Of a DNA stretch of 32,000 nt, positions 1 to 32,000 are shown piece by piece. The number at the start of each line of letters is the position of its first letter. Positions within the stretch are counted from its first letter, which is position 1. The DNA lies in the NCBI GenBank assembly GCA_021735045.1, contig JAIPHU010000009.1, positions 1-32,000 of the forward strand. Reading direction: 5' to 3'. Origin of the DNA: Candidatus Omnitrophota bacterium. GTDB taxonomy: Bacteria > Omnitrophota > Gorgyraeia > Duberdicusellales > 4484-171. The position numbers were made by a program, and so were the translations under genes. The notes beneath the pieces are model-generated. The model was given only the letters and a program-made list of their open reading frames with translations, was not told where the DNA came from and made no database searches.

Positions 1-154
1 TTGCAGTTTTTAAGGTTTTAAAATCACCTATTGCTTCAATAATCTTTGCCTTCTCAATAGCCTGGAAGGCATTGGGAGCAATAATTGCAGCCAGGATAGC
101 GATAATAGCTATAACTACAATAAGTTCGATTAAAGTAAAAGATCTTTTAAACAT
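1..154 (-). CDS. Type IV pilin / T2SS pseudopilin-like protein, N-terminal fragment (gene runs off the window start)
   Basis: Not in the ORF track. The reverse complement from the ATG at 152-154 reads [51 protein letters not shown]. This is a prepilin-type leader with FTLIEL (Glu+5), a hydrophobic alpha-1 helix and Ser at -1. A GGGG SD-like run lies just upstream. Confidence 0.85.
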
Positions 155-182
155 AACTACCCCTTTTTTTTAACCTAAGTAA

Positions 183-191
183 ATTATAACA
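183..191 (-). promoter_or_regulatory. Candidate extended -10 promoter for the pilin gene at 1..154
   Basis: The minus strand reads TGTTATAAT (TGn + perfect TATAAT) about 30 nt upstream of the ATG. No convincing -35 element. Confidence 0.35.
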
Positions 192-229
192 TAAATATTA
201 ATAGATTTATAATGATTTTTGGCCTAAAT

Positions 230-991
230 TTAATCAAGAGGAGATCTAAAATGAAAAATCAACAGTAACAATAAACAAACTACAACTAAATATTTAACTA
301 GATTGAAAATAAAGTGCCAACCAAGATTGGCCTTCTTTAATATCTTAAAATCCTTAAGATACACAACCTCACAAGCACCATTGCCCTTATCAGTTCTTGT
401 TACGCTTGAACTTCTTGCAAAATTATTTTTTTTATTATCAGCAAAATAAGTTACCAAATACCCTTTAAGATAAATTTGATCTCCCTTTGCTACTCTTTTT
501 AGACTTTTTTTAATTTCTGGATCATCTACCAAAATATGATTATTGGACAAATAGCTTAAATCAAACTTTGCCCAATCTTTTTCAGCTGTATCCGAGTTAA
601 CCCCCACCCTACAAGTCCAGCTTCCACTGCTAAATTTCATTCTAGTATAGGCGTTATTTTTAAGATTATCACCCCAGATAACACAAAAATCATTAACATT
701 TAAGTAATCACCCCAATTTTTATGATAAATATCCCACCAAACCCTAGAATCATGCAATGAAACAACTAAACCATACAAAACATAATGATAGAGAGGCTTA
801 ACTACATAATCAACCCCAGAGGCCTCTACCTTAAAATCAGAAAGATTGGTTTTTTCTTGAAAAGGAGATTGATATAACTGAGGTAAAATTTCATCTTTTT
901 TGGGAAGCTTTCTTTTAAAAAAAAATGAAGCAACTAATAAACCGATACTTATATACAAGATTAACCGAATTATGATCTTTACTTTATTCAT
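230..991 (-). CDS. Hypothetical bitopic membrane protein (N- and C-terminal hydrophobic helices, Trp/Cys-containing central domain)
   Basis: Long ORF. I prefer the ATG at 989-991 (MNKVKIIIRLILYISIGLLVASFFF) over the track start at 1024, which is a TTG. A second hydrophobic segment lies at the C-terminus (VVVCLLLLLIF). I recognise no family. Confidence 0.65.
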   Translation of the reverse strand: MNKVKIIIRLILYISIGLLVASFFFKRKLPKKDEILPQLYQSPFQEKTNLSDFKVEASGVDYVVKPLYHYVLYGLVVSLHDSRVWWDIYHKNWGDYLNVNDFCVIWGDNLKNNAYTRMKFSSGSWTCRVGVNSDTAEKDWAKFDLSYLSNNHILVDDPEIKKSLKRVAKGDQIYLKGYLVTYFADNKKNNFARSSSVTRTDKGNGACEVVYLKDFKILKKANLGWHFIFNLVKYLVVVCLLLLLIFHFRSPLD

Positions 992-1068
992 AAAAAATAG
1001 TAACAAATTATCTTTTTCCGGCAAAGATTAACTTTATTCTAAATACCAACCAAAACAAAAAAACCACC

Positions 1069-1884
1069 CTAAAATTTACTTTTTATTTTTGGTTTATTCT
1101 TTAAAGATTTTCGCTCCAAGTAATATTTTTTTCCAAAAGGATCCGAGGGTATTTTATCTAGCAAATCCTTTTTTACTAATTCTTTTAAAGAAATAGGCCA
1201 TTGTTTATACAAATTTTTATAATCTTGTATTTTCTTTTCTAAAAAAATTATATTTTTTAACCAATTTATTTTATTTTCCATTATTCTTTTTACGTTCTTA
1301 TCTTTGACAGTTTTTAACAAAGTCTGAAGATAAACAATACCCTGCTGGTAGTTCTGATTTTTATAATAAAAAAAAGGAAGGTTAGTTTTTATATAGCCCG
1401 GGCTATTAGGCTTATTAGCCGCTTTTTTATAATACTCAATAACTTTAGAATAAATTCTTAACTCTAGATAGTTAAATCCAATCCAATAAGGTATCCTCCA
1501 GCTAGAAGGATTAAGCTCTAAGCCTTTTTTCAAAAGAGAAATACCTTTTAATATATCTTTTTTGTTTTTCGGTACTACTACTGCCCCTAAAAAATAAGCT
1601 TCTTTTATTTTAGGATTTAACTCAATAGAGGTTTCAAACAAACTCATAAGATTATCAGTTTGTTGAGGCCTATTTTCACTAAGTCCTAAAACCCCTTTAA
1701 TAAATAAAAGCTCAGCTACTAAAGGCTGAAATGTACCAGTTGTGATTTTTAGGGTTTTAGCGGGAACTAAAAAATAATTTATTTTTTGCTGAATCGGTGA
1801 CTTTTTTGATAAATAAAAAGAAAGGATTATTGTAAAAATGAAAAAAAGGGAAAATAAAGTAAAAGAAAACTTTCTTGAATACAT
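1069..1884 (-). CDS. Membrane-anchored TPR-repeat protein
   Basis: N-terminal hydrophobic helix (FTLFSLFFIFTIILSFYL). TPR-like 34-residue repeats follow (e.g. AYFLGAVVV...GISLLKKGLELNPSS, YWIGFNYLELRIYSKVIEYYKKAANKPNS). The start abuts the permease stop (TAAATG junction at 1882-1887). Confidence 0.7.
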   Translation of the reverse strand: MYSRKFSFTLFSLFFIFTIILSFYLSKKSPIQQKINYFLVPAKTLKITTGTFQPLVAELLFIKGVLGLSENRPQQTDNLMSLFETSIELNPKIKEAYFLGAVVVPKNKKDILKGISLLKKGLELNPSSWRIPYWIGFNYLELRIYSKVIEYYKKAANKPNSPGYIKTNLPFFYYKNQNYQQGIVYLQTLLKTVKDKNVKRIMENKINWLKNIIFLEKKIQDYKNLYKQWPISLKELVKKDLLDKIPSDPFGKKYYLERKSLKNKPKIKSKF

Positions 1885-2640
1885 TTAATGTTCTTTATAT
1901 GAAAAAATTAAATTGGCTAAGAAAAAACAAAATAGGATATAACAAATAACATAAGATACTATAAATAAAATATTCTCTGTTTTTAAAGATTGACCGTAGA
2001 CCGCTAAATACTTAAAATCCAATTTATCGGCATTAGGAATAATATAATAAACAACTTTAGCCATAACGCCCCCTACAACAATCTTTGTTGTTCCTGCTAC
2101 TTTATAAGCTCCATAAGCAAGTTCAGCACCAATATAAAGAAAAAATAAACAAGAAGCTGATAAAAGAGGGTAGTTAAACACAACTGAAAGTAATAAAGCC
2201 AAGGCACAGAATATAGAAAGTTTTAGAAAAATGCCAAATGGCCCCAAAAGGAAAAAGAAATTAAAGTTTTTTCCTAATATTAAAATAAGACAAAATGAAG
2301 CAATTATTATATAAAAAAAGCAAGTCAAAAGATAACCTGCTAACTTTGCTCCCAAATAGGTTAAGGAAGAAAAATGGGAAAGATATACCTCCTGAAGACG
2401 AGTCTCTTTTTCTTTATAAAAATTAAAAACAAAACCAATAGCTATAAGTAATAGTGCAGTGGCTTCAACTATTGAAAGAGCAGCTATTTTTAAAGCTGTA
2501 TATTTTTCTCCCAAAGATAGTTGGCCTAAAAATAATGAAAATCCTAATAGAAAAATAAACAAGAAACCAATAGCCCAAAAAGTTTTTTCTTTTATAATAA
2601 TTTTAAAATTAAGTATAGTTAAAAAAATAAATTTTCTCAT
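1885..2640 (-). CDS. ABC-2 type transporter permease (multi-pass membrane protein)
   Basis: 251 aa and almost entirely hydrophobic, with about six predicted helices. It lies immediately downstream of an ABC ATPase with a 2-nt gap. Family assignment rests on context and architecture. Confidence 0.7.
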   Translation of the reverse strand: MRKFIFLTILNFKIIIKEKTFWAIGFLFIFLLGFSLFLGQLSLGEKYTALKIAALSIVEATALLLIAIGFVFNFYKEKETRLQEVYLSHFSSLTYLGAKLAGYLLTCFFYIIIASFCLILILGKNFNFFFLLGPFGIFLKLSIFCALALLLSVVFNYPLLSASCLFFLYIGAELAYGAYKVAGTTKIVVGGVMAKVVYYIIPNADKLDFKYLAVYGQSLKTENILFIVSYVICYILFCFFLANLIFSYKEH

Positions 2641-2642
2641 AT

Positions 2643-3338
2643 TTATTCTAACTCTTTTAGGTAAGCCTCTTCTAAAGAAAAGGTGTTATGTTTTTCTAAA
2701 AACTGACTTACTAACCCAGTATATTTGATTTGCCCCTTATCTAATATTGATATTCTTTTACACTTTTTTTCTATATGAAAAAGATCGTGTGAAGCAAAAA
2801 GAATAGTTTTACCCTCATTGTTTAAAGTAGTTAGCAAATCAAGTATCTTAATTTGAGCTTGAGGATCAAGGCCTAAGGTAGGCTCATCTAAAATAATAAA
2901 CTCTGGACTTTTTATTAAAACTTGAGCCAAACCTAATTTTTGAATCATGCCTCGAGAATAGTTTTTTGCTTTTGTATGAAAATCAAGCTCTAATTGAGTT
3001 AAGATATTTTTTATTTTTTCAGATGAAATATCTAAAGACAAACCAAGATATTTTAAAAATTGAAAAGCAGACAATTCGGCTGGAGGAAAAAAGTTCTCAG
3101 GCAGATACCCAAAATATTTATGAATAAATTTTTCTAAAGGCTGGCCTTTAAAAAATATATTTCCTTTATCGGGAACCAACAGATTAACTAAGCATTTAAT
3201 TAAAGTAGTTTTACCTGCCCCATTAGGGCCTAAAACGCCATAGATTTCACTCTTTTTTATTTTAAGATATAAATTTTTTAATACTGTTTTTTTTACAAAA
3301 AATTTTGTAAGACCTTCTACCTCTAAAAATGGACTCAT
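2643..3338 (-). CDS. ABC transporter ATP-binding protein
   Basis: Walker A GPNGAGKTT, signature-like YSRGMIQKLGLA, Walker B FIILDEPTLGLD and H-loop FASHD. Confidence 0.9.
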   Translation of the reverse strand: MSPFLEVEGLTKFFVKKTVLKNLYLKIKKSEIYGVLGPNGAGKTTLIKCLVNLLVPDKGNIFFKGQPLEKFIHKYFGYLPENFFPPAELSAFQFLKYLGLSLDISSEKIKNILTQLELDFHTKAKNYSRGMIQKLGLAQVLIKSPEFIILDEPTLGLDPQAQIKILDLLTTLNNEGKTILFASHDLFHIEKKCKRISILDKGQIKYTGLVSQFLEKHNTFSLEEAYLKELE

Positions 3339-3375
3339 TAATTACTTCTTCTTAAATAGTCATATTTTTAATAAT

Positions 3376-3951
3376 TTAAAGAGCGTCTTCGACAACTACC
3401 CAAATAGTATCATCTCCACTACAGTAGCACCAGTTCGCACCTGAACCACACTGCCGGAATAAACCAGTAGTTAAATCTCCATCATCTACTTTTTCGTCAA
3501 GTTTCTCAGCTGTAGCGTCACTTATATCACAATTATTTCCGGAACCATCATAACAATTATTTTCAAATTCCAGCCAAATCTCCTTTGCAGCTCCACCAGT
3601 ACAGTTAGAAGCCTGCATCACGTAAGTACCTTCCCAGGGAGTTTTACCTTTAAGCTTATCTAGATAGGGGCCATCCCAGCCAGCCATACCTCCGGGATCT
3701 TCAATTAACTCCGTATAGTTATCCATTGCAACATAGTTCTTCGAACCACTATAATGGGCATCTGTGCCCCACTTTCCGGTATCTGCATATAAAGTATAGA
3801 GAGCTGTTTTGTAAGTTTTAAAATCACCAACTGCCTCGGTAATCTTTGCCTTCTCAATAGCTTTAAACGCATTAGGAGCAATAATTGCAGCTAAAATTGC
3901 AATGATCGCAATAACTACAATCAGCTCGATTAAAGTAAAACCTTTCTTCAT
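3376..3951 (-). CDS. Type IV pilin / pseudopilin-like protein (Cys-rich, acidic C-terminal domain)
   Basis: [36 protein letters not shown], with a G|FTLIEL cleavage/methylation motif. GWDGPYL motif and six Cys in the C-terminal half. The true start is the ATG at 3949-3951, preceded by GGAGGCAAA. The track extension to 4014 would read through an intergenic hairpin. Confidence 0.85.
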   Translation of the reverse strand: MKKGFTLIELIVVIAIIAILAAIIAPNAFKAIEKAKITEAVGDFKTYKTALYTLYADTGKWGTDAHYSGSKNYVAMDNYTELIEDPGGMAGWDGPYLDKLKGKTPWEGTYVMQASNCTGGAAKEIWLEFENNCYDGSGNNCDISDATAEKLDEKVDDGDLTTGLFRQCGSGANWCYCSGDDTIWVVVEDAL

Positions 3952-3982
3952 TTTGCCTCCCTCTTGTCTTGCCCTTCTACTT

Positions 3983-4006
3983 AAAGAGGGGGAGCACCCC
4001 CTCTTT
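3983..4006 (-). terminator. Perfect 10-bp GC-rich stem-loop between two pilin genes (attenuator or mRNA-stabilising hairpin; no U-tract)
   Basis: aaagaggggg-agca-ccccctcttt. It sits 31 nt after the stop of the 4037..4549 pilin. A hairpin directly after the major pilin gene is a common way to set pilin stoichiometry. Confidence 0.4.
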
Positions 4007-4036
4007 AGTATCATTAAAACTTTAGGTTAAAGCAAC

Positions 4037-4549
4037 CTAGTCTTCTGAAACTAATATTTGTACATCTGTTGTTGCAGAAGTTCCATATCTAACAGAACCA
4101 TCATCATTATCTTCTTCTCCATCTAAATTTTCATCAATCTTTACAGCTGCTGCTTGAGGAACATCGGAAATTAATACATATCTTTCTTCGTTGGCGTCAT
4201 TATCCCAAGCTACACAATCTCCATCATCAGAATCAGTTACAACACACCAAGCATAATCTCCGCCCCAACTTGCCTTATTCGGCCATTTTTCTAAATAGGG
4301 GCCATCCCAGCCAGTTACATTATTATCATTATTAACAAACCCTGTACCATCATCTTCTTGATCTGGCCATGTTCCTGTATCAGCATAAAATGACATTGCC
4401 CCTGTTTTAAGTGACTTATAATCTCCTACTGATGCTGACACTTTTGCCTTCTCAATAGCTTTAAACGCATTAGGAGCAATAATTGCAGCTAAAATTGCAA
4501 TGATCGCAATAACTACAATCAGCTCGATTAAAGTAAAACCTTTCTTCAT
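4037..4549 (-). CDS. Type IV pilin / pseudopilin-like protein, very acidic C-terminal domain (candidate major subunit)
   Basis: The first 35 aa are identical to the 3376..3951 pilin. GWDGPYLEK motif. Asp-rich loops (DSDDGDC, DGEEDNDDGS) resemble Ca-binding loops of GspG-type pseudopilins. Strong SD AAAGGAGGT. Confidence 0.85.
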   Translation of the reverse strand: MKKGFTLIELIVVIAIIAILAAIIAPNAFKAIEKAKVSASVGDYKSLKTGAMSFYADTGTWPDQEDDGTGFVNNDNNVTGWDGPYLEKWPNKASWGGDYAWCVVTDSDDGDCVAWDNDANEERYVLISDVPQAAAVKIDENLDGEEDNDDGSVRYGTSATTDVQILVSED

Positions 4550-4651
4550 AACTAACCTCCTTTAAGAAACAACACCTTATTTAATTATTTTATATTAAAT
4601 TGCTTTTTAAGCAGAGCCTAAAATAATAATTTTTACTAATAATTTTTGTAA

Positions 4652-5164
4652 TTAATCGGGCTCAACAAAAGCAATATTATATACTGCATTATCTAGATCT
4701 TGGTCTGAACCTTCACAAGTATCTTTACTAAGTTCAACTGAATCAGTTTCTTTACGTCTAAACCCTAAAACAGGTGCAGAAGTATCATTAGTTGCATCAG
4801 AATCACACCAATCAACAGAATGTGACGGATCATAAGCATAATAAAATTGAGACGAACTATTTTTATATAATGGGTCTTTGGGAATTCCACCTCTTATGTA
4901 GGGCTTTAGTACATTTTCAATATTACTTGACCCATCAAATTTTTCTCCAGAACTAGAAACCCCATCATCAGCTTGATTTGGATACCTCCCATTATCATCA
5001 TAAAATGACTCTAGGGCTAAAGCAATAGTATTTATATCTGAAACTCTTTTTGCATCACGGGATTTTTCCATAAAATTTACAGCATTAGGAATAATAACGC
5101 CTAACAAAATAGCTATAACTGCTATTACCACCGAAAGCTCGATTAAAGTAAAACTTTTTTTCAT
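4652..5164 (-). CDS. GspG-like pseudopilin / type IV pilin-like protein
   Basis: MKKSFTLIELSVVIAVIAILLGVIIPN... followed by RDAKRVSDINTIALALESFYDDNGRYP and IPKDPL, typical of GspG-family pseudopilins. The start at 5162-5164 is preferred because the candidate -10 element lies downstream of the track start at 5191. Confidence 0.8.
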   Translation of the reverse strand: MKKSFTLIELSVVIAVIAILLGVIIPNAVNFMEKSRDAKRVSDINTIALALESFYDDNGRYPNQADDGVSSSGEKFDGSSNIENVLKPYIRGGIPKDPLYKNSSSQFYYAYDPSHSVDWCDSDATNDTSAPVLGFRRKETDSVELSKDTCEGSDQDLDNAVYNIAFVEPD

Positions 5165-5181
5165 AAAATAACTCTTCTTTA

Positions 5182-5210
5182 AAAATAGCATAATTACTTT
5201 TACAAGTCAA
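5182..5210 (-). promoter_or_regulatory. Candidate sigma70-type promoter for the pilin gene block
   Basis: The minus strand reads TTGACT-17 nt-TATTTT. It lies in the gap between the ATPase stop and the first pilin ATG. Confidence 0.4.
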
Positions 5211-5240
5211 CAAATTATGCCTTAATAATCTTGGATCAAA

Positions 5241-6908
5241 CTAAACATTAATTTCCTGGGTAACACGAAGAACTTCCTCAACTGTAGTCTCTCCAGCTAA
5301 TAACTTGTTAATTGCTGCTTGCCTTAAAGTCACTAAACCTTCTTGACAAGCAACTTTTCTTATTTGTGAAGAAGAAGCTCTTTTTAAAATTAAATCCTGA
5401 ATAGACTTGCTATTTTGTAATAGTTCATAAATACCAACCCTGCCTTTGTAGCCGGTCCCATTACAATTTTTACAGCCTTGGCCTTTATAAAATTTAGCAT
5501 CTTTATATTCATCTGGGTTTAATTCCAACGACTCTAGTATTTCTTGAGAAGGTTTATACTCTTTTCTACATTTACCACAAACTACTCTTACCAACCTTTG
5601 GGCTAAAACTCCTAAAATTGAACTCGAAACTAAGAATGACTCTATCCCCATATCAATAAGACGTGTAAAGGCAGATGAAGAATCATTGGTATGTAAAGTC
5701 GATAAGACCAAGTGGCCAGTTAAAGCAGCTTGAACAGATATTTGCGCAGTTTCTAGATCCCTTATCTCACCAACCATAATTATATCTGGATCTTGCCTTA
5801 AAAAACTACGTAAAGCACTAGCAAAAGTTAATCCTATAGCAGGTTTCATTTGTACTTGCCGCATACGATGAAATTGAAACTCTACTGGATCTTCAACAGT
5901 CATAACATTTACATCTTCCTTATTTAATATCTGCAGGCCAGAATATAAAGTAGTGGTTTTACCCGAACCAGTTGGCCCGGTAACTAATAAAATTCCGTAA
6001 GGAGAAAGAAGCAGTTTTTTAAATAAGTCCAACTCTCTTTTTTGAAAGCCTAAAGAATCAAGCCCTAAAACTAGACCTGACTTATCTAATATTCTTAATA
6101 CAACATTTTCGCCATAGATCATAGGACAAATTGAAACTCTAAAATCGATCTGTTTTGCTTCAATATTCATTCTAATTCTACCATCTTGGGGAAGACGTTT
6201 TTCAGAAACATCCAGATCAGATAAGATTTTTATTCGCGACGATACCGCAGACTGAATAAATTTAGGCAACACATAACGTTTCCTCAAAATTCCATCTATT
6301 CGATAACGAACATTTACTGTTTTTTCTTCAGGTTCTATATGTATATCTGAAGCTTTATCGTGTACGGCTTTACTGATTAATAAATTTACTAACTTTAAAA
6401 TATTTGCTTCTTGAGAACGATCGCCCTTTTCTAAATCCTCCTGATTAATAGCCGCTATTACATCTTCAACGCTACCAGAAGTTTTATAATAATGCTCAAT
6501 CGCCCATGATATATCAGCCTCTGTAGCTAGCATAGGTTTAATCTTATAACCACTTTTTCTTTGTAGTTGATCTAGGGCAAAAACATCATTAGGGTCGGTC
6601 ATCGCTACTGTTAAAACATCCTCATGTTTAAATAAAGGCATAGCTTTAAATTTTCGTGCTTGGTCCTCGCCTACCAAAGAAAGTATCTCAGATTCAATTA
6701 CATAGTCTGCAATGCTAACCAATTCAGTTTCCATCTGAGAAGCTATTGCTTCATTGATTTGATAAGCTTTTGCCCAACCTCTTTCTACTAAAATTTCCCC
6801 TAATTTTTGATTAACAATTTTCTGTTCAGCAAGAGCTTGCTTTAAGACATGTTCAGTTATAATACCCCGAGATACTAACAGTTCACCTATTTTCTGTTTT
6901 TTTGCCAT
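5241..6908 (-). CDS. GspE/PilB/MshE-family secretion-pilus assembly ATPase
   Basis: Walker A GPTGSGKTT. Asp/His boxes (MVGEIRD, LTGHLVLSTLHTN). Tetracysteine CGKC...CKNCNGTGYKGR. N-terminal T2SSE_N/MshEN-like helices. Confidence 0.92.
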   Translation of the reverse strand: MAKKQKIGELLVSRGIITEHVLKQALAEQKIVNQKLGEILVERGWAKAYQINEAIASQMETELVSIADYVIESEILSLVGEDQARKFKAMPLFKHEDVLTVAMTDPNDVFALDQLQRKSGYKIKPMLATEADISWAIEHYYKTSGSVEDVIAAINQEDLEKGDRSQEANILKLVNLLISKAVHDKASDIHIEPEEKTVNVRYRIDGILRKRYVLPKFIQSAVSSRIKILSDLDVSEKRLPQDGRIRMNIEAKQIDFRVSICPMIYGENVVLRILDKSGLVLGLDSLGFQKRELDLFKKLLLSPYGILLVTGPTGSGKTTTLYSGLQILNKEDVNVMTVEDPVEFQFHRMRQVQMKPAIGLTFASALRSFLRQDPDIIMVGEIRDLETAQISVQAALTGHLVLSTLHTNDSSSAFTRLIDMGIESFLVSSSILGVLAQRLVRVVCGKCRKEYKPSQEILESLELNPDEYKDAKFYKGQGCKNCNGTGYKGRVGIYELLQNSKSIQDLILKRASSSQIRKVACQEGLVTLRQAAINKLLAGETTVEEVLRVTQEINV

Positions 6909-6924
6909 TTTAAAACCTATCTAT

Positions 6925-8553
6925 TTATTCTGTATCACTTTGCAAGACATTCAAAGCCTTGTTTACTTTATCTTGACGATTTTTTACGTTAATCAGCTTT
7001 GGAATAATTTTTAAAAACTTATCCACACTAGCATAACCACCTGTTAATTGTTTAACTTTATAAAACTTTTTATAAGCTTGCTGGTATTGCTTTTGCCTAT
7101 ATAGAGACACTCCCTGTGAATATAGCTTCTCCGCTGTATTTTTTTCCTGAGATTTTACCTCTTTTTTCTTTAGTTCGGTTTTTTTAAGCTCTTCTATTGC
7201 CCTTAAACTTCGAGGAATTTTTACTTTCAAATAATTTTTAGCCTTAGCGTTTCCCGGATCTAAACTAAGGATCTGTTGAAATAGATTTTTGGCTTTTTTA
7301 AACTTTTTATTTTTATAGAGTTTTTGAGCCTCTTGGTGCAAAGCCTTAACCTTTTCTTCTCTATTTATTTCTTTTTCTGCTTTTTTCTCTTCCTCTGCCA
7401 CTTTTACTCTTTCTTCTTTTTGTATCTCTTTAAACTCTTGTGGTTTCCTTATTTTTTCTTGCTGTACTACTTGAGTCAATTTTTCTTTACCCGATAAAAG
7501 CGGTTCGCCAGTACTAATAATTTTAGGAGAAACCATGATTAGAAGTTCTGTTTTTTGCTTTTCTTCTTTTGTACTTTTAAAAAGATTACCTAAAAAAGGA
7601 ATATCGCCTAAAAGCGGAACTTTTGTTATTCCATGAGAAGTTTTCTCTTTAATCAAACCGCCGATAACTACAGTTTGGCCTTCTTTTACTGTTACTTTTG
7701 TCTGAGTTACCCGAATATCTGTTTCAGGCAACTCAGGTGTTCCACTAGCACCTTCAGGAGTAACTTGAGCAATAAAACGAGTGATTTCTTTTACTTCTGG
7801 ATGAATATCTAAAGTAATTGTACGATCAGGATTTATTAAAGGAGTTACCTCTAGGGCTACCCCTTCATCAGCATATTCATATTCATAAGTATAGGTAGTA
7901 TCAGTGCCTGATTCTGTTTCTTGATCTTCCTTTTCTACTTCTGATAAATAAGGAATAGTAGTCCTTACATCTATTTTAGCCCGAAGATTGTTTTTGGTAG
8001 CAATTTTAGGGGCAGAAAGAATATCTGTATCAAGTTGAGTAGTTAAAGCTTTTAAAACAACTTCTATATTATCGTCAAAAATACCAATAGTGAAAGGATC
8101 TTGCTGGGAAGACCCTGAAATCGGTTTATAGTAAGGTTTTCGAAATGGTATTTGTTGATCTAACGAAGAATCTGCCGCTGAACCTAAAGTAGCACTACCA
8201 CCTAAATCTAACCCTCCTTCTTTCCATAATTTCCAGGTAACCCCTAAAGAATGCTCTTTATCTAAAGAAACTTCCACTACCCTTGCTTCGATAAGAATTT
8301 GTTCACTTGGATTATCAGCCATTTTTAAATACTCTTCAATCATAGCAATATTAGGAGAATGATCTATAACCAATATGGAGTTGCTTTCTGTATCAGGTAT
8401 AATTTTACCCGACTCAGAAAGAAGATTAAGAAGAGTCTCAGAAGAAACTTCTCCGGAGCCTTTTGATGAAGGCTGAGCAAAAACAAAAGGCATATTACCT
8501 AAAACAATAAAAACTGAAAGAAAAACTACACCTATTAATTTAACAAATTTCAT
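6925..8553 (-). CDS. Secretin (outer-membrane pore subunit) with C-terminal coiled-coil/TPR extension
   Basis: Signal peptide MKFVKLIGVVFLSVFIVLGNMPFVFAQ. One N-domain (NSILVIDHSPNIAMIEEYL). Secretin core ILIEARVVEV ... VPLLGDIPFLGNLFKS...ELLIMVSPKII. About 190 further aa are K/E-rich with TPR-like repeats. Confidence 0.88.
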   Translation of the reverse strand: MKFVKLIGVVFLSVFIVLGNMPFVFAQPSSKGSGEVSSETLLNLLSESGKIIPDTESNSILVIDHSPNIAMIEEYLKMADNPSEQILIEARVVEVSLDKEHSLGVTWKLWKEGGLDLGGSATLGSAADSSLDQQIPFRKPYYKPISGSSQQDPFTIGIFDDNIEVVLKALTTQLDTDILSAPKIATKNNLRAKIDVRTTIPYLSEVEKEDQETESGTDTTYTYEYEYADEGVALEVTPLINPDRTITLDIHPEVKEITRFIAQVTPEGASGTPELPETDIRVTQTKVTVKEGQTVVIGGLIKEKTSHGITKVPLLGDIPFLGNLFKSTKEEKQKTELLIMVSPKIISTGEPLLSGKEKLTQVVQQEKIRKPQEFKEIQKEERVKVAEEEKKAEKEINREEKVKALHQEAQKLYKNKKFKKAKNLFQQILSLDPGNAKAKNYLKVKIPRSLRAIEELKKTELKKKEVKSQEKNTAEKLYSQGVSLYRQKQYQQAYKKFYKVKQLTGGYASVDKFLKIIPKLINVKNRQDKVNKALNVLQSDTE

Positions 8554-8564
8554 TATTATCCTCC

Positions 8565-9452
8565 TTATTCGGATTCCTTTATCCCTTCAATTTCTTCTCT
8601 TTCTTCTTCTCTTTCTTCTCTTTGCAATTTGCGCTCTTGCCTTTCTTTTTCCAGCAATTTTGGAAATAGTTGTTTTACAGAAATATAATCTATTTTAAAT
8701 ACTCTTGTTGTTAACTTTTGGTCTATCAAATTTACAAAATTTTCCACCTGTTCAACATAGCTAGGATAATCTATGACCACCAAAGAGTTAGTTGATTTGT
8801 TAGGAATAATTTTACCATAAGAAGAAAGTAGGTCGTAAATATCGCCTCTGCTGCCTCTTGCTGCAATCAACTGAGGTGTTTGAGAGGTTGCTTGGGTTTT
8901 TTGAGTTTTAGCTGTTTGAGTTCCACCAGAGGTAGTTTTTCCTTTAGAAGTTTTGCTATCATCTTCTTCTAAAATCGAAGAAACAGTAGCATTCTTTAAA
9001 GGAATAATCTTGGTGACCAAACTTGGTTTTACGGTGATTATTTTTCCTTTTTTTTCTAAAGCTAGCCCTTTTTGTTCGACTATAATATCCAACGCTTCTT
9101 CAAGAGATACATTTGTAAGACTGGCAGTTATCTCACCTTCTACTTTTTGATCAACAATGATATTTAAATCATAATCATGAGCAACTAATCTAAAAAAATC
9201 CTGCAAAGGAACTCGCCTTAGCTCTATCGAATATTCTGGTTCTTCTTTTTCTAGGCGTTTAATCTCCATCAAAGGAGTTTGTTCGGTGATTTCTTTCTTT
9301 TTTTTAGGTACAGCTACAGAAGAAGACTTCTGCTTTTTACTTTGAGAAGTACTTCCTCCAGGTTGAGCTTGTGCCTCTGCATTTTTTTTATCTAAACCTA
9401 TAAATGTAATAAATACAAAAACGAAAGCTAAAAATAATTTTAATAATTTCAT
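8565..9452 (-). CDS. Secretin N0/N1-domain-only periplasmic protein (separate N-terminal module of the secretin)
   Basis: Own signal peptide (MKLLKLFLAFVFVFITFIG...AEAQA). STN/N0-like VPLQDFFRLVAHDYDLNIIVDQKVEGEITASLTNVSLEEALDIIVEQKGL. N1-like STNSLVVIDYPSYVEQVENFVNLID. There is no beta-barrel core. Charged E/R tail. Confidence 0.6.
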   Translation of the reverse strand: MKLLKLFLAFVFVFITFIGLDKKNAEAQAQPGGSTSQSKKQKSSSVAVPKKKKEITEQTPLMEIKRLEKEEPEYSIELRRVPLQDFFRLVAHDYDLNIIVDQKVEGEITASLTNVSLEEALDIIVEQKGLALEKKGKIITVKPSLVTKIIPLKNATVSSILEEDDSKTSKGKTTSGGTQTAKTQKTQATSQTPQLIAARGSRGDIYDLLSSYGKIIPNKSTNSLVVIDYPSYVEQVENFVNLIDQKLTTRVFKIDYISVKQLFPKLLEKERQERKLQREEREEEREEIEGIKESE

Positions 9453-11404
9453 TTACCACCCCTTTTTAATTGGGACATAATATCACCAATAACATTTTTA
9501 AACTCATATTTATCCACTTTTTTTGATCCAACTATTGCAACAGTATCTTTTATTATTTTAGCAGTTATTTTATCATTATTTTGGTTAACCCAGATAAAAT
9601 TTTCAACATCTGTTTTCTCTTCTACTGAATATTTCCCTGCTTTAATCCATTTTTTAAACACATCATAATAAAAAGCTGCATCTTCATAACTATTCCATTT
9701 AGTTAAAAAAACAATTAGTTGTCTATCACCCTTCCTTTTATATAGAGTTATTTGATCATTTTCCCATCCTAAGGCCGCATTTTTTGCCAGATCAGTATTT
9801 AATCTGGATTGAAGCGACAAAAAGATAAAATATTCACCTAAAGAGGTAGAATAGATATTATGCCATTCGTTACTTAATTTAACACCCTTAACCTCTACTG
9901 AGCCAGCTCGTTTTTTATCAGATCTTTCTATCTTTTCTCTGAAGCTATAAAGCAAAGGATGCATAATTTCTCTAGCTGTTGTAGGAGGATTTTTATAAAG
10001 CAGACTGATATCTTCCCAGCTATTATCTTGAAGCCAATTTTGGATAAAATCTGCTCCGTACCCATAAACATTATAAAAAAGATTATTATTAATTAAAGAA
10101 CTATTTTTAATTATCTTTTGTTCTATAAAATTTGTTATATCTCCTAACTCTGTAAAACTTTCGTTTTTCTTACTTAAAAGATATTCTGCTTCCACAGCTG
10201 TTGCTTCCCCTTCAACTAAACTATTAAGAGCAAACTTGTAGTCTTTGTTATATTTAGTAGATTTCGTTAATTTATTAAGATCTAATTTTTTATCCTGGAA
10301 AGCATGGACTAACTCATGAACAAGAACTATCTCCGCTACTGCCGGATCAAGGTAATCTCCAAGATATATCACTTTATCTTCTGGCTCATAGAATCCAGCT
10401 ATTAACGCAGCATCGGAACTGTTTATAACCAAATCTTGATAGTCTATTTCCTCGGGAATAAGATTAAGCCATTTAAAGACTACCCCTTCATTTTCTATTA
10501 ATTCTTTTGTATATTGGTTTTTTATCTGTTCTATCATAACGTTGCGCATTATGGAACGATTTACAAATTTTATTTTCAAGGCTTTTATATCTTCAAGACT
10601 CCATCCCCTTAACCTAGCAACTGCCTCTTTAAGTTCATTAACCTTATCCTTTAATTCTTTCTTTTCTTTTCTTACTTGTTGAGTTATATATTGAGGAGTA
10701 TTAAAATTAAACTTTTTATCATAATCTTTATATTCTGTTCGATGTAATATTTTCTCATACCCCATTGTCCCTTCAATTTCTTGAAATACAGGTAAAAAAT
10801 TATCTCGATTTATCCAAACCTTAACTTCTAAATCTGCAATTAACATTTTTTGCTTAAACATTGCCGGATCTAACTTATAAGAAATCAGATAACAAATCTT
10901 ACCTTTTTTCTTTTTTTGCCCTAAATACTCTAGACTGTCTTCAACCCATCTATGTTGATTAATATAAAATAAACTTTCGATTAAAGAATACTCTAATCTC
11001 TCTTGATCTTTTTTATCACTAATAGATAAAGATTTATTTTCCCATCTTCTTTCTTTTGAATTCCAAACAAAGGGTACTCCTCTGATAACATACTGTTGAA
11101 CCCAAGACGAACTAGAATAATCTAGGTTCGGTAACAAAGACGAAACGCTTGCTCGTCCTGTAACTTTTAAATTATCAAAATTTTTTATTAGATTTGTGGT
11201 AGAGATCTTCCAATGAAAAGAACGTGATTGAGCCCAATAATTAACAAGTGCCTTTACCGAATCTATTTGATAGAAGGAGTTGTTCATGGTTTGAATTAAT
11301 CGTAAAGGTGAAATTTTACCCTCATAATATATATTTTGCCCATAAGATAAGGGTAAAAATAAAATTAAAAGTATAATAAATAAAATGCTTAATTTATTTC
11401 TCAT
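9449..11404 (-). CDS. Secreted HExxH zincin-like protein (putative metallopeptidase)
   Basis: Signal peptide MRNKLSILFIILLILFLPLSYG. HELVH at nt 10304-10318, followed 30 residues later by LVEGEATAVEAEY (a gluzincin-type third-ligand candidate). ATGA overlap with the next gene at 9449-9452. Confidence 0.6.
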   Translation of the reverse strand: MRNKLSILFIILLILFLPLSYGQNIYYEGKISPLRLIQTMNNSFYQIDSVKALVNYWAQSRSFHWKISTTNLIKNFDNLKVTGRASVSSLLPNLDYSSSSWVQQYVIRGVPFVWNSKERRWENKSLSISDKKDQERLEYSLIESLFYINQHRWVEDSLEYLGQKKKKGKICYLISYKLDPAMFKQKMLIADLEVKVWINRDNFLPVFQEIEGTMGYEKILHRTEYKDYDKKFNFNTPQYITQQVRKEKKELKDKVNELKEAVARLRGWSLEDIKALKIKFVNRSIMRNVMIEQIKNQYTKELIENEGVVFKWLNLIPEEIDYQDLVINSSDAALIAGFYEPEDKVIYLGDYLDPAVAEIVLVHELVHAFQDKKLDLNKLTKSTKYNKDYKFALNSLVEGEATAVEAEYLLSKKNESFTELGDITNFIEQKIIKNSSLINNNLFYNVYGYGADFIQNWLQDNSWEDISLLYKNPPTTAREIMHPLLYSFREKIERSDKKRAGSVEVKGVKLSNEWHNIYSTSLGEYFIFLSLQSRLNTDLAKNAALGWENDQITLYKRKGDRQLIVFLTKWNSYEDAAFYYDVFKKWIKAGKYSVEEKTDVENFIWVNQNNDKITAKIIKDTVAIVGSKKVDKYEFKNVIGDIMSQLKRGGK

Positions 11405-11918
11405 AATAAATATTATTTAATCTTAAAACATATTCTTTACCTAAAAAATCTTTAAGAACTATAGATTCTGGTTCTATTTTCAATATTTTGTAGTTACCTA
11501 TTATATCATTCTCTTTAACTACTCTCCCGTCAACTATAGCATAAGACTTTTTTGAAGAATAAAATATAGAAGAAAGAACAAATTCTCTATACCGTTGGAC
11601 CTCTTCTCGTTTTAATTTTTTCAACTCTTCCCGTTCTTTATAAGTAAGAAAAGGATTAAATTTTTTTCTTTTGCCGCTCTGCTTATCTCCTAATTTTTTT
11701 TCTTCTGAAAATTTATGGCTTGAATACAAAGAACTTTCAGCCGAAAATCCATCCTCTCTTTGTAATCCATCCTGATATCCTTGTTCTCCCTGATTTTGCT
11801 GATCAGCCCTTAAGTTTTGCCATTTATTTTTTATAAAAGGAAATAAAGCAATTAATAAAGCCCCCACTATTACTGCCACCCCTATAATACCGACTAACTT
11901 ATTTTCTTTCCAATTCAT
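11394..11918 (-). CDS. Membrane-anchored protein with PilP/GspC-like C-terminal beta domain
   Basis: N-terminal TM helix (LVGIIGVAVIVGALLIALFPF) and a low-complexity linker. The C-terminal YAIVDGRVVKENDIIGNYKILKIEPESIVLKD...YVLRL resembles secretin-binding HR/PilP domains. 11-nt overlap with the downstream gene. Confidence 0.45.
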   Translation of the reverse strand: MNWKENKLVGIIGVAVIVGALLIALFPFIKNKWQNLRADQQNQGEQGYQDGLQREDGFSAESSLYSSHKFSEEKKLGDKQSGKRKKFNPFLTYKEREELKKLKREEVQRYREFVLSSIFYSSKKSYAIVDGRVVKENDIIGNYKILKIEPESIVLKDFLGKEYVLRLNNIYYEK

Positions 11919-11937
11919 AACTTTTATTTACCTATAT

Positions 11938-12126
11938 CTATTCTTCCTGTCCAAGAATTTTTTTTAACTCTCTTACTCTTTTTAAACTATATCGTCTCCA
12001 GTGATTTATAGGATTTCGGCTCGATTTAGGAAAAATTCCTTTTTTTTCATAGCGCTTAATGGTTTCCTTAGAAATTCCTAACTCCTTAGATAGTTCTTGA
12101 ATTGTATAATATTTATTTTTTGCCAT
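11938..12126 (-). CDS. Small MerR/excisionase-type (HTH_17-like) DNA-binding protein
   Basis: 62 aa. YYTIQELSKELGISKETIKRYEKKGIFP... is a typical helix-turn-helix. It is the first gene after a strong promoter-like element. Confidence 0.7.
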   Translation of the reverse strand: MAKNKYYTIQELSKELGISKETIKRYEKKGIFPKSSRNPINHWRRYSLKRVRELKKILGQEE

Positions 12127-12199
12127 GTTACACCCTGCTACTATAGCTTACTATATTCTGACCCCCCTTAGGGTATCTTTCTCTATCTATTTACTAGTA

Positions 12200-12229
12200 A
12201 TTATATCTTGGATACTATAACAGCGTCAA
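12200..12229 (-). promoter_or_regulatory. Candidate sigma70-type promoter of the HTH-led secretion operon
   Basis: The minus strand reads TTGACG-18 nt-TATAAT, about 70 nt upstream of the HTH ATG. Confidence 0.5.
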
Positions 12230-12258
12230 GTTAAATTTTTGAAAAAAAATCACCTTTT

Positions 12259-12301
12259 TACAATATATAGGGGGGATAAAAATTGCATACTATATATTGT
12301 A
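12259..12301 (-). terminator. 12-bp perfect inverted repeat downstream of the 1021-aa ORF (terminator-like)
   Basis: tacaatatatag (12259-12270) pairs with ctatatattgta (12290-12301). On the minus strand a T8 run follows about 10 nt after the stem. The stem begins 18 nt after the stop codon at 12319-12321. Confidence 0.4.
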
Positions 12302-12318
12302 GATAACCAAGGAAATCA

Positions 12319-15300
12319 TTAAAATGGAAGGGTTTTATTGTTTGCTTGGCCAAAGATTTGGCCTAAATTATCGATAGTTTCGATTTTGATAATATTGAAG
12401 GTAAAACCTTGGAAAGTTTGCAGATCAAAAGGAAGTTGAAGCTGAGTTGAGTTGATACCTTGGCCTTGCACGTCTAGATTTATCTGAGCCGGAGTCAGAT
12501 CAATTCCACCTTTATTATCAATCCCACCGGGAGCCTTTTCCGGGGAAGGATTAGAACTACCCCCGGCGGATTGATTTTCATCAAATAATAATAACTGTTG
12601 TTCTATTTTATTGCTACTCTCTTCATTTTCTGGTATCTGTTCTTTAACCTTGTATGATTCCGTTTCATCGACTATTCTTTCTGCCATATCTTTTGATAAC
12701 CACATCCACGTATTATCAATAGCATCTTCTTCTGAAAGAAATTCCAAAGTAGAAGAAGCCGCAACCCTAAAACCAAGTTGTTCAAAGTATTCTCTGGGAA
12801 TATTTTTAGCTTCTCTTTCTGCTTCAGCAGGATGCACCATAATAATACCTTTACTATCCTCTGCAATAGTTTGATCATTATTACTCAATTCTATAGCTTT
12901 AGTTAAAATTACCTTACCGAAACCTTGGCTCTTACGATATTCTTGGGAAACTTCAATAAAATCTCCTATATAAAATTCTTTAGCACCTTCATTTTCATCT
13001 TTCATACTTAACCCTTTGTGAAAATAGCCCAAACCTAAAATTTCACCTGTATCTAAAGCTTCCAACATCACTAAATAACCATTAGGATAAGCGTTAATAG
13101 CTTGATTTTTCCATCGCCAACTTTTAAAAAACCTTTCTTCTCCTCTTTGCTTGGCTTGCTCAAACCATTTATTTATTGTTTCTTCCATATTGTTACGATC
13201 ATTAATAACTTCTACAGCATATTCAACTCCACTGTTTGTTTTATATATATCGTTATCTTCCTTTACCTCTGACTCTCCCCCTACCCTATTTTTAATCAAA
13301 GTTCTTCTCTCGGCTTGATTGAATTCTGCCTCATGTTTAATTAATAGTTTTCTTATATTGTTTCGTTTTTCCGAAGAAGAAACATCGATAATTAATCTCC
13401 CCTCTTTGTCTTTAGAAAATAATGGTTTAAAACTCTTAATTGAATCTTTACCAAAACCTGTAACAGCTAATTTAGTCAACTTTCCTATAAAACCAAGAGG
13501 TTTTGACTTAAATTCGTAATTGTCTAAATTAGAAAAATAAGATTCAAAAACAGGATTGGGCTTATCTACTATACTACCATTAGGCCTTTTTTTATACCGC
13601 CACAAGAGAGGGGAAGTTGCTTCAATAGAAATTATACCTTTCATTTGAGGCTCTGTTTCTATTCTATTCAATACTTCTTCTATCGCTATTAAGGAATCTT
13701 TGAATATGGCCTGATAAGGATTATTTTGCTTTTTTAACTCGTTAAGATTAGCTAAAACATGTAAAGTTATTTTTTTGCCTTCTTTGTAAGCAGTCATATA
13801 TTTAGTTGTTTTTAAAAAATTAAAAAGTTTTGTCTGCAACCAAGCATTTAAAGACCAAGCAATCCTTGCACCTAAACTCATTCCTACCAAATATCCCAGA
13901 ACACTTAAAGAAGAACTAATGTACATTCCAGAAATAAACCCTAGGCTAAATGCTCCGCCTAACGTCAAAGAAGTACCTATTAGCAATTCCGGAATTGTTT
14001 TTTTAAAGTATGTAGTTAAATCCTCTAAAAAACTCCCGCCACTACCTTCTCCTGTTCCGGAGGTGCCAGGACCGGTTCCGGAGCCAGTATCTGCGCCAGT
14101 GCCAGTGCCGCCTTCGCGCCCACCTTGAACTTCACCAGTAACACCAGTTCCAGCTAATCCTTCTGCTACCGGGTTAATCTTTACGCCTACACCTAAGGAG
14201 CTGCCTGCAACTGGCAGGCCTGTAGCTGGCATAACAGGGGTAGTTTGTAAATTTGAAGCTAAAGCAGTACCATCAAAGCCGCCGGAATAATATTGCCTGC
14301 GGATTTGGCGCCTTAAGTGAGGGTCGTAGTCGGTTTTAATAAAATCATAAACTCCCTTCTTGTAGGCTTTCACATAACGGGCATAGATTTTATCCTTTGC
14401 TTGTTTATCCTCAAGTTCTACACCTTTGATTTTATTTTTGTCCAGATAAATTTCAGATAAAATAGTTTTCTTTAACTTCTGCTTAAACCAAATCGCTAGA
14501 ATCAAAGCCGAATAAACTTGACGCAGAGAGGCAAAATTTTTACCTTCGTTAATTTCTTTGGCAATTGCCGGAAGAATTATTTCTTTAGTTACTTTAGAAG
14601 AGATGCCGCTTAACTCTTGGGTATCTTTTTTATCTAATTGATCGGTTCCAATATCTTTATTGTCTAAGTTTTTATCCAGGGCAAGATAATCTTGCTCCAG
14701 CATCACTTTCAGCTTCGCTTTGGTCACATAGCCGGTATTGCCATTTTCATAAACTTGAGCCTCAGCCGGAACGATCCAAATTTTATTAAAAGTATTAATC
14801 GGAATATTGGTAGTTCCGTATTTTTGATAAGCTTTTTTGTAAACTTTATCCCAAAACTTCTTCCCTGACGGGCTTTCCGGATAAGTAAGTGAAGAAAGGA
14901 GTTGTTTTAGAATATAGTCTTGGCCGAGTAACTCTCTGCCTAAATCAGTTTGGCCTAAACCAGAAGGGATAATCCTGTCTTTTTCGTAAGGAGATAAATT
15001 AACCCAAAGGTCATCTTCGGGCACAGTTAAAGAAGCCAGAAAATAACGAATTAATTCTTCTGATTCTTTTTTTAGTTCTTCTTTTGATAAATCACCCCTG
15101 TCACCGGTATCAACTATAAAATTAAATTCAAAAGGATTAGCCGGATTAATCCGCAGGCCGCGGACCATCGGCGGCACAAAATTGGGAGTTGGCTCAAGCA
15201 ATTGGTCAGGAGCAGGTAAGGTGGATGCATAACTTTTCGGTTGATTTCTGCTTACAAAAGGAATCAGGGCGGATAATAAAAAAGCGCTGATTAGAAAAAT

Positions 15301-15384
15301 TATCAGGCACTTAAAAGAAAGGTGGGCTTTCTTTTTGGTTAAAAATAAAATAAAATTCGATTGATTTTCGTTCCTTCCCCGCAT
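12319..15384 (-). CDS. Large multi-domain membrane protein with C-terminal GNAT acetyltransferase-like domain
   Basis: Domain order: N-terminal anchor, a domain of about 320 aa (LPAPDQLLEPTPNFVPPMVRGLRINPANPFEFNFIVDTGD...), a Gly/Thr/Ser linker, two hydrophobic helices, a region of unknown function, and a GNAT motif A (QEYRKSQGFGKVILTKAIE at nt 12892-12945). A distinct C-terminal module follows (GGIDLTPAQINLDVQGQG...). AAGGGA SD. Confidence 0.8.
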   Translation of the reverse strand: MRGRNENQSNFILFLTKKKAHLSFKCLIIFLISAFLLSALIPFVSRNQPKSYASTLPAPDQLLEPTPNFVPPMVRGLRINPANPFEFNFIVDTGDRGDLSKEELKKESEELIRYFLASLTVPEDDLWVNLSPYEKDRIIPSGLGQTDLGRELLGQDYILKQLLSSLTYPESPSGKKFWDKVYKKAYQKYGTTNIPINTFNKIWIVPAEAQVYENGNTGYVTKAKLKVMLEQDYLALDKNLDNKDIGTDQLDKKDTQELSGISSKVTKEIILPAIAKEINEGKNFASLRQVYSALILAIWFKQKLKKTILSEIYLDKNKIKGVELEDKQAKDKIYARYVKAYKKGVYDFIKTDYDPHLRRQIRRQYYSGGFDGTALASNLQTTPVMPATGLPVAGSSLGVGVKINPVAEGLAGTGVTGEVQGGREGGTGTGADTGSGTGPGTSGTGEGSGGSFLEDLTTYFKKTIPELLIGTSLTLGGAFSLGFISGMYISSSLSVLGYLVGMSLGARIAWSLNAWLQTKLFNFLKTTKYMTAYKEGKKITLHVLANLNELKKQNNPYQAIFKDSLIAIEEVLNRIETEPQMKGIISIEATSPLLWRYKKRPNGSIVDKPNPVFESYFSNLDNYEFKSKPLGFIGKLTKLAVTGFGKDSIKSFKPLFSKDKEGRLIIDVSSSEKRNNIRKLLIKHEAEFNQAERRTLIKNRVGGESEVKEDNDIYKTNSGVEYAVEVINDRNNMEETINKWFEQAKQRGEERFFKSWRWKNQAINAYPNGYLVMLEALDTGEILGLGYFHKGLSMKDENEGAKEFYIGDFIEVSQEYRKSQGFGKVILTKAIELSNNDQTIAEDSKGIIMVHPAEAEREAKNIPREYFEQLGFRVAASSTLEFLSEEDAIDNTWMWLSKDMAERIVDETESYKVKEQIPENEESSNKIEQQLLLFDENQSAGGSSNPSPEKAPGGIDNKGGIDLTPAQINLDVQGQGINSTQLQLPFDLQTFQGFTFNIIKIETIDNLGQIFGQANNKTLPF

Positions 15385-15547
15385 ATCATCCCTTTATAAG
15401 GTATATATAATAAACAACTAGGGAAAATATAACATATTTAGGGGTTGTAAATCTGCTAATTTAGCAGCTTTTGGTGGAATTTTGAAAACGCTTCCAAGCA
15501 TTCAAGAAACGAAACTCTTTCGCACTAGTATAATTTTTTTATGTATA

Positions 15548-15568
15548 TGGAGAGGTCTAACCTCTCCA
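15548..15568 (-). terminator. 9-bp stem-loop downstream of ruvB (terminator-like, no U-tract)
   Basis: tggagaggt-cta-acctctcca, 18 nt after the ruvB stop. Confidence 0.35.
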
Positions 15569-15586
15569 ATCTTCAAATTGGGATTG

Positions 15587-16606
15587 TTAGCCAGTTTGGA
15601 GGTGTTGGTGAGACTTTTTGGTAGCAATTCGGCCCCGGGGGCTGCGGGTAACAAAGCCTTTGGTAAGTAGGTATGGTTCAACTACATCCTCAAGAGTTTG
15701 ACGGTCTTCGCCTAAAGAGGCAGCAATGGCATCAATTCCGGCCGGGCCGCCTTGATAGATATTTATAAGTGCAGACAAATACTTTCTGTCAAGATCATCA
15801 AAACCTTGACCATCTATACCAACTTTATCTAAAGCACTTTTTGTTACCTCTAAATTAATTTTTCCATCTCCTTCAACTTGGGCATAATCTCTAATCCGTT
15901 TCAGCAAACGATTTGATAAACGCGGCGCACCTCGAGACCGGCTAGCAATCTCAAGACAGCTATCTTTATCAATCGGAATATCCAATAACTTTGCGCTTCG
16001 AGAAACAACTGTAGCTAGCTCATCAACCGGATAAAAATCAAAATCAAAAAATAAACCAAACCTTCCCCGCAAAGGTGCACTTAAAAGGCCTTTTTTTGTG
16101 GTTGCGCCGATTAAGGTAAACGGTTGTAGGTTAAACTTTACACTTTTGGCATAAGGCCCTTTATCAATTATAAAATCAATCTGGAAATTTTCCATAGCCG
16201 GATACAGAAACTCCTCAACCACCTTTGAAACCCGGTGAATTTCATCAATAAATAGCACATCGCCTTTTTCTAAATTAGTAAGAATTCCTACCAAATCTCC
16301 AGCTCGTTCAATCGCTGGCCCGCTAGTTGAAGTAAGTTTTGCTTTCATCTCTTTTGTTATACAATATGCCAGGGAAGTCTTTCCCAGCCCAGGGGGCCCA
16401 GAAAGTAAAAGATGTTCGATAGGTTCTTCTCTTTTTTTTGCAGCTTTAATTGCAACCCGCAAAGCTGATACTGTATTTTGCTGACCCGTAAACTCATCAA
16501 GGGTTTTTGGCCGCAGGGAAAGGTTTACAATTTGTTCTTCTTCGTTTTCTCCTAGATAATCAACAAATCGTTCTTCATTCATAATTGAAATTAGTTCTTG
16601 GCTCAT
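15587..16606 (-). CDS. ruvB: Holliday junction branch-migration helicase RuvB
   Basis: GPPGLGKTSLA Walker A and FIDEIHR Walker B. Typical RuvB C-terminal winged-helix region. Typical length of 339 aa. Confidence 0.95.
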   Translation of the reverse strand: MSQELISIMNEERFVDYLGENEEEQIVNLSLRPKTLDEFTGQQNTVSALRVAIKAAKKREEPIEHLLLSGPPGLGKTSLAYCITKEMKAKLTSTSGPAIERAGDLVGILTNLEKGDVLFIDEIHRVSKVVEEFLYPAMENFQIDFIIDKGPYAKSVKFNLQPFTLIGATTKKGLLSAPLRGRFGLFFDFDFYPVDELATVVSRSAKLLDIPIDKDSCLEIASRSRGAPRLSNRLLKRIRDYAQVEGDGKINLEVTKSALDKVGIDGQGFDDLDRKYLSALINIYQGGPAGIDAIAASLGEDRQTLEDVVEPYLLTKGFVTRSPRGRIATKKSHQHLQTG

Positions 16607-16664
16607 TGCTCTTAGCTCTTGGCAAAATATTAACTATGAGCTATCAGCCATGAGCTATGAGCTA
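16594..16664. repeat. Two inverted heptamer arrays (GCTCATN family) spanning the ruvB start codon and leader
   Basis: Plus strand 16594-16621: gttcttg gctcatt gctctta gctcttg. Plus strand 16634-16664: ctatgag ctatcag ccatgag ctatgag cta, which on the opposite strand reads GCTCATA GCTCATG GCTGATA GCTCATA. Confidence 0.85.
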
Positions 16665-16672
16665 CAAATTAA

Positions 16673-17377
16673 TTAGCTACTCACCAATTGGGGTTTGGCA
16701 ACTGAAATTGGGCCAAAAAGTTTTTCCTGCACCGCAGCAATCTCTTTTAACTTAATTAACTCTAAAATTGCTAAAAAAGTAACTACTATTTCTATCTTGC
16801 TTTTACTCTCTGAAAACAACTTCTCTAATGATACTTTCCCTTTTTCTAAAACAATGTGTAAAATATCGTGAATTTTATCTTCAACAGTAAATTCCTCTTT
16901 CATCACTTCAAAAAAAACATCTTTAGGAACTTCTTTCAGAGCCGATTTAAATGCGCTGATTAAATCAAAAATTGAAGCTTCAATATAGGTTTGGCTATAT
17001 TCTTTTGATGATGTTGGTGGACGAGGAAAATATTTATTTCTTTGATCTTCTTTATTCCGTAAGAATCCTGCTGCTTCTTTAAACTTTTCATATTCAAGCA
17101 ATCTTTTGACCAAATCATCAGCTTTTTCTTCCTCTTCTTCTTGATCTTCTTCTTCCTTAGGTAAAATACTTTTTGATTTTATACTAATTAGATTAGCAGC
17201 CATCAATAAATACTCTGAAGCAACAGTTAAATCAAGGAGCTCCATAACCTCAAGAAATTGTAAGTATTGATCGACCACTTGTGTAATCGAGATATCGGAA
17301 ATCTCTAAGTGATTTTTTTTGATTAAATAAAGAAGCAAATCTAGAGGACCCTCAAAAATATCTAACTTTAATCTCAT
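16673..17377 (-). CDS. scpA: Segregation and condensation protein A (kleisin)
   Basis: The N-terminal LDIFEGPLDLLLYLIKKNHLEISDISITQVVDQYL is a hallmark of ScpA. Acidic linker and C-terminal winged helix. Confidence 0.9.
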   Translation of the reverse strand: MRLKLDIFEGPLDLLLYLIKKNHLEISDISITQVVDQYLQFLEVMELLDLTVASEYLLMAANLISIKSKSILPKEEEDQEEEEEKADDLVKRLLEYEKFKEAAGFLRNKEDQRNKYFPRPPTSSKEYSQTYIEASIFDLISAFKSALKEVPKDVFFEVMKEEFTVEDKIHDILHIVLEKGKVSLEKLFSESKSKIEIVVTFLAILELIKLKEIAAVQEKLFGPISVAKPQLVSS

Positions 17378-17421
17378 CTTTTTATCACTAGCATATATTG
17401 CTTAATTTAAACTTTGATAAA

Positions 17422-17545
17422 CCCAAATTCCAAATTTCAAATCACAAATTAATTTCAAATACCAAATATCAAATTAATATTATTTTTCTTTTTAGATTTT
17501 ATGATTTGTCATTGATTTGACATTTGGATTTTGTCATTTGTAATT
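17422..17545. repeat. AT-rich inverted arrays of CAAAT/ATTTG heptad repeats (long imperfect hairpin) between trpS and scpA
   Basis: CAAAT begins at 17424, 17431, 17438, 17445, 17456, 17463 and 17470. ATTTG begins at 17504, 17515, 17522 and 17536, with ATTTTG at 17529. Confidence 0.8.
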
Positions 17546-17564
17546 AGCTTAATATTTCTACGAA

Positions 17565-18551
17565 CTAAATTAGCTTCATTGCCTTCTTTGCTTCCCTTAA
17601 TGTAGCTGAAGCAACTTTTTTTGCTTTCGCTTCTCCTCTATTTAGTATATCATATATTTTATTTTTGTCTTTGAGTATTTCTTTTTTTTCTTCCCTTTTT
17701 GGCGTTAAAAACTTTTTTATCGAGCTCAATAATATTTTTTTACATTCAACACACCCTTTCTTTGCATGAGTGCACCAATCTCCTACATCTTCTTCTAAAT
17801 CTGGATTAATTATTCTATAGTATGAAAAAACATTGCACTTTTTCGGATGGCCGGGATCTTTTTTCCTTTTCCTAGCTGGATCAGTAAACATTCCTAAAAC
17901 TTTTTTTTCTAGCGAATCATCATCTTGATCTAAAGCTATATAATTATTATAACTTTTGCTCATCTTTCTTCCATCTAAACCGCTAAGCCTAGAAACTTTA
18001 GTCAATAAAGCTTGTGGTTCAGTAAAAACTTTCTTTTTATAAAGACTACTAAATCTACGCACAATTTCTCTAGATAACTCAAGATGGGGCAACTGGTCTT
18101 CTCCTACCGGCACATAGTTTGCTTTATACAACACTATATCCGAAGCCTGAAGAGCAGGGTAACCCAAAAACGCATAAGTATTTATATCCTTTTCTTTAAG
18201 CTGTTTGACTTGCTCTTTAAAAGTCGGACATCGAGTCAGCCACCCCAATGGAGTAATAACAGATAAGATCATGAATAGTTCGAGATGTTCCAAAACTTGT
18301 GACTGTCTAAAAATAGTTGATCTATGAGGATCAACCCCAAAAACCAACCAATCAGCTACATTATCAACAGTTATATCTTTAATCAATTTCGGATTTTTAT
18401 ATTCACTCATCAAAGCATGCCAGTCAGCAACCATAAAAAAACAATTATATTTTTCTTGGAGGCTAATCCAATTAGACAATGCCCCTACCCAATGTCCAAG
18501 ATGAAGCTTTCCAGTTGGCCGCATTCCACTAAGTATTACTTTTTTATTCAT
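17565..18551 (-). CDS. trpS: Tryptophan--tRNA ligase
   Basis: HLGH (HIGH) and KMSKS class I motifs. Length and N-terminus (SGMRPTGKLHLGH) are typical of TrpRS. Confidence 0.93.
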   Translation of the reverse strand: MNKKVILSGMRPTGKLHLGHWVGALSNWISLQEKYNCFFMVADWHALMSEYKNPKLIKDITVDNVADWLVFGVDPHRSTIFRQSQVLEHLELFMILSVITPLGWLTRCPTFKEQVKQLKEKDINTYAFLGYPALQASDIVLYKANYVPVGEDQLPHLELSREIVRRFSSLYKKKVFTEPQALLTKVSRLSGLDGRKMSKSYNNYIALDQDDDSLEKKVLGMFTDPARKRKKDPGHPKKCNVFSYYRIINPDLEEDVGDWCTHAKKGCVECKKILLSSIKKFLTPKREEKKEILKDKNKIYDILNRGEAKAKKVASATLREAKKAMKLI

Positions 18552-18621
18552 TGTTAATTGGTTAATTTGTTAATTGGTTAATTGGTTAATTAACCACTCA
18601 CCAATTAACTACTCACTAATT
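18552..18621. repeat. Octamer tandem array (KGTTAATT x5) abutting the trpS start codon, plus a CACTCACCAATTAACTACTCAC module
   Basis: 18552-18591: tgttaatt ggttaatt tgttaatt ggttaatt ggttaatt. The 12-nt palindrome ggttaattaacc lies at 18584-18595. Confidence 0.85.
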
Positions 18622-18636
18622 CGTATATCCCCCTGG

Positions 18637-20541
18637 TTATAGTTTGCGGGAAATTACCTCTTGGCCAAAAACATCAATATAATCGCCTTCTTTAATTTGA
18701 TCATACCCTAGGCCAATCCCACATTCATAACCTTCTTTAACTTCCCGAGCGTCATTTTTAAATCTTTTTAAAGTTTCGATCTTTCCTTCAAATACAATAT
18801 CGCCACCTCGAGTTAGTTGACAAGGAGCCCCCCGCAATATTTTACCTTTCTCAACTTGAGATCCGGCAATAACTCCAGATTTTGAAACATTAAAAACAGC
18901 CTTTACTCTAGCTCTCCCCATAAAAGTTTTTTTCACATGAGGGGTAAGCAAACCTTCTAAAGCCGCCTTAATATCATCTATTAACTCATAAATAATATGA
19001 TAAGTTCTAACCTCTATCCCCTTCTTTTTAGCTAAATCTCTTGCTTGCGAATCTGTAGTAACCTTAAACCCTACCACCACAGCATCACTAACTTCAGCTA
19101 AAAGTATATCGGAAGAATTTATTAAACCGACACCTTTATGTACCGTTGACAACTCCACCTCTTTGGAAGGAATTTTAGCCAAAGCTCCCTCTACAGCCTC
19201 AAGAGTTCCTCCTACATCTGCTTTTAAAATAATCTTTAATTTTTTTATCTCTCCTTGTTTAATCTTTTTATGTAAATCTTCAAATCGCAGATGAGTAACT
19301 GGAGTAATCTTTTTCTTTTTTTCTTCATCTTCTCTTTTTTTCATAATTTCTTTAGCGGTTTTTTCATCAGGAGCCACCATCAACTTATCACCTGGAGCCG
19401 GTACCCCATTTAAGCCCAAAATTTCAATCGGTTCAGAAGGAAAAACCTTATCTTGGGTATTTCCCAGATCGTCATGCATTGCTTTAATTTTTCCTCCATA
19501 TCTACCACACACACACCATTGGCCTGTCTCTAAAGTTCCTTCTTTGATCAAGACAGTGGCTAAAGCTCCTTTACCTTTAGAAAGACGGCCTTCAACAACA
19601 ACGCCTATTGCCGGACGGTCAAAGTCTGCCTTCAACTCCATAACATCAGCTTGCAGCAAAATCAAATCAAGCAACTCATCTATACCGCTACCTTTTGTGG
19701 CCGAAACTTCCACAGTAGTAGTTTTTCCTCCCCAGTCTTCAGGAACCAGTTCTTGTTTAGATAGACCTTGTTTTACCATATCAATATTAGCATTATCCTT
19801 ATCAATTTTGTTGATCGCTACAATTATTGGTACTTCAGCAGCTTTAGCATGATCAATAGCTTCTATGGTTTGAGGTTTTATCCCATCATCAGCTGCAATA
19901 ACAATAACTACGATATCAGTAATACTTGCACCTCTGGCTCTCATTTGAGTAAAAGTCTCATGCCCAGGAGTATCGAGAAAACTAACACTTCCCTTGTCTA
20001 AATTAACTTGATAAGCTCCAATATGCTGGGTAATCCCCCCGGTTTCTTGATTTGTTACCTTACTCTTGCGGATATAGTCTAAGATACTAGTTTTGCCATG
20101 ATCAATGTGTCCCATTAAAGTGACTATAGGGGCTCTTTTTTTAACGTTTTTTGATTCTGTTTGTAAAATTTGTTCTTCTTGAGTTGGCTTTTCTTTTAAG
20201 TTAACCTTATAATCATAAGCAATAGTTTGAGCAGTTTTTTCATCTAAATTTTGGTTAATAGTAAACATCTTTCCTTTTTTAAATAAATCTCCGAGAAGCT
20301 GAGATGGTTTTTTACCTAATTTGGTAGATAAATCTTTAATTGTTATTGGGAAATCCACCTCAATAATATTTTCTTCTATCTCTTTTTTATCTAACTCTTC
20401 TACCTCATGTTTTATAATTTCAGCTGTATCTTTATCTACAACGGACATATGATTTTTTACGGGAAAATTAAGGCTTTTGAGCTTTTTAATCAATTCCTTG
20501 CTATCGATGTCCAATTGTTTAGCTAATTCATAAATTCTCAT
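18637..20541 (-). CDS. infB: Translation initiation factor IF-2
   Basis: G domain GHIDHGKTSILD / DTPGHE / NKID. Typical IF-2 C-terminal domains. Short N-terminal region. Confidence 0.95.
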   Translation of the reverse strand: MRIYELAKQLDIDSKELIKKLKSLNFPVKNHMSVVDKDTAEIIKHEVEELDKKEIEENIIEVDFPITIKDLSTKLGKKPSQLLGDLFKKGKMFTINQNLDEKTAQTIAYDYKVNLKEKPTQEEQILQTESKNVKKRAPIVTLMGHIDHGKTSILDYIRKSKVTNQETGGITQHIGAYQVNLDKGSVSFLDTPGHETFTQMRARGASITDIVVIVIAADDGIKPQTIEAIDHAKAAEVPIIVAINKIDKDNANIDMVKQGLSKQELVPEDWGGKTTTVEVSATKGSGIDELLDLILLQADVMELKADFDRPAIGVVVEGRLSKGKGALATVLIKEGTLETGQWCVCGRYGGKIKAMHDDLGNTQDKVFPSEPIEILGLNGVPAPGDKLMVAPDEKTAKEIMKKREDEEKKKKITPVTHLRFEDLHKKIKQGEIKKLKIILKADVGGTLEAVEGALAKIPSKEVELSTVHKGVGLINSSDILLAEVSDAVVVGFKVTTDSQARDLAKKKGIEVRTYHIIYELIDDIKAALEGLLTPHVKKTFMGRARVKAVFNVSKSGVIAGSQVEKGKILRGAPCQLTRGGDIVFEGKIETLKRFKNDAREVKEGYECGIGLGYDQIKEGDYIDVFGQEVISRKL

Positions 20542-20584
20542 AGATATACCTCATACTTTAAGTTTAATTATTTTTTGATTTAAT

Positions 20585-21859
20585 CTATCCTTTGTTTTCT
20601 TGCTCTTGCTGACTGTCTTGTTCCTCTTGTTGGTCGGCTGCATTAGCTTCTGCTTCTTGCTCCCTTATTCTCCTTTCTTTTTCTTCTTTCTTCAGCCTTC
20701 TATCTTCTTGCTGTTTTCTTTGTTCAGCTTTAACTTTTTTAGCTTCTTTTATAATTTTAGCTGCTTTTTTCTTACCTATCCCTTTTAATTCTGCAAGTTT
20801 TTTTTCCTCAGCATTCTCTAGCGAATTTAATGAATTATAACCAGAATCAACTAAACTTTCTGCTGCTTTTTTACCTAAACTCTTTAATTTTTGCAGTTCT
20901 TTAATTGCCTCTTCTATACTTTCTTTTGATCTTACATCTATGTCCCAATTAACAAGCTTAGAAGCCAGCCTTACATTTTGTCCCCTTTTTCCAATAGCAA
21001 TAGAAAGCTGATCTGAACTAAGTTGAACTTTGGCTCTTTTGTTTTCTCTGTCTAGCTCAATCATCGAAATTACTGCTGGGGAAAGCGCAGCCTTAATAAA
21101 TTCTTTGATGTCTTCACTCCACCTTACAATATCAATCTTTTCACCCCGTAATTCCTCAATTATATTTTTTACTCTTGAACCTCTGATTCCCACACAAGCC
21201 CCCACGCAATCAACTTTTTCTTCCTTGGAATATACTGCAATTTTTGTCCGTTCACCAGCTTGGCGAGCAATAGATTTTATCTCCACTATACCCTCGGATA
21301 TCTCCGGTACTTCAAGTTGAAATAGTTTCTTAACCAAAAGAGGGTCAATACGTGAAAGTATGATCTGGGTCCCTCTTTCTCTTTTTACTTCATAAACATA
21401 AGCCTTAACTCTTTCCCCCATTTTAAATCTATCTAAAGATGAAAGAAAAGATTTAGGGATTATACCTTCGGTTTTACCCATCAAATCTAAAATCACAGCT
21501 CTTTTTTCTAAGCGATAAACTACTCCGCCGACTATATCACCTTCTTTTTCCTTATACTCGTCATAAATATTATTTTTTTCTGCCTCACGAATTTTTTGGA
21601 TAATTACCTGACGAGCAGTTTGAGCTGCAATCCGTCCGAATTCCTGAGAAGTTACCTCTCTATCACCAATATAGACATGAATATCTCCACCCTTATCATC
21701 TATATCAACCGTTACATCTTCTTCGTCATGAGAACTCATTTTAGCTATTTTTTTTGCTGCAACAGTTAGGGCATAACGAACAGACTCCATAAGAACTTCT
21801 TTATCCAGCCCCTTTTCCCTTTCCAGTTGAGCAATTATACTTAAAAACTCTCTCTTCAC
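20585..21859 (-). CDS. nusA: Transcription termination/antitermination factor NusA
   Basis: N-terminal domain, S1 and two KH domains (GACVGIRGSRVKNI, AIGKRGQNVRLASKL). K/E/Q-rich tail. GTG start at 21857-21859 with a GGAGGT SD 7 nt upstream. Confidence 0.93.
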   Translation of the reverse strand: MKREFLSIIAQLEREKGLDKEVLMESVRYALTVAAKKIAKMSSHDEEDVTVDIDDKGGDIHVYIGDREVTSQEFGRIAAQTARQVIIQKIREAEKNNIYDEYKEKEGDIVGGVVYRLEKRAVILDLMGKTEGIIPKSFLSSLDRFKMGERVKAYVYEVKRERGTQIILSRIDPLLVKKLFQLEVPEISEGIVEIKSIARQAGERTKIAVYSKEEKVDCVGACVGIRGSRVKNIIEELRGEKIDIVRWSEDIKEFIKAALSPAVISMIELDRENKRAKVQLSSDQLSIAIGKRGQNVRLASKLVNWDIDVRSKESIEEAIKELQKLKSLGKKAAESLVDSGYNSLNSLENAEEKKLAELKGIGKKKAAKIIKEAKKVKAEQRKQQEDRRLKKEEKERRIREQEAEANAADQQEEQDSQQEQENKG

Positions 21860-21879
21860 AAGTTACCTCCTATTGATTG

Positions 21880-21914
21880 GCTCTTAGCTGTTAGCTCATG
21901 GCTCATTGCCAATA
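21880..21914. repeat. Heptamer tandem array (GCTCATN family) in the nusA leader
   Basis: gctctta gctgtta gctcatg gctcatt gccaata. This is the same heptamer family as at the ruvB start. Confidence 0.8.
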
Positions 21915-21956
21915 ACTTTAAAAAACATAAGTTATAAACCAACTGTATTTCTTTAG

Positions 21957-22412
21957 TTAAGTTCTAAACTTTTGTTTGCCTGTTTTTACTTTGTCAAAAT
22001 CTATAGATATTTGGTCTCCCTTATATTCTAAAATAAGTTTACCTTCTCTTAGGTCCTTTAGCCTTGCCTCTAGAAATTGCTTATCTAAAACCGGTTGATT
22101 AAGCCAAAGAAGGATATTTTTCCCTTTAACTTTTAGAAAATCCTGAGGCCGTTTTAATAATCTATCTAATCCCGGTGAGTTAACTTCTACTGTATAATCA
22201 ACATCAGAAAGAGATTCTTGAAGTTGATTAAAAATTATTTTATTTATCTGCCCACACTTATCTAAAGTAATGCCTCCTGCTGGATAGTCAATCAAGCATC
22301 TAATGGTTAACTTGCCTCTTAGATTAAAAGCTCTATACTCAACAAGTTCTACCTGTTCTTTTTTAATAATTTGCTTAACTTTATTTTCAATTTTATTTAG
22401 TATTATACTCAT
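21957..22412 (-). CDS. rimP: Ribosome maturation factor RimP
   Basis: Size, position directly upstream of nusA, and the conserved VE...LRI/LID...GGITLDKC and SPGLDR motifs. Confidence 0.85.
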   Translation of the reverse strand: MSIILNKIENKVKQIIKKEQVELVEYRAFNLRGKLTIRCLIDYPAGGITLDKCGQINKIIFNQLQESLSDVDYTVEVNSPGLDRLLKRPQDFLKVKGKNILLWLNQPVLDKQFLEARLKDLREGKLILEYKGDQISIDFDKVKTGKQKFRT

Positions 22413-23625
22413 CTCTAAAAAAATCCTTTATTTTATCTTTTGCAATCTCATGTTTTTGCCCAGTTTCCCGATTTTCAACTTCAACTTTTTTTGATTTCCG
22501 GTAATTTTTTCCAATAATCATAATATAAGGATTGCCAATTAAATAAGCATCATTGAACTTTACCCCAGCTGGATCTTTGCGATCATCAACTAAAACAGAA
22601 AAACCTTCTGCTTGCAAAAAACTTTCTATAGATAAAGCTTCTTGCGTTTGTTCCTTATCTAAAATTAATAAAGTTACATCAAATGGAGCTATAGTTTTTG
22701 GCCAAATCAATCCTTTATCATCAGAATTAGTTTCAGCTACTGCAGATAAAATTCTGCTTACTCCTATACCGTAACAACCCATAATCAAAGGTTTTCTTTT
22801 ACCATCCTTATCTAAAACAAAAGCTTCTTGTGCCTTTGAGTATTTAGTTCCTAATTTAAAAATATGCCCAATCTCAACCATCTTCTCAGGCTTAGTCTCA
22901 CTCTGACAAGATAAACATTTACCTTCTTTTTTATAATATTTTTTGCACTTAGAGCAAAAATATAAAATATCTTCTCCGATTTCAGCCGGAACCATAAATT
23001 CATGAGAAGCACTTCCGCCCATAGCCCCAGGGTCAGCCTCACTTATAACATAGTTAAGCTTAAATTGATCAAATATAACCTTATAAGCTTGGTGCATCTT
23101 CTGATAGTTAATCTCTAAGCCTTGTGAATCAATATCAAAACTATAAGCATCTTTCATAATAAACTCAGAACTTCGCATTAAACCAAAACGGGGCCGCGGT
23201 TCATCCCGAAATTTAGTTTGAATCTGGTAAAGAATAAAAGGCAACTGTTTATAAGAATTTATATAACGTTTTACAATTTCAGTGATTTCTTCCTCATGAG
23301 TAGGGCCAAGGCAAAGATTTCTGTCTTTTCTGTCTTTAAATCTAAACATTACTTCCTCTAAATCTTTATCCCGCCCGGTTTTTTCCCAAATATCAATAGG
23401 CTGGACCGCGCTCATAAATAGTTCTTGAGCCCCAGCTAAATCCATCTGCTTTTTAATTATTTTATTTATCTTAGTTAAAACTTTCCAACCTAAAGGTAAA
23501 TAAGAATAAATACCTGAGGAAACCATGTAGAGAAAATTTGCTTTGAGCAAAAGTTTATGGCTTTTACATTCTGCAACTTTTGGATCTTCTCTAGATGTAT
23601 TAATAAAACTTTTTGAATAAAGCAT
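22393..23625 (-). CDS. proS: Proline--tRNA ligase, bacterial type lacking the INS editing domain
   Basis: GPTHEE, RPRFGLMRSSEFIMKDAYSF, GGSASHEF, GHIFKLGTKYS and MGCYGIG motifs. Only 410 aa. Confidence 0.9.
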   Translation of the reverse strand: MLYSKSFINTSREDPKVAECKSHKLLLKANFLYMVSSGIYSYLPLGWKVLTKINKIIKKQMDLAGAQELFMSAVQPIDIWEKTGRDKDLEEVMFRFKDRKDRNLCLGPTHEEEITEIVKRYINSYKQLPFILYQIQTKFRDEPRPRFGLMRSSEFIMKDAYSFDIDSQGLEINYQKMHQAYKVIFDQFKLNYVISEADPGAMGGSASHEFMVPAEIGEDILYFCSKCKKYYKKEGKCLSCQSETKPEKMVEIGHIFKLGTKYSKAQEAFVLDKDGKRKPLIMGCYGIGVSRILSAVAETNSDDKGLIWPKTIAPFDVTLLILDKEQTQEALSIESFLQAEGFSVLVDDRKDPAGVKFNDAYLIGNPYIMIIGKNYRKSKKVEVENRETGQKHEIAKDKIKDFFRDEYNTK

Positions 23626-23640
23626 AGTTAAACCTTTTGA

Positions 23641-24885
23641 TTAAGTAAATATAGTTTCATTGATTTTTATCCCTTTTTTCTTAAATATTTGGAAAAATGT
23701 AGGTTTATTTTTAGCTTGAAAATTTCCTTTTACTTTAAAATCATCAGTTAACTCTTCTATTTTGTAGGTAAAAATATCTCTTAAATTTATATTATTATCC
23801 TCTAACTGACCAACCTCGGTTATATGAGTTAACTTTCTAGTTCCATCCTGAAGTTGCTGGTGCTGAACTATTAAGTCAAGGCCTTGTGATATCTGTTTTC
23901 TTATCGCCCAAGCCGGCAGATTGAGGCCAGCGTATAAAGCCATAGTTTCTAATCTAGTTAAAGCATCAATAGGATCAGATGCATGAATTACAGATAAAGA
24001 ACCCCGATGCCCACTATTTAAAGCCTGAAGATAATCCATAGCTTCCTTACCTCTAATTTCACCTAAAATTATCCTATTTGGCCTCATTCTTAAAGTATTT
24101 CTAAAAAGTGCCCGCGGTGATATTTCACCTTTCCCTTCAATATTAGGAGGACGAGTTAATAATCTTACCACATGATCCTGGCGTAAATTAAGCTCAAGCG
24201 CATCTTCAATAGTAATAATCCTTTCTGAACTATCAATATATGAAGATAAAACTTCTAACGTTGTCGTTTTACCTGAACCAGTAGCTCCTGAAAACATAAT
24301 GTTAACGTCAGCTTTAATACAAGCAACTAAAAAATCCGCCATAGCTTGATTAATCGTCCCTAATCTAACTAAATCTTCTACTTTTTCAATAGACCGTAAA
24401 AATTTTCTAATGGTGATTGTTGTTCCATCAATTGAAAGTGGTGGTAAAATTACATTGACTCGTGAACCATCTTTTAGGGAAAAATCTACATAAGGCGAGC
24501 TTTCGTCTACTCTCCGGCCAGAAGGTGCAACCATTTTCTCAACTATATATCGAAGGTGAGCCGAATCATCAAATTTTGCATCAGCCTCAATCTTTTTACC
24601 ATTTCTTTCTATATAAATTTTGCCAGGCCCATTTACCATAATTTCGGTAACTTCTGGGTCATCCATAAGTTTCTGAAGTGGCCCTAGCCCTAAAAAATCA
24701 TTACAAAGTGAGTTTACCACCGAATTTTTTATAGAGTTATCAATTTCAATCTTATTCGTTTTTTCCAGACGTTCAAAAAATACTCTAGCTCTGTTTACTA
24801 TAAAATTTTTGTCGATATTTTGATTGGTCCCAACTAAGGAACTGATATCCTTTCTTAGAGCTTCTTTAATATCTTTTTTATTCAT
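23641..24885 (-). CDS. CpaF/TadA-family (VirB11-like) secretion ATPase, orphan
   Basis: IMVNGPGKIYIERNGK, Walker A GATGSGKTTTLEVL, ITIEDALEL, ILGEIRGKEA and NSGHRGSLSVIHAS. The ATG overlaps the ispG stop by 8 nt (ATGAATAA). Confidence 0.85.
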   Translation of the reverse strand: MNKKDIKEALRKDISSLVGTNQNIDKNFIVNRARVFFERLEKTNKIEIDNSIKNSVVNSLCNDFLGLGPLQKLMDDPEVTEIMVNGPGKIYIERNGKKIEADAKFDDSAHLRYIVEKMVAPSGRRVDESSPYVDFSLKDGSRVNVILPPLSIDGTTITIRKFLRSIEKVEDLVRLGTINQAMADFLVACIKADVNIMFSGATGSGKTTTLEVLSSYIDSSERIITIEDALELNLRQDHVVRLLTRPPNIEGKGEISPRALFRNTLRMRPNRIILGEIRGKEAMDYLQALNSGHRGSLSVIHASDPIDALTRLETMALYAGLNLPAWAIRKQISQGLDLIVQHQQLQDGTRKLTHITEVGQLEDNNINLRDIFTYKIEELTDDFKVKGNFQAKNKPTFFQIFKKKGIKINETIFT

Positions 24886-25924
24886 ACTCTTTTAACTCCT
24901 TGATTAAATCATCAATTATTTTATCTTCGCTGGTTTTTTTAAAAGTCTTACCATTTCTAAACAAAACGCCCTCACCTTTGCCAAAAGCAACTCCTAGGTC
25001 TGCTTGAGCCGCTTCTCCAGGACCATTTACTACACATCCCATTATCGCAATTTTGCATGGCTTTCTATATTTTATTTCATCTAATTTTTTTCTAAAACTA
25101 TCCACAATCTCAGGCAAATTAACTCTGCAGCGTGAACAAGTTGGACAAGAGATAATTTCTGGGCCAAATTTTCGTAAATTTAAAGATTGTGTTATATATT
25201 TTGCAACCTTAATTTCAGTAACAGAATCTGTAGTCAATGACACTCTGATTATGTCTCCTAAGCCTTTCTGAAGCATAATCCCCAATCCAACAGATGATTT
25301 TGTTATGCCTTCTAAATAAGAACCTGTAGCTGTAATACCTAAATGTAAGGGGTAACTGGATTGCTTGGAAAATATTTTGTTTGCAGTAACAGTTGCAGTT
25401 ATATCTGCACACTTTAGTGAAACCATTATATCAAAAAATTTCTGACTCTCCAAGAGTTGAATATAATTAATAGTTTTTTCTACCATCTGTTTTGCTAAAT
25501 CAGCTTCTGAAATGCTCGCTTTTCTAAAACCACCAGAATTTACCCCAACCCTTATCGAAATATTTTTTTCTCCTGCCAACTGAGCAATTCTTTTGATATC
25601 CTTTTTATCCGAGATATTTAATGGATTTAACCTTATCTGGTCAAAACCGTTGTTTATTGCTGCAATTGCCAACTGAGGCTTAAAATGAATATCTGCAGCA
25701 ATTGGAATCGATATCTGCTTTTTTAAAATTTTAACTATTTTTGCATCTTCTTCCTTTTCCACTGCTAATCTGATCGCCTCGGTTCCTTCTTGGGCTAATA
25801 GTTTAGCCTCTTTTACAAGTAGGTCTATTTTACTAGTTGGCGTCTTTAACATCCCTTTTATCCTAATTGGATTTTTCCCGCCAACTTCTAGATTCCCTAT
25901 TTTTACAACTTTAGTTTTTTTCAT
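24878..25924 (-). CDS. ispG: 4-hydroxy-3-methylbut-2-en-1-yl diphosphate synthase
   Basis: CPTCSRC and GCVVNGPGEA Fe-S motifs. TIM-barrel N-terminal region typical of IspG/GcpE. Confidence 0.92.
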   Translation of the reverse strand: MKKTKVVKIGNLEVGGKNPIRIKGMLKTPTSKIDLLVKEAKLLAQEGTEAIRLAVEKEEDAKIVKILKKQISIPIAADIHFKPQLAIAAINNGFDQIRLNPLNISDKKDIKRIAQLAGEKNISIRVGVNSGGFRKASISEADLAKQMVEKTINYIQLLESQKFFDIMVSLKCADITATVTANKIFSKQSSYPLHLGITATGSYLEGITKSSVGLGIMLQKGLGDIIRVSLTTDSVTEIKVAKYITQSLNLRKFGPEIISCPTCSRCRVNLPEIVDSFRKKLDEIKYRKPCKIAIMGCVVNGPGEAAQADLGVAFGKGEGVLFRNGKTFKKTSEDKIIDDLIKELKEYE

Positions 25925-27347
25925 TCTTTTTCTCTAGATTTTTAATACTTTTAGATTCATTTACTTCTTCTTGGTTAAAAGAACTTTTTAAATCTTTCAA
26001 AATATTAGACCCATGTTTTACGATATCATTATAAAAGATAAAAATTGCTAGAGCTATAAGTAAAAAAAATCCAATTTGATTAGCAGTGTCTTCTATCTTT
26101 GGGCTTAATGGTTTTCCTTTTATTTTTTCAATTCCAAAGAAAAGGATATGCCCTCCGTCAAATACCGGTATTGGTAAAAGATTTATAATACATAAAAAAA
26201 TACTTAGTAATGACATCAACTGGAGCAAGGCAACAAACCCCAGTTGAGCAGTTTTAGAAATTATATAAGATATATAGATTGGCCCTGCTACCGAATCACG
26301 AACGGAAATCGAAGGATCTGTGATCATATACCAAAGGCCTTTTATGCTTAAGACAGTAGTTTGAAATAACATCTCCGCCCCCTTTAAAACAGAGGCTGGA
26401 AATCTTACTTGTAAGATCTTATCTTTTACAGGTGGCCTAATCCCAATAACTGAAATATGTTCTTGCTCCTTGCTAACTCCTCCTGCTTCTTCTTTTTTAA
26501 CAGGAACTTTTAAAGAAAATGTTCTTCCCTTTCTCTTTACTTTTAGCAAAACGCTTTCTTTAGAATCTTGTATATTGTTAGCTAACTCTTCCCAAGTTTC
26601 TACCTTTTGACCATTAACCTTTATAATCTGATCACCTTTTTTAAGACCGGCTTTTTTAGCTGGATATTGATCGATAACTTCTCCAATTACCGACCCATAA
26701 GGCATAATCCCAATTTGAGATACTTCAATATCTCTACCCAGCCGATCGGTAGTTTTCTGTTCTTGGACAGGAACATCAATCTTTATTTTTTGGCCATCTC
26801 TAATTAAACCCATCTTCACTGAATCTTTTGCTTGATAAATCCTATCTTGGAGCTGTGACCAAGACTGCACGTCTCCTCCGGCAACCGTAATAACTTCATC
26901 TCCTGGTTGTAAACCATAACTTTGAGCTGGGGAACCATCTTTAACTGCTCCAATTACAGCATCTTGAACTGGAAACCCCACAGTTGCAATAATAATTAAC
27001 ATCATAAAGGCCAGAATATAATTAAACAACGGCCCCGCAAAAACAATTGCTGACCGTGCACCTGGTGACTTTGAAAAAAATTCATCTCTGTATCCCCTTG
27101 ATTCGACCCGACTATCTCCTGCCATTTTTATATAACCACCCAAAGGAAATACACAAATCAAAAAATTTGTTTTCTTAATTTTTTTCTTAAAGATTGGCCT
27201 ACCAAAACCAATTGAAAAATCTGTTACCCTTACTCCAAATAACCTTGCTACAAGAAAATGTCCAAGTTCATGAATAATAATCAATACACTAAATACTGCT
27301 GCAATAATTACACCTTTAATTAACATTGAAATTATAACTGAAATCAT
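25911..27347 (-). CDS. rseP: RIP site-2 metalloprotease RseP (M50 family, two PDZ domains)
   Basis: HELGH in the first TM helix and NLLPIPVFDGGH near the C-terminus. Two PDZ-like segments (GSPAQSYGLQPGDEV, YPAKKAGLKKGDQI). Confidence 0.92.
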   Translation of the reverse strand: MISVIISMLIKGVIIAAVFSVLIIIHELGHFLVARLFGVRVTDFSIGFGRPIFKKKIKKTNFLICVFPLGGYIKMAGDSRVESRGYRDEFFSKSPGARSAIVFAGPLFNYILAFMMLIIIATVGFPVQDAVIGAVKDGSPAQSYGLQPGDEVITVAGGDVQSWSQLQDRIYQAKDSVKMGLIRDGQKIKIDVPVQEQKTTDRLGRDIEVSQIGIMPYGSVIGEVIDQYPAKKAGLKKGDQIIKVNGQKVETWEELANNIQDSKESVLLKVKRKGRTFSLKVPVKKEEAGGVSKEQEHISVIGIRPPVKDKILQVRFPASVLKGAEMLFQTTVLSIKGLWYMITDPSISVRDSVAGPIYISYIISKTAQLGFVALLQLMSLLSIFLCIINLLPIPVFDGGHILFFGIEKIKGKPLSPKIEDTANQIGFFLLIALAIFIFYNDIVKHGSNILKDLKSSFNQEEVNESKSIKNLEKKNEKN

Positions 27348-28504
27348 ATCTCTCCTAAAATCTCCTTTGTTTTATACCTTGCCCACCTGTCCCAATAATA
27401 AATATCTTTAACTGATTTTATTTTTTTCTTTGGATATATTTTAAACATTTTTTTAATATTTTTTTCAATTTGAGTAAACTTAATCTTTCCATTTAAAAAT
27501 AAATCAACAACTATTTCATCACAAGCATTTAAAATAACTAAAGAATTATCTCCCCGTTTACCAGCCTCTAAAATTATTTTTAATAAAGGAAACTGTTTAT
27601 AAGATATAGGGCTATAGGAAAAACTATACTCTTTTTTTTCATTATCTGATTTAGGTAATTTCATTCTTTTTGGATAAAAAAGCGCATAAGATATAGGTTT
27701 TTTCATATCCGGAGGATAAATACAACTAAAAGTTGTCCGGTCAGATAACTTAACCATTGCATGCATTAAAGACTGGCGATGCAAAAGTATTCCGATATTT
27801 TGATAATCAATATTAAAAAAATTATGAGCCTCTATCACTTCGAATCCTTTATTAACTAAAGTTGCGCTATCAACGGTGATCCTTTTGCCCATATCCCAAG
27901 TCGGATGATTTAAAACTTGTTTTGCAGTAACCTTTTTTAAAGATTTTTGATCATAATTTAGGAGTGCACCGCCTGAAGCTGTAATATAAATTTTACCTAT
28001 ATTCTTATTGTTTATTTTGTTCAAATTAAGCAGTTGAAATATTGCATTTATCTCACTATCTACAGGAATAATCTCTGTTTTGTGTTTTTTTGCTTTCTTG
28101 AAAATAAATTTTGCCCCGATAACCACTGCCTCTTTATTGGCTAAAGCGATTCTCTTGCTAAATTCAATATTTATAAGCAATGGCCTAAGGCAATCTATAC
28201 CCGAGATAGCCATAATTGAAATATCGGATTTTATTTGAGAAAACTTTTCTAGGCCTTGTTCGCCACTCAATAGTTTGAATTTTATTTTCGTTCTTTTTTT
28301 CAGCTTGTTAGCTGCTGCTTTATCTTTTAAGCATACATACTTGGGCTTAAATTTTTTAATTTGTTTAACTATTTCTTTTATGTTGCTATTGCTGCAAAGG
28401 CCTATAACCTCAAACTTATCTGTTGTTTTTTCTATAACCTTTAGGCTATTTTTACCAACTGAACCAGTAGAACCAAAAACTAATACCTTCTTTTTTTTAC
28501 CCAT
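27344..28504 (-). CDS. dxr: 1-deoxy-D-xylulose 5-phosphate reductoisomerase
   Basis: GSTGSVG NADPH motif, LANKEAVV and NHPTWDMG motifs. ATGA overlap with rseP. Confidence 0.92.
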   Translation of the reverse strand: MGKKKKVLVFGSTGSVGKNSLKVIEKTTDKFEVIGLCSNSNIKEIVKQIKKFKPKYVCLKDKAAANKLKKRTKIKFKLLSGEQGLEKFSQIKSDISIMAISGIDCLRPLLINIEFSKRIALANKEAVVIGAKFIFKKAKKHKTEIIPVDSEINAIFQLLNLNKINNKNIGKIYITASGGALLNYDQKSLKKVTAKQVLNHPTWDMGKRITVDSATLVNKGFEVIEAHNFFNIDYQNIGILLHRQSLMHAMVKLSDRTTFSCIYPPDMKKPISYALFYPKRMKLPKSDNEKKEYSFSYSPISYKQFPLLKIILEAGKRGDNSLVILNACDEIVVDLFLNGKIKFTQIEKNIKKMFKIYPKKKIKSVKDIYYWDRWARYKTKEILGEI

Positions 28505-28508
28505 AAGT

Positions 28509-28544
28509 ATTTACTTTAACCTTTATCCTTTAACCTTTAACCTT
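28509..28544. repeat. Heptamer tandem array (TTAACCT; AAGGTTA on the mRNA) in the dxr leader
   Basis: 28516-28543: ttaacct ttatcct ttaacct ttaacct. A degenerate unit lies at 28509-28515. Confidence 0.8.
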
Positions 28545-28548
28545 ATTT

Positions 28549-29352
28549 TTAACGCATCATTGTAATATATACATAAAAAGTCGGAGCCGTAAAAATCAAG
28601 CTGTCAATAACATCTAAAACTCCGCCCATAGTTAAAAACATTTTTCCTGAATCTTTAACTTGGCAGTCTCTTTTAATTAAAGATTCAAAAAGATCTCCCA
28701 ATTGAGAAACAATAGCTAGAATTATAATTAAAAAAAACTTTTCCCAAAAACTAATGCTTTCGATAAATAATGAATAAATTAGCCCTACTCCTAAGCTCAT
28801 AAAAAATCCGCCGGCAGTTCCCTCAAGCGTTTTTTTGGGACTTATTTTTTTAATTAAAGAAGTTTTGCCAAAACTTTTCCCCCAAAGATAGGCTCCTATA
28901 TCTGAAGACTTAGTAACCAAAACTAAAAAACTTAAAAGTAATGCTCCTTCCGGAAGTTGACGTATTCTAATTACAAAACTAAAACACCAAGAAATATATA
29001 AAACACCAAAAATAGTAGCTGAGATTGAAAGTATTGGTTGATGGGCTCTTTTTTTAGTTAACTCTAAAAGAAATAACAAAAACAGGCCAAGAACCACAAA
29101 AAGAAATTGCCATCCTTCTTTTATTGAAAAGCCAAAATAGATAGTTATTGGTATTAAAAGGCCAATAGCAAGCCCAACCGGCTTAAACATTCTTACCTTT
29201 TTCTTCTCTACCATATAAAAAAACTCATAAAGTGCAATAAATATAAAAAGAGTTACAAACATACCGCAAAGCGGATAAGAAACAATTCCTATAACTGCTA
29301 CAACTGCTAAAATAATAGAAAATATTAATCTTTTAAGCATTGATTTTTCCAA
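28549..29352 (-). CDS. cdsA: Phosphatidate cytidylyltransferase family protein (divergent signature)
   Basis: Multi-pass membrane protein with SSDIGAYLWGKSFGK, ISPKKTLEG and SLIKRDCQVKD motifs. It sits between uppS and dxr as in many bacteria. The start could be M1 (29352) or M5 (29340). Confidence 0.8.
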   Translation of the reverse strand: MEKSMLKRLIFSIILAVVAVIGIVSYPLCGMFVTLFIFIALYEFFYMVEKKKVRMFKPVGLAIGLLIPITIYFGFSIKEGWQFLFVVLGLFLLFLLELTKKRAHQPILSISATIFGVLYISWCFSFVIRIRQLPEGALLLSFLVLVTKSSDIGAYLWGKSFGKTSLIKKISPKKTLEGTAGGFFMSLGVGLIYSLFIESISFWEKFFLIIILAIVSQLGDLFESLIKRDCQVKDSGKMFLTMGGVLDVIDSLIFTAPTFYVYITMMR

Positions 29353-30043
29353 ATTTTCTCACCCTCCCCGAATATTCTTCGATAATATTATCAACCCATT
29401 TTTTATCAAAATCTGGCCATAACACTCCAGGAAAACAAAACTCAGTATAGGCAGTTTGCCAAATGAGAAAATTACTAATTCGTTTTTCCCCAGAAGTTCT
29501 CACCAAAATATCCGGATCATTAAACTTCGATAAAGAAAGATAGTTGGCAAAATTTTCTTCATCTATTTCTTCCTCTTTCATAGAGCTATTATTGACTGCT
29601 TGAACTATTTTTTTAGTCGCACTAACTATATCCCAACGGCCCCCGTAATCTATAGCAATATTTAGGAAAAAATTAGCATTATCGCAAGTGGCCTTTTCAA
29701 TTTCATCAATTTTGTTCAAAACTTTCTTGTTTAACCTGTCTCTACGGCCAATTATTTTAAGTTTTATGCCTTCTTTAATTAATTCTTTCTTATAGTTGGT
29801 TAAAAAATTGATTAAATAATCAAATAAATGCCTTATCTCATTTTTCGGCCTATTCCAATTTTCTGTTGAAAAAGCAAAAAAAGTTAAAACCTTTATCCCT
29901 TTTTTCTTGGCTTGATGGACTACTTCTTTTACCCGTTTAGCTCCTTGCCTATGCCCTTCGGTTCTAGGTAAACCTCTCTCTTTAGCCCAACGGCCATTGC
30001 CATCCATTATAATTGCAACATGATCAGGAATCGTTAAACTCAT
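29333..30043 (-). CDS. uppS: Undecaprenyl diphosphate synthase
   Basis: HVAIIMDGNGRWA, FAFSTENWNRP and RTSGEKRISNFLIWQ motifs. Confidence 0.93.
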   Translation of the reverse strand: MSLTIPDHVAIIMDGNGRWAKERGLPRTEGHRQGAKRVKEVVHQAKKKGIKVLTFFAFSTENWNRPKNEIRHLFDYLINFLTNYKKELIKEGIKLKIIGRRDRLNKKVLNKIDEIEKATCDNANFFLNIAIDYGGRWDIVSATKKIVQAVNNSSMKEEEIDEENFANYLSLSKFNDPDILVRTSGEKRISNFLIWQTAYTEFCFPGVLWPDFDKKWVDNIIEEYSGRVRKFGKINA

Positions 30044-30065
30044 TTCACCCGCCTATATAATATTT

Positions 30066-30085
30066 AAGGGGGCGTGTGCCCCCTT
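30066..30085 (-). terminator. 8-bp GC-rich stem-loop between the coiled-coil gene and uppS
   Basis: aagggggc-gtgt-gccccctt. The T-run lies on the plus-strand side only. On the minus strand an A-run precedes the stem and TTAAATATT follows it. Confidence 0.35.
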
Positions 30086-30119
30086 TTTTATAAAGCAAAG
30101 TTATAAAACCTTAAAGCAA

Positions 30120-30500
30120 CTATTGCTTTTTAAGATTTTTTTCTTTTGATTCTTCTTCTTTAGATATTTCTTCTAAAGATTTACTTTCTTCTTTTAACGT
30201 CTTAACTTTTTCCTCGAGCTGCTTAACCTGGGAAGAAAACTGATTATTCTCTTGCTTTAGATCATCTACAGTTTTACTCAATGAGATATTCTGTGCATTT
30301 AACTGTTCTGCCTTTTCCTGAAGATCTATTTTTTCTTCTTTTAAGTCTTCGATAGTTTTTTCTAAACTTATATTTTTTGCACTTTCTTGTTTATATTCTT
30401 TGGATAAAGAATTAACTTTCACCAAAAGAGAAACTCCTCCTATAACTAACACCACAACAAGCCCAACTAATAAGCTTATTATCCAAACATTATTTTTCAT
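30120..30500 (-). CDS. Membrane-anchored coiled-coil protein
   Basis: N-terminal TM helix (VWIISLLVGLVVVLVIGGVSLLV). Heptad-rich E/K/L sequence with an internal duplication (NISLEKTIEDLKEE / NISLSKTVDDLKQE). ATGA overlap with the upstream gene. Confidence 0.7.
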   Translation of the reverse strand: MKNNVWIISLLVGLVVVLVIGGVSLLVKVNSLSKEYKQESAKNISLEKTIEDLKEEKIDLQEKAEQLNAQNISLSKTVDDLKQENNQFSSQVKQLEEKVKTLKEESKSLEEISKEEESKEKNLKKQ

Positions 30501-31132
30501 TTTAGTTCCTCCTCTGAATAAACTTCTTCAACTTGATCTTGTTCTGTTTTAGTTATTGCTTTAGGTAAAACCACTATCTCTACTCTCCGATTCAATTGGC
30601 GGCCTTTTTCTGTGTCATTTGAAGCAACTGGCCTATAAGGGCCATAGCCCCTTGCTGAAAGTTTCTTTGAATTAACTCCTTTACTTTCTAAATAATACAA
30701 AACACTTAAAGCTCGTTGAGTCGAAAGTTCCCAATTTGAATCCCAACCTGAATGCTTAATTGGAATATTGTCAGTATGGCCTTCGACTCCAATCTCGTTG
30801 CCGGGAACTTCTTCTTTTAGAATTCTAGCTACCTTATCTAGCATTTCTTTACTATCTTGCTTTATCTTAGCCTTTCCCGAATTAAAAAGAACCTCCGCTA
30901 CAAAAGTAATCACTAGTCCCTTTTCTGCCATTTCCAGACGAACCTGTTGATCTTGCAACTCTGTTGCTAGGCGCTTTTTTAGAACTTCCCTGGCATGCTT
31001 TAGGCTTTCCAGTTCTTTTTTTAAAGTTTGAATTTTTTCTATATCGGAGCGGCGTCCTTTTTGAAAAACCACTGCGCAACCATTAAAAATAAAAACAGAT
31101 ATAACCAGTAGTAAAAATATTTTATTTTTCAT
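30497..31132 (-). CDS. OmpA/MotB-family peptidoglycan-binding lipoprotein
   Basis: Signal peptide with a lipobox-like FNGC. Coiled-coil segment. OmpA_C-like domain (FNSGKAKIK..., GHTDNIPI, STQRALSVLYYL, GYGPYRPVASNDT..GRQLNRRVEIVV). Confidence 0.88.
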   Translation of the reverse strand: MKNKIFLLLVISVFIFNGCAVVFQKGRRSDIEKIQTLKKELESLKHAREVLKKRLATELQDQQVRLEMAEKGLVITFVAEVLFNSGKAKIKQDSKEMLDKVARILKEEVPGNEIGVEGHTDNIPIKHSGWDSNWELSTQRALSVLYYLESKGVNSKKLSARGYGPYRPVASNDTEKGRQLNRRVEIVVLPKAITKTEQDQVEEVYSEEELK

Positions 31133-31354
31133 ATTCCCTCCTGATAAACAGACATTGTTTAGGGTTTTCCCGGTTTCTTCTAATTTATACGATACTGATA
31201 CCGGTCCCCGGATAAATTCCAGGTATTTTTTAATAAATTTATTCTCTGTAATAGTAAATTTTTAGATAAAATATCTGAAAAACCCTTACAAATTAAGCAG
31301 TTTCAGATTATCATAAACAAAACTTTTAGTCAAGAGCTTTGATTGTACTATAAT

Positions 31355-31385
31355 GCAAAAAGGGAGAGCTTCACTCTCCCTTTTT
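31355..31385 (-). terminator. Rho-independent terminator (usable in both directions)
   Basis: agggagag-cttca-ctctccct, with T5 on the plus side and an A5 run on the other side, which reads as TTTTT after the stem on the minus strand. It lies 27 nt downstream of the 33-aa ORF stop. Confidence 0.7.
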
Positions 31386-31412
31386 GGTAAAAACAAAAGA
31401 AGTTATTGATAA

Positions 31413-31514
31413 TTATTTCTTATGAACAGCACAAAACTTCGATCTTCCAGATGCTTTATTTTTACATCTCTTGCCTGCCTTTGTCTTAGCAGCACATCTT
31501 TTTTGCTTTGCCAT
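31413..31514 (-). CDS. Small basic Cys3His peptide (33 aa), unannotated
   Basis: Below the ORF-track size cut-off. Hand translation: ATG GCA AAG ... CAT AAG AAA TAA = MAKQKRCAAKTKAGKRCKNKASGRSKFCAVHKK. GGGGGGTGA SD 5 nt upstream. It has its own promoter-like element and terminator. Confidence 0.65.
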   Translation of the reverse strand: MAKQKRCAAKTKAGKRCKNKASGRSKFCAVHKK

Positions 31515-31548
31515 GTTTTCACCCCCCTAATATCTTATCAACGGAAAC

Positions 31549-31577
31549 ATTTTATCATATTATCTGTTTTAGTTCAA
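31549..31577 (-). promoter_or_regulatory. Candidate sigma70-type promoter of the 33-aa peptide gene
   Basis: The minus strand reads TTGAAC-17 nt-TAAAAT, with TG two nt upstream of the -10. Confidence 0.5.
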
Positions 31578-31595
31578 ACCCCTTCATCTAATTTT

Positions 31596-31871
31596 TCACT
31601 TATATTTTTTATAACAATCTTCTCTTTCTTCTTCATAGACCCTAAGATGAATAATAGCAGTATCTTTATTTAGTCCACAACCTTCTTTAAGCCCTAATGC
31701 TTTGCAAGAATCATCCCATCTTTGAGTATGACTTTTTTCCACAGCTTGAAGACATTGATCTAACTTATTTGATTTTTGGAAAGGTTCTAAAACAAACTTA
31801 TAAAATAAAGAAATACTAGCTAAAAAAATGGAGAGAGTTAATGCTATTTTTATAAACTTATTAGCCACCAA
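31596..31871 (-). CDS. Small membrane-anchored 4-Cys protein, unknown function (start codon uncertain: TTG 31871 or GTG 31868)
   Basis: 90-91 aa ORF with an N-terminal hydrophobic helix (FIKIALTLSIFLASISLFY) and four Cys. No ATG and no SD. A consensus promoter lies immediately upstream. Confidence 0.5.
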   Translation of the reverse strand: MVANKFIKIALTLSIFLASISLFYKFVLEPFQKSNKLDQCLQAVEKSHTQRWDDSCKALGLKEGCGLNKDTAIIHLRVYEEEREDCYKKYK

Positions 31872-31874
31872 AAA

Positions 31875-31903
31875 ATTATATCATTTTTCAACTAGTTTGT
31901 AAA
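31875..31903 (-). promoter_or_regulatory. Near-consensus sigma70-type promoter directly abutting the 91-aa ORF
   Basis: The minus strand reads TTTACA-17 nt-TATAAT. The GTG at 31866-31868 begins 7 nt after the -10 element. Confidence 0.5.
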
Positions 31904-32000
31904 TTCGGTTCTCTTTGATCTTGATCTGTTTGTTGTATATAAGCTGAGGCGATTAGCAAAACCGTAAAGGGTGAAACAAAAAGCCCCAATAGATAACCTA
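31888..32000 (-). CDS. C-terminal fragment of an upstream (probably membrane) protein
   Basis: The open frame entering from the window end reads GYLLGLFVSPFTVLLIASAYIQQTDQDQREPNLQTS, then TGA at 31888-31890. Only 36 codons are visible, so coding status is tentative. Confidence 0.35.
   Translation of the reverse strand, partial: GYLLGLFVSPFTVLLIASAYIQQTDQDQREPNLQTS

Follow-up and report, generated by a model that had tools for sequence, protein, structure and literature searches.

What kind of machine is encoded by the genes at the start of the window, the 32,000-nt stretch of DNA from an uncultivated Omnitrophota bacterium that was analyzed? The open reading frames of positions 1-12229 are all on the minus strand, as are the window features given below, at the positions claimed in an earlier note on this DNA. 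The genes, overlaps, and promoter that it described were all borne out when the sequence was read again. A sigma-70-like sequence, TTGACG-18-TATAAT (12200..12229), is present about 70 nt upstream of the start codon of the first gene and probably functions as its promoter. It is the top-scoring promoter site in positions 1-12400, with 11 of 12 positions matched, and the overall count of promoter-like sites is not above that of shuffles. The ATGA overlap (9449-9452) and an 11-nt overlap (11394-11404) are both exact. Intergenic gaps in the operon range from -11 to 102 nt, and no convincing internal terminator was found. As had been stated, GspF, PilD, PilM/N/O, and PilT are absent from positions 1-12229. 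Two explanations had been offered, a reduced machine or parts that lie beyond position 1.

Most of these parts do lie beyond position 1. Contig L001, which is the same as the window over 11,884 bases with 1 mismatch, carries the operon onward, and an independent Logan assembly (L002) agrees with the window where checked. Pilin paralog 4 starts at position 154 and runs off the window (1..154). In L001 coordinates, the extension holds pilin 4 (11731-12309), pilin 5 (12299-12922), four minor pilins (13073-15003), a GspF/PilC platform protein (15004-16197; T2SSF 157 bits, GspF 304 bits), a PilM-PilN fusion (16207-17904; PilM_2 45 bits, pilM 59 bits), and a PilO-like protein (17891-18556). The last was identified by its position and by weak collinear similarity to a Pfam PilO protein of a related locus, L172. 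The platform, fusion, and PilO-like genes are approximately 3.1 to 6.7 kb past the window start, and the six pilin and minor-pilin genes precede them in the same operon. The housekeeping genes TGT, TrmD, and L19 come after the PilO-like gene, so the operon stops at that point. A reduced machine is refuted because GspF/PilC, the PilM-PilN fusion, and the PilO-like gene continue the same operon. Nevertheless, the prepilin peptidase is not among the parts recovered and the gene order is not fully canonical. Neither PilT nor PilD was found in the window or the 8.9-kb extension (41 kb in all). With a probability of roughly 75%, the region is the promoter-proximal 12.2 kb, about the first two-thirds, of a single operon, 22 genes over about 18.9 kb, for a complete type IV filament machine (T4aP type).

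Domains of the window proteins were called with Pfam and NCBIfam. The extension ATPase (555 aa, 5241..6908) has an N-terminal c-di-GMP-binding MshEN domain (T2SSE 449 bits, MshEN 71 bits), and its c-di-GMP motif, at 59 bits, is above the cutoff of 38. It had been described as MshE-type, which holds at the level of this domain, but the whole protein is closest to PilB of T4aP. In NCBIfam it scores 646 bits against PilB (cutoff 676) versus 606 bits against GspE. In the PDB, the top match is full-length PilB/PilF (518 bits), while GspE is matched over the core only (403 bits). There are three complete pilin genes in the window. Paralog 1 (MKKSFTLIEL..., 4652..5164) has a GspG-like fold, with N_methyl and T2SSG above cutoff, and scores 59 bits, below cutoff, against TIGR01710 GspG. 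Paralog 2 (MKKGFTLIEL..., 4037..4549) matches N_methyl, T2SSG, and PilW_C and has 47% identity to the pilin that comes first in L172 and in L174. Paralog 3 (3376..3951) matches N_methyl and T2SSG. Paralogs 2 and 3 share an identical 80-nt 5' segment (repeat family D2). With those of the extension, the GspG-like pilin paralogs number five, beside four minor pilins. The additional copies of the pilin gene may be recent local additions.

The first gene of the operon encodes a MerR-family HTH protein (62 aa, 11938..12126; Pfam MerR_1 41 bits, above cutoff) that consists of the DNA-binding domain only. Homologs are found at the head of the related loci L003 (83%), L092 (58%), and L004 (55%). The next gene encodes a 174-aa bitopic protein (11394..11918) with a TM helix at residues 8-26 and a conserved C-terminal domain that weakly resembles GspB, GspC-HR, and PilP. 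The C-terminus had been called PilP/GspC-like. The HMM hits do point in that direction, but they are weak and below cutoff (T2SSB, E 3.4e-4, 20.7 bits, cutoff 28.4; CdsD_C, E 1.7e-3), and a PDB profile search gave no match. Homologs are present in L003, L004, and L092, and that of L092 bears a LTVGC lipobox, like PilP. The HR fold is known to bind the secretin N0 domain (PMC9239104). By analogy, the 174-aa protein is proposed to be an inner-membrane anchor that docks on N0.

The gene that follows, for a 651-aa HExxH protein with a signal peptide (9449..11404), is translationally coupled on both sides. The protein belongs to DUF8575 (PF26686, precomputed) and is partly Hvo_1808-like (NF038145, 115 bits, cutoff 200). 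It has a gluzincin-type motif, HELVH...EGEA, in which H363, E364, H367, and E398 are invariant in 9 homologs. In its AF2 model, confidence is limited to residues 250-650, and no significant PDB match was obtained. A DUF8575/Hvo_1808-like protein, coupled between the HR-like anchor and the secretin gene SecN, occurs in four lineages, and the gene is in the same place in L003, L004/L005, and L172.

The secretin itself is encoded by two genes. SecN (295 aa, 8565..9452) is a periplasmic protein with a signal peptide, STN/N0, N1, and a charged tail (Pfam STN and Secretin_N above cutoff) and without a pore domain. SecC (542 aa, 6925..8553) is an outer-membrane secretin (Secretin 157 bits, TPR_2 34 bits in Pfam, and Secretin_N) with its own signal peptide, N1, a secretin pore, a coiled coil, and a TPR tail; N0 is missing. 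Its top NCBIfam matches are GspD (223 bits), MshL (192), and PilQ (190), each below cutoff. The secretin of L092 is a single unsplit protein, to which SecN aligns at residues 9-249 and SecC at residues 168-560. The N1 of SecC is a duplicate of that of SecN (38% identity, E 4e-7). From these alignments, SecN and SecC appear to have arisen from one secretin by partial duplication of N1.

The split secretin and accessory genes could also be products of decay or assembly, with SecN the remnant of a frameshifted secretin in a locus that has partly lost its function or is a chimera. The sequence comes from a MAG, 11 nt separate the two neighboring secretin ORFs, and the near relative L092 has one fused secretin. 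However, SecN and SecC each have a signal peptide, a start codon, and N1, and therefore no simple frameshift is involved. The two-gene form is also intact in four lineages, with SecN 40-61% identical to that of the window. In a representative search, standalone SecN formed at least 79 clusters at 50% identity, and 79 of the 84 best clusters were short standalone proteins, 77 with a Met start and 64 with an N-terminal hydrophobic segment. All taxon-named clusters are from Omnitrophota. The assemblies from which these come are independent, and some of the contigs are 132-914 kb long. L002 matches the window as well, where checked. An artefact is already largely refuted and is extremely improbable.

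Three genes for a possible exporter come after the first pilin in four lineages. The ABC ATPase (231 aa, 2643..3338; ABC_tran 95 bits) is of the DrrA/NodI/GldA exporter type, with lantibiotic-protection, DrrA, and GldA ATPases as its top NCBIfam matches. Its orthologs adjoin pilins in L172, L173, and L174 (47-54% identity). The permease (251 aa, 1885..2640) is polytopic, with about 6 TM helices by hydropathy, and its gene abuts the TPR gene (0 nt) and is separated from the ATPase gene by 2 nt. The label of ABC-2 permease that it had been given rests on its architecture and its partner ATPase. The protein has no relative in Pfam, NCBIfam, or the PDB and forms an orphan family, with orthologs of 43-46% identity in L172-L174. 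The third protein (271 aa, 1069..1884) has an N-terminal TM helix and a periplasmic TPR domain by family profile, in which residues 75-195 correspond to TPR structures. The search for homologs gave only 16. The four with a taxon name are all from Omnitrophota, and pilin genes adjoin in all four contexts examined. The last gene of the operon that is complete in the window encodes a 253-aa protein with a TM helix at each end (230..991). It has 355 relatives in many phyla, with no pilus gene nearby in 76 of 80 loci. It is absent from the pilus loci L172-L174, and the homolog in the nearest comparator MAG has an unrelated neighborhood. The gene belongs to a widespread non-pilus family. It is an insertion specific to this lineage and possibly a recent local addition.

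The gene order had been recognized as no standard layout, and this is correct; the split secretin, HExxH protein, and ABC module recur in other Omnitrophota loci, with proteins 35-62% identical to those of the window. In L172, the order DUF8575, SecN, SecC, PilB, pilin, ABC, permease, TPR, minor pilins, PilC, PilMN, and PilO is kept at 26-62% identity. HTH, anchor, DUF8575, SecN, and SecC are retained in L003 and L004/L005, and the pilin-adjacent trio in L173 and L174. Judged by this conservation, the split secretin, HExxH protein, and ABC module are not chance neighbors.

The machine could instead function as a T2SS, in which a short GspG-like pseudopilus pushes folded periplasmic proteins through the secretin and DUF8575 is a cargo. 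Several scores run counter to T4aP and in this direction. The pilins are above threshold for Pfam T2SSG and have their highest score with GspG, the platform is best against GspF (304 versus 224 bits for PilC), and SecC is best against GspD, all below the NCBIfam cutoffs; PilT was not seen and the PilM-N fusion is built like GspL. In DUF8575, a Sec signal peptide is combined with an intact HExxH...E motif. Distant relatives of this protein are found away from pilus loci, and the family takes its name from a haloarchaeal surface lipoprotein; it could therefore be an autonomous exported enzyme. In E. coli, the metalloprotease cargo sslE/yghJ is encoded in the gsp operon, which is a precedent. In L173, a related cluster from Omnitrophota, the genes follow the T2SS-like series E-F-G...K-L-M, and a different HExxH protein is encoded among them. 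Against this, the ATPase can be aligned with PilB/PilF of T4aP over its full length, and its match to GspE is poorer. The fusion matches PilM_2, with no T2SSL (GspL) family among its Pfam and NCBIfam hits, and there is no GspC with HR and PDZ. Five divergent major-pilin paralogs suggest an exposed filament, and translational coupling between two structural genes is unusual for a cargo. In a published TXSScan survey, Omnitrophota clusters were called T4aP (PMC10066038). A T2SS is unlikely. A pilus for DNA uptake (competence), as proposed for the T4P of other ultra-small, host-dependent bacteria, is very unlikely. Omnitrophota are mostly ultra-small with reduced genomes (PMC10066038), and PilB-driven T4aP with a secretin take part in DNA uptake in Thermus and Vibrio. 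However, ComEA, ComEC, and DprA are absent from the 41 kb seen, and no accessory gene points to DNA.

The T4aP machine is favored by the PilB affinity of the ATPase, and such clusters are reported to be near-universal in Omnitrophota (Seymour et al., 2023; PMC10066038). Like other T4aP, the operon has a PilB-type ATPase with MshEN, a PilC/GspF platform, PilM, PilN, and PilO-like proteins, an HR-like counterpart of PilP, a secretin, pilins with class III signal peptides, and a four-gene minor-pilin set. Unlike them, it has PilM and PilN fused, a two-gene secretin without AMIN domains, GspG-like pilins, no PilT or PilD at the locus, and the added DUF8575, ABC/permease/TPR trio, and MerR-type HTH. 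The MSHA pilus shares the MshEN ATPase, a fused PilM-N-like (MshI-like) protein, a short secretin, and TPR elements. However, the MshL score of SecC is below its cutoff of 250, there is no MshM-like ATPase, and the gene order differs. T2SSs with GspB/GspC, such as Dickeya Out (PMC9239104), have a bitopic inner-membrane protein whose C-terminal HR-type domain docks on N0, to which the 174-aa protein may be likened. They also share GspG-like subunits, the GspL-like fused architecture, and a GspM-like partner. The Omnitrophota operon differs in its PilB-like ATPase, its multiple major-pilin paralogs, and its lack of a PDZ-bearing GspC, and every T2SS equivalog model scores below cutoff on it.

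Two other systems resemble the accessory genes. In the rhizobial Rhc-T3SS, RhcC1 (the N-terminal periplasmic part of the secretin) and RhcC2 (the pore part) are separate genes in one cluster (PMC4500985), likewise with a TPR protein linked to the pore part. However, the rhizobial pore gene was replaced by a Tad-like secretin (PMC4500985), whereas SecN and SecC both appear to derive from one T2SS/T4P-type secretin, and the Omnitrophota system is a type IV filament machine rather than a T3SS. In Myxococcus xanthus, pilus biogenesis depends on the exporter of the pilA-pilG-pilH-pilI operon, which has an ATPase, a polytopic permease, and an accessory protein (Wu et al., 1998; PMC3546991, PMC3724824). 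The likeness is one of arrangement, with a three-part ABC exporter directly after the major pilin in a T4aP cluster. Unlike in Myxococcus, the accessory gene comes last rather than first, the permease matches no known family, and the accessory protein is a TM-TPR protein.

In the proposed T4aP machine, the c-di-GMP-responsive PilB would drive PilC to polymerize pilins from the inner membrane, and the PilM-N and PilO proteins would align the platform. The outer-membrane conduit would be made of two polypeptides. SecC, with N1, the pore, and the TPR tail, would form the channel, and SecN (N0-N1), judging by its position, coupling, and analogy, would form or extend a periplasmic ring. The HR-like domain of the 174-aa protein would bind N0 of SecN, in the manner of GspB, GspC, and PilP in other systems. 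Production of the zinc-peptidase-like DUF8575 protein would be coupled stoichiometrically to that of the anchor and SecN. On the same grounds as for SecN, the periplasm or the surface is its most likely site of action. It would work there with the anchor-SecN sub-complex, as an assembly or processing factor or possibly as an effector delivered by the pilus. The ATPase, permease, and TM-TPR protein may be an accessory exporter for pilin handling or pilus biogenesis, by analogy with PilGHI. The cluster carries several conserved accessory genes that were hitherto undescribed. T4aP clusters of Omnitrophota have already been published.

The window is AT-rich, with a G+C content of about 26-41% in 1-kb windows, and the minus strand carries all genes. 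Each of the open reading frames listed in an earlier note was found again, and the domains were checked with Pfam and NCBIfam. The TTGACG-18-TATAAT site named there as a promoter was confirmed by direct reading at 12229-12200. Behind it, on the minus strand, are genes that encode a MerR-type HTH protein (11938-12126, Pfam/NCBIfam), a bitopic 174-aa protein, here called the anchor (11394-11918, an ORF with weak Pfam matches), and a 651-aa HExxH protein with a signal peptide (9449-11404, ORF and Pfam/NCBIfam). Pfam and NCBIfam assigned the next three genes as well. These are SecN, with STN and Secretin_N domains and without a pore domain (8565-9452), SecC, with Secretin_N, Secretin and TPR domains (6925-8553), and an ATPase with MshEN and T2SSE domains (5241-6908). 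The two gene overlaps reported previously, ATGA at 9449-9452 and 11 nt at 11394-11404, are both exact. Three prepilin-type genes, an ABC ATPase, a TM-TPR protein and a protein with two terminal TM helices are also present, and an ORF for pilin 4 starts at 154 (minus) and runs off the window edge. Neither the Rfam nor the tRNA scan of the window returned a hit, and so no riboswitch was seen in the leader. The gene just upstream of the operon (12319-15384, minus) encodes a 1021-aa protein with a single TM helix at the N-terminus and a low-complexity middle rich in Gly. This protein had no match in Pfam or NCBIfam and a 43% tblastn match in another Omnitrophota locus (L083).

An exact-protein look-up led to NCBI assembly GCA_021735365.1 (Candidatus Omnitrophica by annotation), which contains the same DNA. 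The contig found there (L001) has one mismatch to the window over 11,884 bases and runs 8.9 kb further. Past the window edge the order is pilin 4, pilin 5, four minor-pilin-type genes (154, 134, 184, and 170 aa), a platform gene, a PilM-PilN fusion, and a gene for a 221-aa bitopic protein, after which TGT, TrmD, and L19 follow. The operon comprises 22 genes in about 18.9 kb. The earlier note had allowed for a reduced machine. This is refuted by L001, which supplies the platform, the PilM-PilN fusion and a PilO-like gene; the machine is therefore not reduced, and it appeared so because the window edge cut the operon. The other possibility raised there, that the missing parts lie beyond position 1 or elsewhere, held for the platform and alignment genes, which follow past the window edge. 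PilD was found neither in the 41 kb examined (window plus extension) nor in the related Omnitrophota loci L172-L174. PilT was likewise not found in these 41 kb. A second T2SSE ATPase in the window (23641-24885, minus) was considered as PilT and rejected, as it scored 295 bits as TadA/CpaF-like (TIGR03819) vs. 60 bits as PilT. Its gene is flanked by ispG/GcpE and a gene for a class II aminoacyl-tRNA synthetase, and it is an orphan in a window without other Tad genes.

The class of the machine can be approached through its parts. Against the PDB, the ATPase matched full-length PilB/PilF best and end to end (about 518 bits over residues 5-550), whereas GspE was matched over the catalytic core only (about 403 bits). 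In NCBIfam, PilB (TIGR02538) was the top model at 646 bits, just under its equivalog cutoff of 676, with GspE at 606 bits. The operon thus has the PilB-type extension ATPase of a type IVa pilus (T4aP). The polytopic platform, PilC, is present as a 397-aa protein (L001 15004-16197) with three TM helices and a T2SSF match of 157 bits in two stretches. PilM and PilN are present in a 565-aa fusion, with PilM_2 over residues 6-334, a TM helix at 363-381 and a periplasmic tail; its L173 ortholog matches PilN too. The 221-aa protein can be called PilO-like from its place in the operon and from a weak, collinear similarity to its L172 and L174 counterparts, of which the one in L172 matches Pfam PilO. 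The secretin, PilQ in a T4aP, has a Secretin domain of 157 bits, is encoded by two genes without AMIN domains, and falls below the cutoff of the PilQ model. Pilins and minor pilins are both represented.

The main rival is that the system functions like a type II secretion system (T2SS). The platform scored higher with the GspF model (304 bits) than with PilC models, yet below the cutoff, and the best NCBIfam models for SecC and the pilins were GspD and GspG, both also below cutoff. The HExxH protein, with its signal peptide and intact HExxH...E motif, is a candidate for a T2SS secreted substrate. The T2SS set of GspC with HR and PDZ domains, GspL, GspM and GspE was not found in the operon; the PDZ domain is absent, and the Pfam and NCBIfam matches of the PilM-PilN fusion include PilM_2 and no T2SSL (GspL) family. 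An MSHA classification was rejected as well. MshL reached 192 bits vs. a cutoff of 250, and no MshM-like gene was found with Pfam or NCBIfam, despite the MshEN domain of the ATPase and its MshE-related c-di-GMP-binding motif, which is above its NCBIfam cutoff. T4aP and Tad genes have been surveyed across Omnitrophota, and T4aP clusters were found in nearly all classes (Seymour et al., 2023; PMC10066038). This type of system is already known in the phylum. On the PilB-like ATPase, the PilM fusion, the sub-cutoff Gsp scores and these published clusters, the system is placed among the T4aP-type type IV filament systems, with subunits that resemble those of a T2SS.

The first unusual feature of this T4aP-type operon is the secretin in two genes. 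L092, the locus with the closest ATPase relative that lacks the HExxH protein, has a single 583-aa secretin (L092 4578-6329). SecN aligns to its residues 9-249 and SecC to residues 168-560. These alignments overlap, and therefore the N1 domain is in both pieces; identity between the two copies is 38% (E 4e-7). SecN and SecC each carry a signal peptide of their own, as they also do in the related loci L003, L004, and L172. An exhaustive search of 1.84 billion representatives was made for SecN homologs. Among the best 84 matches (E 1e-24 or better), 79 are short standalone proteins, most with a Met start (77) and an N-terminal hydrophobic segment (64). A charged ER..ER.EIKEI tail is common to many of them. 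Those with a named taxon are all Omnitrophota, and some are on contigs of 132-914 kb. One 270-aa standalone SecN (P0114) and the fused L092 secretin are nearly identical at the N-terminus, and very close relatives therefore include both split and fused secretins. A separate gene for the N-terminal part of a secretin has a precedent in RhcC1/RhcC2 of the rhizobial T3SS (PMC4500985).

The anchor had been described as having a PilP/GspC-like C-terminus. As a candidate for the PilP lipoprotein, which binds secretin N0 in a T4aP, it has T2SSB and CdsD_C matches and an L092 homolog with a lipobox; the matches are sub-threshold, and the label is weaker than was claimed. PDB sequence and profile searches gave no match for the anchor family. 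In GspB, the T2SSB domain adopts the same HR fold as GspC and PilP and is a binding partner of the secretin N0 domain (PMC9239104). Given this binding and the way in which the domains are divided between SecN and SecC, the anchor would contact the N0-N1 domains of SecN, which would in turn contact the N1 domain and pore of SecC. Some related loci also have large coiled-coil proteins with K/E/A/Q-rich repeats (597, 532, and 263 aa) that adjoin the secretin or TPR gene (L172 4217-6010, L174 3644-6028). The window's SecC has a coiled-coil and TPR tail fused on, where L172 and L174 have separate coiled-coil proteins.

The second feature is the HExxH protein, which, like its relatives, carries a precomputed PF26686 (DUF8575) assignment. 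The Hvo_1808 surface-protein family model NF038145 matched residues 249-493 only, at 115 bits vs. a cutoff of 200; Hvo_1808 itself has been described as a haloarchaeal lipobox protein and nothing more. H363, E364, H367, and E398 are invariant across nine homologs, and the gluzincin-type active site is therefore likely intact. The AF2 model is confident for residues 250-650 only and had no significant PDB neighbor, and PDB searches gave only a marginal match to the HExxH of IrrE. Distant DUF8575 members are found outside pilus loci. The gene is tightly coupled between anchor and SecN in four lineages, which suggests that DUF8575 acts with the anchor-SecN sub-complex; it may instead be cargo. 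A different exported peptidase is found in L173, where the order is T2SS-like (PilB-PilZ, GspF, GspG, GspK, PilMN, PilO). This is a 282-aa signal-peptide Peptidase_MA_2 HExxH protein (17875-18723, minus) between GspF and GspG. It was rejected as a DUF8575 relative because hhalign showed no relation. Exported zinc peptidases have therefore been recruited to such loci more than once.

The third feature is a trio of an ABC ATPase, a permease and an accessory protein beside the pilins. The ATPase is of the DrrA/NodI/GldA exporter type (NCBIfam). The permease had been called ABC-2; it does have about six TM helices and its gene abuts that of the ATPase, but it belongs to an orphan family with no Pfam, NCBIfam, or PDB match, the last by both sequence and profile search. 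The accessory protein has a TM helix and a TPR domain, and neither it nor the permease matched a pilus-specific NCBIfam model. Only 16 homologs of the TM-TPR protein were detectable, and the four with a named taxon are all Omnitrophota. The trio adjoins pilins in the window, L172, L173, and L174. The mechanism of PilGHI of Myxococcus has been unclear since Wu et al. (1998). By gene arrangement the trio, placed directly behind the first pilin, can be likened to PilGHI, in which an ATPase, a permease and an accessory protein also come directly after the pilin. The pilA-pilG-pilH-pilI products have been described as an ABC exporter complex that is required for pilus biogenesis (PMC3546991, PMC3724824, PMC6060248), and the ABC-transport role proposed for PilGHI is without experimental data (PMC6060248). 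The trio is a second, phylogenetically remote example of this arrangement. ABC genes near PilB in L116, L147, and L167 were rejected as Myxococcus-type comparators, as they are upstream and in unrelated positions.

It could be argued that the whole block, the trio together with the 253-aa gene that has a TM helix at each end (230-991), is a lineage-specific insertion. This reading arose from the near-absence of pilus genes beside members of the 253-aa family. The family has 355 uncharacterized relatives in GTDB species representatives of many phyla, among them Patescibacteria, Burkholderiales, Chromatiaceae, and Desulfobacterota. Loci were scanned with a 14-sequence subset of the 66-sequence alignment A1, which was too diverse in full, and a pilus gene was nearby in 4 of 80. 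Neighbors elsewhere (L007-L091) include LpxB, GT4 with Wzy_C, and ABC with ABC-2. The AF2 model of the 253-aa protein is confident (pLDDT 88), with conserved motifs SNNH, GDQ, and GNGACE, and had no significant fold match in the PDB. For the trio, the insertion reading was overturned by the loci anchored on the TPR protein, which show it conserved beside pilins in another three lineages. Lineage-specificity is thus limited to the 253-aa gene and the additional pilin copies.

All five pilins have the G|FTLIEL motif of a class III signal peptide, with N_methyl above cutoff. Among the four minor pilins, those of 134 and 184 aa pass the N_methyl threshold and the other two are weak matches only. 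An 80-nt 5' segment is identical in paralogs 2 and 3 (window 3872-3951 and 4470-4549; L001 7937-8016 and 7339-7418), and the N-terminal helix and a GWDGPYLE motif recur in all five, which points to gene conversion among the pilin genes or to their recent duplication. Pilin 5 (L001 12299-12922) has no start codon close to its cleavage motif and needs a leader of about 30 aa that begins inside the end of pilin 4. It may have an unusually long leader, be translationally coupled, or be a silent copy.

The layout was called non-canonical from the start, and it is also conserved, in L003, L004/L005, and L172-L174. HTH, anchor, DUF8575, SecN, and SecC are kept in order in L003 (DUF8575 55% identical) and L004/L005 (37%). 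L172, from another Omnitrophota MAG, has a PilB 62% identical to that of the window and keeps DUF8575, SecN, SecC, PilB, pilin, ABC, permease, TPR, four minor pilins, PilC, PilM fusion, and PilO. Judging from these gene orders, the odd genes are conserved parts of pilus operons and not there by chance. The two-gene secretin family, the embedded DUF8575, and the pilin-linked trio appear to be undescribed in the literature searched.

Taken together, these features could mean that Omnitrophota have a sub-class of their own among the type IV filament machines, marked by three obligatory features. A separate SecN N0-N1 ring would bridge the HR-domain anchor to an N0-less pore, DUF8575 would be a dedicated periplasmic zinc peptidase of the anchor-SecN-pore sub-complex, and a pilin-coupled ABC exporter homologous to Myxococcus PilGHI would handle pilins. 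For all three to hold jointly is doubtful, with a probability of roughly one in five. If they do, ABC modules for pilin handling would be of ancient origin and wide distribution and not a myxobacterial oddity. The Omnitrophota, an abundant and uncultivated group of mostly ultra-small bacteria, are believed to prey on other cells or to attach to them, and the chief candidate for their contact organelle is the type IV pilus. The layout of their pilus operons is conserved and departs from the standard, with a two-piece secretin, an embedded zinc-peptidase-like protein and a pilin-linked ABC exporter, and it offers targets for structure prediction, cryo-ET of enrichment cultures, and comparative genomics on new complete genomes.

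Follow-up and report, generated by a model that had tools for sequence, protein, structure and literature searches.

The question raised by this locus is why a single polypeptide should combine a domain of the GNAT type, enzymes that depend on acetyl-CoA, with an N terminus that points out of the cytoplasm. The protein is encoded in the window, by which we mean the whole 32,000-nucleotide stretch of DNA analyzed here, and an earlier note on the same DNA had concluded that either its topology or its function must be unusual. Our data indicate that this puzzle is real and also general: in most members of the family to which the protein belongs, enzymes of a cytoplasmic type follow a signal peptide with no intervening transmembrane (TM) segment. 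We favor, with a probability of about 0.5 that is a compromise between our figures for anatomy and for mechanism, the overall reading that these proteins are carriers of exported enzymes.

All six segments that had been listed from the letters alone are present in the translation, and the description of a mosaic holds, with signal peptide, N-domain, linker, cargo modules, and C-module all lying in one reading frame; the strand, which had not been given, is minus. The features are as follows.

12319..15384, minus strand: whole open reading frame (ORF), uninterrupted, 1021 amino acids, stop codon within the span
15226..15384, minus strand: probable Sec signal peptide (residues 1-53), with the classical basic n-region and an h-region at approximately 26-44
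14269..15225, minus strand: family N-domain (residues 54-372), ending in invariant Y365, G368, and G369
14008..14268, minus strand: Gly/Thr/Ser-rich low-complexity linker (residues 373-459), from composition, mostly with pLDDT below 50
13354..14007, minus strand: first cargo module (residues 460-677), homologous to the whole of a stand-alone 254-residue membrane protein, P0128, from residue 5 of the latter
13849..13986, minus strand: putative helical hairpin (residues 467-512, as 467-487 and 493-512), moderately hydrophobic and Gly/Ser-rich
12652..13227, minus strand: divergent putative GNAT-fold acyltransferase domain (residues 720-911), from a profile of relatives
12532..12651, minus strand: acidic/Ser-rich linker (residues 912-951), from composition, with low pLDDT
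12349..12531, minus strand: family C-module (residues 952-1012), GGIDL, a beta-strand, and then I-x-GF-x-P/F-x-I-I-x-I

Paralogue matches reach an E value of 1e-147 in a search of protein clusters, which places the ORF far above chance, and an identical protein is found on NCBI contig JAIPHE010000012.1 (GCA_021735365.1) and on a Logan contig. Gaps of approximately 200 bp separate the gene from its neighbors on either side. The promoter and the terminator-like repeat previously ascribed to it did not stand out from background: a scan returned 13 promoter-like sites, compared with 10.8 ± 3.9 in shuffled sequences, and 4 terminator-like sites, compared with 3.1 ± 1.8, and none of the latter falls on the gene's strand in the 3' gap (12127-12318).

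We are highly confident that the protein belongs to a very large modular family, restricted to Omnitrophota, in which a signal peptide, an N-domain of approximately 320 residues (the head), a low-complexity linker, an interchangeable cargo, and a GGIDL tail of approximately 60 residues follow one another in this order. The family is previously undescribed. At least 3160 protein clusters match the query at an E value of 1e-3 or lower, the top matches covering about 35% of it, namely, the N-domain, and at least 587 genomic loci were found in species-representative genomes, several per genome. Among the best 79 of these loci, 56 are labeled Omnitrophota or Omnitrophica (including Ca. Aceula), 22 "uncultured Planctomycetales/Planctomycetia," and 1 "bacterium"; tandem copies occur in 17 of the 79. 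Members are mostly 0.8 to 2.8 kaa long, and their cargo is usually an intact enzyme or signaling domain, such as enolase, PGM, PPDK, kinases, and methyltransferases. Across the 37 complete members, we counted 34 Pfam families, none of them common to all; each of the 25 that were listed occurs in a single member only, and the precomputed Pfam annotation of the cluster matches has a similar spread.

The head accounts for the relationship to more than 100 paralogues, which are 45 to 60% identical to the query over this region only and whose alignments contain 31 to 37 invariant columns. The query has all of the family positions WVNL(S)P, DY.LK, FNK.W, RQ, and Y..GG, the invariant residues being W127, V128, N129, L130, D156, Y157, F199, N200, K201, W203, R288, Q289, Y365, G368, and G369; the patterned stretches noted earlier are PPMVRGLRINPANPFEFNFIVDTGD (residues 71-95), DLWVNLSPYEKDRIIP (residues 125-140), and KIWIVPAEAQVYE (residues 201-213). 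AlphaFold2 (AF2) predicts a mixed alpha/beta domain with three beta-hairpins and long helices (pLDDT of approximately 90 in the full-length model; pTM of 0.81 for the domain alone). That the domain had no known relatives was already suspected, and profile, sequence, and fold searches agree, with no match in Pfam, NCBIfam, PADLOC, PDB sequences, PDB folds, or BFVD. The PADLOC models gave no family at an E value of 0.1 or lower for the query as a whole and hence no sign of membership in an anti-phage defense system. ClyA-family alpha-pore-forming toxins (NheA 4k1p, MakA/B/E, and SmhA/B) ranked first in both Foldseek searches of the PDB, with E values of 0.05 to 2 and probabilities of at most 0.11. 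They resemble the N-domain in the order of secondary structure, with long helices and a beta-hairpin, but its hairpin at 200-231 is of amphipathic rather than hydrophobic character, and with a best E value of 0.052, TM scores of 0.10 to 0.13, and an rmsd of approximately 22 Å, against thresholds of E < 1e-3 and TM > 0.5, we rejected a shared fold.

The tail is the second constant element. We defined it as a GGIDL beta-module approximately 50 to 140 residues from the stop codon; in the query, GGIDL occupies residues 959-963, 62 residues before the end, within a module that begins with PGGIDNKGGIDL (residues 952-963) and closes with FQGFTFNIIKIETIDNLGQIFG (residues 991-1012). G959, G960, I961, and D962 are found in at least 90% of family members. 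The module matches more than 40 paralogue C termini by BLAST, has a pLDDT of 75 to 94 in the full-length model, and is an amphipathic variant (GFTFNIIKIETI) without a hydrophobic tail. Searches of Pfam, NCBIfam, PADLOC, PDB sequences, and PDB and BFVD folds returned no relatives of it, and the query had no Pfam or NCBIfam match to sorting or anchor tails (the type IX secretion system [T9SS] Por_Secre_tail, PEP-CTERM and other CTERM, LPXTG, or dockerin), nor did the tail region of eight paralogues with hydrophobic tails match a sorting or anchor domain. The mention in the earlier note of GGID-containing C-terminal modules in uncultured lineages proved accurate, since the conserved module closes 54 of 63 complete family ORFs in an HMM search. 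The same search returned no complete ORF with a C-module that lacks the N-domain: all 10 headless cases are truncated at a locus end or represent the latter part of a gene that has been split in two. Head similarity and tail similarity are correlated among members (Spearman coefficient of 0.46), and the cargo is alike in only 23 of 1953 member pairs.

Between these two modules, the query carries what appears from homology to be a complete two-helix membrane module of the P0128 type, followed by a divergent GNAT. The preceding linker is not conserved across family alignments, and the Gly/Thr/Ser character attributed to residues 385-452 is borne out by composition (23 Gly, 9 Thr, and 6 Ser among 68 residues). 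Residues 460-677 comprise a basic stretch (FKK), a hydrophobic hairpin, and a helical module (KLFNFLKTTKYMTAYKEGKKITLHV...), and match P0122 with an E value of 9.6e-14 and P0128 with an E value of 2e-8 in an exhaustive phmmer search. The local alignment with P0128 runs on through the hairpin, which matches the two TM segments of that protein in position. The "TM hairpin" of the earlier note is a genuine hydrophobic stretch, but it belongs to the captured module, whose beginning it forms, and does not stand alone as part of the linker. Residues 467-506 form an uncharged stretch of 40 residues with a Kyte-Doolittle (KD) peak of 1.58, the second half, in which Arg507 falls, reaching 1.36 by hand calculation, and it is plausible that 467-512 holds two TM helices.

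The GNAT assignment, made earlier for residues 735-885, is upheld only by way of a profile built from relatives; by itself, the query matches no Pfam family at an E value of 1 or lower over the whole protein or of 0.1 or lower over residues 696-945. An exhaustive phmmer search of 1.84 billion representatives recovered 25 relatives; the query matches 24 other proteins with E values of 3.6e-15 to 4.5e-4, and in 22 of these the match covers the GNAT region. Among 20 sequences, the query and 19 relatives, 17 match PF00583 (best E value of 8.7e-9) and 14 match PF13508, and their joint profile picks out 32 sequences from the PDB, almost all of which carry the name of an acetyltransferase or are recognized as having the GNAT fold, the best being 1tiq (E value of 4.4e-4). 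Membership in the GNAT superfamily is thereby established by transitive homology, as a sequence-based assignment. The subfamily profile, which we likened to the known GNAT acyltransferases PaiA (1tiq) and Naa50 (3tfy), aligns with the beta4-alpha3 CoA-binding core (E-V-x-x-x-Y-R-G-x-G-L-G...) of PaiA and of 9ilr. Unlike those enzymes, the subfamily has its own N-terminal helix region (W-F...R-x-F...W) and an H-P-A-E motif, and the query lacks a single-sequence Pfam match and contains one inserted residue in its motif A (QEYRKSQGFGKVILTKAIE, residues 814-832, positions 12889-12945), with YRKSQGFG in place of the YR-GQGLG of relatives. Compared with the consensus of the pyrophosphate-binding loop, R/Q-x-x-G-x-G/A, relatives have R-G-Q-G-L-G, and the R-K-S-Q-G-F-G of the query can be read as K-x-x-G-x-G. 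The AF2 model of residues 750-954 has a pLDDT below 50.

The N terminus had been taken for a membrane anchor at residues 1-45. The hydrophobic stretch is there (KD mean over 19 residues of 2.76), but rather than a permanent anchor, residues 1-53 probably constitute a cleavable Sec signal peptide, judging from hydropathy and the AxA/Q pattern. Cleavage is predicted at S-Y-A/S (KSYA/S) after A53, three residues ahead of L56-P57-A58-P59. A hydrophobic N terminus is present in 91 of 116 family members, and in 89 of 111, x-x-A-Q lies at most 22 residues upstream of the conserved LPxP motif. The stand-alone relatives of the query GNAT likewise begin with signal-peptide-like leaders, an argument for regarding a location outside the cytoplasm as a trait of this GNAT subfamily. 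Together with the cytoplasm-type cargo behind signal peptides elsewhere in the family, these leaders make an unusual function, not an unusual topology, the better answer to the puzzle.

With odds that we put slightly below even, these features may reflect a mechanism of export and handling. The polypeptide would leave the cytoplasm via Sec, and a common pathway would use head and tail as handles, shared by all members, for the sorting, anchoring, or delivery of varied cargoes. If so, the GNAT would act outside the producer's cytoplasm, either on the envelope or within a host or prey cell to which the producer is attached; secreted GNAT effectors, mycobacterial Eis among them, are a precedent. 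More tentatively, head and tail could be the two halves of a phylum-specific handling system, unrelated to known modules for secretion, sorting, or toxin delivery, with which ultra-small, host-dependent Omnitrophota export entire housekeeping-type enzymes (glycolytic enzymes, kinases, and acyl- and methyltransferases) to the surface or to host or prey; the two halves might dock to one another, or both to the same receptor. Several considerations speak against export and handling. No partner machine was found among the neighbors of the 79 related loci described below, and activity of the GNAT is presumptive, in view of the insertion in motif A and the low pLDDT of this part. Cargo that depends on acetyl-CoA, ATP, SAM, or PEP should be useless in the periplasm, and hydrophobic or signal-peptide-like segments behind the head, counted in 13 to 33 of approximately 116 members, could act as stop-transfer sequences that keep the cargo cytoplasmic, as 467-487 could here.

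The latter point underlies the alternative that survives best, although we consider it unlikely: an enzyme tethered to the inner membrane, with the head as a periplasmic anchor or sensor, 467-487 as a single stop-transfer segment, and the weaker second half of the hairpin, with Arg507, in the cytoplasm along with the helical module, GNAT, and tail; the family would then consist of membrane-tethered cytoplasmic enzymes and signaling proteins. The acetyl-CoA that GNATs need is present in the cytoplasm, 467-487 is more hydrophobic than 493-512, basic residues lie on both flanks of the stretch, and many cargo domains (HATPase_c, GGDEF, REC, Pkinase, and CheR) are typical outputs. An inner-membrane anchor with cytoplasmic domains has also been offered, in the available text of a preprint, for the TM-only fraction, nearly half, of a catalogue of long Omnitrophota proteins (bioRxiv 10.64898/2026.06.07.730766). 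However, in only 23 of 116 members (40 at a lax cutoff) is the head separated from the cargo by a hydrophobic segment, a strong one at the stricter cutoff, so that the exported head and most kinase, enolase, and methyltransferase cargoes would share one side of the membrane. Under tethering, moreover, the compartment of the conserved tail would vary from member to member; the alignment of the hairpin with both TM segments of P0128 favors two spans over one, and the leaders on stand-alone GNAT relatives look cleavable.

Less probable again is a self-assembling extracellular scaffold, in which the tail docks into the head in cis or in trans, in the manner of dockerin and cohesin or of donor-strand complementation, and dozens of paralogues polymerize into a surface coat or multienzyme assembly. 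The strict coupling and covariation of head and tail would fit, as would a tail that is a small beta-module, confidently modeled despite long disordered flanks. Residues 365-388 (YYSGGFDG...) have a pLDDT of 78 to 88 in the head-only model and below 50 in the full-length model with the GGIDL strand, a loss of order compatible with competition for one site, although different alignments alone may account for the difference. In most heads, the invariant SGG is followed by a hydrophobic residue (39% Phe) and in some by Asp (19%), which faintly recalls GG-I-D-L. Against this idea, the query has no Pfam match to dockerin or cohesin.

A tie to the neighboring secretion machine, as the earlier note proposed, would make the protein a dedicated substrate or effector of that type II-like system, which we regard as improbable. 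The gene was correctly placed directly upstream of the secretion locus, on the same strand: a MerR gene 0.2 kb downstream is followed by ORFs of 174 and 651 residues, the N-terminal part of a secretin, a secretin/TPR gene, a GspE-type ATPase, and three pseudopilins. Substrates of type II secretion systems (T2SS) need a Sec signal peptide, which we counted in favor of this reading. Giant genes of Omnitrophota are also reported, in the available text of a preprint, to lie close to a conserved T2SS locus (bioRxiv 10.1101/2023.11.21.568195). Within 8 kb on either side of the best 79 related loci, however, a secretin homologue was found at 1 and a T2SS (GspE-type) ATPase at 2, which we judge to be near chance for dozens of scattered paralogues, and no neighbor gene recurs. 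Moreover, the MerR gene has a strong promoter-like site that lies between the query gene and the secretion genes, and at a syntenic locus (L001) the upstream housekeeping genes are retained together with a family member that exceeds 3037 residues and bears different cargo. The adjacent type II/type IV pilus-like locus is a possible exit route without being specifically tied to this gene.

That the proteins have no common function and are accidents of fusion and decay, or of assembly and gene calling, is scarcely credible: frameshifts or masked stretches do interrupt some of the family ORFs in MAGs, and internal segments of a signal-peptide-like kind resemble remnants of precursor genes that have fused, but the same protein occurs in two independent assemblies, thousands of intact members share a head that is 45 to 60% identical with invariant residues, the tail stays at the extreme C terminus in the proportion given above, and cargo domains are well preserved (e.g., Enolase_C at 5e-67).

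Returning to exported carriers, one parallel in outline is with MARTX toxins, in which conserved N- and C-terminal regions surround a modular, strain-variable array of effectors that act in the cytoplasm of another cell. Both have conserved ends and a variable, enzymatic middle. MARTX toxins have long glycine-rich repeat arms, rely for export on a type I system and no Sec signal, and free their effectors by a cysteine protease domain; for the query, we found neither such repeats nor a type I system nor the protease, nor any similarity in sequence or fold. LXG, Rhs, and CdiA proteins and T9SS cargo with C-terminal sorting domains resemble the family in having a conserved handle, a swappable payload, and multiple paralogues, some in tandem, whereas the family conserves both ends and varies the middle. 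Its payloads, unlike those of polymorphic toxins, are largely housekeeping-type enzymes, no immunity-like small gene recurs downstream in the 79 loci, and the query matches no LXG, Rhs, or Por_Secre_tail profile.

Two uncatalogued modules thus surround almost any enzyme, behind an export signal, in thousands of proteins, dozens to a genome, now annotated as "hypothetical" or named for their cargo alone, and even if the mechanism is mundane membrane tethering, head and tail merit Pfam and NCBIfam models. Omnitrophota are widespread, uncultured, and ultra-small and are thought to live off other cells. If head and tail are handles for sorting or delivery, they would define an effector or surface repertoire of the whole phylum, which a simple sequence rule (head plus tail) could list, and would explain signal peptides on "cytoplasmic" enzymes while connecting the family to giant multienzyme proteins. 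The available part of one report describes the detection of RNA of an Omnitrophota predator within prey cells (PMC13153191). For long and giant proteins of the phylum, the available text of two preprints gives signal peptides and a "multi-enzyme metabolic" content (bioRxiv 10.64898/2026.06.07.730766; bioRxiv 10.1101/2023.11.21.568195) and, in term searches, yielded no description of the shared cassette of N-domain and GGIDL tail. Compared by these partial descriptions, the two groups share the phylum, N-terminal signal peptides, and such cargo as PGM, PPDK_N, NUDIX, radical SAM, HATPase_c, GGDEF, HAD, REC, and methyltransferases; the long and giant proteins measure 10 kaa or more, well above the usual family range, although the syntenic relative of the query gene, at more than 3037 residues, is a further point of likeness.

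Our analysis places the query, the 1021-aa mosaic protein, in a new, uncatalogued protein family, whose members are bracketed by a conserved N-terminal domain (here called the head; residues 54 to 372 of the query) and a C-terminal GGIDL module (the tail; residues 952 to 1012) and swap the part between the two (the cargo). The translated window gives an ORF of 1021 codons without interruption at positions 12319-15384 on the minus strand, and every motif that the earlier note had quoted is found in it within the residue range assigned there. The Gly/Thr/Ser linker proposed for residues 385 to 452 is real (G23, T9, and S6 of 68 residues), as is the hydrophobic N-terminal stretch (Kyte-Doolittle 19-residue mean, 2.76). 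An identical protein is also encoded on NCBI contig JAIPHE010000012.1 and in an independent Logan assembly; in the window itself no further family copy was found, the query being a single copy. Tests for membership in known families all failed for the query, save for GNAT via a profile. Scans with the whole protein by itself against Pfam, NCBIfam, PADLOC, and PDB sequences returned nothing or matches to the low-complexity linker, and the head profile matched nothing among PDB sequences except coiled-coil and poly-Q noise from linker columns.

Searching 5.8 billion proteins yielded at least 3160 matches at E ≤ 1e-3, a lower bound counted among the 8000 candidates scored. The best 120 are 43 to 60% identical to the query and cover just 30 to 44% of it, in the N-terminal part; nearly all of the named matches are from Candidatus Omnitrophota/Omnitrophica, and one is labeled Auribacterota. 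Head alignments hold 31 to 37 invariant columns, including W127-V-N-L130, D156-Y157, F199-N-K201, W203, R288-Q289, Y365, and G368-G369. When one genome per species was scanned, at least 600 pattern matches were obtained, at least 587 of which were confirmed. By the taxon labels of their MAGs, the best 79 loci comprise 56 from Omnitrophota/Omnitrophica (including Ca. Aceula), 22 from "uncultured Planctomycetales/Planctomycetia," and one from a "bacterium." A genome can contribute several loci (SMAG_U7936 has five among these 79), and two or three tandem copies occur in 17 of the 79, including the following loci (L numbers), in which the cargo differs in every copy and, in L057 and L064, copies are in some cases 5 to 90 nt apart:
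L057:2961-13759, head-to-tail tandem array
L064:7962-15621, head-to-tail tandem array
L078:3055-10376, head-to-tail tandem array
L026:3140-12668, head-to-tail tandem array

At the other end of the protein, the family consensus reads GGIDLNP..L.L...G.G.....P.........I.GF.P.I..I.P...LP.LLG, and the query tail is an amphipathic variant, GFTFNIIKIETI, which it has in common with the homologs P0002, P0003, P0007, P0011, and P0063. A tail HMM matched 64 of the 656 ORFs in the 79 loci, 54 of them carrying the head; each of the 10 others either is cut off where the locus begins or represents the latter half of a gene that a frameshift or masked stretch has broken in two. Of the 63 family ORFs that reach their stop codon within the locus, 54 end in the tail; about half of the nine that lack it either are visibly interrupted by masked stretches or make up the front half of a gene whose tail is in the next ORF. 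Pairs of members with similar heads tend to have similar tails (Spearman 0.46), the region between the modules being similar in just 23 of 1953 pairs. Judged by these ORFs, the tail is strictly coupled to the head. The tail profile, run against the 5.8-billion-protein index, had 19 short proteins among the matches listed; stand-alone tails are nevertheless not established, because the two checked on long contigs are assembly artifacts, one a contig-end fragment and one a stretch of a low-coverage contig with a frameshift. A dockerin or EF-hand identity for GGIDNKGGIDL was set aside for want of profile support.

Between head and tail, the cargo changes from member to member. Among 37 complete members drawn from different species, Pfam identified 34 families; the 25 listed were seen in one member apiece, and no family lies over the head or tail. 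These cargoes include enolase, Glu/Leu dehydrogenase, RmlD, alanine dehydrogenase, HEAT, GNAT, phosphoglucomutase, epimerase, PPDK_N, PP2C, methyltransferases, CofD, GT2, UDPGP, and GT5, and the domains are well kept (e.g., Enolase_C at 5e-67). Precomputed Pfam annotation of the head matches adds protein kinases, HATPase_c, REC, GGDEF, NUDIX, DnaJ, FHA, peptidases M48, M3, and M20, radical SAM, AMP-binding, PGI, and others; DnaJ is cargo in P0010, P0044, and P0071. At L001:7970-17113 (JBAWWL010000009.1, Omnitrophota isolate ELA036), a member that exceeds 3037 aa and continues beyond the locus is syntenic with the query gene, after rimP-nusA-infB-trpS-scpA-ruvB, and resembles the query in the head alone (53% identity). 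The cargo in orthologous slots can therefore differ greatly in length.

The cargo of the query consists of a membrane module and a GNAT-type domain. Its first part, residues 460 to 677, aligns with nearly all of the stand-alone 254-aa protein P0128, starting at P0128 residue 5 and taking in the basic N terminus and both hydrophobic segments; the fragment P0122 aligns with the same residues. What the earlier note called a TM hairpin thus opens a captured membrane-protein module. A word-index search with residues 520 to 945 (12550-13827, minus strand) returned zero matches, the query's own protein included, whereas an exhaustive search returned the self-match and 24 relatives; null results of the word-index search are not to be read as absence. 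In the exhaustive search, the second part, at about residues 720 to 911, proved to be a domain common to 22 other proteins. The query by itself matches no Pfam family here, and the GNAT assignment stands through the profile of its relatives: in an alignment of the query with 19 of them, 17 of the 20 sequences match PF00583 (best, 8.7e-9), and searching the PDB with the subfamily profile gives 32 sequences, almost all of which are named as acetyltransferases or are known to have the GNAT fold; the best is PaiA (1tiq) at E 4.4e-4, and the alignments span the beta4-alpha3 CoA-binding core. Motif A of the query has a one-residue insertion (YRKSQGFG versus YR-GQGLG in relatives). Four GNAT relatives are head-bearing family members (P0057, P0132, P0133, and P0137). 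At least seven stand-alone ones (P0123, P0130, P0131, P0135, P0138, P0141, and P0142) share a conserved signal-peptide-like leader, M-x-N-F-K-K-x-x-N-L-K-I-I-S followed by a hydrophobic core and L-R-V-P, which could be a lineage-specific leader type. The N terminus of P0128, MFLNFKSK, resembles this leader.

Export and topology we infer from hydropathy and sequence pattern. The N terminus is hydrophobic in 91 of 116 members, its flanks are basic, and x-x-A-Q occurs no more than 22 residues before the conserved LPxP at the start of the mature head in 89 of 111; this would be the classical Sec/SPase I pattern, with a putative site in the query at S-Y-A53/S. Just 23 of 116 members (40 with a lax cutoff) have a hydrophobic segment within the 260 residues that follow the head, so that in most of them the cargo should cross the membrane behind the head. 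Signal-peptide-like segments are 12-fold enriched directly after the head (0.56 versus 0.048 per 1000 residues). They lie 20 to 150 residues behind it in P0020, P0029, P0035, P0036, P0043, P0047, P0075, P0080, P0094, P0100, and P0106 and combine a basic stretch with a hydrophobic core and AxA; some also have a lipobox (FSSGC, LGLCTSSGC) or a twin-arginine motif (SRRRFLG; weak TIGR01409 match in P0036). These segments suggest that entire precursor genes were captured behind the head. In the query, residues 467 to 506 form an uncharged, moderately hydrophobic stretch of 40 residues (KD peak, 1.58). A two-helix hairpin there would put the GNAT domain on the head's side of the membrane, and a single stop-transfer at 467 to 487 would put it in the cytoplasm.

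We read these data as a family in which the whole chain would be exported through Sec, with head and tail in a common handling role, be it sorting, anchoring, or delivery. Such a role would account for two modules being so strongly conserved in proteins that are otherwise unrelated, for the strict pairing of head and tail, and for the leader-bearing relatives of the query GNAT domain. The main rival is membrane tethering with the cargo held in the cytoplasm, which matches the cofactor needs of the cargo and suits the subset of members with a TM segment after the head, but misfits the majority that have none. A scaffold in which head and tail dock onto each other is attractive as a second rival and draws on indirect hints. 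A cytoplasmic head on an N-out signal anchor, neat as it is for the internal signal peptides, was rejected because of the strongly basic N-terminal flanks. In architecture, the nearest analogs of the family are MARTX toxins and polymorphic effectors. On a conservative view, it is a variant of "conserved handles plus swappable payload"; a new protein-handling system is a tentative reading, which we put at about 0.3.

An AF2 model of the full protein, built with 60 relatives, is confident in the head (pLDDT about 90) and tail (75 to 94) and in little else; the head-only model has a pTM of 0.81. Foldseek gave no match to the full-length model in the PDB and nothing significant for the head-only model in the PDB or BFVD. 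The best PDB match was NheA (E 0.05, TM 0.10, rmsd 22 Å). ClyA-family toxins and V-ATPase subunit a recurred among the nonsignificant matches, and homology to the ClyA family was rejected at a TM of about 0.1. The best BFVD match was A0A6N1NXY0_2, a J domain-containing protein of Tupanvirus soda lake (E 0.067, probability 0.30, TMq 0.27, 364 columns, 16% identity). In the head-only model, residues 365 to 388 (14221-14292), after YYSGG, form ordered strands that pack against the head (pLDDT 78 to 88); they are disordered in the full-length model (pLDDT <50), where the GGIDL strand of the tail is present. The tail strand may compete for this site on the head, or the change may be an effect of the different alignments; it is only a lead.

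Gaps of about 200 bp separate the query gene from its neighbors. The promoter and terminator-like repeat of its own that the earlier note had given it do not rise above controls: positions 11900-15700 contain 13 promoter-like sites versus 10.8 ± 3.9 in shuffled sequence and 4 terminator-like sites versus 3.1 ± 1.8, none of the latter on the coding strand of the 3' gap. On the 5' side lie ruvB, scpA, trpS, infB, nusA, and rimP. On the 3' side and the same strand follow a MerR-type gene, a 174-aa ORF, a 651-aa ORF, an ORF for a secretin N terminus, a secretin/TPR ORF, a GspE-type ATPase gene, three pseudopilin genes, and an ABC ATPase gene. The specific link to this secretion locus that had been proposed fails, because a secretin homolog lies within 8 kb of family members in just 1 of the 79 loci and a GspE-type ATPase in 2. 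Clustering of the 656 ORFs in these loci showed no conserved partner gene; a response regulator is the commonest neighbor (11 loci), and housekeeping genes come next. A trans-acting dependence of the family on one machine per genome is possible. Altogether, what the earlier note had observed was confirmed, and its interpretation was supported in part.

No paper was found that contains the motif strings. Two preprints describe long or giant Omnitrophota proteins that bear signal peptides, have "multi-enzyme metabolic" content, and lie near T2SS or pilus genes (bioRxiv 10.1101/2023.11.21.568195; bioRxiv 10.64898/2026.06.07.730766), and term searches of both and of a Nature Microbiology survey of Omnitrophota found no mention of a shared head and tail. 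The RNA of an Omnitrophota predator is reported within prey cells (PMC13153191), which makes macromolecule transfer to prey conceivable.

Four ORFs of the secretion locus deserve separate mention:
11394-11918, minus strand, 174-aa ORF with a weak T2SSB-like match
9449-11404, minus strand, 651-aa ORF with weak matches only, DUF6782/Peptidase_M78-like and metallopeptidase-like (DUF8575 in the precomputed table)
8565-9452, minus strand, first secretin ORF, 295 aa, with STN/Secretin_N/N0
6925-8553, minus strand, second secretin ORF, 542 aa, with Secretin_N, Secretin, and C-terminal TPR repeats

The 174-aa and 651-aa ORFs may be uncharacterized components of the secretion locus. The secretin, in two adjacent ORFs (6925-9452, minus strand), is either truly split or frameshifted. 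The 651-aa and 174-aa ORFs, which separate the MerR gene from the secretin genes, share 11 nt.
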